In this document: one piece after another, positions 1 to 64,000 of the stretch
How positions within the stretch are numbered: the stretch's first letter is position 1
How the letters are laid out: every line of letters begins with the position of its first letter
Source of the DNA: a virus
Taxonomy: Duplodnaviria > Heunggongvirae > Uroviricota > Caudoviricetes
Direction: 5' to 3' (one strand)
Length of the DNA: 64,000 nt
IMG/VR virus record: IMGVR_UViG_3300046523_000117
Position numbers and translations under genes: made by a program
The notes under the pieces: generated by a model
Told to the model about the DNA's origin: nothing
The model's database searches: none
What the model saw: the letters and a program-made list of their open reading frames with translations, nothing else

Positions 1-52
1 TGCTCGCCTAGCCGAAATTGCATCATAGGCTTGTCAACATCAGGGAACCGGT

Positions 53-271
53 TCACGCCGCCACCGCCCCGGACACAAGGCGCTTTAGTCGGGCTTTGCA
101 GTTAGTCCAGCTTCGATAATCGGACGGTGTGGAACTGGTAAAAATCGGACTGTTACCCGGCAACATAAACTTTAGGTGTTTGTTCTTGGTTAGTTCCACA
201 CTATATCCGATCCCTTCGGCAAACTTGACTAGTTCGCGCATATCCGAATTTTTAATAAATTGCTTGCACAT
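53..271 (-). CDS. HicA-like (YcfA family) mRNA-interferase toxin-like small protein (putative)
   Basis: ORF 53..319 trimmed to the internal ATG (MCKQF...) directly after the stop of the upstream gene. The motif RELVKFAEGIGYSVELTKNKHLKF resembles the HicA GW..x..GSHH.F core. Confidence 0.35.
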   Translation of the reverse strand: MCKQFIKNSDMRELVKFAEGIGYSVELTKNKHLKFMLPGNSPIFTSSTPSDYRSWTNCKARLKRLVSGAVAA

Positions 272-273
272 AG

Positions 274-621
274 TTAAACCCCTTTGATTTCGTGAACTAA
301 TTCTAGAACTTGCGAACAATTCGCTAATTCATCACCTAACCGGATACTACCATAATCTTTAGATGCAACATACCACAACTTACGGAACAATCCAGAGTTC
401 GCATAGTCCGGGTGTGTATAGGCCGATACAATACGGCCTAGCTTGCTACTCTGAGCTTGTATCAGGATCACCGCGACGTTTCGCCCGTGAACCTGATAAA
501 CGTATCGACTAGAGCCGTTAAACGTCTTAAACAGCATTACAGACGTTCCAGCGATATAGCCCGTTTCCTTATCGGTAATGGTCGGACACTTACCGCACGG
601 CTCTAATAGATCCTTTTCCAT
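274..621 (-). CDS. hypothetical protein (115 aa), possible partner of the HicA-like gene
   Basis: minus-strand ORF; its stop abuts the start of the downstream HicA-like gene. Confidence 0.5.
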   Translation of the reverse strand: MEKDLLEPCGKCPTITDKETGYIAGTSVMLFKTFNGSSRYVYQVHGRNVAVILIQAQSSKLGRIVSAYTHPDYANSGLFRKLWYVASKDYGSIRLGDELANCSQVLELVHEIKGV

Positions 622-632
622 AACTCCCCCGA

Positions 633-1073
633 TTAAATCGCCTTGATGATATCCGCGTTCTTTTCAAACCAGACCGCCAACTTTTGCAGGGCTTCGGCTG
701 GGGTCTTGCCTTTGATCTTGCGGAACTTCAAACCGGCTTCCCGCAACTGCCAAGAGCCAATGCCTTGTTGGATTTCAAACGTTTTTGCAACCGTTCCCGA
801 ACTGTTGCCGTTAAGTTGTAACAGGAACCGCATATAACCGCTAGCATTCATCAGGATTTTAGACGCGCAATCGTCACGGCTGGCGACGTTGGCGAATTCA
901 ATTTCTACATTGTCACCCAACAACTTGCGGGGATACGCACGGGCAATAAAGAACGGGAACACTTGTTCCATTTTGTTGTTAAAGGCTTGGATACCTTCGG
1001 CGGCATTGGCTACAGCTTCGGCTATCAATTCGGCTTGGGATTTGATAACTGTTACAAAATTTTGTTCGGTCAT
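633..1073 (-). CDS. hypothetical protein (146 aa)
   Basis: ORF 633..1148 trimmed to MTEQNF, preceded by AGGAAAcaaaatc; the track start MHQM lies inside the upstream repeat. Confidence 0.5.
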   Translation of the reverse strand: MTEQNFVTVIKSQAELIAEAVANAAEGIQAFNNKMEQVFPFFIARAYPRKLLGDNVEIEFANVASRDDCASKILMNASGYMRFLLQLNGNSSGTVAKTFEIQQGIGSWQLREAGLKFRKIKGKTPAEALQKLAVWFEKNADIIKAI

Positions 1074-1080
1074 GATTTTG

Positions 1081-1158
1081 TTTCCTGTTGTTGGTTTCGA
1101 TATGGTCAGTTTACAGGGTTTTGAATCAAGGTCAAGCATTTGATGCAAATATTTTTAG
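1081..1158 (-). promoter_or_regulatory. PeSL-like early promoter cassette, class B (no GGGG hairpin)
   Basis: GTTTCGATATGGTCAGTTTACAGGG...AAGCATTTGATGCAAATATTTTT; located between a terminator and the next gene start. Confidence 0.55.
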
Positions 1159-1188
1159 AAATAAAAAGCCCCTAGAATCAGGGGCTTA
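1159..1188 (-). terminator. rho-independent terminator (minus-strand oriented)
   Basis: AAAAAGCCCCTAGAATCAGGGGCTT on the plus strand gives a hairpin followed by a U-run on the minus strand, just downstream of gene 1192..1401. Confidence 0.7.
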
Positions 1189-1191
1189 GGA

Positions 1192-1401
1192 TCATTCGAC
1201 TAATTCTAAGTCGTCTTGATTCCAATACTTGCAGCCGTGCAAATCTTGATCTAACCAACATTCGCCGTCGTCACCGTAACAGGCCCGAATCTGCGCCGTG
1301 TGGTTGTCTTCCCGACCTTCTGGGCATACATGATTTAAATGGGCATGTGAACCCGGTTTCAGTCGCACTGTATCGCCTTTCTTTAGGATTCGGTCTGCCA
1401 T
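1192..1401 (-). CDS. hypothetical protein (69 aa)
   Basis: minus-strand ORF. Confidence 0.5.
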   Translation of the reverse strand: MADRILKKGDTVRLKPGSHAHLNHVCPEGREDNHTAQIRACYGDDGECWLDQDLHGCKYWNQDDLELVE

Positions 1402-1411
1402 GATTAACCCC

Positions 1412-1615
1412 TTATGCCCGTGCGTATACGTTGCCGGACGTGCGAACCGATCCGCCGCGTTCGATATGAGCCGCTGTAAATGGTGCCGACAACCCGAAAG
1501 AGTGCTGAGCTACAGGCACGCCCGGATTTTCTGGGCTATCCACTTGAAAGAAGGCACCGGACAGGCTACCGCGTACCACGTTAACTATCACGCCGTTGAT
1601 TTTGATCTTTTGCAT
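1412..1615 (-). CDS. hypothetical protein (67 aa)
   Basis: minus-strand ORF; 10 nt from the next gene. Confidence 0.45.
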   Translation of the reverse strand: MQKIKINGVIVNVVRGSLSGAFFQVDSPENPGVPVAQHSFGLSAPFTAAHIERGGSVRTSGNVYARA

Positions 1616-1626
1616 TTTGTAGCCCC

Positions 1627-1694
1627 TTGCTTAGTTGGTATGGTCAGTATAGCAGGGGTTGCATCAAATACAACCCCTTTGCATCAATTATTTT
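1627..1694 (-). promoter_or_regulatory. PeSL-like cassette, class A
   Basis: GGTATGGTCAGTATAGC AGGGGTTGcatcaaataCAACCCCT TTGCATCAATTATTTT. Confidence 0.6.
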
Positions 1695-1936
1695 GCCCGG
1701 CTTGCATCTTTCATGATAACGCGACCGCTTGGGGTTGTCGCAATCACCACGTTAGCCAGCTTTTCAGGGTTGCTCGACAGGTGCTGTTTAAGGCCCGGTT
1801 GGGTCTTGCCTTCGATCACGTCACCGGCTGGGGTTTGAATGATGAAACTATAAACCGAATTCCCGTTACCAGTGGCGTGCGAGAATTCAAATTTCTTGAC
1901 TTCTACTAGGTCGAAGGTTTGGCGAGTGGTTTGCAT
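1688..1936 (-). CDS. hypothetical protein (82 aa)
   Basis: minus-strand ORF. Confidence 0.5.
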   Translation of the reverse strand: MQTTRQTFDLVEVKKFEFSHATGNGNSVYSFIIQTPAGDVIEGKTQPGLKQHLSSNPEKLANVVIATTPSGRVIMKDASRAK

Positions 1937-2000
1937 GTTCGTATTCCCTGTTTCGGTTGGTGTGAAAGAAGTATAACAGCTATTTGATGCAATGCAAACT
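1937..2000 (-). promoter_or_regulatory. PeSL-like cassette, class B
   Basis: CCCTGTTTCGGTTGGTGTGAAAGAAGTATAACAGCTATTTGATGCAATGCAAAC. Confidence 0.55.
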
Positions 2001-2345
2001 TTATTTTGAATACACGTAACCAGTCCAATCCTCGACTAATTTTAAATCCTTGCCTTCTAAATCCGTTGGATAGAACCAGTATCCCCGGTTATATTCCAGC
2101 TCGACAATACGACCGGACGGCAGTTGTATACGGGTCCGGGTGTTTAGATATGGTTCACCCTCGACAAAATCCGTTTTAGTTTCCGTTTCAGGTCGGCAGC
2201 GAGCCGCGCCCATTTCTTCGGCCACAAATACCGCTTTAGCTTCACACATTGATTTAGTCAAATGCATGGCTTCGATAGTTTCGACGGTATCCATTGGGCT
2301 TGTAGCCCCGGCAACCAAAACTAAACCCATCAATGTATACAACAT
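2001..2345 (-). CDS. secreted hypothetical protein (114 aa)
   Basis: N-terminal signal-peptide-like MLYTLMGLVLVAGATSP. Confidence 0.5.
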   Translation of the reverse strand: MLYTLMGLVLVAGATSPMDTVETIEAMHLTKSMCEAKAVFVAEEMGAARCRPETETKTDFVEGEPYLNTRTRIQLPSGRIVELEYNRGYWFYPTDLEGKDLKLVEDWTGYVYSK

Positions 2346-2346
2346 A

Positions 2347-2556
2347 TCAAGCCCCTTCTGTTATTGGTTTGTCCAGAATATCGACAGCGGTACAAACTGC
2401 CATATAGTCGTGTTCGCCTTTGCCGACGTTGAAAGTATTCCCGACATAATAGGCTAGGATTTCAGAATCGGTTATTTTCCCGTTCATGCTACCACCTTCG
2501 GACCATACCGCCCCGTCTTCGCCTTTCCAGTGTGTTCTAAACGATCTTAAAGCCAT
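2347..2556 (-). CDS. hypothetical protein (69 aa)
   Basis: ORF trimmed to MALRS, preceded by AAGGGGAttcaatc; the upstream part of the track ORF is the repeat. Confidence 0.45.
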   Translation of the reverse strand: MALRSFRTHWKGEDGAVWSEGGSMNGKITDSEILAYYVGNTFNVGKGEHDYMAVCTAVDILDKPITEGA

Positions 2557-2624
2557 GATTGAATCCCCTTGAATATGGTTCATTCTAGCAAGGGGCTGCA
2601 TTTGATGCAACCCCTATTTTTGAA
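2557..2624 (-). promoter_or_regulatory. PeSL-like cassette, class A with flipped loop
   Basis: TTCTAGCAAGGGGCTGcatttgatgCAACCCCTATTTTT; -10 TAGAAT on the minus strand. Confidence 0.55.
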
Positions 2625-2918
2625 TCAGTCCAGATAAATTTTGGTAGCGATTACGCCAGCTTCCCGCAACTTGTCGTGACCTTTGACAGTGATATACGCG
2701 AAGTGTAACAGCGATTCGCCGGGGATACTGGTACGCGAGTCGGCCCGGTTCCGTATTTCTTCGGATTCCAGTTTGATGCGCAGAGACTTGCACAGGGCTT
2801 TAACCGTGGCGTCATTCGAATTGTCCCAAACAAGGGAAAACTTTTTGTAGCAGAATTCGGAATAAATCAGTTTGTCAACCGGTTGTGCTTCGCCCATTTC
2901 AGGATAATAACCGCTCAT
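2625..2918 (-). CDS. hypothetical protein (97 aa)
   Basis: ORF trimmed to MSGYY, preceded by AGAAGGGGctacaaa. Confidence 0.5.
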   Translation of the reverse strand: MSGYYPEMGEAQPVDKLIYSEFCYKKFSLVWDNSNDATVKALCKSLRIKLESEEIRNRADSRTSIPGESLLHFAYITVKGHDKLREAGVIATKIYLD

Positions 2919-3010
2919 TTTGTAGCCCCTTCTGGTTTGTTTTGCTTCGATATGGGTTATTCTAGCAGCTATTTGATGCAATGCAAGCATTTGATGCAAT
3001 TATTTTCAGA
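2919..3010 (-). promoter_or_regulatory. PeSL-like cassette, class B
   Basis: GCTATTTGATGCAATGCAAGCATTTGATGCAATTATTTT, directly after terminator 3014..3045. Confidence 0.55.
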
Positions 3011-3013
3011 CAA

Positions 3014-3045
3014 CAAAAAGCCCCGGTTTATCTGGGGCTTTTCAA
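3014..3045. terminator. bidirectional rho-independent terminator
   Basis: AAAAAGCCCCGGtttatCTGGGGCTTTTC. Confidence 0.7.
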
Positions 3046-3055
3046 TGGTTCGCGA

Positions 3056-3328
3056 TTAGATCAGGTCGGCCAGCTTGTAACCCATTGCAGCCTCGACCAT
3101 AGGCGTGATGGTCCGGGACGATTCACCGTAAACAATCACGCCACCTTTCGGCATCCATGTCAATTGGTCAGGCTTGAAAACATCAATTCGCATGATGTTA
3201 TTCTTTTTCGAGTTCGCGACATACGCCCGACCATGCCCGTCTTTTTCTGCTTTTTCTTGGGCTTCGATCAACCCGGCCAGAATACGATCTTGCATTACCG
3301 GGTGTTTTAGGCTGGTTTGGGTCAACAT
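3056..3328 (-). CDS. hypothetical protein (90 aa)
   Basis: minus-strand ORF. Confidence 0.5.
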   Translation of the reverse strand: MLTQTSLKHPVMQDRILAGLIEAQEKAEKDGHGRAYVANSKKNNIMRIDVFKPDQLTWMPKGGVIVYGESSRTITPMVEAAMGYKLADLI

Positions 3329-3400
3329 GATGATAATTCCGTTTCGGTTGGTATGAGTGGATTATGTTCTGAAATAATCCACTAGTCAAGGGGTTTTAAA
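3329..3400 (-). promoter_or_regulatory. PeSL-like cassette, degenerate
   Basis: CCGTTTCGGTTGGTATGAGTGG...CAAGGGGTTTTAAATCAAATTTGATTC. Confidence 0.4.
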
Positions 3401-3598
3401 TCAAATTTGATTCAGTGTATCCGCTAGAGCTTCGGCGGCAGCCTTGCTTAGTCCGGCCTGTATACATTCGTCAGACTCGCTCATAACCATCCAGCGGCCC
3501 GACAACGGGTTAAACTCGGCCCGGTATACTACAAACTGGCCTATAACGGCGTGTAGGGGCTTAGGCGAGCTTGTAGGGGTAGACATAACCGGCAACAT
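3401..3598 (-). CDS. hypothetical protein (65 aa)
   Basis: minus-strand ORF. Confidence 0.45.
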   Translation of the reverse strand: MLPVMSTPTSSPKPLHAVIGQFVVYRAEFNPLSGRWMVMSESDECIQAGLSKAAAEALADTLNQI

Positions 3599-3669
3599 AG
3601 GAAAATCTCCGAAAAGTTAAAAGCAAGTCAGACTAACAGGGGTTAACCGGATGTCAACCCCTCATTTGA
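3599..3669 (-). promoter_or_regulatory. PeSL-like cassette, variant hairpin
   Basis: AGGGGTTaaccggatgtcAACCCCT then CATTTGATCAAAT. Confidence 0.45.
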
Positions 3670-3945
3670 TCAAATCTTGATCGTTTCCCATGCTTTGCCG
3701 AAGTTCCATAGGGTTTTAGGGTAGTCGCGGTTGCGCTCAAAGGCGATAAGGCTAACCATGCCGTTTGCCTCGACAATGACAAACGCAACACTTTGAACCA
3801 AAATATTTGATTCCAACAACCGGCGAGCCGAACCGCGAGCGTCAAACATGGTAACCACAAGTTCCCGGCTTTCGATCTTGACCAGTGTATCTAGGTCAAA
3901 CAATGCGCGGAGTGGGTTGGTTTTAGCTGGGAGACGAAAGGACAT
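3670..3945 (-). CDS. hypothetical protein (91 aa)
   Basis: minus-strand ORF. Confidence 0.5.
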   Translation of the reverse strand: MSFRLPAKTNPLRALFDLDTLVKIESRELVVTMFDARGSARRLLESNILVQSVAFVIVEANGMVSLIAFERNRDYPKTLWNFGKAWETIKI

Positions 3946-4021
3946 TTTGATAACTCCGGTTCGGGTTGGTGTATGGCTATTCTAGCAAGGGGTTACAATT
4001 GATGCAACCCCTATTTCGATT
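3946..4021 (-). promoter_or_regulatory. PeSL-like cassette, class A with flipped loop
   Basis: TTCGGGTTGGTGTATGGCTATTCTAGCAAGGGGTTacaattgatgcAACCCCTATTTCGATTTTATTT. Confidence 0.6.
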
Positions 4022-4468
4022 TTATTTCAAACCGTTAAACAGTGTTTGCAGGTTTGGTAAATTCAATTCAGAAAACAGCCAGTCGTTAGCCTGATGGATA
4101 AAATCCCCCTCATAACCCGAGCCGATAAAATCCATGCCAACCAAACCCCAGAGGGATTCGATATTGATCCATTCCTCGGTTGGAATCGGGCGAACCTGCA
4201 TCACCGCCCCATAAACCCCTTGAGAGTTCACACGGGCGCGAAACGCTCTCTTTTGGCGTGCCAGTGTGGTTACTTCGATATCCGGGTTAGCTTCCGGGTT
4301 GTAGCAGTCCCCGCAAAGATCCTCAAAACTATAATTATCGTCTTCGACCAAAACGATTCGGAACAACCCGAGCATAAACGCCGAAGTCACACGGGTTACG
4401 TCGGTATTCTTACCCACTGTTTTCAAAACTTCTTTCGTTATGTTCTTGCCGTTGTCTGCATAGTTCAT
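4022..4468 (-). CDS. hypothetical protein (148 aa)
   Basis: minus-strand ORF. Confidence 0.55.
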   Translation of the reverse strand: MNYADNGKNITKEVLKTVGKNTDVTRVTSAFMLGLFRIVLVEDDNYSFEDLCGDCYNPEANPDIEVTTLARQKRAFRARVNSQGVYGAVMQVRPIPTEEWINIESLWGLVGMDFIGSGYEGDFIHQANDWLFSELNLPNLQTLFNGLK

Positions 4469-4546
4469 GATGTTGCCCCTGTTTTGGTTGGTGTATGGTC
4501 AGTATAAAGGGTTTGCATCAATTGTCAAACCCTTTTGCATCAAATT
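4469..4546 (-). promoter_or_regulatory. PeSL-like cassette, class A variant
   Basis: CCCCTGTTTTGGTTGGTGTATGGTCAGTATAAAGGGTTTGcatcaattgtCAAACCCTTTTGCATCAAATTTTAC. Confidence 0.6.
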
Positions 4547-4852
4547 TTACAAATGAGTATCCAGACCAGTGACGCGGGTAAATTCGCTTTGCAGCATGTC
4601 GCAATAGATACCCTCGACTTTGCAAACCATTTTCAGGTTAACGCCGCGAGTGTAATAGAATTCGATGTCATACAAATCCGCTGGGGTCAAGATGATTTTA
4701 ACCAAATTGATTTTATCTTTTGCGAAATTAGAAGGCATTTTGAACTGTAGGAAGTTTTCACCACCAACAAATTGCTTGACACCACACATTACAGCGAACT
4801 TGTGGCCGCCGAGTTGTTGGCGGATGGTTTCGGCTATGATCAATTTGGACAT
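4547..4852 (-). CDS. hypothetical protein (101 aa)
   Basis: minus-strand ORF. Confidence 0.5.
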   Translation of the reverse strand: MSKLIIAETIRQQLGGHKFAVMCGVKQFVGGENFLQFKMPSNFAKDKINLVKIILTPADLYDIEFYYTRGVNLKMVCKVEGIYCDMLQSEFTRVTGLDTHL

Positions 4853-4927
4853 TTTCGTATTCCCTGTTTTGGTTGGTGTGTGGTTAGTATAGCAGGGGTT
4901 GCATCAAATACAACCCCCTATTTGATT
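4853..4927 (-). promoter_or_regulatory. PeSL-like cassette, class A
   Basis: CCCTGTTTTGGTTGGTGTGTGGTTAGTATAGCAGGGGTTGcatcaaataCAACCCCCTATTTGATTTTATTTG. Confidence 0.6.
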
Positions 4928-5131
4928 TTATTTGTGGTTCAAACGATCCAGATAGCCAGACGCATAGTAATACGCGCCCATATTGCAAGGCTTGAACCCA
5001 ACCGGGTTTTCCAAATTGAATTTTTCGATACACGCGGCCAACCCCATGCCCGCGATATCAGCAGCGGCAGATTCCCAACCTTTCATGTAGTCCGGTTGAT
5101 GTTCGGTATGGGTTACAGTGCGAGGGGCCAT
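4928..5131 (-). CDS. hypothetical protein (67 aa)
   Basis: minus-strand ORF. Confidence 0.45.
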   Translation of the reverse strand: MAPRTVTHTEHQPDYMKGWESAAADIAGMGLAACIEKFNLENPVGFKPCNMGAYYYASGYLDRLNHK

Positions 5132-5210
5132 TTTTGAAACTCCGGTTTGGTTGGTGTATGATCAGTATAGCAGGGGTTGCATCAAATACAACCCCTTTCT
5201 ATCAAATTAT
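5132..5210 (-). promoter_or_regulatory. PeSL-like cassette, class A
   Basis: GTTTGGTTGGTGTATGATCAGTATAGCAGGGGTTGcatcaaataCAACCCCT. Confidence 0.6.
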
Positions 5211-5534
5211 TTAAAAATTGTAGTCGTAGAATTTGCGCGGGGCTTCGGCTAATACATGCTTGCCGTAGGCACTGTGAAAGTAACCATCTTTACGCAACCG
5301 GCAACGAATAACCGGGGCGGATTCATCACTGGCATAAATCCATTTTTGGGTTTGTTGGTTTGTACAATGACCAGCAAAGCCACCGGGGATAATGTTCGGC
5401 TTCCAGCTTGGATCTAGGGTTGCCGTCATAGAGCGGACTTCGATAGTCTTTTCGCTTATGACCTTGACAATTTCGAATGGTTGGATATCGCTGTAACCGT
5501 GCATGTTCGCGAATTTCATTTCTGTCATGTCCAT
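5211..5534 (-). CDS. hypothetical protein (107 aa)
   Basis: minus-strand ORF. Confidence 0.5.
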   Translation of the reverse strand: MDMTEMKFANMHGYSDIQPFEIVKVISEKTIEVRSMTATLDPSWKPNIIPGGFAGHCTNQQTQKWIYASDESAPVIRCRLRKDGYFHSAYGKHVLAEAPRKFYDYNF

Positions 5535-5625
5535 TTTATTTCTCCGGGGTTGTTTTGTTTCGATATGGTTAGTCTACGCCTAATTTGATGCAATGCAAGC
5601 ATTTGATGCAAATATTTTAAAATAA
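5535..5625 (-). promoter_or_regulatory. PeSL-like cassette, class B
   Basis: TTGTTTCGATATGGTTAGTCTACGCCTAATTTGATGCAATGCAAGCATTTGATGCAAATATTTT. Confidence 0.55.
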
Positions 5626-5749
5626 TTTTTGGCACATCAATTGCATAGACAAGAATCATGCCAACTCAAATCTCGCCCACCCTCCCTGTTTACCTCTGAG
5701 CCTCCCCAGTAACTATAGAATAGCACACTCAAAACAGAATACAACCCCG

Positions 5750-5780
5750 GAACAAAAATAAACCCGACTTTCGCCGGGTC
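5750..5780 (-). terminator. putative rho-independent terminator (minus-oriented)
   Basis: AAAAATAAACCCGactttcgcCGGGT on the plus strand, read as hairpin plus U-run on the minus strand after gene 5796..6005. Confidence 0.45.
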
Positions 5781-5795
5781 TATTGGTTTGATGCA

Positions 5796-6005
5796 TTACG
5801 CCGGTTTTTTGATGTCGTGGCCCCAGTCGTCAACCGTATTAGGCCCATCGTATACAGCCGCGTATAAGGTCGTAACCGCACTAACCCGGATACCAACCCC
5901 ACAACACAACGCAACGCCTACCAGTGGCTTGCGGCCCGCTTGCACGTTGTATTCCACCGGGCTGTTTAACTTCAATTCTTGCTTACAGTGTGGGCATTCC
6001 ATCAA
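5796..6005 (-). CDS. Zn-ribbon-like small protein (69 aa)
   Basis: CPHCK...CC cysteine pairs. Confidence 0.5.
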   Translation of the reverse strand: MMECPHCKQELKLNSPVEYNVQAGRKPLVGVALCCGVGIRVSAVTTLYAAVYDGPNTVDDWGHDIKKPA

Positions 6006-6008
6006 ATA

Positions 6009-6338
6009 CTACTCCGGGTTTTTGAAAACGTCCGGGTCTTCCCGTTCCATTTCTTCAAGGGTTTGAATCCGGGGAACCTTGATCCCGTTGGCGACAATAT
6101 AAACTTTCAGGGTCAGTTCATAGTCGTTATTGCGCAGGCTATTCAAATAAGCCTTTACAGAGTCGGACAACACGCCTTCGCCTTTCTCAATGAATTCATC
6201 CAGCTTTATCGCTGCATCTGTCATGGTCGGGCCTGTATAGATTTGGAAGCTTGCAACGTGCTGCATATCACCTTTAAGGTTTGGATAGAAAACATCTATA
6301 CAGGTTTTGTAGTAGCCGGGGGTTGATGTCATTGGCAT
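6009..6338 (-). CDS. hypothetical protein (109 aa)
   Basis: minus-strand ORF, 3 nt after the upstream gene. Confidence 0.5.
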   Translation of the reverse strand: MPMTSTPGYYKTCIDVFYPNLKGDMQHVASFQIYTGPTMTDAAIKLDEFIEKGEGVLSDSVKAYLNSLRNNDYELTLKVYIVANGIKVPRIQTLEEMEREDPDVFKNPE

Positions 6339-6341
6339 GGT

Positions 6342-6512
6342 TTATGCTCCAGTATATGGGGTCAGGTCGCGTTCATGAAAAGAGCCAGCATCACCGCCGA
6401 TAGTACCGAACCGGCAGCTATACCAGCCATTGGCACGAACTTCGGTGATAGTCAACCAAAAAGGACCATCAGCCATAACTTTGTCTTTAATCGAGAATTT
6501 GTTATCTAGCAT
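6342..6512 (-). CDS. hypothetical small protein (56 aa, below the ORF-track cutoff)
   Basis: Found by hand translation: MLDNKFSIKDKVMADGPFWLTITEVRANGWYSCRFGTIGGDAGSFHERDLTPYTGA. It fills the gap between a PeSL and gene 6009..6338. Confidence 0.4.
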   Translation of the reverse strand: MLDNKFSIKDKVMADGPFWLTITEVRANGWYSCRFGTIGGDAGSFHERDLTPYTGA

Positions 6513-6585
6513 GATGGCGGTTCCTTGTTGGTGTATGGTCAGTATAGCAGGGGTTGCATCAAATACAACCCCTTTGCATCAATTT
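6513..6585 (-). promoter_or_regulatory. PeSL-like cassette, class A
   Basis: CCTTGTTGGTGTATGGTCAGTATAGCAGGGGTTGcatcaaataCAACCCCTTTGCATCAATTTTTAC. Confidence 0.6.
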
Positions 6586-6828
6586 TTACAGGTATTCGGC
6601 CATATAGGCAGACAGTTCAACCAATACAGGCGTTTTATCGGGGCTATTGAACTGGATAAAATCGTTTGCGCAAAACACATAGACACTATGGTAAGTGTCG
6701 GTTTCGCGGGTCTTCCAGATATCTAAACGGATTTCCCGGCCTTGAGGCGTGACCATTTCAGCCTCAAAAATTTTATCCGCAAGCCCGGTACTGATTTGTT
6801 TCAGGGGTTTAACATCACCGATAGCCAT
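6586..6828 (-). CDS. hypothetical protein (80 aa)
   Basis: minus-strand ORF. Confidence 0.5.
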   Translation of the reverse strand: MAIGDVKPLKQISTGLADKIFEAEMVTPQGREIRLDIWKTRETDTYHSVYVFCANDFIQFNSPDKTPVLVELSAYMAEYL

Positions 6829-6913
6829 TGCGCAAATCCTTGTATTGGTTGGTGTATTAGGATTATGGCATCAACGGCAATAGCTGTCAAGCTATTTGAT
6901 GCAATTATTTCAA
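6829..6913 (-). promoter_or_regulatory. PeSL-like cassette, class B / degenerate
   Basis: TTGTATTGGTTGGTGTATTAGG...GCTATTTGATGCAATTATTTCAATT. Confidence 0.4.
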
Positions 6914-7117
6914 TTAAATTTCATGTTCGAATTTGTGCCCGACATTTTCCCAATAGGTCGCGGTGACCTCATAACCATCCTTCGCCGGGAAACGCTCTCT
7001 AAGGACATTTAACAGCATGATTGCGCTGGTTTCGGTAACCGCCGACCTTTCAGCCGTGGCGAATAGGTGACGGCCTTTATAACTTACGTTGATTTCGTAA
7101 TGCGATTGATTAGCCAT
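6914..7117 (-). CDS. hypothetical protein (67 aa)
   Basis: minus-strand ORF. Confidence 0.45.
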   Translation of the reverse strand: MANQSHYEINVSYKGRHLFATAERSAVTETSAIMLLNVLRERFPAKDGYEVTATYWENVGHKFEHEI

Positions 7118-7118
7118 G

Positions 7119-7409
7119 TCAAGCCCCTTTCATCCAGTTATTCAGTGTACGAATAGAATCACCACGCGGGCGACTCTGATAGGCAAACGAGTATTCTAAC
7201 CAGTCCCACGCCTTACCAGCACGAACCATGCCCATTAGGCGTTCCAGCTTACCGATACGACGATAAACCTTTGCAGTGACCAACCGGGGGCTTTCCCACT
7301 GATAACCATCCTCAGAACCCACACGCACGAACCCATGCTTTTCTAGCAGTGTGTCGCGTTCGGCTTCAAGGGCTTTGTAGTATGCGGTTCGAATGGTTGC
7401 CATGATCAA
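7119..7409 (-). CDS. hypothetical protein (96 aa)
   Basis: minus-strand ORF, 1 nt after the upstream gene. Confidence 0.5.
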   Translation of the reverse strand: MIMATIRTAYYKALEAERDTLLEKHGFVRVGSEDGYQWESPRLVTAKVYRRIGKLERLMGMVRAGKAWDWLEYSFAYQSRPRGDSIRTLNNWMKGA

Positions 7410-7464
7410 ATCCCTGTTTCGGTTGGTATGGGGTTAGTATAACCCCATTTGATGCAATTGCAAA
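7410..7464 (-). promoter_or_regulatory. PeSL-like cassette, variant
   Basis: CCCTGTTTCGGTTGGTATGGGGTTAGTATAACCCCATTTGATGCAATTGCAAATTAATTTTTAG. Confidence 0.5.
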
Positions 7465-7713
7465 TTAATTTTTAGGGATTTTGTCACCCGGCAAATACTG
7501 GCGAACAATCCCGTCATTGCACAACCGTACAAGGTTGCCCAGTTCGTCGCGGTATTGAGCTAAGCACGAATCGCCACGGATTTGACGGACTTTGTTAGTC
7601 ATGATCCGTTGATCATTGCGCGGCAGTTTGGCATAGATTTCAGTTGCATTTTTGTCGGCTATTGCTTGATCGACAAACTGAGTTAGCAACAGTTGTTTTT
7701 TGAATTCGTGCAT
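7465..7713 (-). CDS. hypothetical protein (82 aa)
   Basis: minus-strand ORF. Confidence 0.5.
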   Translation of the reverse strand: MHEFKKQLLLTQFVDQAIADKNATEIYAKLPRNDQRIMTNKVRQIRGDSCLAQYRDELGNLVRLCNDGIVRQYLPGDKIPKN

Positions 7714-7788
7714 TTCAAAACCCTCTTTTCGTTTGGTGTGATAGAAGTATAATAGGGGATTGCATCAAATGCAACCCCCTATTTGATT
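7714..7788 (-). promoter_or_regulatory. PeSL-like cassette, class A
   Basis: TCGTTTGGTGTGATAGAAGTATAATAGGGGATTGcatcaaatgCAACCCCCTATTTGATTTTATTTTG. Confidence 0.6.
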
Positions 7789-8118
7789 TTATTTTGGGTC
7801 TTCGACTGGTTTATGTTTACCAGTAGTCGAAAGAATCCGCACGTTTTCAACTTCGGATATCGGTACAGTTTCACCCTTGCGGATTTCGTTCACGCCGTCC
7901 TCTTTCGTGATTTTGTTCGGCATGTATTCACTAATGGTATAGTGCGCAGCCTTCGGCAGTTCCACACGACACACGACAGTCATAACCCCATCAGGTTTGT
8001 GGCGATTCAAAGTGCTAACCCCTATATAACGGGCAGCCTCCTTTATGGCGCCTTCACGGGTGTCAGCAACACCCCAGCCGTAGGCGGTTGATGCATAATA
8101 GTGGTGATTCATTTTCAA
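7789..8118 (-). CDS. hypothetical protein (109 aa)
   Basis: minus-strand ORF. Confidence 0.5.
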   Translation of the reverse strand: MKMNHHYYASTAYGWGVADTREGAIKEAARYIGVSTLNRHKPDGVMTVVCRVELPKAAHYTISEYMPNKITKEDGVNEIRKGETVPISEVENVRILSTTGKHKPVEDPK

Positions 8119-8495
8119 ACCCCTTTGATTTTCTGGATTGCACCATTGGAAAAGTAAACCACAATATTAGATAACAGTTCCCCGATATCATCCTTTGTAT
8201 TTGGTTCACGCACATAAAAATCAATGATAGCCCGCCCATCGTCTGAGAGTTCCACGCCTTGGGTGAATTGTGACCAGTCAACAGGCGACCACAAATCAGT
8301 ATCAGACCAATTATCGCCAGTTAGATCAGTTACACGGGCGATATTGATATGGGTGTCTTTATCGCGATTGGTCAGGCTTACACGCTCGCCAACTTCGATT
8401 GTTACACGCTTGCGACCAACTTCCTTGCGAGCCGCTTCACGTATTTGAAAGCATTCTTTAGTGCTAGGCTTCCAAACGTTATTGATGATCGACAT
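8115..8495 (-). CDS. hypothetical protein (126 aa)
   Basis: minus-strand ORF with a 4-nt start/stop overlap with the downstream gene. Confidence 0.5.
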   Translation of the reverse strand: MSIINNVWKPSTKECFQIREAARKEVGRKRVTIEVGERVSLTNRDKDTHINIARVTDLTGDNWSDTDLWSPVDWSQFTQGVELSDDGRAIIDFYVREPNTKDDIGELLSNIVVYFSNGAIQKIKGV

Positions 8496-8569
8496 TTCAA
8501 AAATTCCCTGTTTCGGTTGGTGTATGATCAGTATAATAGGGATTGCATCAAATGCAACCCCTATTTGAT
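8496..8569 (-). promoter_or_regulatory. PeSL-like cassette, class A
   Basis: CCCTGTTTCGGTTGGTGTATGATCAGTATAATAGGGATTGcatcaaatgCAACCCCTATTTGATTTAAAT. Confidence 0.6.
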
Positions 8570-8788
8570 TTAAATCTGGTGTGGTGTAAACGTCATACCT
8601 TTAGCCGGACCATCAACCCCCATGCAAACAGATTGGGCCTTGATTGCAGCAGCTTGGGCCTGTTCGAAGGTATCAAACTGCATAGCCAGCTTGATAGAAC
8701 CCATGCAAGCGGTCCCCCACGTATCGCACCACTCATGCAAATAATCAGAACCGGATATCCCATAGGTACGCTTTACTACATAAGCCAT
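8570..8788 (-). CDS. hypothetical protein (72 aa)
   Basis: ORF trimmed to MAYVV, preceded by AAAAGGGGtttgatc. Confidence 0.5.
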   Translation of the reverse strand: MAYVVKRTYGISGSDYLHEWCDTWGTACMGSIKLAMQFDTFEQAQAAAIKAQSVCMGVDGPAKGMTFTPHQI

Positions 8789-8863
8789 GATCAAACCCCT
8801 TTTCGTTTGGTGTGATAGCAGTATAGCAAGGGGTTGTATTTGATGCAACCCCCTTTGATGCAA
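8789..8863 (-). promoter_or_regulatory. PeSL-like cassette, class A with flipped loop
   Basis: TTTCGTTTGGTGTGATAGCAGTATAGCAAGGGGTTGtatttgatgCAACCCCCTTTGATGCAATTATTTTT. Confidence 0.6.
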
Positions 8864-9073
8864 TTATTTTTCCCAATCATGCAAAGTTGTGGTGATTTCC
8901 TCAAACCCATTACCTGCATCATCAAACCAGCACCGCACAACCGCACGACGCCCAGCTATGACCGTTTCGATTTTCGGGTCTTCAACCAAACCGGAAACAT
9001 CACCCAACACTTCAACCGATACGCGATTGGTCCAATTGGTGATTTTTACAAACTTCACGATTTGGTTTGACAT
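8864..9073 (-). CDS. hypothetical protein (69 aa)
   Basis: minus-strand ORF. Confidence 0.45.
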   Translation of the reverse strand: MSNQIVKFVKITNWTNRVSVEVLGDVSGLVEDPKIETVIAGRRAVVRCWFDDAGNGFEEITTTLHDWEK

Positions 9074-9148
9074 TTTGTAGTCCCTGTTTCGGTTGGTGTA
9101 AGATCATTCTATAGGGGTTTGCATCAAATTGCAAACCCCTATTTGATT
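9074..9148 (-). promoter_or_regulatory. PeSL-like cassette, class A (11-bp stem)
   Basis: CCCTGTTTCGGTTGGTGTAAGATCATTCTATAGGGGTTTGCAtcaaatTGCAAACCCCTATTTGATTTTATTTG. Confidence 0.6.
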
Positions 9149-9598
9149 TTATTTGTGGTTCTTTTTGGCTTCGGTCAGGTCAGCAATCAATTTGTTTTGT
9201 TGGTTGACTTCCCATTCAATTTGGTCTACCACATAAACCGCTTGACCTTTTTCGTTTGCACCGTTTTGAACTTGACGGGCCTTCGCTTGTGCTATCCGCA
9301 AATCATTGTAACGGGTTGCGTTTTGGACAGTAGCCCAGCCAGCGGTGTCGCCTTCAAACTTGACACATACACGCAATTTGCCAGTGATAACCATGTAACC
9401 GGTTGGGTTAGTTGCTTTGAAAGCTTCCAGCCGTGCTATGTAGCCTTGCGATTCGGTAATCATGCCGTTAATCATGTCAATCATTGGGTTTACCTTCTGG
9501 TTTAGGTGTTTCAGGCACAGGGCGAACGTGGCTGCATAGTTGTCACCCGGTTGAATGATTTCTTTAGTCAACTTGTGGGCTTGGGCAAATGCGTTCAT
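9149..9598 (-). CDS. hypothetical protein (149 aa)
   Basis: minus-strand ORF. Confidence 0.55.
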   Translation of the reverse strand: MNAFAQAHKLTKEIIQPGDNYAATFALCLKHLNQKVNPMIDMINGMITESQGYIARLEAFKATNPTGYMVITGKLRVCVKFEGDTAGWATVQNATRYNDLRIAQAKARQVQNGANEKGQAVYVVDQIEWEVNQQNKLIADLTEAKKNHK

Positions 9599-9690
9599 GT
9601 TCGTATTCCCTGTTTCGGTTGGTGTAAGGTCAGTATACGCCTAATTTGATGCAATGCAACCCATTTGATGCAATTATTTTAAAATAGTTG
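9599..9690 (-). promoter_or_regulatory. PeSL-like cassette, class B
   Basis: TCCCTGTTTCGGTTGGTGTAAGGTCAGTATACGCCTAATTTGATGCAATGCAACCCATTTGATGCAATTATTTTAAAATAG. Confidence 0.55.
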
Positions 9691-9771
9691 TGGGAAATAT
9701 TCGTGCCAATACCTTTTTGGGGTCGTCAATCCATTTTCTCATATTTTTCTAGGGGATGTCAATACCAACAG

Positions 9772-9800
9772 ACAAAATAAAACCCGGACAATGCCGGGTC
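9772..9800 (-). terminator. putative rho-independent terminator (minus-oriented)
   Basis: ACAAAATAAAACCCGGacaatgCCGGGT on the plus strand, read as hairpin plus U-run on the minus strand after gene 9810..10061. Confidence 0.5.
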
Positions 9801-9809
9801 AAGGTGTTG

Positions 9810-10061
9810 TTACATCACTCGGTTTATCGGATCAATACTAAACAATACTTGCTCATGTAGTGCGGTTTGACAGTCTTGCAGAGTCTTGAATCGATGTTCA
9901 AAGATGGTAACGCCGAGTTTATCCTTGACTGAATAACCGTTATCATGTGCATCGATAACAAAGGTCAGGCAATGCGTCCCCAACATATCAAAGTTAATAA
10001 CAACGTCGGCATGGTAACGCCCGACATATAAGCCACGTAACAAGATCCTATCAATACGCAC
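9810..10061 (-). CDS. hypothetical protein (83 aa)
   Basis: minus-strand ORF. Confidence 0.5.
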   Translation of the reverse strand: MRIDRILLRGLYVGRYHADVVINFDMLGTHCLTFVIDAHDNGYSVKDKLGVTIFEHRFKTLQDCQTALHEQVLFSIDPINRVM

Positions 10062-10069
10062 AAAACCCC

Positions 10070-10282
10070 CTAGAACGCTGTCAGGCGAACGAAAGAACCA
10101 CCCTTTACCAGATCATGTACCAGTTCAGCGCCTTGCACAGCCAGTTCATAGGAACCGTCAATTTGCAGCCAGTGAGTTGAACCCTCATGATAGCTATCGG
10201 TAATCACCCCGATAGTTTCCATGTCTTGGTTGGTTCTGGCTTCTTCGCCCATCAACGCCTTGTGATTATATGTCATGTTCAA
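10070..10282 (-). CDS. hypothetical protein (70 aa)
   Basis: minus-strand ORF. Confidence 0.45.
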   Translation of the reverse strand: MNMTYNHKALMGEEARTNQDMETIGVITDSYHEGSTHWLQIDGSYELAVQGAELVHDLVKGGSFVRLTAF

Positions 10283-10476
10283 ACCTCCTTTACAACAAAC
10301 GCATCAAAGGGATAATCATGCGAAACGTTACCGGTCTTGGTTTCGATAGTCAAGGTGATCCACCCGTCGTGATCCTCGAAACAACGGCTTACTAGTTTGC
10401 CCATGACCAGTTCGCCACTAACTACCATAGCGATGATGTTACCAATTTTTGCATCAACCGCGTTTATCAATTGCAT
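10279..10476 (-). CDS. hypothetical protein (65 aa)
   Basis: minus-strand ORF with a 4-nt overlap. Confidence 0.45.
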   Translation of the reverse strand: MQLINAVDAKIGNIIAMVVSGELVMGKLVSRCFEDHDGWITLTIETKTGNVSHDYPFDAFVVKEV

Positions 10477-10545
10477 GTTTGTCGCTCCCTTGTTGGTGAT
10501 TAGATTCTAGCAAGGGGCTGCAATTGATGCAACCCCTATTTGATG
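10477..10545 (-). promoter_or_regulatory. PeSL-like cassette, class A with flipped loop
   Basis: CCCTTGTTGGTGATTAGATTCTAGCAAGGGGCTGcaattgatgCAACCCCTATTTGATG. Confidence 0.55.
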
Positions 10546-10716
10546 TTATTCGATAGACCAACCGGCAATATCAGACATCAACCATTTAGCATCAGACCGG
10601 CCAGACTTGCGGTTAATGATGTTGATGGATTCGCCGTTGAATTCCACCCGGTACAGAATCAACGAATAAGAATTTGTCCCGGCATCCTCAAACAGCAAAC
10701 GAAAGAGTATAGGCAT
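10546..10716 (-). CDS. hypothetical small protein (56 aa, below the ORF-track cutoff)
   Basis: hand translation MPILFRLLFEDAGTNSYSLILYRVEFNGESINIINRKSGRSDAKWLMSDIAGWSIE. Confidence 0.4.
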   Translation of the reverse strand: MPILFRLLFEDAGTNSYSLILYRVEFNGESINIINRKSGRSDAKWLMSDIAGWSIE

Positions 10717-10718
10717 GA

Positions 10719-10937
10719 TTATTCCCCCAAAAACTTTGCATAGGCAGCTTCACGTTTAGCGGTGCATATGTCTTTTGAATCGGTCAATTGGACTTTTTCA
10801 GCACAGCCAGCCGAATAGCCAGCCTGAAACGTTTTATAGCCATTCGGTTGGGTTGTTGCATTGAATGGGTTTTCTTTATAGTAACCCAGCGAGCCGGCCC
10901 GATAAGCGTATTCAAAGATTTCTTTTTGACTGGCCAT
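10719..10937 (-). CDS. hypothetical protein (72 aa)
   Basis: minus-strand ORF. Confidence 0.45.
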   Translation of the reverse strand: MASQKEIFEYAYRAGSLGYYKENPFNATTQPNGYKTFQAGYSAGCAEKVQLTDSKDICTAKREAAYAKFLGE

Positions 10938-11014
10938 TTCGATATTCCCTGTTTCGGTTGGTGTGATAGCAGTATAAAAGGGATTGCATCAAATTACAAC
11001 CCCTTTCTATCAAA
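10938..11014 (-). promoter_or_regulatory. PeSL-like cassette, class A
   Basis: TTCCCTGTTTCGGTTGGTGTGATAGCAGTATAAAAGGGATTGcatcaaattaCAACCCCTTTCTATCAAATTATTTT. Confidence 0.6.
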
Positions 11015-11326
11015 TTATTTTCCGGCTTTAGTCATCATGACCAGTTCGTTATGGTTACGGCAGATCATGGCCGCGTTAGGGATTTGATTCATCCAGTCCT
11101 CAAACCCATGCTTGACAAACCGAGATTTCATCACATCCAGAACCGCGAATTTCATTTCTTCAACGGTTGGGGATTCTTCCAGCACAGCCCGACGATAATC
11201 ATCGGCAGTTGCATAACCGTTGGTTACAAAGTAACGCATACGATCATTAGCCGACGCCTTCTTACCTTCAAACCATGCCGCTTTGACTTGGGTTTGTATG
11301 TTCGCTGGGAGGCTGGAAAGTTTCAT
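11015..11326 (-). CDS. hypothetical protein (103 aa)
   Basis: minus-strand ORF. Confidence 0.5.
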   Translation of the reverse strand: MKLSSLPANIQTQVKAAWFEGKKASANDRMRYFVTNGYATADDYRRAVLEESPTVEEMKFAVLDVMKSRFVKHGFEDWMNQIPNAAMICRNHNELVMMTKAGK

Positions 11327-11405
11327 GTCATTAACCCTGTTTCGGTTGGTGTATGGTCAGTATAGCCCCTGTACATTCAGAGTCAAGCAATTTGATGCAA
11401 TTATT
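11327..11405 (-). promoter_or_regulatory. PeSL-like cassette, class B
   Basis: ACCCTGTTTCGGTTGGTGTATGGTCAGTATAGCCCCTGTACATTCAGAGTCAAGCAATTTGATGCAATTATTTT. Confidence 0.55.
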
Positions 11406-11409
11406 TTAA

Positions 11410-11445
11410 GAAAAGAAAAAGCCCCTAGAATCAGGGGCTTATTTT
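11410..11445. terminator. rho-independent terminator
   Basis: AAAAGAAAAAGCCCCTAGAATCAGGGGCTTATTTTAG. Confidence 0.7.
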
Positions 11446-11833
11446 AGAATTCTTCTTTTCGTTCCATATCCCGGAAATATCCTTGACTGTCAAGGGTTTG
11501 ATATGCATTAGAGCCGTATCTAGGATCAGTTTCAATCCAGTGCATAGGGTCAAGCTTACCGCCTGCATTCACGAATAACCGGATTCTTTCGGCCAATGCT
11601 TCGGCCTTGTTAGATGATTCTTCGCGAAGGTCTTCAAAAAACACCATGCCGTCGCAGTCCTCACCGCCTTCTATACGCTTAGCAGCATCAAAGCGGGCAG
11701 TATGTATCCACCGTTGGCCGTTAGGGGCTTCGGCTTCAATGTAATAGCGTTCGGCTATGAATGCTTCGCCGTCCTCAGTTAAACCGTAGTTAAACAGATC
11801 AGATGCAACCCCGATTTCTAAAGCCATGATCAA
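11444..11833 (-). CDS. hypothetical protein (129 aa)
   Basis: minus-strand ORF. Confidence 0.55.
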   Translation of the reverse strand: MIMALEIGVASDLFNYGLTEDGEAFIAERYYIEAEAPNGQRWIHTARFDAAKRIEGGEDCDGMVFFEDLREESSNKAEALAERIRLFVNAGGKLDPMHWIETDPRYGSNAYQTLDSQGYFRDMERKEEF

Positions 11834-11895
11834 AACCCCTTTGTTTGGTGTATGGTTATTCTAACAGACCACATCCAACCGTCAAGGGTTTGATG
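11834..11895 (-). promoter_or_regulatory. PeSL-like cassette, degenerate (last copy)
   Basis: CCCCTTTGTTTGGTGTATGGTTATTCTAACAGACC...GGGTTTGATGCAATTATTTTCAAATT. Confidence 0.4.
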
Positions 11896-12111
11896 CAATT
11901 ATTTTCAAATTAGCCGATAGATTGCAACACCTACCGGAATGCAATAGAAAGGACACGCCAGAACAAACCAACCCCAGCGAGTTCTAGACGGTATAGGAGG
12001 CGTGATATTACGGCACCAGCCTATCACCAGCAAAACCAATCCAATGGCAGCCATCGACGCCATAGAGCTGTTAAAATTCATATGTTAATAAACCCTCAGA
12101 ATCGCCCAAAT

Positions 12112-12294
12112 TCAGCCAGAATAATACCCTTTATAAACCTCAGTCCCGGCCACGGTTAAGACAATTAGAATAGAAACAATAATAGACAACCGGAATTGCC
12201 CCCGAGCTTGTGTATCTGTACTAGAACGAAAACCCCAGTAACTAAAACAACCAATAACCAAATTCATCAATCCAAAACCAATCATAGAATTCAT
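12112..12294 (-). CDS. small membrane protein (60 aa)
   Basis: hydrophobic; stop/start overlaps chain it with its neighbours. Confidence 0.45.
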   Translation of the reverse strand: MNSMIGFGLMNLVIGCFSYWGFRSSTDTQARGQFRLSIIVSILIVLTVAGTEVYKGYYSG

Positions 12295-12476
12295 TGATTC
12301 GCCCCAGATCGTTTAAACCATGCACAATATACAACATAAGCACAGGAAACAATAGCAATCAACAAACCAGAATCAAAAGCAATAACCTGCCAAAAGGAAT
12401 GTCTAGGCATATGGTTAATCGCATAGACAATAACCATATTAGAAACAATACAAACGATAAACGCAATATAGAACAT
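12291..12476 (-). CDS. small membrane protein (61 aa)
   Basis: hydrophobic; 4-nt overlaps on both sides. Confidence 0.45.
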   Translation of the reverse strand: MFYIAFIVCIVSNMVIVYAINHMPRHSFWQVIAFDSGLLIAIVSCAYVVYCAWFKRSGANQ

Positions 12477-12742
12477 TATTGACCACGCATCCCAATATCA
12501 TGGGGAATAAAAGAATCACCGATAACCCGGCATTCATATAGGTGAACCAATCCACCATTAGGCAGCTTGTAATAGTTCATATTGTGTCGGGTACAGTCAA
12601 ACTCCTTATTGATGTTAGCCAATAAGAAAGCCTTGTTATCAGCAGTATAATGCCCATAACCAAACAAACCACAGGAACGCCATAGAGCTTTACCGTGTAG
12701 CTTGATACGGGTTAATTTTTTAGGTGATAGATCCATGATCAA
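12476..12742 (-). CDS. hypothetical protein (88 aa)
   Basis: minus-strand ORF in the overlapping chain. Confidence 0.45.
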   Translation of the reverse strand: MIMDLSPKKLTRIKLHGKALWRSCGLFGYGHYTADNKAFLLANINKEFDCTRHNMNYYKLPNGGLVHLYECRVIGDSFIPHDIGMRGQ

Positions 12743-12924
12743 CCCCAGATAATCATTAGAGAGTCATACACAACATATACGTTTAGGCATACGGATACAT
12801 TCAAACCAATGAGTGAACCACGCCAGACAATCAAATTAGGTTTGTCTTGAGCTACCCACAAACCAATCCCGGATAGAATGATAATGACCAATGCTGCAAT
12901 GACCAGATAGAACGCCAAATCCAT
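12739..12924 (-). CDS. small membrane protein (61 aa)
   Basis: hydrophobic; first gene of the overlapping chain. Confidence 0.45.
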   Translation of the reverse strand: MDLAFYLVIAALVIIILSGIGLWVAQDKPNLIVWRGSLIGLNVSVCLNVYVVYDSLMIIWG

Positions 12925-13372
12925 GATGAATCCCCTATCAGTGAGTTACTAGACAATAGATTAGCACATTAGAAACAGAATACAAGGGTTATTTGCATCT
13001 AAATCAACCCATATATTGGGATTGATCAAAATATAATCTATATCGATTTGGAAGGTATTTTATAGGAGGAATATCAGGGGAATAGATATAGGATAGGGAA
13101 TCCACGCGGGGCTTATAGAATAAGGCTTATGGTTGAATGAATCGATGGGGAATAGGTTAGGAATTGATGGTGTATCGATTTCAATACAGTGGAATGAAAA
13201 CGTTACAGTAATTTTAGGGGTTTGTTCATGCTTCCTAGTGAGTGTGTTATATTTTGATGCATTTATTTTTGCATCAAATCCTGCAATAGCATCAAATTGC
13301 AGCAGATTTCACCACAAGTCCCTAGCATGATTCGAAATAATTCACTAGTATTCCATCAAATTGCAGCAGATT
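12925..13372. other. 448-bp non-coding region with short direct repeats and a 9-bp-arm palindrome
   Basis: GGGAATAG x3; TTAGGAATTGATGG; ATCAAATTGCAGCAGATTTCACC x2; TTTGATGCAtttattttTGCATCAAA at ~13246..13273. Confidence 0.6.
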
Positions 13373-13603
13373 TCACCGATACACGGTTTTGGTCTGATTC
13401 CCCGGCAGCATCAGCCACACAATAAACGATACAACAGACAGAACCATCATACCGATATAGACCATTCCCCCGTGGTGGATAATTTGATCCATTTGAACTA
13501 GGCGTAAATGCGGTGGGGTTCTATCCCATGCTGCGAATATACCTAAGAACGCCATAGGCATACTACTAACTACCAGAAAGATTGCGATATAAAAGAGTTT
13601 CAT
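13373..13603 (-). CDS. small membrane protein (76 aa)
   Basis: two hydrophobic helices. Confidence 0.5.
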   Translation of the reverse strand: MKLFYIAIFLVVSSMPMAFLGIFAAWDRTPPHLRLVQMDQIIHHGGMVYIGMMVLSVVSFIVWLMLPGNQTKTVYR

Positions 13604-13666
13604 AAGTCACCGTTTGGGTTAGGAGGTTTGATTAGATGATAGACTACCAAAACAGAATGTCAAGTA

Positions 13667-13695
13667 AAACAAAAAGCCCCGGTTAAGGGGCTTTG
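13667..13695. terminator. rho-independent terminator
   Basis: CAAAAAGCCCCggttaaGGGGCTTTG. Confidence 0.65.
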
Positions 13696-13713
13696 ACTAC
13701 CTATCAGGATCTA

Positions 13714-14211
13714 TTAGACTGGTGTACTCGGTACGGTTCCTGCTTTATAAATCAGTTCCCGCTGGCCGCGACCTTCTGGGAGTTTTTCACCGTATCGGGT
13801 CACAATGCCTTGAGCTTCCAGATAGTTGACAGCGTTCCGGGTTTGGATTCTATCAGCTTTCATTGCTTCGGTCACTTCGGCAATGGTGAAATAAGTAATT
13901 TCTTTCGTTTGCAACGCTTCAATGATAGCGTTACGGATTTCGAGTTGTTCGGCGCTTGGGTTACGACCTGCCGAGCCTTTAGAGTCATTGGCCGGGTCAC
14001 CAGCTCCATTCGGTTGGGTTGCAGCCTTGGAAGCCCTTCCAGAAGCTTTAGGAGGCTTCGAGCCTTGAGCCCCGCCGATACTCGCCAAAGCTTCTTTGGC
14101 TTTGATCAGTGCCGATTCAGCGGAGTCTACCGCCATGTTTGCGAGTTCCAGAACGTTAACCACGTTAGCGGCTTGGGTATTCTGGGTTGCTGCTTTAGAT
14201 ACTTGGCGCAT
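13714..14211 (-). CDS. putative DNA-binding protein (Ala/Lys-rich N-terminal region, C-terminal winged-helix-like region), 165 aa
   Basis: the low-complexity KAAT/KPPKASGRASKAA region is histone-H1-like; no confident family assignment. Confidence 0.5.
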   Translation of the reverse strand: MRQVSKAATQNTQAANVVNVLELANMAVDSAESALIKAKEALASIGGAQGSKPPKASGRASKAATQPNGAGDPANDSKGSAGRNPSAEQLEIRNAIIEALQTKEITYFTIAEVTEAMKADRIQTRNAVNYLEAQGIVTRYGEKLPEGRGQRELIYKAGTVPSTPV

Positions 14212-14412
14212 TTTTGAAACTCCTAAACAATCAAATTGGGTTGGTCGGTTGATAATGCGAACCTAGGCAATTGATGATTAGTGCGTGAATCTTGTTACAA
14301 GTTCCTTTAAATCTGTATTCCCTTTCGGTGATGTCATTATGGTCATGGGGTTCTATGGTGTCAAGCCCCAGAACAAAATATTTTTGATTCAATTCCTAGG
14401 ATTGGATCACAT

Positions 14413-14446
14413 ACGAAAAAGCCCCGGTTTCCCGAGGCTTTTCAAT
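14413..14446. terminator. rho-independent terminator (imperfect stem)
   Basis: GAAAAAGCCCCGGtttcCCGAGGCTTTTC. Confidence 0.55.
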
Positions 14447-14458
14447 GCTTTACAGTTT

Positions 14459-14836
14459 TTACTTTTCGAACGTGGTGATATGTACAACCCGATCAAAGCT
14501 AAAACCGTCTTCCCTTGCTTTCTTGATTGCAGCCACTTCGGCTACCGCATCCGTTAACGCTTGAACCTCATACGTTACTTCTACCGGTTCGCCCCACTTT
14601 CTATGCTGTATTTCCCTGCATTCTATCGTAATGCGTTTATAGACCTTTGTAGGTCGTTCTAGCCTTGGTGCTGGAAGCTTCGCCACCAACGGACCTTTAT
14701 GTTTCCCTAGCTTCTTATCCCGCTTAGCTCGTTTGGCTTGTCGCTTAGCTTCTTCGGCTTCAAGCTTTTGTTGGTGTGCGTATGCTTCCAAATTAGCCCA
14801 CGCTTTTATTTCGGCTTCCAGATCCTTATAACTCAT
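14459..14836 (-). CDS. basic coiled-coil protein (125 aa)
   Basis: minus-strand ORF; KR-rich. Confidence 0.5.
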   Translation of the reverse strand: MSYKDLEAEIKAWANLEAYAHQQKLEAEEAKRQAKRAKRDKKLGKHKGPLVAKLPAPRLERPTKVYKRITIECREIQHRKWGEPVEVTYEVQALTDAVAEVAAIKKAREDGFSFDRVVHITTFEK

Positions 14837-15400
14837 TGCTAACCCCTATATGGTTTGGTTGGTGTATGCCCATTCTATACCATAGAGCATACAAGTCAAG
14901 CATATGATGCAATTAATTTGTACTGATTCAATCAAACCATAACACTACTAGGATAGGAACAGAATCAATATGATGCATTGGGTAGGGTTTGATGCAATCG
15001 GCCCGTGTGCGTGACTACAGGGGCTTACGTGGTGTATTGGATATGATGCAAAGGATTAGGAATTGATGCAATGCGATGGGGACTATTGTGTACCGGATGA
15101 ATGGTAATAGAATCGACTAGTGTATTAGGAATTGATATGGTAGACTAGTGATGGTGGGAGGACTATTGTGTTTCGATAGGGGGTGCTAGTGTGGGAGGGG
15201 TGCCAGGGGTGCCGGGGAGGGGTGAAAATTAAGGTTCCATACCTATGGATTCCTTGGCAGTTTAGTGGATGTGAGTAAGTTATTAGACACCCTCCCCGAT
15301 TCCAAAAAATTTCCATATGTACAGAAATCGACAAAAAGTTTCCTAGATGTCGATTCCAAAAAAATTTTCCACCAAAAAATTCGGCTTCAAAACTTTTTCC
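14837..15400. other. 564-bp non-coding region with iteron-like repeats, a G-quadruplex-capable G-rich tract and an inverted repeat
   Basis: ATATGATGCA x3; TTAGGAATTGAT x2 (a third copy at 13165); GGACTATTGTGT x2; GGGAGGGGTGCCAGGGGTGCCGGGGAGGGG at 15190..15225; GAAATCGACA...TGTCGATTCC; GATTCCAAAAAA(A)TTT(T)CCA x2. Confidence 0.6.
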
Positions 15401-15643
15401 CTATACTTTCTCAGGGGCCAGCAAGCATTCCGGGGTATCATACTTTTCAGCAATCTCCCGAATGGTTTCGATGTATTCATCCGATGGCAGATGCTGGTAG
15501 TAAGCAAGCAATCTCGTTATATGCTCCCGGAACCTTTCATCCCCTCGCTTGAGGAAATACATCATATCCATGATCGCATATTCCCGCATGGAGCTTTCCG
15601 GGGATTCTTGGAGCTTCATGATTTTCTTGCTCCGACATCCCAT
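15401..15643 (-). CDS. hypothetical protein (80 aa)
   Basis: minus-strand ORF. Confidence 0.5.
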   Translation of the reverse strand: MGCRSKKIMKLQESPESSMREYAIMDMMYFLKRGDERFREHITRLLAYYQHLPSDEYIETIREIAEKYDTPECLLAPEKV

Positions 15644-15843
15644 CCGATGATAGCTCTTTCGAACCCCGGCTGGGCATCTTGGTAGTTCATTGAAAACTTT
15701 GGACCCCTCGCCCCGCAGTCATGGCATTCTACCCAACATTTACCCCAATGATGATTAGGGGAGGTTTTACCTTGACAGAATGGGCATACCGATAATACTG
15801 GGTACTTGGCTTCGATTGCATCTAAAGCACTGCCTATGCACAT
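15616..15843 (-). CDS. Zn-ribbon-like hypothetical protein (75 aa)
   Basis: CPFCQ...CHDC. Confidence 0.45.
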   Translation of the reverse strand: MCIGSALDAIEAKYPVLSVCPFCQGKTSPNHHWGKCWVECHDCGARGPKFSMNYQDAQPGFERAIIGWDVGARKS

Positions 15844-16016
15844 TCTTCTATTACCTCGAATGCATCAAATAGAAACCATGTATCATATCCAGCTACCGTA
15901 ATTCTTGGTGGTAGCCTTGGATCGACATTGGTAATCACATAAACCCCACCTACCACTAATTCACCCACACAGGGATGAATCCGCCGAACTTCTTTACCGA
16001 TCAATTCTTTCATCAC
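15834..16016 (-). CDS. hypothetical protein (60 aa)
   Basis: minus-strand ORF. Confidence 0.4.
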   Translation of the reverse strand: MMKELIGKEVRRIHPCVGELVVGGVYVITNVDPRLPPRITVAGYDTWFLFDAFEVIEECA

Positions 16017-16201
16017 ATACCCCTATAGGAACATTTGAAGGTATGGGAATAATTCAGGGTGTCAACCCCACATTCCGAACACCGATATTGTTCAATCAAT
16101 TTCTTATTGAACGCTATGGTCCTTGCTCTGGCCTTGGCTAACCTTTCTTCCGGGGTGCCCATCCTTGCAAGGATCTTATCAAACAAATCATCGGTGGTCA
16201 T
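16013..16201 (-). CDS. hypothetical protein (62 aa)
   Basis: minus-strand ORF; CSEC motif. Confidence 0.4.
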   Translation of the reverse strand: MTTDDLFDKILARMGTPEERLAKARARTIAFNKKLIEQYRCSECGVDTLNYSHTFKCSYRGM

Positions 16202-16373
16202 TTGATCAATTTCCCTTCACTATCCAGATATTGCGATCCGGTGATGGTCTTGGTCCGACCACATTTGATGCATTGGATATCTTGGTAACCCCACAGAGGA
16301 ATTCCAAAAATACCGCTATACCAAAAACTGATTGACTTATATCGATGGTCGCACATAAACCGGGAGAAGAATT

Positions 16374-16577
16374 TCATTCAAGCACCTTCTTGATTCGATT
16401 CAGCTTTCTATTGGCTTCTTTCAATTGATCACGCTGAATATCACGGATACGATGATTTTCGTATATCAGCCCAATCATAGACAACATGATGTCAGGATCA
16501 ATTTCCAGCATTTGCCCTGCTTCCTTCGCTTTCAATGCACGGGCTTGCATGAATCCGTAATCAATCAACAGATTCAT
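16374..16577 (-). CDS. hypothetical protein (67 aa)
   Basis: minus-strand ORF. Confidence 0.45.
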   Translation of the reverse strand: MNLLIDYGFMQARALKAKEAGQMLEIDPDIMLSMIGLIYENHRIRDIQRDQLKEANRKLNRIKKVLE

Positions 16578-16777
16578 CCAATCACCGCATCAGGGTCTTC
16601 CAGCTTATGGATGTTATCGAGGAATTCGACTGGCCTATCACTTACATACCATTCATGTCGATTCATGTTAAAGAATTCCAATACATTCCAAGCCAGACGA
16701 TAGAACATTTCATCATGGAATGCATTTGGATAGACACAATGTGTAGCACCCTTGGGATACTTTCTGATTTTGGTCAT
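16574..16777 (-). CDS. hypothetical protein (67 aa)
   Basis: minus-strand ORF with a 4-nt overlap. Confidence 0.45.
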   Translation of the reverse strand: MTKIRKYPKGATHCVYPNAFHDEMFYRLAWNVLEFFNMNRHEWYVSDRPVEFLDNIHKLEDPDAVIG

Positions 16778-17268
16778 TGGGGATTTTCCAGTTCGACAAT
16801 CCGGTATTTCAAATCAAGGATAGTTTGCTCATGTTTGTGAGCCAAACTACGCCATTGGGATTTGATCATATTGGCATCATTCAACTTTGTTTCAAGTTCC
16901 TTGATGTGTTGTTCCTTCAAATTCCGATGATACCGTGCAAGGTTCTTCTGTTCAATTTCAGCATCCCGATCAGTGGTCATAGCGTCAAGCAGGAAATTCA
17001 GGTTGAACAATTCCTTTCTGTGCTGTTCGCTTTTGGCATTGATGGTATTGCACAGCTCTTGCGGAATCACCGCTGGCCTGACATCATTCAGGTATTTGCT
17101 CAATTCATCCCGAAGGGTTTTCAGGGATTCATAATCTGTGATAATGGTTCGACCATGATCCGGGACTTTGCAGAACAGAGCGTGTTTGAAACTCCCTATC
17201 GGGGCTATCGAAATTCTACCATCAAATTGATTGTAGACATCTTTGATTTGTACTTTCATTCCGAACAT
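16774..17268 (-). CDS. coiled-coil hypothetical protein (164 aa)
   Basis: minus-strand ORF. Confidence 0.5.
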   Translation of the reverse strand: MFGMKVQIKDVYNQFDGRISIAPIGSFKHALFCKVPDHGRTIITDYESLKTLRDELSKYLNDVRPAVIPQELCNTINAKSEQHRKELFNLNFLLDAMTTDRDAEIEQKNLARYHRNLKEQHIKELETKLNDANMIKSQWRSLAHKHEQTILDLKYRIVELENPQ

Positions 17269-17489
17269 GTCCTGACTGTAGAATCTGGATTGAATGCTGG
17301 GGCCATTGCAATACTACGATCATAGAAGGTCACGTAATACACAACACCTTTCTTACAGGTTTCCCCTGCAACATCCACTCGATACTGACCTATATCAGAG
17401 AACCGGGCGGCTATTTGTTTTTCAGATGCTTGTTCACATCCACTGAGCAACATTGCCGCTGCCATAACCAAAATGAAATATTTCATCAC
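17256..17489 (-). CDS. putative lipoprotein (77 aa)
   Basis: MMKYFILVMAAAMLLSGC lipobox. Confidence 0.5.
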   Translation of the reverse strand: MMKYFILVMAAAMLLSGCEQASEKQIAARFSDIGQYRVDVAGETCKKGVVYYVTFYDRSIAMAPAFNPDSTVRTCSE

Positions 17490-17674
17490 ATCGCCTTTAT
17501 ATGATCTTGAATCAATCGCTTGACAAATTTTGAACTGGCCGTATCAATCAAATCAAGGTGTGGAATATAACCTTCGAATTCTTCTTTGGTAGTCCCGTCC
17601 GCAACCATGTCTTGGAACATGGCCCGCAGGTCTGCCATATGCTGAATGATTTCTTGATTCATTATTTGATCCAA
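17486..17674 (-). CDS. hypothetical protein (62 aa)
   Basis: minus-strand ORF. Confidence 0.4.
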   Translation of the reverse strand: MDQIMNQEIIQHMADLRAMFQDMVADGTTKEEFEGYIPHLDLIDTASSKFVKRLIQDHIKAM

Positions 17675-18159
17675 TTCTTATACGGATTATCTGATAGGTT
17701 TGAATTGTAGTATTTCGGATCACCTGTAACTTCTTTGGTAACCCATGCCGGGATTATGATCGATTCTGTTTCGGAAGTCAACTCGACTTCTGCTACGATC
17801 AGTCCGGTGTTGTCACCGTGGAAAATATCAATTTCCCAGATTTTGTCATTGAGGTTTACGACATACCTTGACTTGTCGATGATTCCGGTGCATAGCAACA
17901 TCAACTGCTTGGCTTCTTCGACATCAATTTCCTTTTCCCATTCAAACCGGGATAGGCCGTCATCCGTCGATTTACCCTTTACAGTAATGAATCCACGATA
18001 GCTACCCAATCGGATTCGAACAGTTCGATTGGGATCTTGGCTCAAATAACCTTGGGTAATCCTGATTAGTGTCAATTGGCTGGGATTAACTTGCTTACCC
18101 AGCATCGTGCTATCAACCAAAAACTTACGTTCGATTTCTATCATTGCTCTGCGAACCAT
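17662..18159 (-). CDS. CYTH-domain (triphosphate tunnel metalloenzyme, CyaB/ThTPase-like) protein
   Basis: N-terminal EIERKFLV ExExK signature, ~165 aa size and acidic beta-strand pattern typical of CYTH. Confidence 0.6.
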   Translation of the reverse strand: MVRRAMIEIERKFLVDSTMLGKQVNPSQLTLIRITQGYLSQDPNRTVRIRLGSYRGFITVKGKSTDDGLSRFEWEKEIDVEEAKQLMLLCTGIIDKSRYVVNLNDKIWEIDIFHGDNTGLIVAEVELTSETESIIIPAWVTKEVTGDPKYYNSNLSDNPYKNWIK

Positions 18160-18581
18160 TCTGTAATGGATTTCCAGTATCGATCAGACGCTACAAGGAA
18201 TTCAGCCCACAACAGGATATTATGCTGGTGGGTATCCTCAGTCCATTCACCGCCATTGTATGTATCGCCATATAGGTCGTACAACAATTCTTGATCAATG
18301 CACTTATTACCGGCTTGAATCAAATCGATCAATTCATTGGATCTTTCGGTAAACCCTTTACCCAGCAACCAAAATGCCCACGACACGTCCTTAACCTTAT
18401 CGTGCATGTAATAGTCGGTAAAGCTTTCCCCGGCATTCATTTCCCATTCACGGATTTTAACCGCTAGGACTTCCGCTGATCTTTCCATTAACCTTTCGCC
18501 TTCATTAACAATTCCATCAATTCGAATGCTTCTGTGATTTGCTTGTGGTATTGAGCTTCTGGATCGATCTTTGTACACCAC
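18141..18581 (-). CDS. hypothetical protein (146 aa)
   Basis: minus-strand ORF. Confidence 0.5.
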   Translation of the reverse strand: MVYKDRSRSSIPQANHRSIRIDGIVNEGERLMERSAEVLAVKIREWEMNAGESFTDYYMHDKVKDVSWAFWLLGKGFTERSNELIDLIQAGNKCIDQELLYDLYGDTYNGGEWTEDTHQHNILLWAEFLVASDRYWKSITEWFAEQ

Positions 18582-18736
18582 CCACGATCACAGGATTTGA
18601 TTACCGGCTTTGACCCCGGCTTTACATCAATTCGCTGGTATTCGATGGTTCGACCGGCCTTGAGAACCTTCCAATAGCCTTTGTGGTAGCCGAGAACAAT
18701 ATCCCCGACTTCAATACCATGACCTCTTACTTCCAT
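18488..18736 (-). CDS. hypothetical protein (82 aa)
   Basis: minus-strand ORF; its overlap with 18141..18581 suggests the true start lies further in. Confidence 0.4.
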   Translation of the reverse strand: MEVRGHGIEVGDIVLGYHKGYWKVLKAGRTIEYQRIDVKPGSKPVIKSCDRGWCTKIDPEAQYHKQITEAFELMELLMKAKG

Positions 18737-18936
18737 GCTTTCACCTTGATTACATCAAAGATATAGACCGGCCAGAGCAAGGCTAATCCCAGATAGAAGA
18801 ATTTGTTGTAATGGTCATGCAGAATCAGGAACGCGGCAGACAATACCCACCCAATTCCATAAATGACTGCGATGATAATCAATATGATCCAAATCATTTG
18901 GACACCTTCGGCTGTGGGATAAAACCACCCAAACAA
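18727..18936 (-). CDS. small membrane protein (69 aa)
   Basis: hydrophobic. Confidence 0.45.
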   Translation of the reverse strand: MFGWFYPTAEGVQMIWIILIIIAVIYGIGWVLSAAFLILHDHYNKFFYLGLALLWPVYIFDVIKVKAWK

Positions 18937-19100
18937 TTCAGCGGGTCATATCCGGGTTTGGTAGAAGCATTGATAATACACTTCGGGAATTTGAGAAAAT
19001 CCTCGATGTCTTTGGTTGGGTCCGACAATTGGGTAACCAATTCTTGGTATTGCTTCAATTGCTCAGGGGTCATATTGGCGTGGCTCATTTTTCGGTACAA
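18894..19100 (-). CDS. hypothetical protein (68 aa)
   Basis: minus-strand ORF. Confidence 0.4.
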   Translation of the reverse strand: MYRKMSHANMTPEQLKQYQELVTQLSDPTKDIEDFLKFPKCIINASTKPGYDPLNCLGGFIPQPKVSK

Positions 19101-19267
19101 CTTGTCATGACCGAAACAGACATTTCAGTCCAATTAGCGGCTCTGGTGAAATCCTTGTGTAATTGCGTTTCCGCAGATGTACAGGCTTCGTGGCCGTTGT
19201 ACTCATGGGATTGCAGAACCATGCCTTTCGGGTCTGTCAACAGAACCCACAAAATAAATATTTTCAT
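19085..19267 (-). CDS. hypothetical protein (60 aa)
   Basis: minus-strand ORF. Confidence 0.4.
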   Translation of the reverse strand: MKIFILWVLLTDPKGMVLQSHEYNGHEACTSAETQLHKDFTRAANWTEMSVSVMTSCTEK

Positions 19268-19476
19268 TCAATTTCCTTTGGTACAGGTTTGGGTAACGCC
19301 GCGTAAACCCTTTGGGCGAATTCAAGTGGTAGGTGTGGGATTGCTTCTTTTAGGAGAACACACAACTCCCCAGCGGCCAAGGCTACTTTGAATAGTTCCT
19401 TGACATCGACATATTGACCTTGAGTATCAGGGTACAATCCACCAACACCGTCACGAACTTCTCTATACCGAATCAT
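19264..19476 (-). CDS. hypothetical protein (70 aa)
   Basis: minus-strand ORF. Confidence 0.45.
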   Translation of the reverse strand: MIRYREVRDGVGGLYPDTQGQYVDVKELFKVALAAGELCVLLKEAIPHLPLEFAQRVYAALPKPVPKEIE

Positions 19477-19922
19477 GGATTATGCCCTAATAATGTGTAG
19501 GCATGATTGAGTCGTTCTTTCAGGCCAATGATTCGTTGGGATTGTTCATCCCGTTGTATCCGAGCGGTAGCCTTCATCGACTTTTCAGCGTCACGATCAG
19601 CGGTCATGGTTTCGAGTTGCAATTTCAACTTCTCGATTTCAGTCGCGTAGTAATGTTCGTTCTTGGCAAGGTCTTCATTCGCAACCCCGGACGCCATATT
19701 GTATTCATGGAGTTGGGTCCGCATGTCGGCGGTGTCCTTGATATGTTCCAAAGTCATCAACCGACGAGCTTCGGAAACCTGAGCTTCGACAAACACGTCA
19801 ACCGCATCGGCCTTGACCCATTTACCTTCCGGGGTTTCCTTAATTGATAGAACCCCGACATAGCTTGGCTCGCCCCAACTGGTGGTGTAATCCGCGTAAG
19901 CCGAAATATCGTATTTGATCAT
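19473..19922 (-). CDS. coiled-coil hypothetical protein (149 aa)
   Basis: minus-strand ORF. Confidence 0.5.
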   Translation of the reverse strand: MIKYDISAYADYTTSWGEPSYVGVLSIKETPEGKWVKADAVDVFVEAQVSEARRLMTLEHIKDTADMRTQLHEYNMASGVANEDLAKNEHYYATEIEKLKLQLETMTADRDAEKSMKATARIQRDEQSQRIIGLKERLNHAYTLLGHNP

Positions 19923-20221
19923 TACATCAATTCCATCAAATAGTCTTCGGTAAGATCGCAGAACCCTCTAGGCCAAGCATTCAATCTTGCCCCGGAATCT
20001 GGATACATCATTTTATCTTGAAACTTGAACCCTACGTCGGTGGCTTGTACCACACCACGTTTGATCAAAACCCGGAATGCGTCAAAGATCATCGTTTGGG
20101 AGAACTTGACTTCGTGGATAGCATTCGAGTCGTTGGCCCGTTCTACAAAGCTTTGGGCGGTTTCCATTGCCTTGACATCAGGAACACAAATCCCATCTGG
20201 GTGATATTCTAAAATAATCAT
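19922..20221 (-). CDS. hypothetical protein (99 aa)
   Basis: minus-strand ORF. Confidence 0.5.
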   Translation of the reverse strand: MIILEYHPDGICVPDVKAMETAQSFVERANDSNAIHEVKFSQTMIFDAFRVLIKRGVVQATDVGFKFQDKMMYPDSGARLNAWPRGFCDLTEDYLMELM

Positions 20222-20355
20222 TTCTTCAATCTCTTTTTACCCATGCGGGTTTTACACTCTGGGCATTTTGATCCAATAGCGACTATAGCTTTGTCGCAGG
20301 AACAATACCCTTTACCCAATTTGGGGGATTTGGCTTGGATTCGATTTCTGCCCAT
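20218..20355 (-). CDS. Zn-ribbon micro-protein (45 aa, below the ORF-track cutoff)
   Basis: hand translation MGRNRIQAKSPKLGKGYCSCDKAIVAIGSKCPECKTRMGKKRLKK; TGATG and ATGA overlaps with both neighbours. Confidence 0.45.
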   Translation of the reverse strand: MGRNRIQAKSPKLGKGYCSCDKAIVAIGSKCPECKTRMGKKRLKK

Positions 20356-20555
20356 CACCACCCGCCGCAGATGTTGATACCCATGACTTCGGGCTTACCA
20401 TCTAGTCGATCAATGATTTGAAGTGTTTCCGACAATCTGGAATAACACACATCAATCCCTTCACCATTTAGCTTGATGCTGAAATGGCCGTACTGGTTTT
20501 GATATACATCATATCCCTTGTACCAAATAACCACAGGGGAAATTGCAATGATCAT
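20355..20555 (-). CDS. hypothetical protein (66 aa)
   Basis: minus-strand ORF. Confidence 0.45.
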   Translation of the reverse strand: MIIAISPVVIWYKGYDVYQNQYGHFSIKLNGEGIDVCYSRLSETLQIIDRLDGKPEVMGINICGGW

Positions 20556-21037
20556 TTACCCACCATTACATCAATGTCCTTGACAACTGCATCAATTTCC
20601 GCGAACCACATGTCAGTCGTTGGGTGGGATTTCGAATTGCGGATGTCTTGGATCAACTCACGGAACCGGGTGATTTGCTGATCCCGACGATTCAATTCCT
20701 TGTACAAGGCTCTATCAGTGCGATCCCCGTACTTCGAGAACCGCATTAACCAGTGAGCTTGCTCGTTCTGGATCTTACACAGAGCAAAGTGATAGTTAAT
20801 GCTTCGGCGTTTTTCATCCGGGTACAGGCTGTGCATTCGTTCTTGATCTAGTTTGAGCTTCCGAATTTCTTCTTGGGCGTCAAGTAATAGCTGTTCATCG
20901 ATCAAATTAACGATCTTGGTATTTTGGTCTTTACCGAACAGACGTTCAATAACATCACGATCATCAATACCACACAAATGCAACTTGTTGGTTTCGATAT
21001 TCAATAAGGCCCAACCTACTACATTAGTCGTGGTCAC
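20552..21037 (-). CDS. hypothetical protein (161 aa)
   Basis: minus-strand ORF (GTG start in the track). Confidence 0.5.
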   Translation of the reverse strand: MTTTNVVGWALLNIETNKLHLCGIDDRDVIERLFGKDQNTKIVNLIDEQLLLDAQEEIRKLKLDQERMHSLYPDEKRRSINYHFALCKIQNEQAHWLMRFSKYGDRTDRALYKELNRRDQQITRFRELIQDIRNSKSHPTTDMWFAEIDAVVKDIDVMVGK

Positions 21038-21103
21038 TATCCCAGTCCTCTTGATTACGACGACGCTCTGCCAATTCCTCGGCGTCTTGCCATTCTTGTT
21101 CGG

Positions 21104-21217
21104 TCAATCCAAACTCCTTGTGGGTGAACCACATTTAGGGCAGGTATAGTTTGGCCCCATGAATCGATAGTGTGCCCACCAGCCACACGCGGTACTAACG
21201 CAAGCTACATAACCCAT
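21104..21217 (-). CDS. Zn-ribbon micro-protein (37 aa)
   Basis: hand translation [37 protein letters not shown]; TAATG overlap with the upstream gene. Confidence 0.35.
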   Translation of the reverse strand: MGYVACVSTACGWWAHYRFMGPNYTCPKCGSPTRSLD

Positions 21218-21504
21218 TAGCTAATCTCAATTGGTCTAGTGTATTGGCCCCAATCATCGGATTCTGTAAGCAGAACCGAATCAATGACCTTGTAAGGTTC
21301 CCCTCGTTCTTTCAGGAATTGAATCCCGCCGATACAGGGTTTCGAGTTGTCTTTGTGACATGCCCACGTTTTACCATGATGCACCCGCATGGTGCGGATG
21401 TCCCAAGGCTCTGGAAGGCAGCCGTAGTTTTGAACCTGTTCACTTGCCTCTGTCCATGCGAACGGGCAAGTTGCGTCCGGGTCATCGTGATCGCAAACGC
21501 TCAT
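21217..21504 (-). CDS. hypothetical Cys-rich protein (95 aa)
   Basis: minus-strand ORF. Confidence 0.5.
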
Positions 21505-21661
21505 TTGATGTTTCTCAGTCTAAGCGGATCAACAACCGACCAATAAGCCCGATAGGCTCGAACGTACTCCACGTAGAAGTCGTCAACTTGATCGGACCCT
21601 GTATTGTCCTGATAGTCCAATTGAGCGACAACCAGTTTCATTCGAAGGTCTTCGGTATCCA

Positions 21662-21922
21662 TTAACAATGAATCTCGATTTTAGTAGCCACTGGGTTACC
21701 GTTAACGATTTCCATGATATGGGATAACCGACCGATAGCATTGGAAACCATTGAACATTCTTCACGCCACTTTGTACCATCCCATTGAACTGGAATAGAC
21801 CAGATGGTTGCGTACTGTCCGGGGAACTTCTTATAAACCATACGGTTTCTAGTTCCACTGGCGGATACGGCTCTCAGAACCGTACCAATCGGAATATCAT
21901 CAATATGTAAATGAAGTGTCAT
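21662..21922 (-). CDS. hypothetical protein (86 aa)
   Basis: minus-strand ORF. Confidence 0.45.
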   Translation of the reverse strand: MTLHLHIDDIPIGTVLRAVSASGTRNRMVYKKFPGQYATIWSIPVQWDGTKWREECSMVSNAIGRLSHIMEIVNGNPVATKIEIHC

Positions 21923-22494
21923 TAGCCCACCAACAGGTCTGGACCGTCGATATGTTCAATCCACAGACGTTCCAGCTTCTGGTAATCCGCGATACCCAGA
22001 TAGATTTCCGGCTCGTTGACCAAAAGCATCAATTCCTCAAGGAAATTCAGATTGTGCTTTTTGGTGACTACGGCCTGATACGGCAGCAGGCGGTAGTCGC
22101 TCCACTTCTCAAGGTGCGATGGAGTCAGGTTTTCCAGAACATCCCAGTCGAGGTTCGTCCAGAATTCGTAATTGAAGTCTTCAACAGAACGGCTCAGCTC
22201 GTAGACGTTGATTGAAGTCCGATCACCAACCTTGATGAACCCGAACCATGTGATAGGTTCATACTTGACATTGCGTACCCGAGCGACGGAATAGTCCCGC
22301 CATGCTTTACCAGAATCTCGGTACGCATCCAGCTCAAGGATCTTGACCCCACGATTTACATCAAACTCGGCTTGGGCGACGATATCCTGTTCGGCCAATT
22401 CCGCATTCAGTTTCTGGAGGTACATCAACAAGGCACTGACCTTGCCGTTCAAGTCGGAACCGCTGATTTTCACATAACCGTCAATATTTTTCAT
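21922..22494 (-). CDS. hypothetical protein (190 aa)
   Basis: minus-strand ORF. Confidence 0.55.
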   Translation of the reverse strand: MKNIDGYVKISGSDLNGKVSALLMYLQKLNAELAEQDIVAQAEFDVNRGVKILELDAYRDSGKAWRDYSVARVRNVKYEPITWFGFIKVGDRTSINVYELSRSVEDFNYEFWTNLDWDVLENLTPSHLEKWSDYRLLPYQAVVTKKHNLNFLEELMLLVNEPEIYLGIADYQKLERLWIEHIDGPDLLVG

Positions 22495-22928
22495 ACTTCA
22501 ACCTTATCAATTCGAATTTTGTACCCAATATCCGGGGTATCAAGTTCCCAGAAATTACGACGGGTTTCTGGGATGTTCATGCTACGTGCAAAACTATGGG
22601 CGGCTAGTGAAACTTCATCCCATTCCATAGACGGAAAATCAATTTCCCCTACGCACACGCCATTGAAATACTGGGTGAACACTAATTGAAACAATGGGTC
22701 TGGGGTTACTTGTTCCAGATATTGTTTCTCAACCCGGCATTCCGCATATGATTTCCCAAAGTCTTCTGGGGTGAACCAATACGACACAATCGTATTGTCT
22801 TTGTACTTCCAGTATGCGCGATCCGCGTATACCACATCACCCTTCTTGGCGAAGAAATAATCTTGGATGTACACCAATTTGATCATTTCCCGCTGGGCGA
22901 CCGGTTCGAAGTCGCAATCACACGTCAT
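22491..22928 (-). CDS. hypothetical protein (145 aa)
   Basis: minus-strand ORF. Confidence 0.55.
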   Translation of the reverse strand: MTCDCDFEPVAQREMIKLVYIQDYFFAKKGDVVYADRAYWKYKDNTIVSYWFTPEDFGKSYAECRVEKQYLEQVTPDPLFQLVFTQYFNGVCVGEIDFPSMEWDEVSLAAHSFARSMNIPETRRNFWELDTPDIGYKIRIDKVEV

Positions 22929-23145
22929 CGGATTTCAACCATTCGAAGAATCGTTCGAACAATTTGGCTTCGAGCATACCAGCAAAACCGTAGCACACCG
23001 TAGCAAACATCAAAACGAATGATGTCATAGCCCCGACGAACCCCAGACCGAAGCTATCAATTTGTGGGAAGTAAAACATCCCAACCCAGCTCAAGACGAA
23101 TAACAACCCAACGCCGATCCATTTATGTTTCGATTTCAATTTCAC
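22918..23145 (-). CDS. small membrane protein (75 aa)
   Basis: two hydrophobic helices. Confidence 0.5.
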   Translation of the reverse strand: MKLKSKHKWIGVGLLFVLSWVGMFYFPQIDSFGLGFVGAMTSFVLMFATVCYGFAGMLEAKLFERFFEWLKSDDV

Positions 23146-23591
23146 AGTTCAATATCCGGTGTTTGTGGTAGATAGGCCCAACGTGGGTAACAGACCTTGT
23201 ACATATTCCAGTGAGTCAGGGAAATGATATCCCAACGCTTCTTGTCAACCACCCAGACAATGATGTTACCCCAAGCATCACATAGCTCAAATTCGGGTTG
23301 GTATTCACCGTCAGATGGATAGGTCGCTTGAAGCTTCGCAGCACGGTTCTTATCCATGCTCATTTTCTTCAATTTCAAGGTTCGGATTCGGTCGATGATC
23401 TTTTCGAATTCCATCGCCTTATCCTTCAACGCTTCCTGTTCCGGGGTTTCCGGTTGGTCGCAATCTGGGCAGTCGTCCAGACGATAAAGTGGGCGTTGAC
23501 ACCCGATACAAGGATGCATTTGATTTGCTGCCATGTTGATTCCTCCTTTCGATTTGAGAATTCTACCACGATTCAATTCTATGTCAAACAC
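23142..23591 (-). CDS. Zn-ribbon protein (149 aa)
   Basis: HPCIGCQRPLYRLDDCPDCD. Confidence 0.5.
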   Translation of the reverse strand: MFDIELNRGRILKSKGGINMAANQMHPCIGCQRPLYRLDDCPDCDQPETPEQEALKDKAMEFEKIIDRIRTLKLKKMSMDKNRAAKLQATYPSDGEYQPEFELCDAWGNIIVWVVDKKRWDIISLTHWNMYKVCYPRWAYLPQTPDIEL

Positions 23592-23599
23592 TTTTGAAA

Positions 23600-23633
23600 T
23601 AAAAAAGCCCCGGAAATCCGAGGCTTTTGTATC
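23600..23633. terminator. rho-independent terminator
   Basis: AAAAAAGCCCCGGaaatCCGAGGCTTTTG. Confidence 0.6.
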
Positions 23634-23636
23634 AAA

Positions 23637-23873
23637 TTACTCTGGCACTTCCATCCCTAACAGATTGGTCAGTGCAGATTGAATAGCTTCCGCAAACTCA
23701 AAGTCATCCTGATTCAGAGGTTCAACGCCGACGTTGAAAATGCGATCATCTTGGTTCATCAACAGGGTCGCTTCGACGCTGAATTGCTGAACAGCTTGGT
23801 CTACAGTATCAGCGTCAATCACCGAAGTGATTAAATCATATTCTGATGTTACGACCGATACACCAACGATCAC
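23637..23873 (-). CDS. acidic hypothetical protein (78 aa)
   Basis: minus-strand ORF. Confidence 0.45.
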   Translation of the reverse strand: MIVGVSVVTSEYDLITSVIDADTVDQAVQQFSVEATLLMNQDDRIFNVGVEPLNQDDFEFAEAIQSALTNLLGMEVPE

Positions 23874-24157
23874 ACCACGGCCTTATCGGCGGTTTTGGTA
23901 ACTGGGGTTGGGTCAAGCTTGAGGTGCTTGTAGATCCAATCACGCACTTCATAAGCAAACCCTTGGTCTTCCTGATTCACTGCGGTAACCATCGCGTTTG
24001 AAAACATTTCCTCCGGCGCACTTAACCCCGAAATACGGTTAAGTTCAAATCCGGCGATATGTTCGGCAATGTGTTCATCTGCCAAATCGTCGGGGGTCAG
24101 TTTATGGATGGTTTGCATCAATTGTTTGTCGGTTGCGATTGCGATTGCAATAATCAT
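23870..24157 (-). CDS. hypothetical protein (95 aa)
   Basis: minus-strand ORF. Confidence 0.45.
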   Translation of the reverse strand: MIIAIAIATDKQLMQTIHKLTPDDLADEHIAEHIAGFELNRISGLSAPEEMFSNAMVTAVNQEDQGFAYEVRDWIYKHLKLDPTPVTKTADKAVV

Positions 24158-24696
24158 TCTTTATTCTCAGTTGGTGTGGTATCGCATTTAGGATACCCGC
24201 ATTGAAGGTTGTGGAAAGGACATCCACCTTTTTGTTTCTTGTGTGGGCATAGACCCCATACAGGATCGGCGGCTGGTTCCGGGTATTTGGGTAAAATGTT
24301 CCAAGGAGAATCCCAACGGCTGGCGGTTGCGCGCCCACGGTCATGATCCCTGTTGTAACGCCATCCACCATCAGAGAACCGGGCGGTTTCATAGCCTCTG
24401 GTGTCACTGAGCTGGATGCATTCGACTTCTGTACCGCGAAGGGTTTTGAACTTATCCCCGATCTTGAACGGAATCGATCCACTCATACCTTTGGAGAAAT
24501 TCGTAACCCCGGCCATTTCCAGAATACCGGTGCATTGAAACATTTCATCAATTGATTCTTTGACTGGTTTGGTATCCAGCAGTTCAATTGGCACGTAGCC
24601 TTCGCCTTTACACACCGCACAATCAATCGATTTGTTCAAATCATATTCAAATTGACGGTGACCGTTGCAGGCGTGGCATTTGTACAGAGTAGTCAT
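24154..24696 (-). CDS. DnaJ-type zinc-finger (CxxCxGxG) protein (180 aa)
   Basis: CHACNGHR ... CAVCKGEG repeats. Confidence 0.5.
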   Translation of the reverse strand: MTTLYKCHACNGHRQFEYDLNKSIDCAVCKGEGYVPIELLDTKPVKESIDEMFQCTGILEMAGVTNFSKGMSGSIPFKIGDKFKTLRGTEVECIQLSDTRGYETARFSDGGWRYNRDHDRGRATASRWDSPWNILPKYPEPAADPVWGLCPHKKQKGGCPFHNLQCGYPKCDTTPTENKE

Positions 24697-24959
24697 CAGT
24701 AGAATGCTCGACTATCGGATGGGGATTGGGCACATTCCAATTTGAATTTATCAAATTGCCCCCAACCCGGACTTTCAGCCTGCCAGACGTAATCATTCTG
24801 GATGGTCAACCATTCGCGTGGGAACTGAGTCTGTGCGACAACTGCGCGTGCGTCTTTGCATTCTTGCATCGAATCGAACGCGGTGACATCGAGACTATGG
24901 GTCTGGGAATTGCCAACACCGTGCCAGACGGCCACCAACAACAGGAATTTAAGCATCAC
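24696..24959 (-). CDS. secreted hypothetical protein (87 aa)
   Basis: signal-peptide-like N-terminus. Confidence 0.45.
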   Translation of the reverse strand: MMLKFLLLVAVWHGVGNSQTHSLDVTAFDSMQECKDARAVVAQTQFPREWLTIQNDYVWQAESPGWGQFDKFKLECAQSPSDSRAFY

Positions 24960-25134
24960 GTCTCACTTCAAATGTTTGGACAATATTCAGGTCTTGGAGC
25001 TTCGCATCACGCCAGTGCAAAGCGGTTTCTGAATCCATACCGTTGCACGTAGCATATTCTTCCGAATATTCGACTTGAAGAACCAGCTTACCGAAAAAGG
25101 TACTGCGATAGCGGTATTTTCCGGTAAGTGTCAT
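24949..25134 (-). CDS. hypothetical protein (61 aa)
   Basis: minus-strand ORF. Confidence 0.4.
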   Translation of the reverse strand: MTLTGKYRYRSTFFGKLVLQVEYSEEYATCNGMDSETALHWRDAKLQDLNIVQTFEVRRDA

Positions 25135-25340
25135 TACGCCAACTCGACCGTCGATGTAAGCTGTGTGATCGAAGCTGCGCCGATACCTTCAACTGCGACA
25201 GTTAGCTTTACAGCCTTGACGGTATACACCGCACCATCAATCTCAAATGGGGTTTTGAGTGTTGGTGTGAAAGTTTCGTGGTGAATCCACAGAACCTTAT
25301 CTTGATGTTTAAAAACTGTACTCATTCTATTATTACTCAA
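25134..25340 (-). CDS. hypothetical protein (68 aa)
   Basis: minus-strand ORF. Confidence 0.4.
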   Translation of the reverse strand: MSNNRMSTVFKHQDKVLWIHHETFTPTLKTPFEIDGAVYTVKAVKLTVAVEGIGAASITQLTSTVELA

Positions 25341-25734
25341 ATTTCAGGGTTGGACAAAACTTTTCTTTCTTGGCTTTGATGTAAGCCATGACAATGTTCG
25401 GTTCTTTCAGTACAGGGGAATACGGATTGCATTCCCGGTATTTCTTCAGCAGGTAACGACCACCGAGGATCACACCAGCTAAGGTATAGATTGCCCAGAT
25501 AATCACACCCACGGCCAATTGGTTTGCACTGATCGCGATGATACCCATCAGTGCCAACAGTACGTGCAATGGAGCCCAGCCGAAAAGAATAGCCACACCC
25601 ACCGCAACAAAGCAGAGTAATAGGCTGATCACGATATAGGTCAAAAGCTGCCGAACGTATGGGCACAGACTATCGCTTGGTGATACGTCGAACCAACTGA
25701 TCAGTTTGTAATGCCACGATGTTTTCTTGATAAT
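25333..25734 (-). CDS. membrane protein (133 aa)
   Basis: ORF 25333..25950 trimmed to MIIKKTSW; three hydrophobic helices; the upstream part of the track ORF looks non-coding. Confidence 0.45.
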   Translation of the reverse strand: MIKKTSWHYKLISWFDVSPSDSLCPYVRQLLTYIVISLLLCFVAVGVAILFGWAPLHVLLALMGIIAISANQLAVGVIIWAIYTLAGVILGGRYLLKKYRECNPYSPVLKEPNIVMAYIKAKKEKFCPTLKFE

Positions 25735-25781
25735 CATTCTTGAATCTCTTGGGTTGGGTTGAGTTTGGTATGGGATTGATT

Positions 25782-26009
25782 CTACACACCATTCTGTTTC
25801 GATGCAAGCACTTCGGCAATTTTGTTTCGAACATCTTCTTCGGTAAACAACCGAACAGCATCCTTCGGCCCGGTACTCCAATGCGAAGCATAGGAATAGA
25901 AGAATTCGGAACCTTGCAGTTCTACCGGAACCGGGGATTCCCATCGCCACCCGGCGACCTTCATGCCCATCACGGTTTCACCCACAAGGGTACGAACGAT
26001 ATCCGTCAC
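25782..26009 (-). CDS. hypothetical protein (75 aa)
   Basis: minus-strand ORF. Confidence 0.45.
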   Translation of the reverse strand: MTDIVRTLVGETVMGMKVAGWRWESPVPVELQGSEFFYSYASHWSTGPKDAVRLFTEEDVRNKIAEVLASKQNGV

Positions 26010-26227
26010 TTGACCAGCCTTTCAGCGATTTCGAAATACGTCGATTCAACCGTACCGAACAGTTGACGGCTGGACAGCTTGATTACACCCATGCCGCCAA
26101 TGCGAATGGTCAGGTCGAAGCCGTCTTTATAGACCGCAGAGACTTCATTCAGGTCAATCATCGCCGCTGGCCCGATTTCCATCATATTCTGAGGACGCTC
26201 GACCAAATTTCTAAGCCACGTTTTCAT
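26006..26227 (-). CDS. hypothetical protein (73 aa)
   Basis: minus-strand ORF. Confidence 0.45.
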   Translation of the reverse strand: MKTWLRNLVERPQNMMEIGPAAMIDLNEVSAVYKDGFDLTIRIGGMGVIKLSSRQLFGTVESTYFEIAERLVK

Positions 26228-26523
26228 TTACCACCATCCGCAAGAAAATGATCAATTACAAAGTCATCACCAAGGGCGAGTTTGAAATGTTCAAGGGTAT
26301 GATCATCCGAACCCAAACTCCAAACTTCATTGCCCCGGTCGTAATCTGGGTGTTTCAGGGCCAGTATCGTGTTCGCTGTGAACATAACACGTTCCGGGGT
26401 AACCTTACCTTCCATGCAACTGAATACCCGATCTACGATTTCGGCCCCACATAGACACACGGTTTTGCTGGTGAAGTCGATATAGACACCGGGTTGATAT
26501 GTATCAGTCATTCTGATTCTCAC
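26224..26523 (-). CDS. hypothetical protein (99 aa)
   Basis: minus-strand ORF. Confidence 0.45.
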   Translation of the reverse strand: MRIRMTDTYQPGVYIDFTSKTVCLCGAEIVDRVFSCMEGKVTPERVMFTANTILALKHPDYDRGNEVWSLGSDDHTLEHFKLALGDDFVIDHFLADGGK

Positions 26524-26695
26524 AAAGCTGGATATAGTGTTCCGTCAGGTCACCAAGGAATTGAAGCAATTGCGGGCCTGACAGTTCACCCGCGTCTTGT
26601 CTGATGATCCCAGCCTTTGTCACAGCGTCTTTGATTGAATCTGCAAAGATATCCCGCTGTTGTTCTGGGGTTGGGTCAAGATTAGTCGTATACAT
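26504..26695 (-). CDS. hypothetical protein (63 aa)
   Basis: minus-strand ORF. Confidence 0.4.
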   Translation of the reverse strand: MYTTNLDPTPEQQRDIFADSIKDAVTKAGIIRQDAGELSGPQLLQFLGDLTEHYIQLCENQND

Positions 26696-26960
26696 GCCGT
26701 TCCCATGAGTGCATTACATCACCGCGTCTATTTGATGATTCGAGGTGGAAACTAAAAGTGTCATCACCGATTTCGAATTCACCATGATATTCACCACCCG
26801 GAGTTCCCGGCCCGTAGGAGGAACTTCCGGTGATTCGAACACCATCCACTTTGCCGTCATTCCACATCGCATCGCCTATTCGTTCGAAAATGTCAATGCC
26901 ACCATCGAACGAATGTTCTTCAACGAATTCTTGGAATTCCCAGCAATCGTCACTCGCCAT
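26682..26960 (-). CDS. acidic hypothetical protein (92 aa)
   Basis: ORF 26682..27146 trimmed to MASDDCW to remove the overlap with the upstream gene. Confidence 0.4.
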   Translation of the reverse strand: MASDDCWEFQEFVEEHSFDGGIDIFERIGDAMWNDGKVDGVRITGSSSYGPGTPGGEYHGEFEIGDDTFSFHLESSNRRGDVMHSWERHVYD

Positions 26961-27439
26961 TAATAACCGTAGTCCGACCACATCGATTCCCGGCGAAAAT
27001 TCAGCCGAGTCGCGTTTTGACGTTCTTCGTGGGTCAGGCAACCGGAATTCATCCGATCTGCATAACGCTGGGCTTGGTTTCGGGTCTTGAAAACCCGATG
27101 GAAATTGTAATGCTGTTTCCCAACCGCAACACCAGAATCCCGACACGAATGTTTATTGTGATACAGCGTAGGGTTACCCGTAGCCCAATGATTACGCCAC
27201 TCGGTAGTTTTGTACCAAAGCGCATCGGCAAGAATTGTTCGCATAATACCTTCGCCGCTAAGCGGTTTCAGGTAAGCCCGCGACTGAATGGTGTATTGCT
27301 CTACCCGAGCATTACCACCTTTCGATTCGAGCGGAAACGCCATGACGTAATACAGGGTCTTGCCTTGACGGAAATCTTTGACTTTTACGTTTTTCATGAA
27401 ATCGCTACCGTAATATTGATCATGGTGTACAGCTTCCAA
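26960..27439 (-). CDS. hypothetical protein (159 aa)
   Basis: minus-strand ORF. Confidence 0.5.
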   Translation of the reverse strand: MEAVHHDQYYGSDFMKNVKVKDFRQGKTLYYVMAFPLESKGGNARVEQYTIQSRAYLKPLSGEGIMRTILADALWYKTTEWRNHWATGNPTLYHNKHSCRDSGVAVGKQHYNFHRVFKTRNQAQRYADRMNSGCLTHEERQNATRLNFRRESMWSDYGY

Positions 27440-27585
27440 CTACCAGCAGCACCGAGAATCATCATGATCACCCCGACGATCCCCAATTCCTTCTGGAACT
27501 GGCTGGCGATGAATGTCATGAGGAACCCGCAGAACAGAAGCCAGATGACAACCGCCCACATAATGATGTAACCAAGAGCCCACAT
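27394..27585 (-). CDS. small membrane protein (63 aa)
   Basis: hydrophobic. Confidence 0.45.
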   Translation of the reverse strand: MWALGYIIMWAVVIWLLFCGFLMTFIASQFQKELGIVGVIMMILGAAGSWKLYTMINITVAIS

Positions 27586-27926
27586 TATTGTGCAGCCTCA
27601 TGAATTTGATGCTGGATTTGATGCAACCAGTCAGTCATACCACCGAAGGTCTGGATTTCATCGCAGGTATCGCCATCACCGAGAATATCGATGAACTGAT
27701 CAGCCAAGTCTGGCGAAACATCCTCAATTTCATCGCGGAGTGCAAGTGAAAGCCAAAATGGGCCGAATACGGTCTGGTCTGGAAACTGGGCGTTATAACC
27801 CGGCGTGAATTCACCCACCGCACATGCATTCCAACCATTGGTATGATCGATTTTACGAACCGGATCTTGTTCGGAACAGAATTTGACAAACGCATCGAGC
27901 TTCGGGGTTACAGAGAGGGACATCAT
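27585..27926 (-). CDS. acidic hypothetical protein (113 aa)
   Basis: minus-strand ORF. Confidence 0.5.
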   Translation of the reverse strand: MMSLSVTPKLDAFVKFCSEQDPVRKIDHTNGWNACAVGEFTPGYNAQFPDQTVFGPFWLSLALRDEIEDVSPDLADQFIDILGDGDTCDEIQTFGGMTDWLHQIQHQIHEAAQ

Positions 27927-27986
27927 TCATTCCTTGCTGTTTTGATTTCGAGTAGAATACCAGATTCTGTTCCGGGTGCAAGCATT

Positions 27987-28517
27987 TTATTTCGAATATT
28001 TTCTCTGCCACTTGGCGAGTTTCTTTTTCATGATCGGATAAATCACATCCGGGTCAAGTTCACCAAGCTCTGTGTGGATCATGTCGTAGCCGCAAAGGAT
28101 CAAATCAATAGCTTCACCTACGATACCATCGACTCCAGCAGGGCCGGGTTTGGTTCCGTGGGCGATTCGAACCTCTACGGAAAGCTCTCCCAGTTCTTCG
28201 AGGGCGCTAGCCAGAACATCTTTCTGGTGTTCTCTTGTGTTTCCGACGATTCGGGCGACTTTCTGGATTTCAACAAGCGGATCGAAAGCTTTGATTTCTT
28301 CGACGTAGGCATCATGTCGTTTGGTCGCGCATTCAAAACAATAAGCAGCTCGCTTATCGACGCCATTCCAACAGTCTTTGCAGCCGGTGCAGCGAAACAT
28401 ATATTCACCGGGGGCAAATCCAAATCGAAGAAGGTGTTCCCACTCGGCACGACTGGTGAATGTTTGGACTTCACGAATGACTAACCCTGTATTGGTTGTT
28501 ACTGTAGTTTGTGACAT
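27987..28517 (-). CDS. Zn-ribbon + MazG-like nucleotide pyrophosphohydrolase domain protein (176 aa)
   Basis: C-x2-C...C-x2-C N-terminal ribbon; EELGELSVEV ... EAIDL matches the MazG EExGE motif pair. Confidence 0.5.
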   Translation of the reverse strand: MSQTTVTTNTGLVIREVQTFTSRAEWEHLLRFGFAPGEYMFRCTGCKDCWNGVDKRAAYCFECATKRHDAYVEEIKAFDPLVEIQKVARIVGNTREHQKDVLASALEELGELSVEVRIAHGTKPGPAGVDGIVGEAIDLILCGYDMIHTELGELDPDVIYPIMKKKLAKWQRKYSK

Positions 28518-28726
28518 TCCATCAATCTCATTTTGTTGTGGAAATCGGCTTTCTCACGTAGATAAACCTGATGTGTTCCGACATCCCGGTACATCACCAC
28601 TTCGATGTGTTTCAGGATACCAGCACATTTGATGGTATCGTGTTCCGTGGCATCCAACACCAGTTCATACACACCACCCTTGTTCTTGCCATTTCCGATG
28701 TATTCGTATCGTGGCATCTTAGACAT
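28499..28726 (-). CDS. hypothetical protein (~75 aa)
   Basis: ORF 28499..28804 trimmed to an internal Met to avoid an 86-nt overlap. Confidence 0.4.
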   Translation of the reverse strand: MSKMPRYEYIGNGKNKGGVYELVLDATEHDTIKCAGILKHIEVVMYRDVGTHQVYLREKADFHNKMRLMECHKLQ

Positions 28727-29210
28727 GGGCATCATCCGGTTCCAGCAACATGAAAACTTTCGTGCCAGATTTCGTAAACGTGAAGTTAAATTCATAGAAA
28801 CCATCCGGCGACATCAGAATCTGGCTTTTACCAACACGCTTGAAGAAATCATTTGCATGATCGCCTTTCAATGTGTATCGCATACCCGCACGGGATTTGA
28901 AATAGAGCTGAATGCTACTGGTGCCGTTGTGAATTGCATCAAACTCGAATTCACCACGCATAACCGGAATATGATCCAATTGTTCGTAGTCTTCGAGGGT
29001 TTTATCGGTTTTACGCCAATAATGCCCGAAATTGTACACAGGGGCGGGCAGACCATTGGCGATTGCATCATAAGTAGCTATCAGCTTCTCTTTGATGTCT
29101 GTGTGGTCGTGTTGATACAGGGTGTCGTCGTCAGTCAGAATATCCCCTGTGCTTTTCTGACGAATCAGGCGCCATGCCTTACTGGGAGTTTTTTGGCGAA
29201 TAGTTCTCAT
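28719..29210 (-). CDS. hypothetical protein (163 aa)
   Basis: minus-strand ORF. Confidence 0.5.
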   Translation of the reverse strand: MRTIRQKTPSKAWRLIRQKSTGDILTDDDTLYQHDHTDIKEKLIATYDAIANGLPAPVYNFGHYWRKTDKTLEDYEQLDHIPVMRGEFEFDAIHNGTSSIQLYFKSRAGMRYTLKGDHANDFFKRVGKSQILMSPDGFYEFNFTFTKSGTKVFMLLEPDDAHV

Positions 29211-29548
29211 GCTTTCTCTTTCAATACAAAACCAAATGATAAAACGTAACGGGTGCCTTTAATGATAGGCGTTACGCTGTGTCGATGAATATCGGGACGG
29301 AACAGACAGAAAATTCTGTTCTTGATGATTGAACCGGTGGTTTGGAATTCCCCACCAATCTCGGCTGGTTTGACAAAGATGTTCAATCGGAAATGGCGAA
29401 GACCGGTTTCAACCGGATCGACGTGCCATTTAATGCAACTACCTTGACGGAATCGCAGAAGCCAGACATCGAATTTCTTACCTTGCAAAAGCCGGAGTGT
29501 GTCGTACCCACTGTTTTGTCGCCCGTTCTGCCACTTTAGCCAAGCCAT
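29207..29548 (-). CDS. putative 2OG-Fe(II) oxygenase-like (double-stranded beta-helix) protein (113 aa)
   Basis: WHVDP (HxD) ... H ... RYVLSF (RxS) arrangement. Confidence 0.35.
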   Translation of the reverse strand: MAWLKWQNGRQNSGYDTLRLLQGKKFDVWLLRFRQGSCIKWHVDPVETGLRHFRLNIFVKPAEIGGEFQTTGSIIKNRIFCLFRPDIHRHSVTPIIKGTRYVLSFGFVLKEKA

Positions 29549-29678
29549 TTCGAATCATCCCCATATTGATGCAATAGGTGCAAAGATCCAGATCGGCAAC
29601 ATAAACACCAGTATGAATGGTTCTGTTACACCGATCACAAACCGTTGCCCATTGAGTGTTGCCGATCTGGATTTTCAT
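29478..29678 (-). CDS. Zn-ribbon hypothetical protein (66 aa)
   Basis: CDRC...CTYC. Confidence 0.4.
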   Translation of the reverse strand: MKIQIGNTQWATVCDRCNRTIHTGVYVADLDLCTYCINMGMIRNGLAKVAERATKQWVRHTPAFAR

Positions 29679-30070
29679 TAGCCGTGGACGCCCATCATGT
29701 GGACGTGGAACATTTCAGGGCTGATGTTATCATCACCGGACTCGATCCAAACACGATACGAAAACCCATTGATTTCGTCATCGTGATAGAGCTGCCAATC
29801 CGTGCAGAGTTGTTCCATTTTCTCGGTGATATCGAATCCGAGCGAATCCGACATTGCCCGTACAACTTGGCTGGTATCGGCACACAGAGACTCCAGTGAT
29901 TCCGAATAAACTTCATCGACAATCAGGCAACCGACCGCACACATCAAGCCATTGTCGCCCCGATAGGCACAGCTTGGGGTTTGCGAACCGCCATAGGCGG
30001 TTTTCGACTGCTTACGCTGTTTGGTTAGGTGGTCCCGGATCTTTTCCGAGATTAGAATCAAATTCGACAT
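29678..30070 (-). CDS. hypothetical protein (130 aa)
   Basis: minus-strand ORF. Confidence 0.5.
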   Translation of the reverse strand: MSNLILISEKIRDHLTKQRKQSKTAYGGSQTPSCAYRGDNGLMCAVGCLIVDEVYSESLESLCADTSQVVRAMSDSLGFDITEKMEQLCTDWQLYHDDEINGFSYRVWIESGDDNISPEMFHVHMMGVHG

Positions 30071-30205
30071 GCTTTAAATCTCACAACGCCTAAGAGGCTC
30101 TGTAAGCCTCTGTAAGCCATTTAATCAAATTCCCAATACCATCGCATAGGGAATGGTTTAAAAACGTCTGTAACCGCGACACAGCTCGTTGCTGGCGCTA
30201 TTGCA

Positions 30206-30415
30206 TCAAACCTTCGGCGGTGTTTTAGTGTTTCTAGTCTTGAGCCACCCGAGGGTACTCGCGACCATGCAGCCCAAAAACAGAAAGAAGCATGACGTAC
30301 CGATCAAAAAATTGTTCTCAACCGGAACCCAGCCGATTATGTACAGGCTGAATGCTATCCCCATCATTGATAGCGTCATATTGATGTAATGCAAACTCTT
30401 TAGATATGTACCCAT
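30206..30415 (-). CDS. small membrane protein (69 aa)
   Basis: two hydrophobic helices. Confidence 0.45.
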   Translation of the reverse strand: MGTYLKSLHYINMTLSMMGIAFSLYIIGWVPVENNFLIGTSCFFLFLGCMVASTLGWLKTRNTKTPPKV

Positions 30416-30529
30416 GCTTCTTCCACCATTAATTTGATATTATTCGATATTATTCCTTACCCAACCGCTTGTCGGGTTGTTACGCCAATGATACACCTGA
30501 TTTGGTTGAATCTAAACAGAATTCGAAAT

Positions 30530-31234
30530 TTAATTTTGAATATTGTGGGTATACAACACAAAATTGATAGGTTCGGGATGCTTCATCACCATACCCGCCG
30601 TAACGGCTCGGATATTGTTGAAAGCCTCTTTCGCCGGTCGCTGTGTAATCCCAAGCATTTCCAAAACATAACCACGGGTGTTCATGTCATTCCACGGCTT
30701 TTGATCGGGCCAGACCTTACCCAATAGTTTATGTTCACCTTCGTAATGGAAACGATCATTGGATTCTGCGATAATACCTAACCGCCGATCTAGTTTGACA
30801 ACACCACGGATCAATTGTTCCTTCTGGCGTTTCTGTTCCTTATAACCATTGTCGCCGGGTTTGAACCCACGGTCATCGAACGCACCACGATTGTAATACT
30901 TTCGAATCCATTCTGGTGAAATTGCAGAGACGAATTCAAACTCACTCTTGCGGCGCAGAAAATGTTCGTGGGTAATCGGGGAATCCCCAACACTCCAAGC
31001 CTTTTCCGCTGTCAACTGGCGAGTTGTCCGGTACACAAACACCGGGTCACTCGGAAGCATCATGATCGCTGACATACAATGCCCAGCAGTCGGAGCCACA
31101 CAAATACGCTTAACACGCGGTTCGTCCTCACCAGCCGAATACGGCAAGCGTGGGGACAATTCCATCGTATTACCCATAAAGTCTTGGGTGACAAAATACC
31201 AGTAGCGCTTAGTCTTTTGAATTCGTTTGCTCAT
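30530..31234 (-). CDS. hypothetical protein (234 aa)
   Basis: minus-strand ORF. Confidence 0.6.
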   Translation of the reverse strand: MSKRIQKTKRYWYFVTQDFMGNTMELSPRLPYSAGEDEPRVKRICVAPTAGHCMSAIMMLPSDPVFVYRTTRQLTAEKAWSVGDSPITHEHFLRRKSEFEFVSAISPEWIRKYYNRGAFDDRGFKPGDNGYKEQKRQKEQLIRGVVKLDRRLGIIAESNDRFHYEGEHKLLGKVWPDQKPWNDMNTRGYVLEMLGITQRPAKEAFNNIRAVTAGMVMKHPEPINFVLYTHNIQN

Positions 31235-31884
31235 TAGATTTTACCAGTTGCGCGCAACTCGCTCAGGTTGAACTGCGGAAATGATGTAATGAATTGATCA
31301 ATTGGCATTGGGTTATTGATCAGGTTTTCCATACCATGCGATTTGACGGTGGACAGGGAATCACCCTTGCCGCAATACCAGCTATAACTAGTTTCAAACC
31401 CATCGACATAGGACCGGTTATAAGAACCCGGCAAATACCCTTTGGCGATCTTTTTCAGGTAATAAGCCTTCTCACCATCAAAATAATTACGGTCTTTCAA
31501 CCACTCGGAACGTGATTCCCCGAACATGTCTTGGGAATTGCCATTCAGTTTCATAACAACACCGGACCAAACATTGGTGTTACGGTCTTGTACAATCGCG
31601 ATCAGGTAACGCCAAGTAACTTTCGGCTTTTCAATCGGCTTGTTCGGGTCGAGTTTGTCTTTATACTTCGCCCGTTCCGAATCCATCCAACCGGTTTTAC
31701 CCGAAACGTGGAATTGTTCCGTAGAAACCATCAACTGTGCGGGACCATACAGACCACAACTGGTTCGAACCATCGTCGGGGTATACCCAGTCACGACGCC
31801 CTTACTGAAACTGCGATTGTTCACTGCTACGACGAAATCACCGATCTTGATAGGTACTTCCAAAAAATCCTTGTATTCCATCAT
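31234..31884 (-). CDS. hypothetical protein (216 aa)
   Basis: minus-strand ORF. Confidence 0.6.
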   Translation of the reverse strand: MMEYKDFLEVPIKIGDFVVAVNNRSFSKGVVTGYTPTMVRTSCGLYGPAQLMVSTEQFHVSGKTGWMDSERAKYKDKLDPNKPIEKPKVTWRYLIAIVQDRNTNVWSGVVMKLNGNSQDMFGESRSEWLKDRNYFDGEKAYYLKKIAKGYLPGSYNRSYVDGFETSYSWYCGKGDSLSTVKSHGMENLINNPMPIDQFITSFPQFNLSELRATGKI

Positions 31885-32078
31885 TTACGCATATCCGCCA
31901 ATTTCTCAAAGTGCTTTACCGCAAGTTCTTTTGTTTTGAGTGGGTTCTTCGCCCCGAAGAAACATGGGTCTTTCAATTCTGATTTGATCTGGGAGTCTTT
32001 CCAACTCGCCAGCAGCTTGCGACCGTGTGGGGTGGCTGCCAGAGCCAAACGAACATTCTTAACCAAAATATCAAACAT
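31881..32078 (-). CDS. hypothetical protein (65 aa)
   Basis: minus-strand ORF. Confidence 0.45.
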   Translation of the reverse strand: MFDILVKNVRLALAATPHGRKLLASWKDSQIKSELKDPCFFGAKNPLKTKELAVKHFEKLADMRK

Positions 32079-32083
32079 GCTTC

Positions 32084-32284
32084 TTACTCTCCCATACGAT
32101 CAGTAATACGTTCGGACCAATCGATAGTGCGTTCAACAATGCCCGCGATATCGTGAAAATAGGACTCTACGTCGGATAACATCAAATCTTCTACAGCCTG
32201 CCCGGTGCGAACGGAAAAGTCTTCCATTACAGCACGGGTTGGATCGGATTCAATCTTTGTATCAAATTCTGTGAAAAGGATCAT
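32084..32284 (-). CDS. acidic hypothetical protein (66 aa)
   Basis: minus-strand ORF. Confidence 0.45.
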   Translation of the reverse strand: MILFTEFDTKIESDPTRAVMEDFSVRTGQAVEDLMLSDVESYFHDIAGIVERTIDWSERITDRMGE

Positions 32285-32619
32285 TTATACTTCCCGGCCA
32301 TATGACCTTTGCTGGTCGCGTGCCACCCGTCACAGTTTTTGCAGTGATAGACATTGGTTGCTGCGTGTTTGCCTTTTGATTTGACCATACCCACAGATGT
32401 AACAAGTCTTGCATCAGCTTCGGAGGCGTAACGTTTCTTGAAGCAGATGAATTGATTCGAACCGAGATTCCAACCCACAATCCGACCATCAAACAGAACT
32501 TCGGACACATTGAACCGTTCGTACAGGGATTTAACTTTCTGACGGCGAAGGTTTGGGTCACGATATTCGCGATAGGTAGCAACGGCGAGGTCGCGACTGA
32601 ATTGGGTGGTTGAGTACAT
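32281..32619 (-). CDS. hypothetical protein (112 aa)
   Basis: HCKNCDGWH motif. Confidence 0.5.
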   Translation of the reverse strand: MYSTTQFSRDLAVATYREYRDPNLRRQKVKSLYERFNVSEVLFDGRIVGWNLGSNQFICFKKRYASEADARLVTSVGMVKSKGKHAATNVYHCKNCDGWHATSKGHMAGKYK

Positions 32620-32742
32620 AATTTGCTCCTAATTCTGTTTCGATGATGGCGTATCTGCCTTGTGTGGTTATCATACCGTGTTTTCATTCAGTTTCAAACA
32701 CTTTCGGGACAAATATTTCTGTTTCAATTCAATCAGTAGGCA

Positions 32743-32770
32743 ACAAAAAGCCCGGACGAACCGGGCTATT
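32743..32770. terminator. rho-independent terminator
   Basis: CAAAAAGCCCGGacgaaCCGGGCTATTG. Confidence 0.55.
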
Positions 32771-32774
32771 GAAA

Positions 32775-33305
32775 TTACTTGCCGTAGCTGACAAACATCG
32801 GGTCAATTTCTCTCCGATGCTTCTTCATACCACTTTGCCACCACGGATCTGTGAAACCATACCGTTTCCGGTAGTGCTGCACACCAAGCAGGGTGTATTG
32901 CCAATCAGCCGGGTCAAACCCAGCTTTGTCATCAACGATAATTGATGTATAAAACTTTGCATCAAAGTATCCAGTCTTGGTGTTAGCCTCAAGAGGATTG
33001 GTATTGACAGCCAGAACCTTGATACCCGCATCTGCGAAGAATTTAACCACTGCCGGAATTTCTTCCGGTTGTAGCGAACTCCAGAGGATGAAATAGGTTT
33101 CATCAAAATCTGAGAGCTGTTTCAAGATACCCGGAATGTCCGGGTGAATCCATTCGTAGGTGTTTTGCTGGTAGTTACCATGCAGCACCGTACCATGCAG
33201 GTCTAACGACCAGTAGATACGCTGCCATCCACGTTCTTGGGATACCCGATACGCACGATCAATTGCTTTGAGAAGTGACAAATTCTTTAATCTTCGCGGA
33301 GCCAA
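32775..33305 (-). CDS. HAD-like phosphatase / 5'(3')-deoxyribonucleotidase-like protein (176 aa)
   Basis: WSLDLHGTV resembles a HAD motif I; weak. Confidence 0.35.
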   Translation of the reverse strand: MAPRRLKNLSLLKAIDRAYRVSQERGWQRIYWSLDLHGTVLHGNYQQNTYEWIHPDIPGILKQLSDFDETYFILWSSLQPEEIPAVVKFFADAGIKVLAVNTNPLEANTKTGYFDAKFYTSIIVDDKAGFDPADWQYTLLGVQHYRKRYGFTDPWWQSGMKKHRREIDPMFVSYGK

Positions 33306-33483
33306 TCACACGATCACCAGCTTCTGTAATCATGGTTGGGAGTGAACGGATTGTGTTTGCCTGAGCTACGTCCGGGAACTGATCGATATCGATGTATTCG
33401 TAGGCTACGCCCTGTGCATCCAGAAACTGTTTGGCGGTTTTGCAGTTACCGCACCATTCAGCGCCAAAAATCTTATGTGTCAT
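33259..33483 (-). CDS. glutaredoxin/NrdH-like thioredoxin-fold protein
   Basis: CGNC active-site motif at the N-terminus; ~74 aa; SLP cis-Pro region. Confidence 0.65.
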   Translation of the reverse strand: MTHKIFGAEWCGNCKTAKQFLDAQGVAYEYIDIDQFPDVAQANTIRSLPTMITEAGDRVIGSAKIKEFVTSQSN

Positions 33484-33700
33484 TACTGTTTTCTAAACCT
33501 GTGTTGATTCGATGTAATGCGCAGTCCAGCAAGTCGATGTGGTCTTGATCGACTGGTTTACCCAATTCCATCAATTCACGTAGAGCTTCAAGGGCTCTGG
33601 TCGCTTGTTCGATTTGCATTACATTCGAGATTGATATTTCGATTATTTGTGGATCACTCATTTGTACCGCCCTTCCGGTAGAAGCTCTTTCGGATACCAA
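33473..33700 (-). CDS. hypothetical protein (75 aa)
   Basis: minus-strand ORF. Confidence 0.45.
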   Translation of the reverse strand: MVSERASTGRAVQMSDPQIIEISISNVMQIEQATRALEALRELMELGKPVDQDHIDLLDCALHRINTGLENSNDT

Positions 33701-33972
33701 AGGGCCATACGTGGTATTTTGATGGTTTGCTTCAATCGGGCCGGGGTATAAGACCGGATTACGTCACGCTGAAAAATATCTTCATAGATTGGGGTGTGTT
33801 CGTGGACGGCTACATAGCCTTCTTTCGGATAACCTTCAACAAGGTACAAACGCCCTTCGTTGTGTTGATCCATTCGAATGAACCATTCACCCGGAACCAC
33901 ATCCCTACCATATCTGTCAACAAGCATTACCGACATCCATTCTGTTTTGGTACGACCATAATACCATACCAA
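33658..33972 (-). CDS. hypothetical protein (104 aa; TTG start in the track, start uncertain)
   Basis: minus-strand ORF. Confidence 0.45.
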   Translation of the reverse strand: MVWYYGRTKTEWMSVMLVDRYGRDVVPGEWFIRMDQHNEGRLYLVEGYPKEGYVAVHEHTPIYEDIFQRDVIRSYTPARLKQTIKIPRMALWYPKELLPEGRYK

Positions 33973-33989
33973 AACAGAATTACAAACAG

Positions 33990-34301
33990 TTAGTGGAAAT
34001 ATATGCTCATATTAGGATGGGTTTCATCCACGAACTGAATGTAGCCGGGTGGGAGGATTACACCACGGGATGGCGTTTGGATACAGGACTTGCGTTCACC
34101 AACCACATAATACGGGCCAATGAATGCATAAGGCGGCTGTGAATCGCGCAATCGACCTAATTTGTGGGTACTGATATTTCCCTTCTTTTCATCGATCTTT
34201 CGAACCACATGAATTTGGGTGACCGCCGACCGACCACTGAGGGATGAATAAACAACGATGTCACCAACTTTATACGGTTGGTCGATTTTATCAATTATAG
34301 G
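33990..34301 (-). CDS. hypothetical protein, paralog of the next gene (~103 aa)
   Basis: ORF trimmed to MPIIDKID; shares M..PI.D......VG...Y and V(I/V)LP(D/P)GY with 34291..34566. Confidence 0.45.
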   Translation of the reverse strand, partial: PIIDKIDQPYKVGDIVVYSSLSGRSAVTQIHVVRKIDEKKGNISTHKLGRLRDSQPPYAFIGPYYVVGERKSCIQTPSRGVILPPGYIQFVDETHPNMSIYFH

Positions 34302-34566
34302 CATAAAGTTCTTCGCGGGTGTTGAAGTAGCCATCAGGTAGGACAACAGCGGATGCTGGGAATTTGAGGCAAACTGTCTTGTCACCCCCACGGTAGAATG
34401 GTTCGCCTATCTCTTTCTGATAATATTCAATCGCAGAAATGGTATCGCTATTTCGATTAAGCTTGGCAACCTTGTAAACACCCATACCACCAGACGATGT
34501 GGCATACGCGATGAAATGACCGACCATAATTTCACGGTCGGCGTAATCTAGAATTGGTTCCATCAA
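34291..34566 (-). CDS. hypothetical protein, paralog of the previous gene (91 aa)
   Basis: MMEPILDYADREIMVGHFIAY ... VVLPDGY. Confidence 0.45.
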   Translation of the reverse strand: MMEPILDYADREIMVGHFIAYATSSGGMGVYKVAKLNRNSDTISAIEYYQKEIGEPFYRGGDKTVCLKFPASAVVLPDGYFNTREELYAYN

Positions 34567-34577
34567 ATTATTCCGAG

Positions 34578-34612
34578 CAATAAAAAAGGCGGCTAACGCC
34601 GCCCTTTTAGGG
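34578..34612. terminator. rho-independent terminator
   Basis: ATAAAAAAGGCGGCtaacGCCGCCCTTTTAG. Confidence 0.7.
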
Positions 34613-34620
34613 GGTTGTGA

Positions 34621-34956
34621 TTATTCTTGGGTTTGTGCGACCGGTGCCGGTGTCTGGATCACAGTCGGTGACGTGCTGATTTCGACCATTCGATCACATG
34701 CCAACGACCGGGCGACTTCTTCACAGTCGTATCGGTTTTGTTTGGTCTTCGGACCATTCAGATAGCATTGGTTGAACTGTTGGATCACCAATTGCTTCTG
34801 AATCAGGGATGAACAGTTATAGAACACCCGTGTAGAGTCTGTGCGATTTTCACTGTGATTGACTTCTTCTTTCGAAGCACAACCACCCAGAGTGACAAGG
34901 GCCAGAGCCAGTACAATCAATTTACCTTTCATGCGGAATTTCCTTTTGTTATCCAA
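34621..34956 (-). CDS. lipoprotein (111 aa)
   Basis: MKGKLIVLALALVTLGGCAS signal peptide plus lipobox. Confidence 0.6.
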   Translation of the reverse strand: MDNKRKFRMKGKLIVLALALVTLGGCASKEEVNHSENRTDSTRVFYNCSSLIQKQLVIQQFNQCYLNGPKTKQNRYDCEEVARSLACDRMVEISTSPTVIQTPAPVAQTQE

Positions 34957-35560
34957 TCGGATCAGTGAGAACTAGTTGACCGGTGGGGCGAATCATCCAG
35001 TTTGACCCGTGACAATCCACTTTCGCATCCGGTAACCCAGCCATCCAAATCACGATATCTGCTAGGTTGTTTGTATTGTAGTTACGGTTCCCGCGCATGT
35101 CAAACTGATTCCGCAAAAAATCTGCAATTTTCTTTCGTTTACCATTCAGGGTTTTAAACTGATTGATAAACCATTGATTTCTACAGAGTTTTACGACATT
35201 CGACATTCCGACACTATGAACGATTTCGCTTTCATAGAGCCGTTCCATACAGGCTATTGCTCGACCATCATCCACAAACATATTATAAATTTTTGGCATC
35301 AATGGATTTGAGTCCATATGCCGGGTGACATGCTCTGCGTACTGAATCCAAGGGTCAGACCCTTTCCACGACAGTTTGAACACCCGCTCAGAATCGATTT
35401 GCCCAATCACCGACGAGTAAAACCCGGTTCCGTGATATTTCCATCCAACCGGCATCAAGCGTTGAAGCTCTAGGGTTTCGTGGAAGACGCGGGGAGCGTG
35501 TTGCATTGCTCCCTGCAAATCACCAGCAATCAGACAATCAATTAGTTTTGCGACATCCAT
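34949..35560 (-). CDS. atypical protein-kinase-like fold protein (203 aa)
   Basis: HGTGFYSSV Gly-loop-like, VFKLS Lys, DCHGSNWMI (DxHxxN catalytic-loop-like), LVLTDPIG (DFG-position); paralog of 35542..36375. Confidence 0.45.
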   Translation of the reverse strand: MDVAKLIDCLIAGDLQGAMQHAPRVFHETLELQRLMPVGWKYHGTGFYSSVIGQIDSERVFKLSWKGSDPWIQYAEHVTRHMDSNPLMPKIYNMFVDDGRAIACMERLYESEIVHSVGMSNVVKLCRNQWFINQFKTLNGKRKKIADFLRNQFDMRGNRNYNTNNLADIVIWMAGLPDAKVDCHGSNWMIRPTGQLVLTDPIG

Positions 35561-36375
35561 GAAAACTTAGTGCCTTGCTCCAGTTGCGTGTAGCCATTCA
35601 AAATGTCACAGATTGGGTCAGTCAGGACCGGGAAGCCATCGCGATGCATGACGTTGCTTGAGCTGATATCGTCACAGCCACGTACAGAATTTCGGTGGTC
35701 TTCGTAAACCCTAGCAGCAACAATTGCATCAATCGGACTGTGCTTAATGAACTGCCCGAACGTAAATTCGGCATTTTCCATGTAGCGGTCCACGTCGAAG
35801 TCTTCGAAAAAGGATTCGTCGGCCAGATCACCGAGCGAACCATCCTCAAAGGACAGGCCGACGCCAAGATGCAGATGCTCTACCACAGCGATGTACAGAT
35901 GTCCACGTTGTTCAATCGATTTGATGTTAGGGATATACGGGTTCCCTTGGTGCTGCGTGCAAGTCTTCATCCAACCAAACCCACCATCTACAGGCGAATA
36001 AAAGTTGTCCCGGCAGTTGACTTTCAACACCCACTCAGGGCCGAGGCTAAACACCTCTGCGAAAGATCCATTGCCGATGAAAATAAAGCACTTAGCAAGC
36101 ACTTCGGAGATAAATTCGAGGTCATACCCACTATCAGGTACGCCATCTACCGGAGTAAACTCACTGCCGAGTTTATCCTTGGTCGCATACTTGCCGAAGA
36201 TTTGAATCAAATTCTTCGGCAAGTTACGGATATCATCTTGTACGGCCTTGACATCAGCAACTGCTTGATGTACTAGATCGTCGTAGGACGGACCAATTTT
36301 AACTACACCACCTGCAAAGGAAATGCAAAAACTATCTGCACACCCCATATCTGCAACCGCTGCAACTGCGCCCAT
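35542..36375 (-). CDS. atypical protein-kinase-like fold protein (277 aa)
   Basis: IGNGSFAEVF glycine loop, WVLKV lysine, VMHRDGFPVLTDPI catalytic/DFG-like segment. Confidence 0.5.
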   Translation of the reverse strand: MGAVAAVADMGCADSFCISFAGGVVKIGPSYDDLVHQAVADVKAVQDDIRNLPKNLIQIFGKYATKDKLGSEFTPVDGVPDSGYDLEFISEVLAKCFIFIGNGSFAEVFSLGPEWVLKVNCRDNFYSPVDGGFGWMKTCTQHQGNPYIPNIKSIEQRGHLYIAVVEHLHLGVGLSFEDGSLGDLADESFFEDFDVDRYMENAEFTFGQFIKHSPIDAIVAARVYEDHRNSVRGCDDISSSNVMHRDGFPVLTDPICDILNGYTQLEQGTKFSWMSQN

Positions 36376-36402
36376 TCCGTTTTAGCCCCAATGCCCTAGG
36401 TT

Positions 36403-36603
36403 TTATGTTGGTTGTTTTTTGTGCAGCTTGTAATCTGCTGGGCAGTGTTTGTTCCAGATCGAAGCGTCCAGATCCAAAATTCCCTGTTGACGACAAAGTG
36501 TCTCGAACGATGTTCTCCCCGCGTGGTACACCTTGCTGTCATCGCTATATTGATAGAACCAATCGTGCTTTGCAAGCAGTTTTTCGTAATCAGACAGTAA
36601 CAT
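36403..36603 (-). CDS. hypothetical protein (66 aa)
   Basis: minus-strand ORF. Confidence 0.45.
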   Translation of the reverse strand: MLLSDYEKLLAKHDWFYQYSDDSKVYHAGRTSFETLCRQQGILDLDASIWNKHCPADYKLHKKQPT

Positions 36604-37072
36604 TCAGGGTAAATTCCGCTTTTTCAAGTTCGAGCCAAGCTTTGTGGTAGGTCTGGACGCGGGCGATGTCGCTAGGACGCACGCCCTTGAGCCGGGTGAT
36701 GCACGAATTGTGCTGTAGGTCACCTTTTTTGATCCGAATAATATCTACCCGACCTGCGGTAATCAGTCGCTGAATGAAATCCTCATAGGGTTCATCCTTA
36801 CGACGGGTCAACAGATCCAGACCAGATTCGAATTCTTCCAGAACGTCATATGCTCTGGCTTGGACCAACAAATGTTGAACCATTTCTGGGTGGTCTTCCT
36901 TGACATCATGACAAACCGCCAGTGCAAGGCTTACCGGGTTGGTAACGCCAAGTTTCCGTGCATTTTCCATGACGGTAATACAGTGCAAAATGTATGCCTT
37001 ACCGCCCTTGTCTACATCAAATTGATGTGCCATCGCAGCTACTGCAAAAACACCACCCAGAAGAGTTCCCAT
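36590..37072 (-). CDS. HD-domain hydrolase, RelA/SpoT-type (small alarmone hydrolase-like)
   Basis: YILHCITVMENARKLG...SLALAVCHDVKEDH matches the Rel/SpoT HD signature (HP...AALLHDVxED); 160 aa single domain. Confidence 0.6.
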   Translation of the reverse strand: MGTLLGGVFAVAAMAHQFDVDKGGKAYILHCITVMENARKLGVTNPVSLALAVCHDVKEDHPEMVQHLLVQARAYDVLEEFESGLDLLTRRKDEPYEDFIQRLITAGRVDIIRIKKGDLQHNSCITRLKGVRPSDIARVQTYHKAWLELEKAEFTLNVTV

Positions 37073-37434
37073 TACTTGACTTCCTGTGCCTTGGATACGT
37101 TAGGGAACCAGCTAAAGAACTGGACGCGCACGCCATTGGTCTTGAATGTGTACTTGGTGTCTTTCTTGATTTCACCGTACATGTCAGCGGAATTGAATTT
37201 CCAATTCAGCCACGAATCACGGTTTTCCAGAACACCTTTGTCGGTATAGATCAGGTACTTGCAATTACCCTGAGACGAACAACGCTCGCCCTTGTCGGTT
37301 ACGGTCGCGGTTACTTCGTCGCTGGTCGCCAGATACAGAACAGCTTTGGCACCACCGAACAACAGAAAGATCGCCAGAACTGTACCGTAGAGCAACAGTT
37401 CAACCGCCGAATTACCTTTTTGACTTTTCATCAA
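37072..37434 (-). CDS. membrane-anchored / periplasmic hypothetical protein (120 aa)
   Basis: N-terminal TM AVELLLYGTVLAIFLLFGGA. Confidence 0.5.
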   Translation of the reverse strand: MMKSQKGNSAVELLLYGTVLAIFLLFGGAKAVLYLATSDEVTATVTDKGERCSSQGNCKYLIYTDKGVLENRDSWLNWKFNSADMYGEIKKDTKYTFKTNGVRVQFFSWFPNVSKAQEVK

Positions 37435-37439
37435 ATCCC

Positions 37440-37739
37440 TTACTTCGTGTAGTGGCTGGCAATCGCCAACAGATTATTAAGCTCTTTGGACAGTTCAACC
37501 TTGTCCAGCTTTGGTTCGTTTTCAACCGTACTGATCAGAGCCATGATGTTTTTGCGTTCTTCGAACGAAATCGGCAGGTTATCGGCAACCCAGCTAAGGA
37601 TTGTAATAGCCGAAACAGTTGCGGTTTCATAGAAGGTCTTGCGGGCCATCAGATCCCGAACATCACCGATATTCAGTTTGATCTTTTGGGAATCGGCGGT
37701 AGCCGAGTATTGAACCAGTGTGTCGTTAAGTTTGCTCAT
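37440..37739 (-). CDS. hypothetical protein (99 aa)
   Basis: minus-strand ORF. Confidence 0.5.
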   Translation of the reverse strand: MSKLNDTLVQYSATADSQKIKLNIGDVRDLMARKTFYETATVSAITILSWVADNLPISFEERKNIMALISTVENEPKLDKVELSKELNNLLAIASHYTK

Positions 37740-37791
37740 GAGCCTATTCTATATCAGTTTTGAGTTGTTTTAAACAGAATCGAAAAATATT

Positions 37792-38094
37792 TTATCGATA
37801 GCTGGATTCGTAGGTGCCGGTAATGCCGATTTCGATTGTGAAATCATCACCCATATTGAATTCGTTGAATTCCCATCCACTTAGATACAGCAAATCCCGA
37901 CCGTTGGCTTCGAAGAAATCCCAACATGCGGGAGAAACCTTTACATCAAATTCCAGCTTTAGGGATTTGCGATTCAACCCAGTAACCGGGGCATTCACCA
38001 TCGCCTTTGCAATGGCTTCCCGAGCTTCGTTAAGGTGAATCTGTACACGCTGCGAAAAGATCGTAACCGGCGTTGGTACTGAAACCTGATTCAT
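37792..38094 (-). CDS. hypothetical protein (100 aa)
   Basis: minus-strand ORF. Confidence 0.45.
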   Translation of the reverse strand: MNQVSVPTPVTIFSQRVQIHLNEAREAIAKAMVNAPVTGLNRKSLKLEFDVKVSPACWDFFEANGRDLLYLSGWEFNEFNMGDDFTIEIGITGTYESSYR

Positions 38095-38629
38095 TCTGCA
38101 TCAATTCCTGTGCGTAGATTTTATAAAGGGCTTCCCGATCTTGGGGCTCCCAGAGATTGAACGTGGTGATTCTCAAGCCCTTGGCCAGATTGAACGCTGT
38201 AGCCGTACCACCCTTGACCGTTCGGCCTCTTGGTGGGGCACACGCGACAACCAAATCAGCCTTTGACTTTAGGTCGTCACCCAATACCTGAAACACGTTG
38301 CGGGTATGGGCGTTCTGTGCGAATTCATCAATTTCATCAAATCTTGGATGTATTCTTCTGGCGATGTCCTGAGCTTCAAACCACAAGTCCCCAAATTCGC
38401 TGGGGACTTTGAAACAATCAGCATTGGATCGACCATTGAAATTTGGTTCAGGTAGATAAATCGTTTTCCGATCCGATTCTACAAACCCCAATTCCCAAGC
38501 GCTATCCGCGCCTCTAGCACCACCAGACCGCAGATGCCAGCCTTTATTAGCGAGGACTGTAGCGAGGTTCTGACAAATCTTAAATTGGATTGCATCAATT
38601 TCCCTCGAACCGATTCCAGTAACGATCAA
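38030..38629 (-). CDS. DprA/Smf-like (SLOG superfamily) Rossmann-fold protein (199 aa)
   Basis: IVTGIGSREID ... LRSGGARGADSAWELG ... VVACAPPRGRTVKGGT parallels DprA GxGxxG / SGGARGID motifs; standalone domain. Confidence 0.5.
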   Translation of the reverse strand: MIVTGIGSREIDAIQFKICQNLATVLANKGWHLRSGGARGADSAWELGFVESDRKTIYLPEPNFNGRSNADCFKVPSEFGDLWFEAQDIARRIHPRFDEIDEFAQNAHTRNVFQVLGDDLKSKADLVVACAPPRGRTVKGGTATAFNLAKGLRITTFNLWEPQDREALYKIYAQELMQNESGFSTNAGYDLFAACTDSP

Positions 38630-38898
38630 AGCTGTTCCATCAAAAGACGAATCAGTTCATCACCGTCTACGTTGGTGCCTTTCATGTCAGTCAAGAAGCC
38701 TTTCAGGGCTACCGGGTTGACAGGTTGAACCAGAACATAATCGGTTTGGTCATCGAACTTGGTGTAATGCGACTTCATGTTTTCAGTGAAGCGGCGTTTG
38801 ACAATCGATGTGCTGTGTCCAACTTGACCGTATTGATAACCGTCTTGGGCACGAACAGAAGCATAACCTTTTAGAAACAAATTTTCTATCTTTTTCAT
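38626..38898 (-). CDS. hypothetical protein (90 aa)
   Basis: minus-strand ORF. Confidence 0.45.
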   Translation of the reverse strand: MKKIENLFLKGYASVRAQDGYQYGQVGHSTSIVKRRFTENMKSHYTKFDDQTDYVLVQPVNPVALKGFLTDMKGTNVDGDELIRLLMEQL

Positions 38899-38926
38899 AT
38901 TAAAAACCCGGCTTTCGCCGGGTTCC
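38898..38926. terminator. rho-independent terminator
   Basis: TTAAAAACCCGGCtttcGCCGGGTTCCTTATT. Confidence 0.55.
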
Positions 38927-38941
38927 TTATTCAGTTTTGAA

Positions 38942-40291
38942 TTATTGAGCTACTTTCATATCCAGCAGAAGGTCTTTTGCCGCTTTGGCACCTACCACGT
39001 TCATGAAATTGGCGGTTTCGGTTTGACGACCGTTATCACCAGCACCACCCATAACCAGTTGTGGAACCTTGGCTTTGGAGTATGCATCAGCCCAAACTTT
39101 TTCGATTTCGACACGGGCTTGCAGTTTCTGAGTCAAAGCACCGTCAGCGAGGATCACGGCTTTCTTGGCGTAGGCTTCCGCTTCGGCCTTTTCTTTCGTG
39201 GTCTTTGCATCAATTTGAGCTTGTTCAAACTTGATTTGAGAAGTTGCTTTCTCAATCGAAGCCTTTTCTTGCTCACGGGAAGCGTTGGTCAGAGCCAGTT
39301 GTTTTTCAGTTTCGGCGTTGGTGGTACGAATTACCTGATCTTTCATGGTCAGTTGACGTTGTGTTTCAACTTCCATTTCACCGTTTGCAGTAGCAAGTTT
39401 CTTTTGTTCGTCGGCAGTGATACGGCCTTGGCGAGCATAAGACAAATCAGCTTGCGATTGTTGAACTTTCTTCATGCGCTCTTTGAACTGAGGCGATGGA
39501 TCGATGTTCAAAATGTTCGCATCGGCAACAGTTACACCCAGTTTCGAGAACTGACGCTCCAGACGAATCGGCAGACCAGATTTTGCATCCAATACCTTTT
39601 CGGTAATTACAACGGTAGTTGTATCGGCACCGAATGAACCTTGTTCTTTACCATTCTGGGCAACAGCGCCTTGAGTGGCATCACGGGTATTCTTGACTTG
39701 CTTTTCAATTCGCTTGACGACATACGCACCGTCTGCAATTTGATCTTGGAAGCTCTGGCGGAATTCTGTTGCACCACCGTTGTAGTAATCGTCAGCCGAC
39801 ATCAACTGTGCAGTCGATTGCAGCGTGGATTTCATGACCGGCATGATCGATTGAAGAACAAAATTGTCGGGGCTGCGATAAGTACGAGCCAGTTGCAGGA
39901 ACTGTTCACCGTCCGGCAGTGCAACACGAACGTTCGCATCAACAGTAGCAACTACACCACCGAGGAAGGTCACCGGGAATGCTGGAATCAGAGAAGAACC
40001 CAATCCATCAAAATCACCCTTGGGTAATGTTGCGGTATCCAGTACAGATTGAACCGACATCTGGCGAGGCCACGGGGTTACCGTACCAAAACCGATGTAG
40101 GTGTAACCGGTGGTGCTTACAACCTTTTCACCTTGGGTTGGGAACTTGGTCATAACCTGAGTGATGTAACCGGCGCTGTTGTAATAGAACATGCTGCTAA
40201 ACATGAGCCAAACGAACAGAATTGCCGCTACAACGACCGCAGCCGTCCAACCGAGTTTCTTGTTTACTTCAAATCCGAGAATATTGCTCAC
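38942..40291 (-). CDS. SPFH/band-7 (stomatin/flotillin-like) membrane protein with long C-terminal coiled coil (449 aa)
   Basis: N-terminal TM (WTAAVVVAAILFVWLMF), SPFH-like core, Ala/Glu/Lys/Gln-rich flotillin-like tail. Confidence 0.55.
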   Translation of the reverse strand: MSNILGFEVNKKLGWTAAVVVAAILFVWLMFSSMFYYNSAGYITQVMTKFPTQGEKVVSTTGYTYIGFGTVTPWPRQMSVQSVLDTATLPKGDFDGLGSSLIPAFPVTFLGGVVATVDANVRVALPDGEQFLQLARTYRSPDNFVLQSIMPVMKSTLQSTAQLMSADDYYNGGATEFRQSFQDQIADGAYVVKRIEKQVKNTRDATQGAVAQNGKEQGSFGADTTTVVITEKVLDAKSGLPIRLERQFSKLGVTVADANILNIDPSPQFKERMKKVQQSQADLSYARQGRITADEQKKLATANGEMEVETQRQLTMKDQVIRTTNAETEKQLALTNASREQEKASIEKATSQIKFEQAQIDAKTTKEKAEAEAYAKKAVILADGALTQKLQARVEIEKVWADAYSKAKVPQLVMGGAGDNGRQTETANFMNVVGAKAAKDLLLDMKVAQ

Positions 40292-40440
40292 TAATCTTTC
40301 CTTTGTTTTGTTTGTGGTCCTAATGACCGGGTTACATGTACATCATACTACGTTTTGAATCTGTTTCAAACACTTTCGAAACTTTATTTTTTGTCGCGTT
40401 CTGTTTCGATGTCGCCATTCTATAGATTCAAAACACATTG

Positions 40441-41247
40441 TCAATGGATTCTGTAAAAACTTTTTTCGAGAAATCCGGTGTCGTCTTGATCTGGGTAGCC
40501 ATACGGGTTGCAGATAACGTTGGTGTCGCCAATCATGTAGTCATGAACGATATGGACGTGACCGTGGCACCAGAAATTGATGTTAGGTCGATCCAGAATG
40601 AATTCGCTCAAATCGCTGTGATAGCCGAAGTTCATGTAATATTCGTTGGCAAATTTCGGGTCGAGGCTTTTAGCACTTGGTGGGTGATGGGTCACGACCA
40701 CACAAGGTTCCATCGAATTGCCGACTTCTTCTGCGATGTATTCCAGATCCTTTTTATGCTCGGCTTGCCAGTGACGCGGCTTGAACTTCCCATAATGATC
40801 GAATTTTTCATCGTGGTAGTCGATTACCCGGAAATCGTTCATCCCGGTACTCAGGGTGAATTCCACCACCGGGTTACCGCGATCCATATTGGTCCAGAGC
40901 GTAGCCCCAACGAATCTAATTCCATCAATTACCACAGAGTCACGAATCAGGAAGTGGATGTTATCCAAGCCTTCTGGGTTCATTTTCTGGAAATTGAACA
41001 GGTTGGTAATCGGTTTGATTACGCTGCCGTAGTATTCGTGGTTCCCCGGAACGTACACAACCGCTTTGAAGCGGTTTCCGTATTCGGTCAACAGGGGTGC
41101 GACGTTCTCAGCACGTTTCAGGGTGTGAAAATCCCCGGCGATTACCAGAACACGTTCTTTGTCACCGTTGATATGCGGCAACGACGGCATTGCAAATGAG
41201 GCGTACCACTCAAGGTGGCAATCGCTAATAAGTCTGAATTCCATCAA
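40441..41247 (-). CDS. calcineurin-like metallophosphoesterase (class-III phosphodiesterase-like)
   Basis: GDFH ... GNHEYYG ... H ... GHVHIVHD motif set. Confidence 0.65.
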   Translation of the reverse strand: MMEFRLISDCHLEWYASFAMPSLPHINGDKERVLVIAGDFHTLKRAENVAPLLTEYGNRFKAVVYVPGNHEYYGSVIKPITNLFNFQKMNPEGLDNIHFLIRDSVVIDGIRFVGATLWTNMDRGNPVVEFTLSTGMNDFRVIDYHDEKFDHYGKFKPRHWQAEHKKDLEYIAEEVGNSMEPCVVVTHHPPSAKSLDPKFANEYYMNFGYHSDLSEFILDRPNINFWCHGHVHIVHDYMIGDTNVICNPYGYPDQDDTGFLEKSFYRIH

Positions 41248-41498
41248 TTACTCCACTTTACCCGGATGACGCAGGTATGAATTCTGTTTTTCTTGTCCAT
41301 ATATTCGATATGGGTCAGGATCGCTTTGTTGCCGACTCGATCTGTAAAGTTTTCTTGCCACTCTTTCACGACAGAACACCCATTCTGTTTGTAGAATGGG
41401 ATGTGTGGAATGACTTTGATTACCTTTCCGGCCATCAAGCCGTCAGGTTCACTGACATTTTTCAAGGGCTTTGTCATACAGATCACCGGCACAATCAA
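41244..41498 (-). CDS. hypothetical protein (84 aa)
   Basis: minus-strand ORF with a 4-nt overlap with the phosphoesterase gene. Confidence 0.45.
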   Translation of the reverse strand: MIVPVICMTKPLKNVSEPDGLMAGKVIKVIPHIPFYKQNGCSVVKEWQENFTDRVGNKAILTHIEYMDKKNRIHTCVIRVKWSN

Positions 41499-41649
41499 TC
41501 AAATCCTGTTGATGGTGGTCGTAGTGCAGATTCGAAGAAGCGTTATCGCCGGATCGGTCAGCAAGGCAGTAATTCAAAATGAATTGAAATTTACGTTCGT
41601 TGAATTCCGAGCTAGCTTGCGGGAGGCTATCGCCAATTTCGTCGTACAT
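41449..41649 (-). CDS. acidic hypothetical protein (66 aa)
   Basis: minus-strand ORF. Confidence 0.35.
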   Translation of the reverse strand: MYDEIGDSLPQASSEFNERKFQFILNYCLADRSGDNASSNLHYDHHQQDLIDCAGDLYDKALEKCQ

Positions 41650-41702
41650 TCTTAATTCCTCATTAGAAACAGAATCATATCACAGTTTCGATTCATTCTA
41701 AA

Positions 41703-41735
41703 CAAAAAAGGAGCCTTTCGGCTCCTTTTTATTTG
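41703..41735. terminator. rho-independent terminator
   Basis: CAAAAAAGGAGCCtttcGGCTCCTTTTTATTTG. Confidence 0.75.
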
Positions 41736-41741
41736 CATCAA

Positions 41742-43259
41742 TTACGGAATGCGAATTTCGCTAAACGCCCACTCCATAATGTGGTCACCGTCTTCCCACA
41801 CCGTAACCATTTGGTCAACGATTGTGTGATTGGTTTCTTGCAGCTCGATACGATCCGAGAAGAATTTCCCGTTCGAATCTTTGAACGTGGTCACACGACC
41901 TTTCTTGGACCGTTTAACCGAGTCGGTATCCGGGTCTTTGTACAGGTCACGCCACACACCATCTACACACAGTGCAGACGCTTTCATGGCGAATTTGAGC
42001 CAATCACGGTCGCAGTGTTGCAGAAGGGCACCACCCATACCGAAAACGATGTTATCGGCAGAGTAACCAAGTGCGAACATGTTCGCATAGATTTGACGAA
42101 TGCTGGATTCGTTGATGCCGTCGCCTTGCAGAACACGGATGCAATCTGGCAGGACTTTGTAACCTTTGCTGTTGATCGTGTAACCAAAACCTTCCATCAA
42201 AATGCCGATGATTTCTACCGGGATTTCGGTTGCTACACCGGAATCTGGGCGCAGTACAAACGTACCACCAGAATTCATGATTCGAGTTTTGATCGGATCA
42301 GTTGCACACCACTTGGCGAAGCGGCGAATGCTATAAGTATCACCCACACAGGCTACGATGCCTTTGTGTTTTTCCAGCAGTTGGATCGCCATTTCCAGAG
42401 CGTTGGAATCGTCGCGGGTTTCAGCGTCAGAGTTTGCACAAACAACACTGTGTTCCGTTGCACGAACCGAGAAGGCGGGCATTTCGCCTTTCTTCACGCC
42501 GTAGAACTGTTTCAATTCGATGATAGCTTGAATGGTATCAGTACCCATCCAACCGGCCATCAAGTGAGCAGCACCGCCGATGCGAGCAGATTCGACACTG
42601 GACACACCACGGAAACCGAAGTCGTGCAGCTTGAATTGACTACCAACGCCTTCATCAACCGATTCGCGGAAAGCTTGTTCAACCACTTGACGGATGCTGT
42701 ACGAAACAGAAGCCACGGTGATTGGATACCACGCTTGCAGGAACAGCGGTTCGAAGTACGAAACCAGCCATGCAAAGTCCGGGTGGGTGTTTTCAACAGT
42801 CCACAGAACGTTGCCGGTCGGAACAATCGTGCCTTCTTTCAGGCAGCGAATGCGCAGTGGCAGACGGCCTTTGAATTTTGTCACGATTGCTTCCCAACCT
42901 TTACGGTTGAAAACGTTCGGACCCATGTGCAGTTCTACCAGTTCTTCGGCTTCGTCCACATCCTGCATGGTCAGACGACCAGAGAAGTGACGTTTCAGAA
43001 TGGCTTGCAGGCCGACAAATACGGTGTAGGTGTAACCTTCGTTGACACCGCGTACTTCGTGCTGGTCAGATCCACGCGATTCCCCGTAGGAATACAGGTA
43101 CTGTGCCCCGGCTGGGATCATTTCCCAGTGGTCGCCTTTGTACGAATCGGATTTCAGGATCAGGTTGTTTGGGTTGAAATCAAGATTAATATTGAGACTG
43201 GTCATTCTTTCGAACTCCTCGAAAATTGAATTAGTTGTTTTGTTGCGCAGCACGACCAA
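41742..43259 (-). CDS. nadV: nicotinamide phosphoribosyltransferase (NAMPT/NadV)
   Basis: 505 aa; conserved NAMPT blocks (DSYKGDHW, GYTYTVFVGLQAILKRHF, LPLRIRCLKEGT, FGFRGVSSVESA, GTDT). Confidence 0.85.
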   Translation of the reverse strand: MVVLRNKTTNSIFEEFERMTSLNINLDFNPNNLILKSDSYKGDHWEMIPAGAQYLYSYGESRGSDQHEVRGVNEGYTYTVFVGLQAILKRHFSGRLTMQDVDEAEELVELHMGPNVFNRKGWEAIVTKFKGRLPLRIRCLKEGTIVPTGNVLWTVENTHPDFAWLVSYFEPLFLQAWYPITVASVSYSIRQVVEQAFRESVDEGVGSQFKLHDFGFRGVSSVESARIGGAAHLMAGWMGTDTIQAIIELKQFYGVKKGEMPAFSVRATEHSVVCANSDAETRDDSNALEMAIQLLEKHKGIVACVGDTYSIRRFAKWCATDPIKTRIMNSGGTFVLRPDSGVATEIPVEIIGILMEGFGYTINSKGYKVLPDCIRVLQGDGINESSIRQIYANMFALGYSADNIVFGMGGALLQHCDRDWLKFAMKASALCVDGVWRDLYKDPDTDSVKRSKKGRVTTFKDSNGKFFSDRIELQETNHTIVDQMVTVWEDGDHIMEWAFSEIRIP

Positions 43260-44316
43260 TCATGGTCATGATGATGTTGTGATGGTCTTCGAAAAAGTCA
43301 GCCGCGTGTTCCGGGGCAGCGATTTCAGAGATTGGAACCCAGAACGCTTTATCAGCGTCATCGGAACCGTAAACCCGTGGCAAGCTACCGTCATGATTTG
43401 TATCAATCTTGAAAGTAAATGCGAAGGTCATGAGCCGACCGCGAAGGGAACGTTTCGGATTATCGAACCGCTTTTCGTCAATGATCGACTTGCGCAGCAC
43501 CTTTTCAGGCACATGCAGTTTTGTTTCTTCATCCAGTTCACGAATCGCACCGTCTTCAACCGTTTCATTGGTATTGACGAATCCACCGGGTAGAGCAAGT
43601 TTGCCCTTACCGGGAATGTTTTTACGACGAATCAACAGGATGTGGCTTTTGCACAGAACTACCGCGTCTGCGGTTACGTCGTTGATCGGGTATTTGGCCC
43701 GACGATGTGCGGGATACGCTTTGTGGAAATTGTATTCGGCCAGCAGTTCCCGGAACATATCAGAACTGATGAATTTTGTGTTGACATAATCCCAGACACC
43801 GGAAGGCATCATTGGGCCAGCGTCACCAAAATACCCTTCGAACATCAGTTCGCGGATTTTGGTTGCCGCCATTTCTTCGTCGCCGTGCATTTTAGCACCG
43901 GATTCGATGAAATCCCATGTTGGGAACAAATCGAGATAGAATGAACTATCATCTTTCTTGTGCCCAACGATTGCGATTTTCGGAGCTTTGATGCCGGAAA
44001 TGTAACGAGTCGAAAGACGCATTACCTCGGCAGCCCACAAATCGTTCGATGGCATGTCGTTGATGAAACTGATTCCAACGCCTTTGATACCAGCGTCGAT
44101 GGTTGCCAATTCAACCATAGCCGAACGATCACGATTACCGAATGGGTTACGTTCATCACGCGGGGCGTTTGCACTCCCCAGAATCACGACCACTCGATCA
44201 GCAATCGAATCTGCCAGTTTGATGTTGTCCAAATGGGCGTTGTGCAGTGGAGCCATTCGCCCGATGAAAATTGCTAGGTCGTACTTTTTAACGTTGGTCA
44301 CTACTGATCCCCTCAA
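43231..44316 (-). CDS. natV: bifunctional NMN adenylyltransferase / Nudix (ADP-ribose pyrophosphatase) NatV-like
   Basis: The N-terminal cytidylyltransferase fold carries an HxGH-like motif (GRMAPLHNAH). The C-terminal Nudix box is GGFVNTNETVEDGAIRELDEETKL. The gene overlaps nadV. Confidence 0.8.
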   Translation of the reverse strand: MRGSVVTNVKKYDLAIFIGRMAPLHNAHLDNIKLADSIADRVVVILGSANAPRDERNPFGNRDRSAMVELATIDAGIKGVGISFINDMPSNDLWAAEVMRLSTRYISGIKAPKIAIVGHKKDDSSFYLDLFPTWDFIESGAKMHGDEEMAATKIRELMFEGYFGDAGPMMPSGVWDYVNTKFISSDMFRELLAEYNFHKAYPAHRRAKYPINDVTADAVVLCKSHILLIRRKNIPGKGKLALPGGFVNTNETVEDGAIRELDEETKLHVPEKVLRKSIIDEKRFDNPKRSLRGRLMTFAFTFKIDTNHDGSLPRVYGSDDADKAFWVPISEIAAPEHAADFFEDHHNIIMTMIGRAAQQNN

Positions 44317-44324
44317 TGTGTGAC

Positions 44325-44385
44325 TATTGAAACAGAATGGAATTGCGGATGCAACCCCTATTCTGTTTTTATTTTAGCTCTGTGC
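44325..44385. repeat. degenerate PeSL remnant / 8-bp inverted repeat
   Basis: AACAGAATggaattgcggATGCAACCCCTATTCTGTTTTTATTTTAG. Confidence 0.4.
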
Positions 44386-44859
44386 CCGAATCAGCCAGCC
44401 ACGTAGGTAAACACCCAGAGACGGTTTGGTTGCGACCAGTCCTTTGTAGTAATCAGCCTGAATTATACGGAATGAAGCCAAGAACCGTTCCGCGTCAGTG
44501 TTATTCAGTGCTGCAATAGATGCAGGGCCGAAAATCCCGTCTTCTGTCAGGTTCTTACCGTTTTGGTTCAAGGCTTTCTGGGCAAATCGATGCGCTCGTT
44601 TAGCTCCGACGTTGATAGCGGTATCAAAGATTTTGGTAGCCGCGTCATCATTGCTAATGGTGTCGTATCGGTTTGGCAGCCACCAGTCGTGTAGGTAGAT
44701 GCGTTTCGCGTCTTCTACAGTCAGGTTTTTGATGTCTTCATTCGGATACGAACGCTTGGAAATACCATATTTGGTTTCCCCACCCGGATCTGTATCGGAA
44801 TCTACATAACCACCTTCGTGGGCCAGAACGATTTTAATTGCTTTTTCAAAATTTGACAT
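44374..44859 (-). CDS. GH108-family muramidase-like protein (161 aa), candidate endolysin
   Basis: LAHEGGYVDSDTDPGGETKYGIS (catalytic EGGY motif) plus a C-terminal peptidoglycan-binding-like region. Confidence 0.65.
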   Translation of the reverse strand: MSNFEKAIKIVLAHEGGYVDSDTDPGGETKYGISKRSYPNEDIKNLTVEDAKRIYLHDWWLPNRYDTISNDDAATKIFDTAINVGAKRAHRFAQKALNQNGKNLTEDGIFGPASIAALNNTDAERFLASFRIIQADYYKGLVATKPSLGVYLRGWLIRAQS

Positions 44860-44904
44860 TAGTGATGTCCTCCAAAGGTATTTACCCTTGGAGGATTACA
44901 TCAA

Positions 44905-45948
44905 TTATGCGAAATCGAGGGTGAGCCATACCGGTTTGATTACCGATGCCGCGTGGGCACCGACTCGCTTACCAAGGACGTTCCATTCTTCGGTTTCTTG
45001 GGCCTTGTACCCATGATCTTTTTCGAAGTCTTCCAGAGCGTCACGGGTGAAATCCCCTTGCAGCCTACCGAACGACTTCTGGTCGTATACAGATTTTGAT
45101 ACAACCGCGTTAACCCGGTTCTCGCTCATGTAAGAGCAGACCTTATCCAGCAGAGCCTGTTGCTCGTCTGACAGGTTCACCGCCGACTTGATTTTTACTT
45201 CCTTGACCTTTTCACCGTACAGATGGTTCTTTTGTTTCAGAATCACCCGTTCTTCGCCCATATAGAAGTCTTCTTCATACCCGCAGATCACAAAACCTTC
45301 CGCGTAGTCAACCGGGGCTTTCTCACGATGTTCTGTTTCAAGACCAAATGCTTGTGGCACATGGGTATAGAACAACGGATCAATTTTGATCAGTTCTTCC
45401 AGCGTACCGATTTTGATGATCGGAGCATGACGCATACGGTCTTCGAACGACAAGCGAGCGATGAAGTTTGCATCAAATAGCAGGTCAACCAAATCCATGA
45501 ACGGAACGTAACGGCTGATACCGGTATCGAACGTCAGTTTCAGGTCGAATGCCATGAATTCGTTATCAGGGTGGTAGTTCACACCACCTTGAACTTTCTT
45601 GGCGGATTGAGCGCTAATCCCGTTATACGAACCACCGAAAATTTCACCGAACAGATTGATTTGAACCAGACCGGGGAACTCGCTCTTGACCAGACCAAAC
45701 AGAGCTTGGACAACTGGTTTGTATCGGGAGAAGAACCGGGAATGACCATAGAAGGTTTCAAGTTCATCGATCAAATCGTTACGGCTGGCAACCCGAATAG
45801 TAGTTCCGTCAGCAATCCACGAAAAGTTGGCACCGTGGATTTTCTCCACCGCCACCATCTGAGCATCCCCAACATGCATAGCGCATTTGTCGAGGAATCG
45901 TTGTTGGTAAGAGTTTTCGATGGAACTGTATTTAACAAATTCGCTCAC
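44905..45948 (-). CDS. rnlB: RNA ligase 2 (Rnl2, T4 gp24.1-like)
   Basis: The GTG start is preceded by AAAGGA. (V)SEFVKYSSIENSY...EKIHGANFSW aligns with the T4 Rnl2 MFKKYSSLENHY...EKIHGTNFSL KxHG ligase motif I. Confidence 0.8.
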   Translation of the reverse strand: MSEFVKYSSIENSYQQRFLDKCAMHVGDAQMVAVEKIHGANFSWIADGTTIRVASRNDLIDELETFYGHSRFFSRYKPVVQALFGLVKSEFPGLVQINLFGEIFGGSYNGISAQSAKKVQGGVNYHPDNEFMAFDLKLTFDTGISRYVPFMDLVDLLFDANFIARLSFEDRMRHAPIIKIGTLEELIKIDPLFYTHVPQAFGLETEHREKAPVDYAEGFVICGYEEDFYMGEERVILKQKNHLYGEKVKEVKIKSAVNLSDEQQALLDKVCSYMSENRVNAVVSKSVYDQKSFGRLQGDFTRDALEDFEKDHGYKAQETEEWNVLGKRVGAHAASVIKPVWLTLDFA

Positions 45949-45958
45949 AATAGATCCT

Positions 45959-46291
45959 TTATTTCTTTGGACGACCAGAATTAAGCCGGTCGTATAACAA
46001 TGTTTGTTGCAACTGGGTGATAGGCACATCCCCGTTTGCATGACCAAGTATTTTGTCCACGATGATATCTCGAAGACGTTTCATCGATGATTTGTTGAAC
46101 TTCCCTTCATCCGTATCAATACTGATGTTCACATATCCAATGTTGTTGGAATGCTTAAAAAATATCGTCAGGTAATCGTGGATAATGTCAAAGATTGTTT
46201 CTGGTGTTTCTGCGTAATACCGCGTAATTGTTGACGTAGTAACAGTCGGAGCGACTGTCACCACTTCAAATCCAACAATTAGGGCTCTCAC
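45959..46291 (-). CDS. hypothetical protein (110 aa)
   Basis: minus-strand ORF. Confidence 0.45.
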   Translation of the reverse strand: MRALIVGFEVVTVAPTVTTSTITRYYAETPETIFDIIHDYLTIFFKHSNNIGYVNISIDTDEGKFNKSSMKRLRDIIVDKILGHANGDVPITQLQQTLLYDRLNSGRPKK

Positions 46292-46566
46292 TCGGCCAAT
46301 CCCATGAGCGCACCGGCAAGGATATTAAATTTGACTTGATCTAGCATCAGATTACATCCAGCGTTGTCTTGATTAGTCATAAAACTAACCCCTTCTTCAC
46401 TATCAGAGTTATCCTGTTCACCCACGATCATTACAAAGTCACATTTGCCGGTAAGAATCTCGCCGTACATTTCATCCAGAGCTTTTTTAATTTCTGGGGT
46501 AATCTTTTCTGATGGCTTGGCAGCCGACACCAATTGAAACACTTTCTTATCTGTCATACTTCGCAC
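46288..46566 (-). CDS. hypothetical protein (92 aa)
   Basis: minus-strand ORF. Confidence 0.45.
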   Translation of the reverse strand: MRSMTDKKVFQLVSAAKPSEKITPEIKKALDEMYGEILTGKCDFVMIVGEQDNSDSEEGVSFMTNQDNAGCNLMLDQVKFNILAGALMGLAE

Positions 46567-46575
46567 CGGTTTAGA

Positions 46576-47433
46576 TCAAAAATTACCCGGCGCAACTTGG
46601 TAGCAGCGAAGCCCCATGCTACGCCAAGTCCTCACAACTTGATCACGGTCATCAAACACACCTTTTACGTTGTAATACGGTGCGATGTAACGGTGATACA
46701 AATCGTGTTTTACAGCAGAATCTTTGATATGCGATCCTTCTGGACGCATACGCAATCCATCGTAAGGCAAATCATATCGCCACAACCAATCCATAGTTTC
46801 TTCGCGACAAACTTCATCACGACCAGAAACACCGATCAGTTTATTACCAGCCGCTTCCAGAATTTTCAGAACTTCGATTACATCCGAATGCGGTTTATCA
46901 TGTCCGACTTTCTTCCAATCGAATGGGCCACGAACTCCAGTCATATCGGCAACGGTGCCGTCGATATCGTAAAGGAATGCGTCAGCTTTCAATGGATCAT
47001 ATGCCGGTGCCATAATCGGGAATTGATCCCGATACATAGCGTACATTTGTTGCACCACACCCACAGGTACAACTTTGGTCTGATCATCGCGATTTGCATT
47101 GCGTTGGATCAAATCATCAAGCAGCAGATACGGTGCAACATGAACAATTTGAATCTCAGCACCGAAGCTAGACCCAAATTTGATCAAATGTTCGCGGGTA
47201 GTCGGATTGATATTCGTATCAGATACAAATACATTCAGGTCACTCAGCAGAGCATTTCGAATCAGTTGTTCGTGTTCGTAAGTCACATGCTTTTCATCAA
47301 CGCCGTTTCCGTACCAAGATCCGTAGAGCTTTTTACGCAACAGGTCGCGTTCAACCTGTACATACCCTTGCGACACAAATTTATGCGCAAGGGTGGACTT
47401 ACCGGAGCCGGGGACTCCGATAGTCAGAACCAT
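46576..47433 (-). CDS. pseT: polynucleotide 5'-kinase/3'-phosphatase (Pnk/PseT-like)
   Basis: MVLTIGVPGSGKST P-loop at the N-terminus as in T4 Pnk; DxDGT-type phosphatase half (LYDIDGTV); the track start was TTG, so it is trimmed to the ATG one nt after the rnlA stop. Confidence 0.8.
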   Translation of the reverse strand: MVLTIGVPGSGKSTLAHKFVSQGYVQVERDLLRKKLYGSWYGNGVDEKHVTYEHEQLIRNALLSDLNVFVSDTNINPTTREHLIKFGSSFGAEIQIVHVAPYLLLDDLIQRNANRDDQTKVVPVGVVQQMYAMYRDQFPIMAPAYDPLKADAFLYDIDGTVADMTGVRGPFDWKKVGHDKPHSDVIEVLKILEAAGNKLIGVSGRDEVCREETMDWLWRYDLPYDGLRMRPEGSHIKDSAVKHDLYHRYIAPYYNVKGVFDDRDQVVRTWRSMGLRCYQVAPGNF

Positions 47434-47434
47434 T

Positions 47435-48568
47435 TTAGTCAGACGATGTTCCTTCAAATTCTTTCAAGATATAATTGGAATAGTTCTTTTGCATGAACTC
47501 TTTGGCCTGTGTTTCCCAATCACGCCCAACAAATCGGGACATTTGGATGTTAAACACCCAATCGGAATATTCGGCCTTCGCAGCAATGGCGTAGTCTTTT
47601 TGAGACAGATCCTTGTTACGGTCATGAAATGATTCTACCACAGAACAGGTATGGTTATAAACAGAACTGATAGAAATTTCGTAAGCATTGATTTTGTCCA
47701 ATACCGCTTGGTCGTCCGAGAACAAAACCTTGAGGTCGTCAATCTGTTCCGAAAGAATCAGTTCGATCAACGCACGGGTGTTCTGTACGTTGTCCTTGTT
47801 ACGGTGCAACGCCAGATACCACGGGCATTTCATTTTGAAGTAAACCCCATTTTTGGTCAGGGCTACAACGCCTTCGGTGCCGGTCAGGTTGTTGATTGCG
47901 GTTGCCAGCAAGCCGGTGTACTGGAATTCTTCAACCCAGATATCATCAACCCCGGCCAGACCCAAATCATCAATCAGGTCTTGTCCGTAAACAGTTCCGG
48001 TATGATTGTCAATGATGCTCAGGCCAATCAGTTTTGGTTGTTGATAACCGACCACGATACGGTTCCACGGCGCACACCATTCAAGATTAGTCGTGAAGTC
48101 GCGGGATGCGAGGAACCGCAGATCCGCCAGCAAGGCTGGTTGGGTCTTGAGGAACGCCATTGCATCATTACATTGAACCGATCCGGTAGAACCTTTCGAT
48201 TTCAGACGCAATTCGCCGTTGGTATGCAGGTAGGTAGACATCAACGAACCGTCTTCCTTGACCATGCACATTGCCAAATCATCCATCGGCAATTCCATCG
48301 TGAATGGATTTTCACCCAGATTGAAGAATTTCTTCGGAGGACGGCAAACCAAATCGTCAAAGTTGCCTTTGCGATCTACCAGAAACATGGTGCCACGACA
48401 TTCCAGCGCACCGGGTTTGCAGAAATCCGAATAGCTTGCCAGACGGTAGTTAAAGATCCGGTACATACGTTCCGGGTCGTCCGCTGGGAAGTCTTTGAAG
48501 AAGAATGCATCACCGGTCAGGGTCAATTGCATCAATTGATCGTAAAGCTGGAATGGGTTGGTGGACAT
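47435..48568 (-). CDS. rnlA: RNA ligase 1 (RnlA, T4 gene 63-like)
   Basis: 377 aa; YRIFNYRLASYSDF ... LECRGTMF ... KKFFNLGENPFTM ... VKEDGSLMSTYL match T4 Rnl1 blocks including the KxDG nucleotidyl-transfer motif. Confidence 0.85.
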   Translation of the reverse strand: MSTNPFQLYDQLMQLTLTGDAFFFKDFPADDPERMYRIFNYRLASYSDFCKPGALECRGTMFLVDRKGNFDDLVCRPPKKFFNLGENPFTMELPMDDLAMCMVKEDGSLMSTYLHTNGELRLKSKGSTGSVQCNDAMAFLKTQPALLADLRFLASRDFTTNLEWCAPWNRIVVGYQQPKLIGLSIIDNHTGTVYGQDLIDDLGLAGVDDIWVEEFQYTGLLATAINNLTGTEGVVALTKNGVYFKMKCPWYLALHRNKDNVQNTRALIELILSEQIDDLKVLFSDDQAVLDKINAYEISISSVYNHTCSVVESFHDRNKDLSQKDYAIAAKAEYSDWVFNIQMSRFVGRDWETQAKEFMQKNYSNYILKEFEGTSSD

Positions 48569-48585
48569 ACAAACTCCGAATTTGA

Positions 48586-48921
48586 TTAAATTTCTTGCAG
48601 CCAGAAATGTTGGGTATTGCCATTGAGGGGTTCCAGCACCGCACCATCGACCACATTTTGATCCAAGGTAAACAACCTATCATCAAATTGACGGGCGAAC
48701 AGATGCACAGGATTTGATTCCGAGTCTTCGGTAAGGAAGTAATCAATTACTTCACCATCCGGGATCGTAACCGTCTCATATATTGGGACGTAGTAGAATT
48801 CAGACGGGCTCCATTGAACAACCCGCTTGAACGACAGCTTGGCAACACCGGGAGCAATCTTTACCCGGTATTTTTTCCGGGGCTCATTTACAATCGGCCC
48901 CAGACGACTTTCAGTGGTCAT
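48586..48921 (-). CDS. hypothetical protein (111 aa)
   Basis: minus-strand ORF. Confidence 0.5.
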   Translation of the reverse strand: MTTESRLGPIVNEPRKKYRVKIAPGVAKLSFKRVVQWSPSEFYYVPIYETVTIPDGEVIDYFLTEDSESNPVHLFARQFDDRLFTLDQNVVDGAVLEPLNGNTQHFWLQEI

Positions 48922-49301
48922 GCAGCACCCGCCAGATAGCGTCCGATATGATTGATGGAATTGATCGTTTCTTGAACAACCGTGTTCATGTCCGTAATGA
49001 TTTTGTTCATTTTCGGAGCCTGCAACAGCTCAGACTTTTTCAGGTAGATCACGGTTTCGCTACCGTTTCGCAGGTAGTCTTCGACGGTGAAGAATGGTTT
49101 CTTCGATTCATAGAACTCGAATCGGAAAATAACCCCGTGCTTCTGGTCTGCCTTTTCGTACATACGAATTTTATGCTTCGGGAATTCAATCCACGACACA
49201 TAGCCTTCATCGTCTTCACGGAACTTAGCGACACCGCTGCATTCCAGAAGGTTTCTGTTCTGGAGAATTCGAGTCACCAACAACACTGCCGAATGGGTCA
49301 T
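48918..49301 (-). CDS. hypothetical protein (127 aa)
   Basis: minus-strand ORF. Confidence 0.5.
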   Translation of the reverse strand: MTHSAVLLVTRILQNRNLLECSGVAKFREDDEGYVSWIEFPKHKIRMYEKADQKHGVIFRFEFYESKKPFFTVEDYLRNGSETVIYLKKSELLQAPKMNKIITDMNTVVQETINSINHIGRYLAGAA

Positions 49302-49309
49302 ACCTACTC

Positions 49310-49990
49310 CTAACCGTTTTTACTGACATAAAATGTGTGGGAACCAATCTTTGCGGTCTTATTGAACGCATAGACCCACTTTGGTTTTGATGTAACCTTT
49401 GACTCGTTAAGGTAATGCGTAGCCCCACGGGTGATGTCTTTCAAGTCACCTTCGTAAGCCACCCACGCCACATAACCAGCCATATATTTTGAATCGGTAT
49501 CAGTCATCCGCCGATCTTTCAACTGGCACATATAACTAAACTGACACACCCACCCGGTTTTCTTGTTGTATTTCTTCTGATTCACAACACCCGCAATAGA
49601 GCCGGGATACCCTTCGGTGTTGGTTCGATTCATCACGACATTGGCGACCGCTTTCATGCCCTTCAAACCGCCCCCGCGATCCTCAAAATAGGTCGCTTCC
49701 GCTAATTTGTAGCATTCCCAGTGTTTGAAACATTTTTGTGAGTACGCAAACATCTGGTCATCAGATGGTGTGTAATCAAATGTCGGTTTCGAAACAGATT
49801 TAGGCTTTGCTTCAACCTCTTTCTGTTTTGGAACAACTGGTTTAGAGACAGCTTTATGCTGTTCGGTCAATTCAATTTCGTTGAGTTGCCGCGCCTGATC
49901 CGGTACATCTGCTTTGTGTAGCTGCGCGACCAACAAAACTGATAGGCAGGCTGATACCACGATCAGCCCCTGTTCAATCCGTTTGGTCAT
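49310..49990 (-). CDS. membrane-anchored cell-wall hydrolase, SleB/Hydrolase_2-like (226 aa)
   Basis: N-terminal TM/signal-anchor (GLIVVSACLSVLLVAQL), Lys/Pro-rich linker, C-terminal MKAVANVVMNRTNTEGYPGSIAGVVNQKKY SleB-like block. Confidence 0.6.
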   Translation of the reverse strand: MTKRIEQGLIVVSACLSVLLVAQLHKADVPDQARQLNEIELTEQHKAVSKPVVPKQKEVEAKPKSVSKPTFDYTPSDDQMFAYSQKCFKHWECYKLAEATYFEDRGGGLKGMKAVANVVMNRTNTEGYPGSIAGVVNQKKYNKKTGWVCQFSYMCQLKDRRMTDTDSKYMAGYVAWVAYEGDLKDITRGATHYLNESKVTSKPKWVYAFNKTAKIGSHTFYVSKNG

Positions 49991-50001
49991 TTTCTTTTCT
50001 C

Positions 50002-50292
50002 TTATTCGAGCAGAATCGCATACGGCTCAGAAGTGATTTTTTCGTAGATATGCATCAAACGGTCTTCTGGGCATCGAGCCATCAACTGGCGATAGCTCAT
50101 GTACGTGAAACGTGCCCCGGTAATGGACACCGGGGGATTTGGCAGTTCATTGACAAATGCAACAAAATGCTCGTCGTTATTCGCGGTATCGTCCATACCA
50201 AATTTGAACAAAACACCGCGAATGACTAGCAGGTCTTCGATAATGGTTTCACGTTTGACTTGTTGGATTTCACGCTTTGACAATTCAGACAC
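50002..50292 (-). CDS. hypothetical protein (96 aa)
   Basis: minus-strand ORF. Confidence 0.5.
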   Translation of the reverse strand: MSELSKREIQQVKRETIIEDLLVIRGVLFKFGMDDTANNDEHFVAFVNELPNPPVSITGARFTYMSYRQLMARCPEDRLMHIYEKITSEPYAILLE

Positions 50293-50355
50293 TTACAACA
50301 ACCCCCGGTAAAAACGGCCCGATCATTCAGGCCGTGCGATTAATGCTGGAACAGA

Positions 50356-51654
50356 TTAAATCTGTTCCAAATCTTCTATGAACAACCCAGCAGGGGTCGC
50401 ATTCTTCCAGTAATTCCGTTTCGAGTCAAGGGCTTTCGCCTTGCCCATCTGGACTACAATTTCATCCTTGGTCAGCGAGTAGAATTCCATTCCTAATAGA
50501 CTCGGAACAATATCCTTGTCGAAGGTCGCAGTCAACTCCTTTGTGAGTGCTGCTTTGGTTTTCCCTTTAAAATCAAGCTGTTGGCCGAGGATCATACCGA
50601 TAAATTTGATCTTTGCAACCGCCACCTTGAAATTATGTTCCGATTCCGCCAATTGTTTTGCAATCCTATCAGAATAGAATGGCAAACGGAAGTCGCAAAA
50701 CTCCCGGACAACCTCATGCGGCCCGCTGAATTTCCGTAGCTTACGATCCTGATCCAGTACCGTAAGGTTTTCTGTGAACGACGACCGAAGCTTGAACATT
50801 TTGATCAATTCTTCATTCGACTTTGTATCAAATCCACGCTTCAAATCCACACTGAATCTAAAGCCGTGGTCGCCGCAGTCCTCGTCATACCGCAGGATGA
50901 TTCCATTCTCTTGCAGCTCGTCGAGGACTCTGATATAGCCAACCCGGTCGTATTTGAACGGGACTTCACTGATGATGGCTGTAGTCTTACCTTTCAGTTC
51001 GATAATACCAACCTGATCAAAGCCACCTTTTGGGTTGCGTTCGATCTTACCCTTGAACCCGTAAAAGGTTGGGGTTACATCAATTGTGCTGATATCCTTA
51101 CCCTGAACATATTTGATGCACAGATTTTTTACATCATTTAACGCATACGGCGGAATGTCGGTGGCATAGCCAGTCGCAACCCCGGAAACCCCGTTAACCA
51201 GAACCATAGGAATGATCGGCAGGTAATATTTCGGTGGAATGTGTTCCGGGTCTTCATGGGCTGGACAAAGATCGTTGTCTTTGAACAGCTTTTGGACCAT
51301 CGGGTGAACCTGTGCGAACACATACCGAGGCGCGGACGGTTCTTGAACCAGCCGGTCGCCAAAGTTACCATCACCAAGCAGGCACGGTTGATTGTTAGAC
51401 CAATCCGCAGCCATCTTTTGAGCGGTTTCCTGAGCGGCTGCATCGCCGTGGTGATAACCGTATTCAGCAATCGCCGCCAGCGATGAAACCTTGAGCCAAC
51501 GATTTGATGCATTCTTAAACGCTGAATACATAATGAATCGCTGCGATGGTTTGAACCCGTCGATCAATGAAGGGATGGCCCGCTCACTGATCGTGTACAG
51601 GGAGAAATCACGCCAAGGCCCAGCGGCAAATTGACTTAATGTAGTTTCGGTCAT
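50356..51654 (-). CDS. 52: DNA topoisomerase II medium subunit (gp52, GyrA-like)
   Basis: 432 aa; GyrA N-terminal-like breakage-reunion region; adjacent to gp39. Confidence 0.85.
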   Translation of the reverse strand: MTETTLSQFAAGPWRDFSLYTISERAIPSLIDGFKPSQRFIMYSAFKNASNRWLKVSSLAAIAEYGYHHGDAAAQETAQKMAADWSNNQPCLLGDGNFGDRLVQEPSAPRYVFAQVHPMVQKLFKDNDLCPAHEDPEHIPPKYYLPIIPMVLVNGVSGVATGYATDIPPYALNDVKNLCIKYVQGKDISTIDVTPTFYGFKGKIERNPKGGFDQVGIIELKGKTTAIISEVPFKYDRVGYIRVLDELQENGIILRYDEDCGDHGFRFSVDLKRGFDTKSNEELIKMFKLRSSFTENLTVLDQDRKLRKFSGPHEVVREFCDFRLPFYSDRIAKQLAESEHNFKVAVAKIKFIGMILGQQLDFKGKTKAALTKELTATFDKDIVPSLLGMEFYSLTKDEIVVQMGKAKALDSKRNYWKNATPAGLFIEDLEQI

Positions 51655-53477
51655 ACGTCACCAATTAATTTCTTACGGGCGTCACCAAATTTATTGTATG
51701 CGCCATACATTGCATCAAATAGAAGCGGATCATCGATTTGTACAGTTATCATTACCGGGCTTGCCAGAATGTCTTTGTACTCAGTTTTGCGCAGCGATCC
51801 AAGACCTTTGATGTATCGAATTTCATAACCCTTCAAACCACTAGCCGCTGCATCATAATCGGCTTTATCATAGAAGTATTTCCGTTCATCTTTCTTGGTT
51901 GCCACGTAAAGAGGCGTCCGAACGATTTTGATTCTATTCTGGTAATACAGATCCGGCCATAGCCAGAAGAAATTCAGCAACAGACCTTGGATGGAAAATC
52001 CATCAATATCTTGGTCAGTCATAATCGCAATCGTACCGTAATCCGGTTCAATTGCTTTTTGACCAATTTTCAAATTAAGGATATTGATCAAATCACCAAG
52101 CTCTTTGGTTTTCAGAATCTCAGTGGTGGTCATGCCGGTAATGTTTGGGATCTTACCGCGCAGTGGATACCCACCGTAAATCTTCGCCAGATCCTGTGTA
52201 CGGGCCGAAATGAACGGACCAATAGCAGAATCGCCTTCTGTAATGAATAGGGTCTTAGCACTCGCTACACGACCTGTAGCGGGGATATGTTTTTCAACCT
52301 TCTTGGACTGCAAGGCTTTTTCAGCCATTGTCGCAGCCCGAGCATCCGCAGCCATTTGTTTGGCTAGCTGTGCCTGAATGATCGGCATAATCAAAGCTTC
52401 ATTTTTCATGATGCCTTGAGCCAGCTTGTCGAACTTGACATTGGCAAACAAACCGGATACTTCACCACGCGGGTTGGTGATTCGTTCCTTGGTCTGAGAA
52501 TCGAATTTCATGTTCTTCATGCCACGTATCACAGAAACCACTTGTAAATGGCTCCGAATCTGACCGGGGGTAACTTCGAGCTTGTGTTTCTTTTTAATCA
52601 ATTCCCGTAGGGGGTCAATCAGTTGACCAATCGCATAATCAATATGCGTACCACCCTGACTGATGTTCAACCCGTTGACCAGAGACAGGCAGCGGAATTC
52701 TTCATCCTTACAATTCATGATACCAAGAATGATGGAATCATCATGGTGCAGAACGTTTTCAACAGAGAACTTATCCACCCATGCTTTAGCCGTGCCAGTC
52801 TTGATAGGCTCGCCATTGAGCTTGAACGTGATTGCCGGGTAGCAAATCGCCAGATTGACCAGACGGCTTTTAATCAAACCCATCATGGTTGCATCAATCA
52901 TCTGGACACCAAACCGAGGGAAATCCGGTTCGATATAGACTTCGGTGAATTTCTTGGTCGATTTCTTGACCGAAACGTCACGGATAGTCGCATTGTCTTC
53001 ACAGGTAACCACCAGATGCATTTTACCATCCGAGGTTGTACCTATGAATTTGGAACTGAATATGTTAGCCAGTGCAGAACCCACGCCGTTCATACCGATT
53101 GTGTCGCGGTCTGTATCAGAACCAAAGTTCGAACCAGCCTTGGTTTTACACCACGCGGCCACAGGGGTATAGATTTTCTCGCCGTCTAGGTCATCGACTA
53201 GGACAACAGGGATACCGCGACCGTTATCTTTGATCCAAAAGCTCTTTGCATCAACTTTGATATCAATAGCGTTAGCGAATTCGCCATTGGTCCGAATGTG
53301 TTCATCGATTGAGTTGTCAATCAGTTCGTTGATGATCTTGAACAGACCCGGTACAAATTTCGCACTTGTCCACTGATAATTCAGGAACAGGGACTGGGTT
53401 TCTTCGACCACAGATCCGCAGTACATCCCCGGTCGGAGCAGGATGTGGGCCTTATCATCTAGAATCTTGAAGCTCAT
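51651..53477 (-). CDS. 39: DNA topoisomerase II large subunit, fused gp39+gp60 (GyrB-like ATPase + TOPRIM)
   Basis: 608 aa; ELIDNSIDE GHKL ATPase motif at the N-terminus; the TOPRIM region continues in the same ORF with no separate gene 60 and no bypass element. Confidence 0.85.
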   Translation of the reverse strand: MSFKILDDKAHILLRPGMYCGSVVEETQSLFLNYQWTSAKFVPGLFKIINELIDNSIDEHIRTNGEFANAIDIKVDAKSFWIKDNGRGIPVVLVDDLDGEKIYTPVAAWCKTKAGSNFGSDTDRDTIGMNGVGSALANIFSSKFIGTTSDGKMHLVVTCEDNATIRDVSVKKSTKKFTEVYIEPDFPRFGVQMIDATMMGLIKSRLVNLAICYPAITFKLNGEPIKTGTAKAWVDKFSVENVLHHDDSIILGIMNCKDEEFRCLSLVNGLNISQGGTHIDYAIGQLIDPLRELIKKKHKLEVTPGQIRSHLQVVSVIRGMKNMKFDSQTKERITNPRGEVSGLFANVKFDKLAQGIMKNEALIMPIIQAQLAKQMAADARAATMAEKALQSKKVEKHIPATGRVASAKTLFITEGDSAIGPFISARTQDLAKIYGGYPLRGKIPNITGMTTTEILKTKELGDLINILNLKIGQKAIEPDYGTIAIMTDQDIDGFSIQGLLLNFFWLWPDLYYQNRIKIVRTPLYVATKKDERKYFYDKADYDAAASGLKGYEIRYIKGLGSLRKTEYKDILASPVMITVQIDDPLLFDAMYGAYNKFGDARKKLIGDV

Positions 53478-53487
53478 TAGGGATTCC

Positions 53488-53522
53488 TTTAAAATAGAAA
53501 AGGCATTCTATCACGAATGCCT
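53488..53522. terminator. bidirectional rho-independent terminator
   Basis: TAGAAAAGGCATTCtatcacGAATGCCTTTTCTTC. Confidence 0.7.
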
Positions 53523-53537
53523 TTTCTTCTAAACACA

Positions 53538-54182
53538 TTACAGGTCAGTGATTTCCATTTGACCCATTGCAAGCTTGACGCAGTTCTGCATTTCGATGAC
53601 AGCCTTAGCGATGTCGTGTCGTGCATCGTGCATACGGAAACCCGGAATTGTTTTGTATTCCCGGTCGTCCTTGTACAGCGTGGTCGCGGTCAGATCCATC
53701 AAAGCCCCGGAAATGAACGAACGGATATCACGGGAGTTCCAGAAGGCACCCGGCAATTTCATTCCAACGGTCGCCATCGCATCATCCATAATCGGGATAT
53801 CGAAATCCTGACCACGGCAGAACCGATAGGTACGCTTCTCGCTGCCTTTGTTGATTCCACGTTCGGCCAGATATTCGATAATCTGTTTCGAACCTTCTTC
53901 GAGGCTCACATCTTTCGCAGACGGCATCAGCTCACGGCGAACAACGTCGTCCTGTTTCTTCCACCAATTCAAGGTATCTGGATCGATCTTACGTCCAGCA
54001 TCCTTCTGTTGCTTCACGCTGAATTTGATGTAAAGAGCATCGTTGACATATTCGTCAAACGTTTTTGTTTCGTTGAAGTCGAAAACCAGAAACGCCGCCG
54101 ATACGATTACACAACCTGCTTTGGTGCCCAAGGTTTCAATGTCGAAACCGTACAGTTTGCTATCGTTACCGACTGTAAGCAT
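53538..54182 (-). CDS. dexA: exonuclease A (DexA, DEDD 3'-5' exonuclease)
   Basis: YGFDIETLG exo motif I, ~214 aa as T4 DexA. Confidence 0.75.
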   Translation of the reverse strand: MLTVGNDSKLYGFDIETLGTKAGCVIVSAAFLVFDFNETKTFDEYVNDALYIKFSVKQQKDAGRKIDPDTLNWWKKQDDVVRRELMPSAKDVSLEEGSKQIIEYLAERGINKGSEKRTYRFCRGQDFDIPIMDDAMATVGMKLPGAFWNSRDIRSFISGALMDLTATTLYKDDREYKTIPGFRMHDARHDIAKAVIEMQNCVKLAMGQMEITDL

Positions 54183-54763
54183 TACTGACCACCAACCATA
54201 TGCAGGTCGGCTTCTTTGACGAAAATACCGTCGATCATTTTGCCTTTACGGTCTTTGATCACGTTGTAGGATGCCAGCAAAGCGTCATCAAAACCTTCTT
54301 CGACCAGCAGGCAGCCAGACAGGGCGCTTACCAAACCGAGTGCATGACCCAGAGCTTCTTTCGCCAGTGGTGCGTTTTTCTTCGCGATACCGGTTGCCAG
54401 CTTACCGAACTGGGTAGACATCGCACGGATATACGCCGAATATTCGGTTTCGTCATCGAAGTAAACGAAAGTACGTTCCATGCCTACAGCATATTCAAAA
54501 CATTCTTCGATGGTAGTACCCATCTGAGACGCCAGAATGGTCAGAACAACCGCTGTATCACCGAGGCCATCTTTGATTTCGGCATAATTGTCTTCTTCCA
54601 TGCCAAGTGTAACTTCACCGAATTCTTCACACAGTTTCACGAACTGCGCTTGCGGGGTTGCACCCAGAATCAGGTTGCGGTCGCTACCCCACTGACGAAT
54701 AAGATCAAATACAGGTACGGTTGCTTCATTAATTGGGGATGTCATAAGGGTGCTTTTTTCCAA
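54182..54763 (-). CDS. MazG-like (all-alpha NTP pyrophosphatase) protein in the position of T4 gp56 dCTPase
   Basis: KLCEEFGEV...E / DGLGDTAVVLTIL MazG-type motifs; location between dexA and gene 61. Confidence 0.55.
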   Translation of the reverse strand: MEKSTLMTSPINEATVPVFDLIRQWGSDRNLILGATPQAQFVKLCEEFGEVTLGMEEDNYAEIKDGLGDTAVVLTILASQMGTTIEECFEYAVGMERTFVYFDDETEYSAYIRAMSTQFGKLATGIAKKNAPLAKEALGHALGLVSALSGCLLVEEGFDDALLASYNVIKDRKGKMIDGIFVKEADLHMVGGQ

Positions 54764-55764
54764 AGGTTAAATTCAAGTTGGGCTTGTAGCCCTGTCACAA
54801 TATTTGATTCAAAATACCGCTGAATCTCGCGGGCTTTCACGCCGTTCTGGACGCAAAGGTTTACGTCCTTCCAAGGGTATTTCCAATTCCGCCAGTTCAC
54901 GAACCGGGCTTTGCGATCAATCAATTGTTGATATCGCCGCAGAACCGAGACGTTACGGGGTTCATTGTCTAAAACGAAAATCCAGTCGTAACCCGCAGGG
55001 AGTTCGCCGGGGTTGACCGATCCACCAAAGATGCCCGTAGCGTTAGCCAAGAACATTGCATCAAATGCACCTTCCAACAGGAATAGCGGTTGATCCTTTT
55101 TGGCCCGGTCCATGCCCCACAATTTGAGGCAATCTTGAACCTTCACGGTCAGGTATTTCTTTTCTTCCACTTCCGGGTCGAGGCTTCGCCCCTGAAAGCA
55201 GATCAATTCCCGCTTCTCGTTGTAAGCGGGAATCACAATCCGAGCTTCCTCGGACTTGATTGTTTTGTACGTGTCTGGTTCGAACTGATTCGTCAGCTCT
55301 TTCCAGCTTTCACAGAAATACAGCTTTTCCAACCAATGCGTAGGCAGTTGTCGGTTTTCAATGTATTGCCGTGCAAAATGATCGTGTGGCAGGCTTGCAA
55401 TCGTCGGCAGGTCGTGAACCAATTCTGGGTCACCCGCATGACGCACCGGCTTTTCTTCCGCAACAGAAGTTTGCCGTTTGCCGTTACCATACTCCCGGAA
55501 CTTTTCCAAGGCCCATTCAGAATACAATGCTGGGTCTTGACGTTTCAGGAAGAACCCGAAATCAGATCCGCAGGTATCATCGTTAAAGCAGTGGAACCGG
55601 GTTTTGTTATCGGTACTGAAAAACCATGCACGCGACTTATACTTATTTTTAGCCGAGTCGCCGCAGATTGGACATCTAAAGTTATAACGACCGGGCGATT
55701 TCTGCTTGAACTGATCTAATCGGAGGGAAACCCGTCCGATGTACGCTTGGTCTATATGATCCAT
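54742..55764 (-). CDS. 61: DNA primase (gp61)
   Basis: N-terminal Zn-binding CPICGDSAKNKYKSRAWFFSTDNKTRFHCFN as T4 gp61; TOPRIM region. Confidence 0.85.
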   Translation of the reverse strand: MDHIDQAYIGRVSLRLDQFKQKSPGRYNFRCPICGDSAKNKYKSRAWFFSTDNKTRFHCFNDDTCGSDFGFFLKRQDPALYSEWALEKFREYGNGKRQTSVAEEKPVRHAGDPELVHDLPTIASLPHDHFARQYIENRQLPTHWLEKLYFCESWKELTNQFEPDTYKTIKSEEARIVIPAYNEKRELICFQGRSLDPEVEEKKYLTVKVQDCLKLWGMDRAKKDQPLFLLEGAFDAMFLANATGIFGGSVNPGELPAGYDWIFVLDNEPRNVSVLRRYQQLIDRKARFVNWRNWKYPWKDVNLCVQNGVKAREIQRYFESNIVTGLQAQLEFNLWKKAPL

Positions 55765-55769
55765 CTTAC

Positions 55770-56051
55770 CTACTCAAAGAATTGATCCAATCTTGGGTTA
55801 GCCAATTCAATCAAAATATCACCGTGGCATTTCTTCGGTTTGCACCAGCAAATCAAATCCTTGCCGCAGAGTTCATGAATGTCCTTGATCAACCCAGACG
55901 AATAAAGGTACGCACGAAACTTGTGAATCACTTCCGTGCGATTTCCATCAATTCCAATTTCATATGGATTCTCCCATTTCGAAGGGCGTCCGATATAGAC
56001 AGCCCCACGCGGGAGATTAGACTGGTTTCGGTTCCAGACTTGGATACACAT
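55770..56051 (-). CDS. hypothetical protein (93 aa)
   Basis: minus-strand ORF. Confidence 0.5.
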   Translation of the reverse strand: MCIQVWNRNQSNLPRGAVYIGRPSKWENPYEIGIDGNRTEVIHKFRAYLYSSGLIKDIHELCGKDLICWCKPKKCHGDILIELANPRLDQFFE

Positions 56052-56415
56052 GCTTTTCTACGAATTTGAGATAATCACGTTCGTATCGACCGGATCGCAA
56101 ACCGCCGACATGTCCACCATCCACCCGGACATCAACAGTCGCATTGGAAATCGAGACGATGGAAACCAATTCCAAACGTGGTTGGTCAGGAACCTTCACC
56201 CACCACTTTTGATTGACCGTAGGCACTTGCTTGACGGGCACTTCACCACTGGTAGAACTTGCTGTACGGGTAGAACCAGCACGGTTCGGAAAATATCGAT
56301 CCAGCAGTACACGATCCGATGGGGAAGTTGATTCCCGCAACATACGTTCAACCTGATCCCAATCGATAATAAAATGGTTCGGGACATTGAAACGGTTCAA
56401 ATCGTTCATGTGCAT
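56017..56415 (-). CDS. hypothetical protein (132 aa)
   Basis: minus-strand ORF. Confidence 0.5.
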   Translation of the reverse strand: MHMNDLNRFNVPNHFIIDWDQVERMLRESTSPSDRVLLDRYFPNRAGSTRTASSTSGEVPVKQVPTVNQKWWVKVPDQPRLELVSIVSISNATVDVRVDGGHVGGLRSGRYERDYLKFVEKHVYPSLEPKPV

Positions 56416-56717
56416 TATTGAACTACCGGGGCAACTGGTTTGACGCCGATCAGTGCGGCCAGATTGGTTTGCGCGGCTGTAGCCTGATCGATTTCTTCTT
56501 GGCTGGTCTTGTTGGCTTGTGCCAGAGCTTCGATCTGCGCTTCGTTTTCAGCGATCTTGGTGGTGTGTGCTGCGACTGCCGATTTCAGATCGGTAATCAG
56601 GGAATTGATACCAGAGAGAATCTGGGATACTGGTTTGGTAGCTTCGTTGTTACCAAACAGCGAGGAAAAGGAGAAGGGCTTGCTCATAATGTATGTATCC
56701 GGTTGGGTTGTTGTCAC
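56415..56717 (-). CDS. coiled-coil hypothetical protein (100 aa)
   Basis: minus-strand ORF. Confidence 0.5.
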   Translation of the reverse strand: MTTTQPDTYIMSKPFSFSSLFGNNEATKPVSQILSGINSLITDLKSAVAAHTTKIAENEAQIEALAQANKTSQEEIDQATAAQTNLAALIGVKPVAPVVQ

Positions 56718-56853
56718 AAGAGAATTGAACTATACCACCGATCCGATAGATTCTAAACAGAATCGCTCAGAATTTGTTTTGGGAGGCTTTACACCGAACC
56801 CCATACCATCGCATGGAATTTGATGTAAAGCGTCTCAGAACTGATTTGCGGGC

Positions 56854-58296
56854 TTACCACTGTACCTTTGCGGCCTCTGGGTTGTCAGGCTTCTTACGTC
56901 GCCCCGGCACCTTCGAATCATTCGCTATAGAAGCCGACTGATGCTGGGATTGAGGCTTGTTAGGTTGCTCTGCCACTTCTGCGAATCCATTATTAGGAAG
57001 CTCAGACCAGCGTTGTAGACCTTTATCCACGGCAATGAAGAACCGGGACCATTTCGACTTGTCACCGTATCGGGATTTGACCTGCTTGAACATCTGTTGA
57101 CCTTGCTGGGCCAATTCGTCGGTTTCAACGATACCCAGAATAAAGTCAGCAGTGTGAACCAGACCAGCCGATTCAGCGGTATCGCCCATGTCGATGTCGC
57201 TCTTTTCCCACGAACCACGGGTAGTCTGTGCAGCGGACCAGATGCAGGTATTGGTTTCGATAGCCATACCGCGTAATTCCTCTGCAATCGCCTTCACGTA
57301 GCCGTAAGAGTTTTCACCACCGTAGCCCACCCGAGAACTGGCACAGATCCCGAGGTAGTCAATGATGATGACTTGTGGAACGAAATTCTTCTTGGTTTTC
57401 AGCTCTTGCAGCAGGGTACGGAAATGCCCTACGTGCGCAGCCCCAGTTGGGAACTGTTTGAAGAACAGCTTACCTAGAGTCTTTTCCTTGAGCTTGGCGA
57501 TTCGTTGGCCGAAATACTCTTTAGGAATTGCATCCAAATCATCCATGCTGACATTCAGCAGGTTTGCATCAATACGTTTACCAATGGATTCTTCCGACAT
57601 TTCCATCGAAATATAAAGAACGTTCAAGCCCTGATTCAGATAGCCAGCGGCCAAATGGCACAGTCCAAGAGACTTACCGGCGTTGGAGCCAGCGAGAATC
57701 AGGTTAAGGGTTTTGTACTCGGCACCACCTTTGGTGACCCTGTTCAAAATCTCAATATCGAACGGAATCTTGGCTTCTTTGTTGTGATACGACTCGTAAC
57801 GAGTTTCCCAGTCTTCCATGTAGTTATGGCCGACCGATGTATCAAAACAGACGCCCAATGCATCACGCAGCATATCAGGAATGCAACCGATGTCTGCAAG
57901 CTTTTTGTTTCGTTTGTCCGGGGACATTTCAGCGTTAGCCTTAATTTCCAGTGCATCTTTCAATGCATTGTACAAAGCTTGCTGCTTACAGAAATTCTCG
58001 GTTTCTTCAACCATGAAATCTGTAAGGGATAGATCCGGCCCCGCGCCCTTGAGGTTGTCGATTTGAGCCGACAGAGTTTCATATACCCCTTCATTCAGGG
58101 ATGTATCTTTCTCAAGTAGCAGTTTCAGAACAGTAGGGTCAGGACGTTTGTTGTACTTGTCGCCAAACCCTCTGATATACGAAAACATACGCTGATCAGC
58201 GAAGTCCGAAAAGTATTCTTTTTTCAGATGTGGAATGACTGTACGAAAATAATCTTCGTTGTAAATCAAATTTTGGAAGATACTTTCTTCGATCAT
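56854..58296 (-). CDS. 41: replicative DNA helicase (gp41, DnaB-like)
   Basis: 480 aa; Walker A GSNAGKS; DnaB-family architecture. Confidence 0.9.
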   Translation of the reverse strand: MIEESIFQNLIYNEDYFRTVIPHLKKEYFSDFADQRMFSYIRGFGDKYNKRPDPTVLKLLLEKDTSLNEGVYETLSAQIDNLKGAGPDLSLTDFMVEETENFCKQQALYNALKDALEIKANAEMSPDKRNKKLADIGCIPDMLRDALGVCFDTSVGHNYMEDWETRYESYHNKEAKIPFDIEILNRVTKGGAEYKTLNLILAGSNAGKSLGLCHLAAGYLNQGLNVLYISMEMSEESIGKRIDANLLNVSMDDLDAIPKEYFGQRIAKLKEKTLGKLFFKQFPTGAAHVGHFRTLLQELKTKKNFVPQVIIIDYLGICASSRVGYGGENSYGYVKAIAEELRGMAIETNTCIWSAAQTTRGSWEKSDIDMGDTAESAGLVHTADFILGIVETDELAQQGQQMFKQVKSRYGDKSKWSRFFIAVDKGLQRWSELPNNGFAEVAEQPNKPQSQHQSASIANDSKVPGRRKKPDNPEAAKVQW

Positions 58297-58305
58297 GCTA
58301 CACCT

Positions 58306-58542
58306 TTAATCTATATCAATTGGTTTGTTGTTTAGTTCATCGCGTTCAACTTCACGGCGCAGAAGGTCTTGGAATGCTCGGTTAAGCATCAGCTCGATTT
58401 CTTCGTTCGTGAACTTGCGTTCTTTGTCGATACACACCCAAGTGCATCGAAGCTGGCCGGTATCATCGATACCAGCCTCCGTAACTCCGATATTCTGCCC
58501 GTTTAGATCAAACAGAATATAATGCTGTTGGGCATCAGTCAT
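58306..58542 (-). CDS. hypothetical protein (~78 aa)
   Basis: ORF trimmed to MTDAQQHY to avoid overlapping uvsX. Confidence 0.45.
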   Translation of the reverse strand: MTDAQQHYILFDLNGQNIGVTEAGIDDTGQLRCTWVCIDKERKFTNEEIELMLNRAFQDLLRREVERDELNNKPIDID

Positions 58543-59629
58543 TCTTGGACTCTTTGAGGAAGTCTGTGAATTCCGCCTCATGGTTTGTATCCATTTCGGT
58601 CGCTTTCAACATATACGTGTCTTCAACGAAATCACGGAACGACTTACGGCGCATGATTTCCATCAAATAGTTGTTGGTAGCTTCCAGCTCGGCACGACGG
58701 AATTTCTTCCCTTCGTACAGGACTTCCCCGGTATCCTTGTTCACCAATTGATAGAATCCTTTGGTTGGGCTGATAATCGACCCTTCCTCAAGACCCAGCT
58801 CAAAGATGCCGGACATCGGTTGCACACCACCCGCGAACGATACGTGGATTGGGAACTTGGATTTTTCAACCACGAATCGCGATTTCTCGATGATCAGTGT
58901 GAATTTGAATCCGGTTAGGTCTGTACCGTCTTTATCTTGCGACTTGGAGATAAACAGAACTGTGTTCGAGGACAACATACCGCCCTGACCACCACCCATG
59001 ATTTGTTTCGGATACATACCCTGTTCGTTGTACGTGTGGTTAATCACGATACAAGGGATGTTCTTCGACTGGAAATGCGGGGTGATAATACGGAACATCG
59101 ATTTCAGTTGTTTCGCACGAGTCATGTCAGCAGCGCTGTTTTCACTCAATGCGTCATCAACTTCTTTCTTCGAAGCCAAGTTACCGATGGAATCCACCAA
59201 GAACACAACCTTTTCGCCACGCTTGATGTTGTCCAGCAACTGGGCGAATTCGAATTTCAGTTGTTCGATGTTGTAAATCGGTACGTGCATAACACGGCTC
59301 GAATCAATACCAAACGATTTCAGGTATTCGTCGGTGATACCAAACTCGGAGTCCAACAGAACGCACATGGCGTCTTTATGTTTCCGCAGATAGGCCGCAA
59401 CCAACAGCAACGCGAAGTTGGTTTTAAAGTGTTTCGATTCCGCCGCAATGGACAGAATACCCGATGGAAGTCCACCGGTAATTTTGCCGCTCAACGCCAC
59501 GTTCAAGATCGGAACGGATGTTGGGGCAAAATCTTTCTCATTGAACAACGTCGATTCCGACAGTACCGCAACATCCTCGCGGGTTGTAGCTTTTAACAGA
59601 CGTTGCATCAAATTCGATTTTTCGCTCAT
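58535..59629 (-). CDS. uvsX: UvsX recombinase (RecA-like)
   Basis: 364 aa; RecA core. Confidence 0.85.
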   Translation of the reverse strand: MSEKSNLMQRLLKATTREDVAVLSESTLFNEKDFAPTSVPILNVALSGKITGGLPSGILSIAAESKHFKTNFALLLVAAYLRKHKDAMCVLLDSEFGITDEYLKSFGIDSSRVMHVPIYNIEQLKFEFAQLLDNIKRGEKVVFLVDSIGNLASKKEVDDALSENSAADMTRAKQLKSMFRIITPHFQSKNIPCIVINHTYNEQGMYPKQIMGGGQGGMLSSNTVLFISKSQDKDGTDLTGFKFTLIIEKSRFVVEKSKFPIHVSFAGGVQPMSGIFELGLEEGSIISPTKGFYQLVNKDTGEVLYEGKKFRRAELEATNNYLMEIMRRKSFRDFVEDTYMLKATEMDTNHEAEFTDFLKESKND

Positions 59630-59635
59630 ACTTAC

Positions 59636-62158
59636 TCACATAAAGAAGTCTTCAAGACAGATGGAATCTTTGTATTTCCATCCAATTGCATCACAAATTG
59701 TTGCTAGTGGTTTGATGAATGATTTCTCAAACATCAAATTCCGATCCAAATACCGAAGTACCGTATCTGGGTCCATCGCTTCCGGGATTCGCGAACCTGC
59801 AAGGTAGGCAAATGTTTCGGAACCGTATTTATTCGGAGTTCTCAGGCGAACCATAGCGATTTTCTCGCCTTCTTTGATCGGGTCTACACCATCGGTCTTC
59901 TGGGCCAACCGGTTGTGGGCCAGAACGCCTTTAATGTGTCCGGGGCATCTGAAACCCGGCAGCAAACCCGGCAAGCTGTACTTCTGTAGGTTGTTTGCGG
60001 AGGACACCCCGGCAATCTCCCTGTAATCCACGGTCTGATAGTGTTTCTCAGCCGCTGTAACCAATTGAATCAAATCCTCACGCTTTTCCCCAAGGATCAT
60101 ATCGATTGCATCTTTCAATGCAGTTCGAACGTAAGCCGGGGTACTACCACGCTGGGTTTCAATCCCCATGATTTTTGTTTCTGGTTCCTTGTAGCGGTAA
60201 CCTTCCATGTCCCACACCCAAAGGGCATAACGTTTCTTCGCGATAAAAAACCCGGTCGAAGAAATCGCTTCACGCTTCATGTACATGACAGAATCGTAAT
60301 GGTTCATGTAGGTAGCTAATTCGGCGTACCATTTGTTCAACAGTGGCTGTACTTTCTTCTCAGCGAATTGATCCAACATGTTCACGGTGTCATTGATGGA
60401 ACGATCTGGGTAGAACTTTTGAACCAAATCATCAAAACACACGTAGCAAGAGTCAGTATCGATTGCCACAACCCGATCTTTCTTCGGACCACCAATTGCG
60501 TTGTTCAACATTTCATTGAAGTGGTTAGCCGACCATTTGATGATAACCTGACCGGTTAGGGTCACAGCCTCGGCGTTGCGAAGGTCGTAGTACCGGAAGA
60601 ATGCGTTACCCAATGCACCATATGCAGAGTTGATCGCGATCTTTGCTGCTTTCTGCAACAGGTCATACTTACGAACGTCATCGTCATTGCCAGCGTGCTT
60701 GGCTTCTTTCATCAAATTCTTGAAAGTCTTCCGTTGGTTGAATACCAGTTCAACTACGGTTGGAATCACGCCACGAATATCTTTGCGGTAGCGAGTGCCG
60801 TTAGCACCAATCGAATATTGCTCGCGGTCCAGCTTCACGTTGCCATTAACGAAATCGTCAACGTTCGCGGTGTAATACTGATCAACGATGGTTTCAGGAC
60901 TGATATTTAGCTGACGAATAATCCCCGGATACAGGGATTCCAAGTCGAACGACATTATCCATTTCCAGAACCCTACCAACGGGTCTTTTACATACGCACC
61001 TTCAAACGCTGACGGTGTGCTACGACGCTTCATCGGTACAATTTTTTTCAACTTCCGAAGGTGGTTGAAAATAATCGAATCCCACTGTTTGATAGGCGAA
61101 TAGCCGTCCTCAAACGTCATCCCGGCATCATAGGTCATGTACATCATTAGATCGATCAGCAGAAGCTTATCGTTGATGCGCTTGACCAGTTCAACGTCCA
61201 CGATGTTGTAATCTAGGTAGCGTTGCGGATCTTTGATCGCCAGTTCTACTAGAGAGCCTTCAAAGTCCAGCTTGGTTTCGCCAAGTTCAATGGTTGCAAT
61301 TGCACCCAGTCGGAAACTAGAACGCGGCTCAAGTACGAACTTCTTGTACAGCTCAATGTAATCAAGCTGTGCGATACCCAGCAATTTGATGATTTGACGC
61401 TGGCCGTTCTGGTTATCCTGCATGGTCTTGATTTCAGAACGACCATACGGGCTCAGGGAATCAGCTACAGACTCGCCTAGGACCATTGTGATACGGCGGT
61501 GCAGATACGGGATGTCGAAGCTGTTGGAATACCAGCCAGTTACGATATCCGGGAAATTCTCTCTCCAGTCTTGTACAAACTCTTGGAGCATTTCCTTTTC
61601 GTTTACAAACTTGTGAAACCTTACCTTTGCCAGCAACTCAGGCTTGAGAGACGATTTGGTCTTAGACCATTCTCGATACGAATACACGTCGTAACGATCA
61701 TCGATGTTGTCATACATCGTGATTGCATCAACGGGCCATTTGCATATCTCTGGATCTGGGAACCCGTCTGCCTTGGCGGTCGATGGGTCATTTGGATCGG
61801 TATAGGTCGCGGCATGAACTTCGATGTCGAGGTTCTTGATACGGACTAGTTTCGTATCTGGTTTTTGATCGCCAAACACGTCTGAAATAAATGCGAGGGT
61901 GAAGTTATCCATCCCGTTCACAACACCGTTCGACACAGCTTGAGTATCACGAATGTAAGCCGATGCTTCATACATGTTATCAAAGTGCATTGGCAGTTGG
62001 TTTACACCGTAAATGTCGGTATAGCCGGTCTGCTTATGGGTTGGAACAAACAGCGTGGGGGAATAATTGTACTTCTCACGAAACGGGATACCATTTTCGT
62101 ACCCACGAACAAATATGTGCTGACCGATTCGATCAACAGCAGTAAAAAATCTTGACAC
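59636..62158 (-). CDS. 43: DNA polymerase (gp43, family B)
   Basis: 840 aa; N-terminal exonuclease and pol motifs; collinear with RB69/T4 gp43. Confidence 0.9.
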   Translation of the reverse strand: MSRFFTAVDRIGQHIFVRGYENGIPFREKYNYSPTLFVPTHKQTGYTDIYGVNQLPMHFDNMYEASAYIRDTQAVSNGVVNGMDNFTLAFISDVFGDQKPDTKLVRIKNLDIEVHAATYTDPNDPSTAKADGFPDPEICKWPVDAITMYDNIDDRYDVYSYREWSKTKSSLKPELLAKVRFHKFVNEKEMLQEFVQDWRENFPDIVTGWYSNSFDIPYLHRRITMVLGESVADSLSPYGRSEIKTMQDNQNGQRQIIKLLGIAQLDYIELYKKFVLEPRSSFRLGAIATIELGETKLDFEGSLVELAIKDPQRYLDYNIVDVELVKRINDKLLLIDLMMYMTYDAGMTFEDGYSPIKQWDSIIFNHLRKLKKIVPMKRRSTPSAFEGAYVKDPLVGFWKWIMSFDLESLYPGIIRQLNISPETIVDQYYTANVDDFVNGNVKLDREQYSIGANGTRYRKDIRGVIPTVVELVFNQRKTFKNLMKEAKHAGNDDDVRKYDLLQKAAKIAINSAYGALGNAFFRYYDLRNAEAVTLTGQVIIKWSANHFNEMLNNAIGGPKKDRVVAIDTDSCYVCFDDLVQKFYPDRSINDTVNMLDQFAEKKVQPLLNKWYAELATYMNHYDSVMYMKREAISSTGFFIAKKRYALWVWDMEGYRYKEPETKIMGIETQRGSTPAYVRTALKDAIDMILGEKREDLIQLVTAAEKHYQTVDYREIAGVSSANNLQKYSLPGLLPGFRCPGHIKGVLAHNRLAQKTDGVDPIKEGEKIAMVRLRTPNKYGSETFAYLAGSRIPEAMDPDTVLRYLDRNLMFEKSFIKPLATICDAIGWKYKDSICLEDFFM

Positions 62159-62203
62159 TCATAATCCTTGCAAGCGTAAGGGCGATGCATACCCAATTAT
62201 ACA

Positions 62204-62245
62204 ATAAAAAAGCCGTGTCTTAAACACGGCTCTCAGTTTTATTTG
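62204..62245. terminator. bidirectional rho-independent terminator overlapping the regA stop
   Basis: ATAAAAAAGCCGTGTcttaaACACGGCTCTCAGTTTTATTTG. Confidence 0.7.
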
Positions 62246-62612
62246 CGCCGATGTTGTACTTGTAAACCTTTTTCCAGCCACCTTCATTTGCTTCTGTGTA
62301 AGAGATAATCCTAAACAAGTTGCGTCTTTCGGATGTTGCTAGATTTGGATTAACAATTCGGCATAGCTTCCACTCTTGTAAGAGCTTGGCAATGTCGTTT
62401 CGACGTTCGGTGTCTTCTTCTGTCATCAGGGCAACACGCCCATCCAGTTCCAGAAGTTCTTTAAAGTGGACGATATAAACTTTTCCACGTTTGTTCAAGA
62501 TATGACAAGACTGGTAAATTACCTTGGACTTGTTATTTGCAATACCAATTCGAGTCAGCGTTTCCCGGATCTTGGGAAAGCTATCCTCTTGGCTCAGTTC
62601 AATTTCAATCAT
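62220..62612 (-). CDS. regA: translational repressor RegA
   Basis: MIEIELSQEDSFPKIRETLTRIGIANNKSKVIYQSCHILNKRGKVYIVHFKELL closely matches T4 RegA MIEITLKKPEDFLKVKETLTRMGIANNKDKVLYQSCHIL. Confidence 0.9.
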   Translation of the reverse strand: MIEIELSQEDSFPKIRETLTRIGIANNKSKVIYQSCHILNKRGKVYIVHFKELLELDGRVALMTEEDTERRNDIAKLLQEWKLCRIVNPNLATSERRNLFRIISYTEANEGGWKKVYKYNIGANKTESRV

Positions 62613-62628
62613 CGTGAAATACTCCTAA

Positions 62629-63033
62629 TCACCGAGTATTTACAGCGTTCCGACCACCGAAGTTTGTAACCTTGGCTCGGAGAATTTTCAATTGATCCGT
62701 GCTTAGTCGCTCACAGAGTTCCGAGGCTTTTTGCATACTGACCTTGTAATAGGTCACTACGTCATCCAGATACTCATGTTTCTCGTTCTTTACCCACTTG
62801 CCATACCGCTTTGTTTTGCGAAGCCCATGATACAAATAGTCATATTGCATCTTATTAGGTAGCTTCGAATGCCGATTCAGAAATTCGACAAACGGCATAG
62901 AATCTAATGTCGCACTTAGCGTCCGGTTGATAACGAACGGCAAATACTGCCGTTCGATCAATGGGCTAACCATGATATATTTCTTGTCGTTGATTGAATT
63001 CACAAAATCGAACGGCGAGAATTTTTCACTCAC
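62629..63033 (-). CDS. 62: clamp-loader small subunit gp62 (C-terminal ~134 aa; GTG start in the track)
   Basis: KTKRYGKWVK vs T4 gp62 RGKRYGKWAK; lies between regA and gene 44 as in T4. Confidence 0.65.
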   Translation of the reverse strand: MSEKFSPFDFVNSINDKKYIMVSPLIERQYLPFVINRTLSATLDSMPFVEFLNRHSKLPNKMQYDYLYHGLRKTKRYGKWVKNEKHEYLDDVVTYYKVSMQKASELCERLSTDQLKILRAKVTNFGGRNAVNTR

Positions 63034-63214
63034 GAATAATCTCCATCACTTCGATTTTCGTGAAGTCCGGGATCATATTGCCATTAAAGATCAATCGCCA
63101 CGTTCCATCCGGGAGTTCATCCAAGTGGATCATCCGTTTATCGGTTTTAATGGCAGTGACCTTTGACAGTTCCAGAACTAAATCCGTTCCTGTCAATTTG
63201 ATCGCCCGTCTCAC
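63026..63214 (-). CDS. hypothetical 62-aa ORF between gene 44 and gene 62 (possible detached or frameshifted N-terminal part of gp62)
   Basis: ATGA overlap with the gene 44 stop; 8-nt overlap in another frame with the gp62 ORF. Confidence 0.35.
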   Translation of the reverse strand: MRRAIKLTGTDLVLELSKVTAIKTDKRMIHLDELPDGTWRLIFNGNMIPDFTKIEVMEIIRE

Positions 63215-64000
63215 ACGAATTCCACGTTCGTCATTAGTTGAACCATTAGCCAGTTCATGTGAATTTCAAGATCCGGCACACGGCTATACGCTTCCTGATT
63301 CATACCGATGATTTCAATCATGGTCGGAATACTGGCAGGCTTCGCCAAGGTGTACAAAGTGTCATAGATCGCACGAATGAACGTCGGATAGTCGCTCGCG
63401 AACTTCGGAACCAATGCCCGAATTTCGTTGAACTTCTTCGCTTTCAAGTGACCAATCATGACTTCGACATCAGAACCGGAAGTAACCCGGCCTAAAATAC
63501 CTTCGTCAATCACACCTTTCATCGAATAGGTCTGCAACGTTACCAACATCGCCCGGTTGTCTGGGAACTTACGTTTCACCAGCTCAGCCACGGCCATCTT
63601 GCTATCAACCTGAATGCCTTCTTTAGCCAGAATTTCAAGGCAGCGCATAATCTGGCCTTTCATCATCGTAGCTTTTTCAGCTTGCGGGATCGAAAATTCG
63701 TATTGCATCATTCGGCTTCTGATCGGTTCAATGATCTGATTCACGTAGTTGCACGTCAGAATGAATCGGCACGATACCGAGAATTCTTCGATGATCCCAC
63801 GGAAAGCTTTTTGAGCCGCGTCCGACAGGTTATCAGCTTCGTCCAGAATGATTACCTTGCAATTCGACATCATCGAAATCGTTGATGCGAACTTGGTTAC
63901 ATCATTTCGAAATACGTCAATACCGGACTCTTTAGAGGCGTTGATGAACAACACATCGGCATCGAGTTCGTTGCAGATAGCTTGGGCTACCGTCGTTTTT
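63211..64000 (-). CDS. 44: clamp-loader large subunit gp44 (AAA+), 5'-truncated by the window end
   Basis: The reading frame stays open to the window end. KTTVAQAICNELDADVLFINAS matches T4 gp44 KTTVAKALCHDVNADMMFVNGS. DEAD Walker B is present and a sensor region follows. Confidence 0.85.
   Translation of the reverse strand, partial: KTTVAQAICNELDADVLFINASKESGIDVFRNDVTKFASTISMMSNCKVIILDEADNLSDAAQKAFRGIIEEFSVSCRFILTCNYVNQIIEPIRSRMMQYEFSIPQAEKATMMKGQIMRCLEILAKEGIQVDSKMAVAELVKRKFPDNRAMLVTLQTYSMKGVIDEGILGRVTSGSDVEVMIGHLKAKKFNEIRALVPKFASDYPTFIRAIYDTLYTLAKPASIPTMIEIIGMNQEAYSRVPDLEIHMNWLMVQLMTNVEFV

Follow-up and report, generated by a model that had tools for sequence, protein, structure and literature searches.

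A dense array of probable promoter cassettes

The 64-kb stretch of viral DNA analysed here (the window) carries 25 copies of an ~85-bp unit, each directly 5' of an ATG, which are very probably regulatory cassettes of the promoter-early stem-loop (PeSL) type, with predicted promoter and terminator activity, in the hyperplastic early region of a T4-type phage. The kind is already known (Arbiol et al, 2010; Comeau et al, 2014); what is new is an unusually dense and uniform example. Genes for gp43, UvsX, gp41, gp61, topo II, RnlA, AsiA and RegA place the window among T4-type genomes, and by DNA polymerase its nearest relatives are the Pseudomonas phages Milchi and Astolliot (71.6% amino acid identity); the source is probably a T4-like phage of Pseudomonas. 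Among 30 small proteins, 22 have no PHROG family and the other eight belong to families of "unknown function". The gene starts are A-rich around the AUG.

We aligned the 25 upstream regions, anchored on gene starts (alignment A1), and built from them an nhmmer profile, which gave 25 strong matches in the window (E 4e-5 to 3e-20), all on the minus strand, which is the coding strand. These include 24 copies within 1071-11916 and one at 14834-14921 (profile matches within 1071-11908 and at 14838-14921); between 15 and 64 kb, the profile found no match better than E~0.01. The initial annotation, made from the sequence alone, had proposed at least 24 recurring cassettes in the early region, which the profile bears out; its interval of 1081-11895 does hold the array, but falls short of the true span and of the extra copy at 14.9 kb. 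The repeat families D1-D11 (1-14 kb) proved to be fragments of this single element. In agreement with the proposal that the copies share a consensus beyond chance, the leader core ACACCAACCNAAAC (up to two mismatches) has 22 matches, 16 of them in cassettes, against 2.2 expected, and none of 100 shuffles contained as many. From gene 11827 to gene 1073, 24 of the 33 genes have their own copy, and the remaining nine, judged from coordinates, start 1-10 nt past the preceding stop codon. Since the array of the closest relative runs on past the homologue of the leftmost gene, the array is probably cut at the left edge of the window.

The cassettes are listed below by coordinates, strand and gene start, with -35/spacer (nt)/-10 and stem-loop features.

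14834..14921, minus, gene 14836: TTGACT/16/TAGAAT; E 1.9e-11; no clear stem-loop; outlier, outside the initially annotated interval
11825..11908, minus, gene 11827: TTGACG/16/TAGAAT; profile match; canonical hairpin absent
11324..11411, minus, gene 11326: TTGACT/16/TATACT; canonical terminator ahead, 11419-11440
10935..11020, minus, gene 10937: TTGTAA/17/TATACT; hairpin around -35, -15.9 kcal/mol
10474..10541, minus, gene 10476: TTGCAT/17/TAGAAT; hairpin, -18.2 kcal/mol; short leader
9596..9684, minus, gene 9598: TTGCAT/16/TATACT; tandem TTGCATCAAAT, no hairpin; terminator upstream, 9781-9800
9071..9154, minus, gene 9073: TTGCAA/17/TAGAAT; 13-bp hairpin, -21.4 kcal/mol, z -7.1
8786..8873, minus, gene 8788: TTGCAT/17/TATACT; hairpin, -13.1 kcal/mol
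8493..8572, minus, gene 8495: TTGCAT/16/TATACT; hairpin, -18.4 kcal/mol
7711..7798, minus, gene 7713: TTGCAT/17/TATACT; hairpin, -21.7 kcal/mol
7401..7488, minus, gene 7403: TTGCAA/16/TATACT; stem-loop GGGGTTA-TAC-TAACCCC over -10, -13.6 kcal/mol
6826..6914, minus, gene 6828: TTGACA/17/CATAAT; canonical hairpin absent
6510..6592, minus, gene 6512: TTGTAT/16/TATACT; hairpin, -17.2 kcal/mol
5532..5622, minus, gene 5534: TTGCAT/16/TAGACT; tandem TTGCATCAAAT; terminator upstream, 5757-5784
5129..5215, minus, gene 5131: TTGTAT/16/TATACT; top profile match, E 3.5e-20; hairpin, -19.1 kcal/mol, z -5.2
4850..4933, minus, gene 4852: TTGTAT/16/TATACT; hairpin, -15.9 kcal/mol
4466..4554, minus, gene 4468: TTGACA/16/TATACT; hairpin GGGTTTG/CAAACCC, a compensatory variant, -12.7 kcal/mol
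3943..4032, minus, gene 3945: TTGCAT/17/TAGAAT; hairpin, -16.2 kcal/mol
3596..3682, minus, gene 3598: TTGACA/16/TAGTCT; hairpin, -16.0 kcal/mol; divergent leader
3326..3399, minus, gene 3328: TTGACT/17/CATAAT; stem-loop over -10, -11.1 kcal/mol, z -4.0
about 3010-3036: terminator-like hairpin and T-run just upstream of the gene 2918 cassette, read from the sequence
2916..3010, minus, gene 2918: TTGCAT/16/TAGAAT; tandem TTGCATCAAAT
2554..2631, minus, gene 2556: TTGCAT/17/TAGAAT; hairpin with a U·G pair, -17.9 kcal/mol
1934..2016, minus, gene 1936: TTGCAT/16/TATACT; hairpin absent
1613..1696, minus, gene 1615: TTGTAT/16/TATACT; hairpin, -17.2 kcal/mol
1071..1159, minus, gene 1073: TTGACC/16/TAAACT; canonical terminator ahead, 1166-1187

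Promoter, leader and start codon

The sigma70-like arrangement initially described is present in all 25 copies as a TTGnnn -35 box, a spacer of 16-17 nt and a TAnnnT or CATAAT -10 box; in alignment A1, the TT of the -35 and the T, A and T of the -10 are (nearly) invariant. Each cassette runs from an A/T-rich tract through these boxes to a conserved C/A-rich leader (GACCATACACCAACCGAAACAGGG), a Shine-Dalgarno (SD) sequence and the ATG, as had also been claimed. The common -35 words are TTGCAT, TTGTAT and TTGACn, the first two of which agree with TTGACA at just three of six positions, and the common -10 words are TATACT and TAGAAT. A generic promoter scan found no overall excess (36 sites versus 28.9±5.8 in shuffles). 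Use, timing and strength of the cassette promoters, as well as their +1 positions, are predictions. ORFs starting with MHQM had been suspected to be artefacts; the pseudo-start of these MHQ ORFs is TTG-CAT-CAA rather than ATG. In all, 15 mechanical ORFs begin with MHQ, and four real genes (starts 1073, 2556, 2918 and 8788) are over-extended into their own cassettes.

Short, numerous, intergenic and hairpin-bearing, the copies superficially resemble repeats of a selfish or structural kind that have nothing to do with expression, such as a REP/BIME-like, MITE-like or CRISPR-like array. Such an origin is extremely improbable, given their single orientation, their fixed register up to the SD and ATG and their invariant -35/-10 features. 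Moreover, terminal inverted repeats and target duplications are absent, spacing is irregular (278-2009 nt), with ORFs as the "spacers".

Stem-loops and terminators

A G4TTG…CAAC4 hairpin surrounds the -35 box in 14 of the 25 copies, and a hairpin covers the -10 box in two more; five copies without a hairpin are preceded by a separate canonical intrinsic terminator, and four have no clear stem-loop. The element had been described with an 8-bp-stem hairpin; the canonical hairpin is real, but confined to a subset of copies and with a stem of 9-11 bp. Folding energies of the 16 hairpins range from -11 to -21.7 kcal/mol (z -3.2 to -7.1). The terminators at 1166-1187 and 11412-11441 are 97% identical (repeat D15).

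Across 46 distinct copies from six genomes, the consensus stem has 9 bp, three of its pairs show compensatory changes, and the hairpin alignment contains 38 G·U cells versus 3 C·A cells. Similarly, sense-strand folds contain 67 G·U pairs versus 8 in antisense folds, and the sense fold is the stabler one in 50 of 66 copies. Both the compensatory changes and the strong bias towards G·U point to folding of the hairpin in the sense-strand transcript, although the pair counts are non-independent events because the copies are paralogues. None of the -35 hairpins passed a terminator scan and their sense strand lacks a canonical U-tract, which makes strong termination by them doubtful. Because the hairpin precedes the transcription start of its own cassette, it would be found only in readthrough RNA from the upstream gene, where it would most likely act as an attenuator/terminator or as a 3'-end stabiliser.

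The palindrome TTGCAT-N3-ATGCAA overlaps the -35 box and could instead be an operator for a dimeric repressor or activator of all early promoters, with the hairpin as a by-product. In line with this, TTGCATCAA is over-represented across the whole window (52 matches versus 1.2 expected) and is also found, without the palindrome and oriented either way, in the UP region of copies that lack the hairpin. We nevertheless regard an operator as improbable: the compensatory changes and the strong asymmetry between G·U and C·A would not arise from a double-stranded protein site, the palindromic core does not include the G4/C4 clamp, and Milchi and Astolliot keep the G/C stem while the loop, or palindrome centre, differs (TTGTATTACGGTACAA). 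As a separate observation, core genes throughout show strong selection for the 9-mer TTGATGCAA, which equals the hairpin's 3' half, on their coding strand.

As PeSL-type cassettes, the ~85-bp units would be self-contained expression modules, each combining a UP-like A/T tract and a host-sigma70-type promoter with a C/A-rich 5' leader that is conserved and unstructured, followed by an SD and start codon; most copies add a G/C-clamped hairpin on the -35 or -10 or a separate terminator before the promoter. The hairpin would insulate each tiny gene, or each pair of coupled genes, making it an early transcription unit of its own.

Gene shuffling among related phages

Related phages carry the same kind of array: relative L007 has 32 cassettes within 20 kb and relative L008 has 20; the cultured Milchi and Astolliot have at least 24 and at least 20, respectively. 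Among Milchi, Astolliot and uncultivated relatives, single ORFs have been gained, lost or moved, and gene order in L008 is shuffled. Lineage-specific ORFs are arranged as cassette-ORF-cassette units, many flanked on each side by exactly one intact cassette. Cassettes at rearranged joints are chimeric, with the switch point inside the element. A cassette follows the upstream gene in its 5' part (rank 1 in 7/10) and the downstream gene in its 3' part (rank 1 in 5/8), also where the neighbour is a different one. One such chimera is the L007 cassette at 7445-7523; the two-gene module 10937+10716 is missing there.

With ~85 bp of homology repeated at nearly every gene boundary, the phage recombination system may find in-register crossover points there, so that a single ORF with one cassette could be deleted, inserted or moved while expression is kept intact. 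We infer such a mechanism, mini-circles included; in this way, cassettes would let T4-like phages exchange genes as plug-in modules. Alternatively, the cassettes could serve regulation only, as strong early promoters with attenuators whose similarity is held by selection for function, and have no particular role in recombination; the shuffling would then be ordinary phage mosaicism, with selection for intact genes as a filter. Viable rearrangements necessarily end between genes, and in a hand tally against L007 from the module map, breakpoints were not enriched at cassettes (12/17 cassette junctions disrupted versus 5/9 cassette-less ones; Fisher p = 0.67). Several replacements also end at coupled junctions without a cassette, namely those between genes 8495 and 8112, 2556 and 2345, and 1615 and 1401. 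The switch within the element at novel joints and the many ORFs bracketed by single intact cassettes argue against a regulatory role only, as do the PeSL mini-circles that Arbiol et al (2010; PMC2839356) detected experimentally in RB49/phi1; we therefore consider it rather unlikely.

Comparison with known systems

PeSLs had initially been attributed to T4-type Aeromonas phages, but they were described in the coliphages phi1/RB49, where promoter and terminator activity was shown experimentally, Aeromonas phages receiving just a passing mention (Arbiol et al, 2010; PMC2839356). The PeSL identity itself is supported. The window shows every sequence-level hallmark of the source papers (T4-type genome, hyperplastic ORFan region, A/T-rich tract, sigma70-like promoter and, positioned with respect to it, a G-run/C-run stem-loop, SD and ATG), and the relatives show ORF gain, loss and re-ordering with chimeric joint cassettes. 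As in phi1/RB49, the composite conserved over about 100 bp joins a sigma70-like early promoter and the AT-rich tract before it to a Gn-loop-Cn stem-loop and SD/ATG, with ORFans downstream; the stem-loop varies in position (in the window it covers the -35 or the -10 of the promoter or lies upstream of it), and ORF loss leaves a chimeric cassette. In contrast, the promoters of RB49/phi1 come close to a perfect TTGACA-N17-TATAAT, with stems most commonly over the -10 or between the two boxes (PMC2839356). The host clade also differs, the present cassettes belonging to Pseudomonas-type T4-like phages.

T4 early genes are likewise under host sigma70 with A/T-rich upstream tracts (reviewed in PMC3014915), but their promoters do not lie within a repeated ~85-bp shared-leader unit at such density. 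Of the T4 early-gene regulators RegA, RegB and AsiA (PMC3014915), the window phage encodes RegA and AsiA homologues, and its A-rich start regions resemble RegA operators.

The PeSLs of Vibrio phages nt-1/KVP40 (Comeau, Arbiol & Krisch, 2014; PMC4122927) also have an A-run followed by a G-run stem. Both the window and nt-1 have the -35 in the 5' arm and loop of the stem, followed by the -10, leader, SD and ATG; the nt-1 leader is likewise C/A-rich (…CATCGAAAC…), its -35 consensus TTGYVH agrees with TTGCAT/TTGTAT, and both sets lie in a hyperplastic region adjoining indels and replacements. A MotA-box "PmSL" version was not found. The stems differ (G4TTG/CAAC4 here versus A3-4G3/C3T3-4), and the window stem lacks the T-run that makes nt-1 stems canonical terminators; the -10 boxes differ too (TATACT/TAGAAT versus TAWWAT). 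The initial description of the cassettes as unusually numerous and uniform holds against this example region: at 42-60 kb, nt-1 has one intergenic gap of at least 40 nt per ~1.6 kb and a mean identity of 0.55, equal to the random control, whereas cassettes in the window come at one per 450 bp, with a mean identity of 0.67.

Genomic setting of the early array

The window covers part of the genome of a T4-type phage and has its genes on the minus strand. Those located include:

50-64 kb, minus strand: gp43 polymerase, UvsX, gp41 helicase, gp61 primase and topoisomerase II
50002-50292, minus strand: AsiA homologue (PF09010, 37 bits)
62220-62612, minus strand: full-length RegA translational repressor (PF01818, 163 bits)

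According to the T4 literature, AsiA is dispensable for early-promoter shut-off, and we therefore take AsiA and RegA only as signs of a T4-type programme; a non-exhaustive scan of ten ORFs returned no MotA homologue. Megablast of the 11-kb early region found no close DNA relative among GenBank phages, and relatives were reached only by protein-level and profile searches, the nearest cultured ones by DNA polymerase being the Pseudomonas phages Milchi and Astolliot (71.6% amino acid identity). A tRNA scan was negative, and Rfam, searched in E-value mode over 1-16 kb, had no match at gathering score and none in the cassettes. The 64-kb window does not contain TATAAATA, the canonical late-promoter word of T4, of which 1.8 occurrences would be expected. 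Of two loci from relatives that each hold ~23 kb of late-gene DNA, L017 has a single occurrence and L018 has none. This clade may use a late promoter different from T4's.

One element is repeated upstream of the small early genes

The repeat families D1-D11, returned by a repeat finder at 1-14 kb, are fragments of a single element, a cassette of promoter, hairpin and leader. We anchored 25 upstream regions on their start codons, aligned them (alignment A1) and built a profile from the alignment. The window has exactly 25 strong matches to this profile, all on the coding strand (E-values 4e-5 to 3e-20; 58-95 nt long, mostly 78-95). Twenty-four of these fall within 1071-11908, a 10.8-kb stretch of tiny genes, and the remaining copy lies at 14838-14921; the A1 profile has no comparable match in the other 49 kb. 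The initial annotation had proposed at least 24 copies sharing a common consensus, and both proposals hold. The leader core ACACCAACCNAAAC alone occurs 22 times, against 2.2 expected.

Between genes 11827 and 1073 (genes are named by start coordinate), 24 of 33 have a cassette of their own. The other nine start 1-10 nt past the preceding stop codon and so are translationally coupled passengers. No PHROG family was assigned to 22 of 30 small ORFs, and the other eight belong to families of 'unknown function'. A CRISPR array and REP- or MITE-type repeats were considered and rejected, because the cassettes are irregularly spaced (278-2009 nt), ORFs fill the spacers and all copies are in register with a start codon. 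In L007, a locus from the closest relative, which is uncultivated, the array runs on for at least seven copies (17063-19877) past the homologue of the window's leftmost gene (window 1-1070), so that the window's left edge probably cuts the array.

The array also accounts for annotation errors, namely ORFs over-extended from TTG-CAT-CAA and spurious opposite-strand ORFs. Fifteen mechanically called ORFs begin with MHQ, as the artefacts described in the initial annotation do, with the pseudo-start now corrected to TTG-CAT-CAA; four real genes are over-extended into their cassettes.

Upstream, the array adjoins five strongly hydrophobic ORFs of 58-88 aa (11905-12924) that overlap or abut, have no cassettes between them and show a GC content below their surroundings. 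A non-coding stretch of ~450 nt follows at 12925-13372 (GC ~0.41, AT skew reversed), with a perfect 24-nt direct repeat (13290-13313 and 13354-13377, CATCAAATTGCAGCAGATTTCACC on the plus strand), a 12-nt inverted repeat whose arms are 210 nt apart and a number of words resembling TTGATGCAA. It may serve as a regulatory region or an origin, or encode a small RNA.

Promoter and leader of the cassette

Read on the coding strand, the cassette begins with a stop codon within an A/T-rich tract (AAAATAA…), which often holds TTGCATCAA or its complement. A sigma70-like promoter is predicted in all 25 copies, with a TTGnnn -35 box, a spacer of 16-17 nt, a TAnnnT or CATAAT -10 box and the AT-rich tract upstream. 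The -35 box reads TTGCAT in ten copies, TTGACn in eight, TTGTAT in four, TTGCAA in two and TTGTAA in one; the -10 box is TATACT in 13, TAGAAT in seven and CATAAT in two, the others being TAGACT, TAAACT and TAGTCT. Downstream of the -10 box lies a conserved leader, GA(C/T)CATACACCAACCGAAACAGGG, and at the 3' end of A1 every copy has AGGG or GGAG, 5-9 nt and an ATG. Six copies contain TGCTTGA within a normal TTGAC -35 box. A MotA middle promoter or PmSL was rejected for them on spacing, the word lying 18 nt from the -10 box and not 11-13 nt, as a TGCTT MotA box centred near -30 would.

A second promoter-like repeat was noted at 5712-5744 and 12953-12985 (85% identical over 33 nt; coding strand TTGTATTCTGTTT..A.TGTGCTA.TCTAT). 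Each of its copies comes after a long non-coding stretch or a terminator, and the repeat resembles a promoter of a separate class, one that has an extended -10 box.

The hairpin around the -35 box

In 14 copies, a hairpin of the form (A)GGGGTTG…CAACCCC(T) surrounds the -35 box (-12.7 to -21.7 kcal/mol; z-scores -4.1 to -7.1), and in two others (7403 and 3328) a stem-loop lies over the -10 box instead. Five hairpin-less copies (11326, 9598, 5534, 2918 and 1073) sit behind a separate canonical terminator, and a clear stem-loop is absent from four copies. The hairpin of the initial annotation is thus real without being universal, and its stem length needed correction: from 46 distinct hairpin copies in six genomes, RNAalifold recovered a stem of 9 bp. 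All of the -35 hairpins fail the T-run test for intrinsic terminators on the coding strand, and lacking a sense-strand U-run they are not canonical terminators. Separate true terminators were found at:

1166-1187: terminator
5757-5784: terminator
9781-9800: terminator
11419-11440: terminator

Three pairs of the 9-bp stem show compensatory changes, and one-sided changes produced 38 G·U cells versus 3 C·A cells; sense-strand folds contain 67 G·U pairs versus 8 in antisense folds, counts that come from paralogous hairpin copies and are not independent events. In 50 of 66 copies, folding the sense strand gives the more stable structure. A double-stranded protein site would not yield this asymmetry, which points to selection acting on the hairpin in the sense transcript. 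The hairpin lies upstream of the predicted start of its own cassette and would therefore be present only in read-through RNA of the upstream gene, where it could serve as an attenuator, a terminator or a 3'-stabiliser.

Two terminators 10 kb apart (1159-1188 and 11412-11441) are 97% identical over 30 nt, and both precede the same hairpin-less cassette type, AAAATA(A/T)TTGCATCAAAT..TTGAC. This points to a terminator-plus-cassette unit that was duplicated or underwent gene conversion.

Cassettes and gene shuffling among relatives

Searching with the leader core retrieved three uncultivated IMG/VR contigs, whose shared genes are 70-90% identical to those of the window and which are not the same phage. 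Among larger loci, L007 carries 32 cassettes within 20 kb and L008 carries 20. Milchi has at least 24 copies and Astolliot at least 20, in ~16 kb at the right-hand end of each record; the paper describing Milchi does not mention these elements, and its DNA-nick motif (WACTRTGAC) was set aside, as it belongs to the unrelated phage Rembedalsseter and not to Milchi or the cassettes. The Milchi and Astolliot cassettes share the hairpin, -35 and -10 core of the window but have a different leader (…TATACTGATCACATCAAAACAGGAGATACACCATG). As the window and the three contigs have one leader in common, the leader is clade-specific and not genome-specific, so that genome-specific 'concerted evolution' of the leader is only partly true.

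L007 is collinear with the window, with modules absent, inserted or replaced. It lacks genes 10937 and 10716 as well as genes 9073, 8788 and 8495, and has replacements for genes 7713 to 6828, 6002 to 5131, 2918 plus 2556, and 1615. Lineage-specific ORFs are mostly arranged as cassette-ORF-cassette, and the gene order of L008 is visibly rearranged. Automatic ORF clustering missed some homologies that tblastn found, and the junction tallies rest on tblastn.

Single chimeric cassettes accompany these insertions, deletions and replacements. The first part of the L007 cassette at 7445-7523 is homologous to the window cassette after gene 11326, and the change to the cassette preceding gene 10476 occurs at the 5' arm of the hairpin. 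In general, a cassette's 5' part is closest to the cassette after the same upstream gene (rank 1 in 7 of 10), and its 3' part to the cassette before the same downstream gene (rank 1 in 5 of 8), even where the other neighbour differs. Judging from these affinities, in which the 5' part tracks the upstream gene and the 3' part the downstream gene, exchange points lie inside the cassettes. Breakpoints are not significantly enriched at cassette junctions: in the L007 tally, 12 of 17 of these are disrupted versus five of nine cassette-less junctions (p = 0.67), and several replacements end at coupled gene junctions.

The coupled, cassette-less junctions share a short motif, AAAGGGG(C/T)TTGAnnATG, which combines a Shine-Dalgarno sequence and an overlapping stop codon. 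Several module replacements in relatives stop exactly at such junctions, and the motif may be a second, micro-homology exchange point. Examples in the window are:

8112-8130: coupled junction
7117-7130: coupled junction
2345-2360: coupled junction
1401-1415: coupled junction
271-285: coupled junction

A coding-strand word shared by the hairpin and the core genes

A separate lead is a genome-wide coding-strand word, TTGATGCAA (degenerate form TTGAT[G/A]NAA), which also makes up the 3' half of the cassette hairpin. The window has 52 occurrences of its plus-strand form, TTGCATCAA, where 1.2 are expected. Outside the array (window 15001-64000), TTGATGCAA is the commonest coding-strand 9-mer, with 17 copies on the coding strand versus three on the opposite strand, or about one per 2.5 kb; there the word lies within core genes, and its flanks are not conserved. 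Examples are:

61723-61731: TTGATGCAA, coding strand
59603-59611: TTGATGCAA, coding strand
57564-57572: TTGATGCAA, coding strand
55056-55064: TTGATGCAA, coding strand
53246-53254: TTGATGCAA, coding strand
52889-52897: TTGATGCAA, coding strand
51710-51718: TTGATGCAA, coding strand
48527-48535: TTGATGCAA, coding strand

When synonymous codons were shuffled within genes, 2.1-2.2 occurrences in ORFs were expected against 14 observed (z 9.7), and a codon-usage or codon-pair artefact was rejected on this basis. Asp-Ala is written GAT-GCA at 13 of the 16 phi-Asp-Ala-x sites that allow the full word, versus 13 of 57 elsewhere (p = 3e-5). The sibling words TTGATGTAA, TTGATACAA and TTGATGGAA are enriched too; words altered at other positions are not. 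The word is also present in L011-L014, L017 and L018, loci from relatives. It remains a top coding-strand 9-mer in close relatives, with sites partly conserved, and Milchi has no equivalent. In the late-gene regions of two relatives, which lie on the opposite DNA strand, TTGATGCAA again favours the coding strand (4:1 and 3:0). Its orientation thus follows transcription, which disfavours a signal tied to one DNA strand, such as a nick site. By these statistics, selection at the nucleotide level acts strongly on TTGATGCAA in its coding-strand orientation, throughout the core genes and also in the late genes of relatives.

Several roles were weighed for the word. An antisense sigma70 promoter was rejected, as a -10 box accompanies only two of the 17 copies (background 5.6%), and so was a sense or late promoter, given the lack of a fixed downstream box and an inconsistent position relative to gene starts. 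Likeness to an IHF-type site was judged by eye and finds no support beyond a few cassettes. The literature searched for the word held nothing relevant. The SELEX site of T4 RegA, AAAAUUGUUAUGUAA, resembles (A/U)UUGAUG(C/U)AA, and RegA is encoded in the window; RegA is a candidate factor, and the resemblance is only a lead. We regard as possible, if rather doubtful, an undescribed sequence-specific system of this T4-like sub-clade, in which the word would be either an mRNA signal, bound or cleaved by a phage factor, or a Chi-like, direction-dependent DNA signal. If true, this would connect the early cassettes with a control of RNA fate or recombination that spans the genome.

Comparison with published PeSLs

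Promoter-early stem-loops (PeSLs) were defined in the coliphages phi1 and RB49 (Arbiol et al, 2010; PMC2839356), not in Aeromonas phages as the initial annotation had it. They are repeated units with ~100 bp of conservation, found in hyperplastic regions upstream of ORFans. Each combines a sigma70-like promoter and an AT-rich tract with a Gn-loop-Cn stem-loop, which can take one of five positions, and with a Shine-Dalgarno sequence and ATG. Experiments in phi1 and RB49 demonstrated promoter and terminator activity as well as mini-circles, and ORF loss there leaves a chimeric PeSL (PMC2839356). The class was later extended to PST/T4 and nt-1/KVP40, with a -35 consensus of TTGYVH in nt-1 (Comeau et al, 2014; PMC4122927).

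At the level of sequence, every PeSL-defining feature is present in the window cassettes, in line with the original identification of the array. The setting is a T4-type genome with a hyperplastic region of small ORFs of unknown function, and energies, z-scores and covariation mark the stem-loop outside the four copies without one. The repeated unit of the initial annotation stands; the ~70 bp assigned to it compares with the ~100 bp of published PeSLs. The cassettes mark accessory ORFans, candidate host-takeover or anti-defence genes, and with their predicted promoter offer compact, portable promoter-leader modules for pseudomonads.

The Vibrio phage nt-1, whose published PeSL-rich stretch we examined directly, has the same architecture, with the -35 box inside an AAAGGG…CCCTTTT hairpin. 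Its leader is similarly C/A-rich (…CATCGAAAC…), so that a conserved leader is not new. On one common measure, the window array is denser and more uniform, as the initial annotation had anticipated.

Table. Cassette density and uniformity (mean identity over 80 nt upstream of ATG; random control 0.55)
Window: 24 cassettes, 33 genes, 10.8 kb, mean identity 0.67
nt-1 (42-60 kb): 11 gaps, 36 genes, 18 kb, mean identity 0.55

As the densest and most uniform array among those compared, it lends itself to tests of the mini-circle/recombination model and to the mapping of early transcription units. It is an unusually dense and uniform PeSL-type set in a clade without an earlier description of such elements. 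PeSL-type modular gene shuffling, documented for coliphage, Yersinia and Vibrio T4-likes, now extends to a Pseudomonas-type T4-like clade of Milchi, Astolliot and uncultivated relatives, which supplies natural chimeric cassettes.

Follow-up and report, generated by a model that had tools for sequence, protein, structure and literature searches.

How do the loops of a repeated promoter hairpin come to lie in opposite orientations within one phage genome? The question arises in IMG/VR record IMGVR_UViG_3300046523_000117, of which a 64,000-nucleotide stretch (the window) was analysed, and in which a first-pass annotation had noticed hairpins with the same arms and reverse-complement loops. Cassettes of a comparable type, the promoter-early stem-loops (PeSL), are regarded as drivers of the gene shuffling seen in T4-like phages, and their sequence dynamics are poorly documented. 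Comparisons within the window and with its relatives show that a short segment has been inverted in place repeatedly, and recently on an evolutionary scale, because the arms that enclose it are palindromic. We consider it probable, taking all parts of the account together, that these inversions arose by a template switch, persisted as nearly neutral variants and spread between cassettes.

Hairpins embedded in putative early promoters

The window belongs to a T4-like phage whose nearest isolates are the Pseudomonas phages Milchi and Astolliot, and it encodes T4-type gp43, UvsX, gp41, topoisomerase II, gp61 and RnlA. Between 1.6 and 11 kb it contains 13 G-rich hairpin promoter cassettes of one loop family, together with a fourteenth cassette hairpin (3638-3662) whose loop is unrelated to the other 13, so that loops are not restricted to two states (Table 1). 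All 14 lie on the minus strand, which is the gene strand, each directly 5' of a small ORF on that strand, and every copy displays the same order of flanking elements: an upstream A/T-rich motif, the hairpin, TGnTATACT or TGnTAGAAT, a "caccaac" leader, a ribosome-binding site and ATG. The inverted repeat in each promoter is perfect and 8-11 bp long (GGGGTTG...CAACCCC), with arms separated by 3-9 bp, and the full hairpin pattern has 0.00 chance occurrences expected in shuffled sequence.

Table 1. Cassette hairpins of the window, with sequences as 5' arm-loop-3' arm where the parts are separated
Coordinates	Strand	Type	Sequence	Remarks
1654..1678	-	Majority-loop hairpin promoter cassette	AGGGGTTG-TATTTGATG-CAACCCCT	Gene strand; then GC-TATACT; ATG downstream at 1615
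2591..2615	-	Flipped-loop hairpin	AGGGGTTG-CATCAAATG-CAGCCCCT	Gene strand; then TGC-TAGAAT; sense-strand U.G wobble in stem; ATG at 2556
3638..3662	-	Same arm type, unrelated loop		Loop contains canonical TTGACA -35 box (AGGGGTTGACATCCGGTTAACCCCT)
3988..4012	-	Flipped-loop hairpin	AGGGGTTG-CATCAATTG-TAACCCCT	
4507..4534	-	Arm variant, majority orientation	AAGGGTTTG-ACAATTGATG-CAAACCCTT	Compensatory G-C to T-A stem change
4894..4918	-	Majority-loop hairpin	GGGGGTTGTATTTGATGCAACCCCT	
5172..5196	-	Majority-loop hairpin		
6549..6573	-	Majority-loop hairpin		
7754..7780	-	Majority orientation, loop CATTTGATG	AGGGGGTTGCATTTGATGCAATCCCCT	Sense-strand G.U wobble
8538..8562	-	Majority orientation, loop CATTTGATG	AGGGGTTGCATTTGATGCAATCCCT	
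8829..8853	-	Flipped-loop hairpin	GGGGGTTG-CATCAAATA-CAACCCCT	Exact reverse complement of majority hairpin
9113..9140	-	Arm variant, majority orientation	AGGGGTTTGCAATTTGATGCAAACCCCT	
10513..10537	-	Flipped-loop hairpin	AGGGGTTG-CATCAATTG-CAGCCCCT	Identical hairpin in a relative, L002:5007
10979..11004	-	Majority orientation	AGGGGTTGTAATTTGATGCAATCCCT	

The -35 box, TTGYAT, is supplied by the 5' arm together with the first bases of the loop, and the remaining loop bases with the 3' arm provide a 16-17 nt spacer. A TGn-extended -10 box comes 2-3 nt after the stem; counted to the -10 hexamer, the distance from the stem is 0-4 nt, such that the hairpin spans about -39 to -15 and overlaps both the -35 box and the spacer. 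The resulting consensus (TTGYAT, 16-17 nt, TGn-TATACT or TAGAAT, conserved leader, ribosome-binding site, ATG) suggests that the cassettes are early promoters, with a -35 box that matches at 3 of 6 positions only and a generic sigma-70 scan of the region that yields 28 sites versus 23.4 +/- 5.0 in shuffles, which is not above expectation. Predicted stem stabilities range from -13 to -21 kcal/mol, and wobble pairs are biased to the sense RNA (19 G.U versus 1 A.C).

Loops in two orientations within uniformly oriented cassettes

Tabulated over the 13 related copies, the loop reads ...TTTGAT... in nine and the reverse complement, ...ATCAA..., in four (2591, 3988, 8829 and 10513). The four flipped loops listed in the first-pass annotation are thus all present, reading catttgatg, caattgatg, tatttgatg and caattgatg, respectively, on the plus strand; the longer acaattgatg given for 3988 contained the correct loop plus one base that belongs to the arm. 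Because all copies share strand and flank orientation, the loop is truly flipped relative to its surroundings. Flipped copies as whole elements read on the other strand are ruled out by the uniform flank orientation on the minus strand.

The annotation had itself raised the possibility that the flipped loops are independent sequence variants. They are instead exact reverse complements: CATCAAATA at 8829 pairs in this way with TATTTGATG, the 2591 loop CATCAAATG with the CATTTGATG of 7754 and 8538, and the CATCAATTG shared by 3988 and 10513 with the CAATTGATG core in 4507. If the differing bases were replaced at random, an exact reverse complement would result with a probability of 0.04 to 0.0005, depending on the case. 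The loop, GYAT-NNN-ATRC, is in part self-complementary, and several copies really differ only in a central TTG versus CAA; among the GCAT-NNN-ATGC loops, where only three bases differ, each single case taken alone is weak (P about 0.04). Only two copies, window 8829 and L002:5389 in a relative, both of them exact reverse complements, have a sense-strand RNA that folds less stably than the antisense one, as expected shortly after inversion. An extra T follows the stem in all four flipped window copies and three of the four have a TAGAAT -10 box; the four could descend from fewer than four events.

Recurrent and recent inversion among relatives

Three relatives with differing loop sequences each carry their own loop in both orientations, the reverse-complement pairs being TAGGTTTGATA/TATCAAACCTA and TATGTTTGATA/TATCAAACATA in IMGVR_UViG_3300042013_000056 and TATTTGATA/TATCAAATA in Milchi. 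Since the loop sequences differ between genomes, the flips postdate the divergence of these genomes, and at least three independent inversion events are required, and probably six or more.

Orthologous sites also differ in orientation. Window 3988 is opposite to its counterpart in IMGVR_UViG_3300047444_000299 (L001:722), where the flanking proteins are 61% and 86% identical, and window 10979, 8538 and 5172 are opposite to their orthologues in IMGVR_UViG_3300042013_000056 (proteins 75-88% identical). Cassettes are homogenised within genomes, and some of these differences could therefore reflect paralogous cassette replacement. The strongest case of loop inversion is provided by two cultured isolates, in which an orthologous site reads GTA-AATTGA-TAC in Milchi (163084) and GTA-TCAATT-TAC in Astolliot (162521). 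The two align at 95% identity across 183 columns, with mismatches at every one of the six loop positions, where one isolate has the exact reverse complement of the other; the protein downstream is 95% identical, and no other Astolliot copy within the region searched carries that loop. In a relative, the exact reverse-complement hairpin lies at L002:5389, within the CCCCTGCTATACT context that also surrounds the majority form. Changes confined to the loop, amounting to its exact reverse complement and leaving stem and context unchanged, are found at the Milchi/Astolliot site, at window 8829 and at L002:5389. The own-loop reverse complements in three relatives, the differing orthologous sites and the clean 6-base Milchi/Astolliot inversion lend support to the first-pass reading of inversion or recombination through the stem. 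As Milchi and Astolliot are cultured and differ by a flip, flipping during growth, its rate and its effect on expression are directly testable.

A single ancient inversion could instead have founded a second cassette subfamily, the mixed pattern arising by spread, swapping, co-oriented crossovers and parallel point mutations, with no repeated or recent inversions. Such descent would account for the extra T common to the four flipped window copies and for TGCTAGAAT, common to three, and cassette replacement clearly occurs, as seen from within-genome homogenisation and from cassette reshuffling between relatives. We nevertheless regard this history as unlikely. It would need multi-base parallel changes, with loops that differ by genome and yet pair as exact reverse complements; the extra T is not tied to orientation, being absent from flipped loops in a relative (L002:5007 and 5389) and present beside an unflipped one (L001:722); and the Milchi/Astolliot flip sits within 95%-identical flanks, with a loop of which the searched region of Astolliot holds no second copy.

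Reshuffling is seen next to the elements: one relative joins window 9088 straight to 8122 and so is missing three genes headed by cassettes, a replaced module lies at window 2979-2357, and gene order is shuffled in IMGVR_UViG_3300042013_000056. The gain, loss and reordering of cassettes beside the hairpins is consistent with the link to modular shuffling proposed earlier, but loop inversion itself moves no genes. The cassette hairpin represents a hot spot, with repeated clean loop inversions and multi-base loop replacements where neighbouring genes are 95-99% identical between phages.

A probable template-switch route

The geometry of the hairpin points to how the inversions would arise. With arms of 8-11 bp only 3-9 bases apart, the most plausible mechanism is a template switch during replication: a nascent strand that has copied one arm would pair with the same arm sequence in the opposite template strand, copy the loop from there and switch back within the second arm. 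Exchange with another cassette in inverted register would yield an identical product, and in either case the copies would afterwards spread and be homogenised within the genome by cassette-cassette exchange. Because the loop starts with YAT and ends with ATR, both orientations keep the TTGYAT -35 box and the stem, and the -35/-10 geometry is likewise retained. Flips would for this reason be nearly neutral, and hence persist.

The first-pass annotation had placed intramolecular recombination beside template switching. Template switching, or inverted-register exchange, fits better, and reciprocal recombination between the arms of one duplex, whether homologous (through UvsX) or site-specific, appears physically implausible; together with inversion through cruciform processing we hold it to be improbable. 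In favour of such routes, the arms are perfect inverted repeats; RecA/UvsX-type strand exchange usually needs homology far longer than 8-11 bp, and cruciform cutting gives hairpin-capped breaks, not inversions. T4-type phages do recombine intensely, and recombination between PeSLs has been demonstrated experimentally in RB49 and phi1 (Arbiol et al. 2010, PMC2839356); a duplex with arms this short and this close would, however, be expected to be too stiff to fold back and synapse. A programmed invertible switch (invertase-driven phase variation) was also considered and rejected, the 3-9 bp segment falling short of the length required for synapsis; no invertase was noticed beside the elements, with recombinases considered among the large ORFs.

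Possible roles of loop orientation

If flips are nearly neutral, orientation would matter little; a functional reading would make it a heritable switch. The 9-mer TTGATGCAA (TTGCATCAA when reversed), formed by loop and arm, could be a recognition site that a flip reorients and shifts by about 6 bp, altering expression or termination, with both states selected. The window contains 52 copies of the 9-mer, where about 0.5 are expected; the 9-mer stands at fixed distances to the -10 box of promoters with and without a hairpin, and within genes it is overrepresented on the sense strand by more than codon usage explains (16 observed versus 2.0 +/- 1.3). In a relative whose cassette loop differs, the corresponding variant is enriched, and flipped loops co-occur with the upstream motif copy in one of its orientations only (Fisher P = 0.02). 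Against these stand the free, drift-like variation of orientation at orthologous sites among relatives, the many unrelated loop sequences tolerated in Milchi cassettes and the inconsistent spacing to -10-like boxes inside genes, and we give selection for orientation little credence. A broader version, to which we attach a similarly low probability, is that TTGATRCAA, which is enriched inside genes and makes up the core of the cassette hairpin, might serve as a genome-wide, strand-specific recognition site of the lineage, such as a nick-associated motif or a site for an activator, co-evolving with a phage protein, and that loop inversion might be a fast heritable means of reorienting and shifting it by about 6 bp in early promoters; if so, each accessory-gene cassette could have its expression or termination tuned by reorientation.

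An artefact, in which sequencing or assembly went wrong at the palindromes, which can trouble some sequencing chemistries, has a negligible probability: two isolate genomes from separate projects show the same pattern as the window and other, independently assembled metagenomes, assemblers cannot flip 3-9 bases because their k-mers are longer than the 8-11 bp arms, and exact reverse complements are unlike typical indel or homopolymer errors.

Relation to known hairpin inversions and PeSL cassettes

Templated mutation at quasi-palindromes (the Ripley model, from phage T4 rII) produces loop-type changes copied from the opposite strand, like those in the window cassettes. Kelchner and Wendel reportedly described, in 1996, minute hairpin-loop inversions in chloroplast non-coding DNA. 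These resemble the present case in that short loops within short inverted repeats flip recurrently and homoplastically among close relatives, apparently neutrally, and differ in their replication and recombination system and in lying outside any repeated regulatory cassette. Small inversions are also treated in PMC12928735. The term "flip-flop" comes from the terminal hairpins of parvoviruses and of poxvirus telomeres, where hairpin transfer or resolution produces the two states each time the genome is replicated; those hairpins likewise have two reverse-complement states of one sequence, but are terminal, whereas the hairpins here are internal and their two states are known between copies and genomes.

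A further parallel is the class of hairpin mutation described in RNA genes, in which loops invert via template switching (Monttinen & Loytynoja 2022, PMC8794818). In both cases base changes are confined to the loop, equal its reverse complement and leave a perfect stem intact, consistent with opposite-strand copying; there the events are rare, single and mostly in 4-nt loops of rRNA and miRNA genes, whereas here a multicopy viral promoter cassette has undergone several independent events among close relatives. Loop flips can be counted as a simple marker of the errors that replication or recombination makes at palindromes in a highly recombining virus.

PeSL elements are known from the T4-type phages RB49/phi1, T4/PST and KVP40/nt-1 (Arbiol et al. 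2010, PMC2839356; Comeau et al. 2014, PMC4122927). The window cassettes share with them their short, highly repeated nature and position between small ORFs of a hyperplastic region, the presence in each of an A/T-rich stretch, stem-loop, sigma-70-like promoter sequence, ribosome-binding site and start codon, the G-run/C-run stems of RB49, and the gain, loss and reordering of adjoining gene cassettes between relatives. A term search of Arbiol et al. (PMC2839356) finds no mention of loop-orientation variants, nor do the covered portions of Comeau et al. (PMC4122927) mention them; hairpin-loop inversion and PeSL cassettes are each already known, and within that literature as covered their combination in these phage elements is not previously reported.

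The differences concern phage group and architecture. The present cassettes belong to another phage group, Pseudomonas phages Milchi and Astolliot and their uncultured relatives, to which they extend PeSL-like elements in an unusual arrangement: the PeSL stem-loop sits just upstream of the promoter (Comeau et al. 2014, Fig. 3 legend, PMC4122927), whereas here it is embedded within it, the 5' arm giving the TTG of the -35 box. Furthermore, the stem-loop of PeSLs terminates transcription (Arbiol et al. 2010, PMC2839356), a role that is doubtful for the embedded hairpins because no U-run follows the stem on its 3' side in the window cassettes. Classical terminator-then-promoter cassettes also occur in the window, for example at 1166-1187 and 11419-11440.

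The hairpin loop occurs in both orientations between co-oriented flanks

The hairpin AGGGGTTG-N9-CAACCCCT, with its near variants, is found at 14 sites between 1.6 and 11 kb of the window, with none expected by chance. Read along the gene strand, all copies share the same order: an A/T-rich stretch containing an ATCAAA/TTTGAT motif, then the hairpin, a -10 box (TGn-TATACT or TGn-TAGAAT) 2-3 nt past the stem, a leader with the conserved 'caccaac', a ribosome-binding site and the ATG. The first-pass annotation held that the loop exists in both orientations, and tabulation bears this out, with nine majority loops (...TTTGAT...), four flipped ones (...ATCAA...) and a single unrelated one. As flanks are co-oriented in all copies, inversion of the whole element (copies on the other strand) is ruled out, and the reversal in the four flipped copies is confined to the loop. 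The flipped loops were also said to be exact reverse complements, which holds over the whole loop at 8829, where it extends to the entire hairpin when compared with the majority form, and at 2591, relative to the loop of 7754/8538, and over the core of the 4507 loop for 3988 and 10513. The loop is partly self-complementary (GYAT-NNN-ATRC) and some pairs differ solely at the central TTG/CAA; the chance probability is about 0.04 for one such case alone and at most 0.004 for the longer cases.

Positions of cassette hairpins (given by start coordinate where single numbers are listed), related promoters and 9-mer sites in the window
Feature	Positions	Strand	Number
Hairpin, majority loop ...TTTGAT...	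1654, 4507, 4894, 5172, 6549, 7754, 8538, 9113, 10979	minus	9
Hairpin, flipped loop ...ATCAA...	2591, 3988, 8829, 10513	minus	4
Same arms, unrelated loop GACATCCGGTT, perfect TTGACA -35 box	3638-3662	minus	
Terminator-like hairpin with U-run	1166-1187, 5757-5784, 9781-9800, 11419-11440	minus	
Non-hairpin promoter with TTGCATCAA in spacer	1970-2000, 2940-3000, 5570-5615, 7436-7464, 9630-9675	minus	
TTGATGCAA	13277, 24121, 28942, 30209, 32965, 35732, 38598, 39213, 41741	minus	
TTGATGCAA, remainder	45476, 48535, 51718, 52897, 53254, 55064, 57572, 59611, 61731	minus	

Some 20 nt ahead of every hairpin lies a second ATCAAA/TTTGAT motif, in one orientation or the other (window; L001, L002 and L124, stretches of the relative IMGVR_UViG_3300047444_000299; L134), and flipped loops occur only with an ATCAAA-oriented upstream motif (0/11 vs. 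7/16, Fisher P = 0.02 on a tally compiled by eye and then tested). An extra T after the stem was considered as compensation for the flip and rejected, given that relatives have flipped loops without it and an unflipped loop with it.

Loop inversion recurs in related phages

The large ORFs of the window match T4-type gp43 DNA polymerase, UvsX, gp41, both topoisomerase II subunits, gp61, RNA ligases and NAMPT; all its genes lie on the minus strand, and its first 12 kb form a hyperplastic region in which a repeated regulatory cassette precedes each of the small ORFs. Megablast with 9 kb of the window returned no match among GenBank phages, and relatives were found by protein search and motif scans instead. 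The nearest isolates are the Pseudomonas phages Milchi and Astolliot (polymerase 71.6% amino-acid identity), both of which carry the cassette family (in Milchi by BLAST of one cassette). Motif scans of IMG/VR revealed three uncultured relatives with the same family, while a loose arm-only pattern gave more than 100 unrelated single matches and was uninformative; IMGVR_UViG_3300047444_000299 shares about 85% nucleotide identity with the window in the replication region. The metagenome scan yielded solely a duplicate of a viral contig, the bacterial genome scan no match, and Rfam no family match in window 1-12.5 kb. Astolliot (OM982621.1), a 174-kb phage, is placed by NCBI taxonomy in Otagovirus/Vandenendeviridae, whereas its DNA polymerase groups with T4-type phages; the Milchi paper likewise terms this placement a misclassification (PMC11780129).

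In IMGVR_UViG_3300047444_000299, 13 loops have the majority orientation and 3 are flipped; among the latter, the hairpin L002:5389 matches the majority hairpin exactly once reverse-complemented and lies in an identical CCCCTGCTATACT context. The loop of a third phage, IMGVR_UViG_3300042013_000056, is unlike that of the window: its majority forms are TATCAAACCTA and TATCAAACATA, and its minority forms TAGGTTTGATA (twice) and TATGTTTGATA each correspond to one majority variant in exact reverse complement. Milchi carries adjacent cassettes with TATTTGATA and TATCAAATA between identical flanks. Because loops are genome-specific in sequence, yet the two orientations mirror each other within each genome, the inversions postdate loop divergence, and therefore at least three independent events are required, with six or more being probable.

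Orientation also differs at orthologous sites. The flipped loop at 3988 corresponds to a majority loop at L001:722 (flanking-gene orthologues 61% and 86% identical), and the loops at 10979, 8538 and 5172 are opposite in orientation to their orthologues in IMGVR_UViG_3300042013_000056 (downstream proteins 75-88% identical). The cleanest case is found in the cultured isolates, where Milchi 163084 and Astolliot 162521 are 95% identical over 183 columns, as is the downstream protein, and the six loop columns (AATTGA vs. TCAATT) are exact reverse complements. These two genomes carry about 20 cassettes each (Milchi 157-172 kb, Astolliot 157-170 kb), in which a constant stem GGGGTTGTA...TACAACCCC bears diverse loops (TTACGG, TTCTGG, TTTCGA, AATTGA and others), and loops at orthologous positions often differ at several bases where the flanking proteins are 95-99% identical. 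Multi-base loop replacements at other orthologous hairpins of the pair (TTCTGG vs. TTCAAA, TTACGG vs. TTCTGG) therefore mark the loop as a general hot spot.

The exact reverse-complement loops and the flips at orthologous sites support the core of the earlier interpretation, inversion through the palindromic stem over evolutionary time, with an inverted segment of 3-9 bp and arms of 8-11 bp. Exactly the observed product would arise from a template switch between both template strands during replication, and inversion of hairpin loops by template switching has been documented as a class of mutation (PMC8794818); an exchange between two cassettes in inverted register would have the same outcome. 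The intramolecular route also put forward in the first-pass annotation, reciprocal recombination between the arms, would flip the loop as well but is unlikely, because a duplex should be unable to synapse with itself across 3-9 bp. The phenomenon unites two known things, cassettes of the promoter-early stem-loop (PeSL) type and hairpin loop inversion; the setting is new and the frequency notable.

The hairpin is embedded in a predicted promoter

When the cassettes are aligned on their TGn-extended -10 box, TTG at the end of the 5' arm and YAT at the start of the loop together form a TTGYAT -35 box at a 16-17 nt spacer. This geometry is kept in both orientations because the loop starts with YAT and ends with ATR, and the hairpin, contributing arm and loop to the -35 box, is thus embedded in the predicted promoter, whereas in published PeSLs the stem-loop lies upstream of the promoter. 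Stems show compensatory G-C to T-A changes, and the non-Watson-Crick positions of 45 distinct hairpins comprise, on the gene strand, 19 G.U vs. 1 A.C; in the 8538 stem an apparent A-T pair on the plus strand is a G.U wobble on the gene strand. The stem is real and strand-specific. In the imperfect window copies the sense RNA fold is stabler than the antisense one in all but the two exact-reverse-complement flips, a bias that suggests a role of the stem in read-through RNA of the upstream gene, and the weaker sense fold of these two marks them as recent. No U-run follows the stem of the embedded hairpins, so that their terminator function is uncertain, and both promoter and terminator activities of the cassettes are predicted from sequence.

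The window also holds, alongside the embedded type, cassettes of canonical PeSL layout with U-run hairpins. Two of these four hairpins are identical (AAGCCCCTGATTCTAGGGGCTT), and downstream of all four come an A/T-rich stretch, TTGCATCAAAT and a near-consensus TTGACN-17-TATACT promoter. In the non-hairpin promoters, TTGCATCAA ends 8 nt ahead of the -10 box, at about the position of TTGATGCAA in majority hairpins and in the opposite orientation; in three of them a further direct copy lies 18 nt upstream. An IHF site at ATCAANNNNTTR was dropped as a candidate, since it fits, by eye, some non-hairpin promoters only.

A loop-and-arm 9-mer is enriched inside genes

The 9-mer TTGATRCAA, corresponding to the loop plus 3' arm, shows strong sense-strand enrichment inside genes. 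Across window 12000-64000, TTGATGCAA is present in 18 minus/sense-strand copies, mostly intragenic, vs. 1-4 of its reverse complement, and 16 are observed in ORFs against 2.0 +/- 1.3 under synonymous-codon shuffling. The same enrichment is seen in relatives, and in the phage with cassette loop TTGATACAA the top 9-mer is the TTGATACAA variant; some sites are conserved throughout six genomes, and others represent gains specific to a lineage. The enrichment is absent from Milchi, for which neither DNA modification nor nicks are reported (PMC11780129). Assignment of the intragenic copies as Mot-box/middle promoters is not supported, as TAnnnT follows 5-11 nt downstream in only about 5/18 and spacing is inconsistent.

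Cassette-headed genes are shuffled among relatives

Loop inversion and cassette shuffling are separate processes. Within genomes, cassettes have visibly spread and been homogenised, and cassette-headed genes are gained, lost and reordered among relatives, in agreement with the published PeSL shuffling model. Relative to IMGVR_UViG_3300047444_000299, which joins window 9088 directly to 8122 (window 8122-9088 vs. L124 1067-1072), the window carries three additional genes headed by cassettes, and one module is replaced (window 2357-2979 vs. 643-1111 of its stretch L122), and the breakpoints of both sit at cassettes. Gene order is altered in IMGVR_UViG_3300042013_000056, where the genes orthologous to those following 8829, 10979 and 8538 are neighbours in this order.
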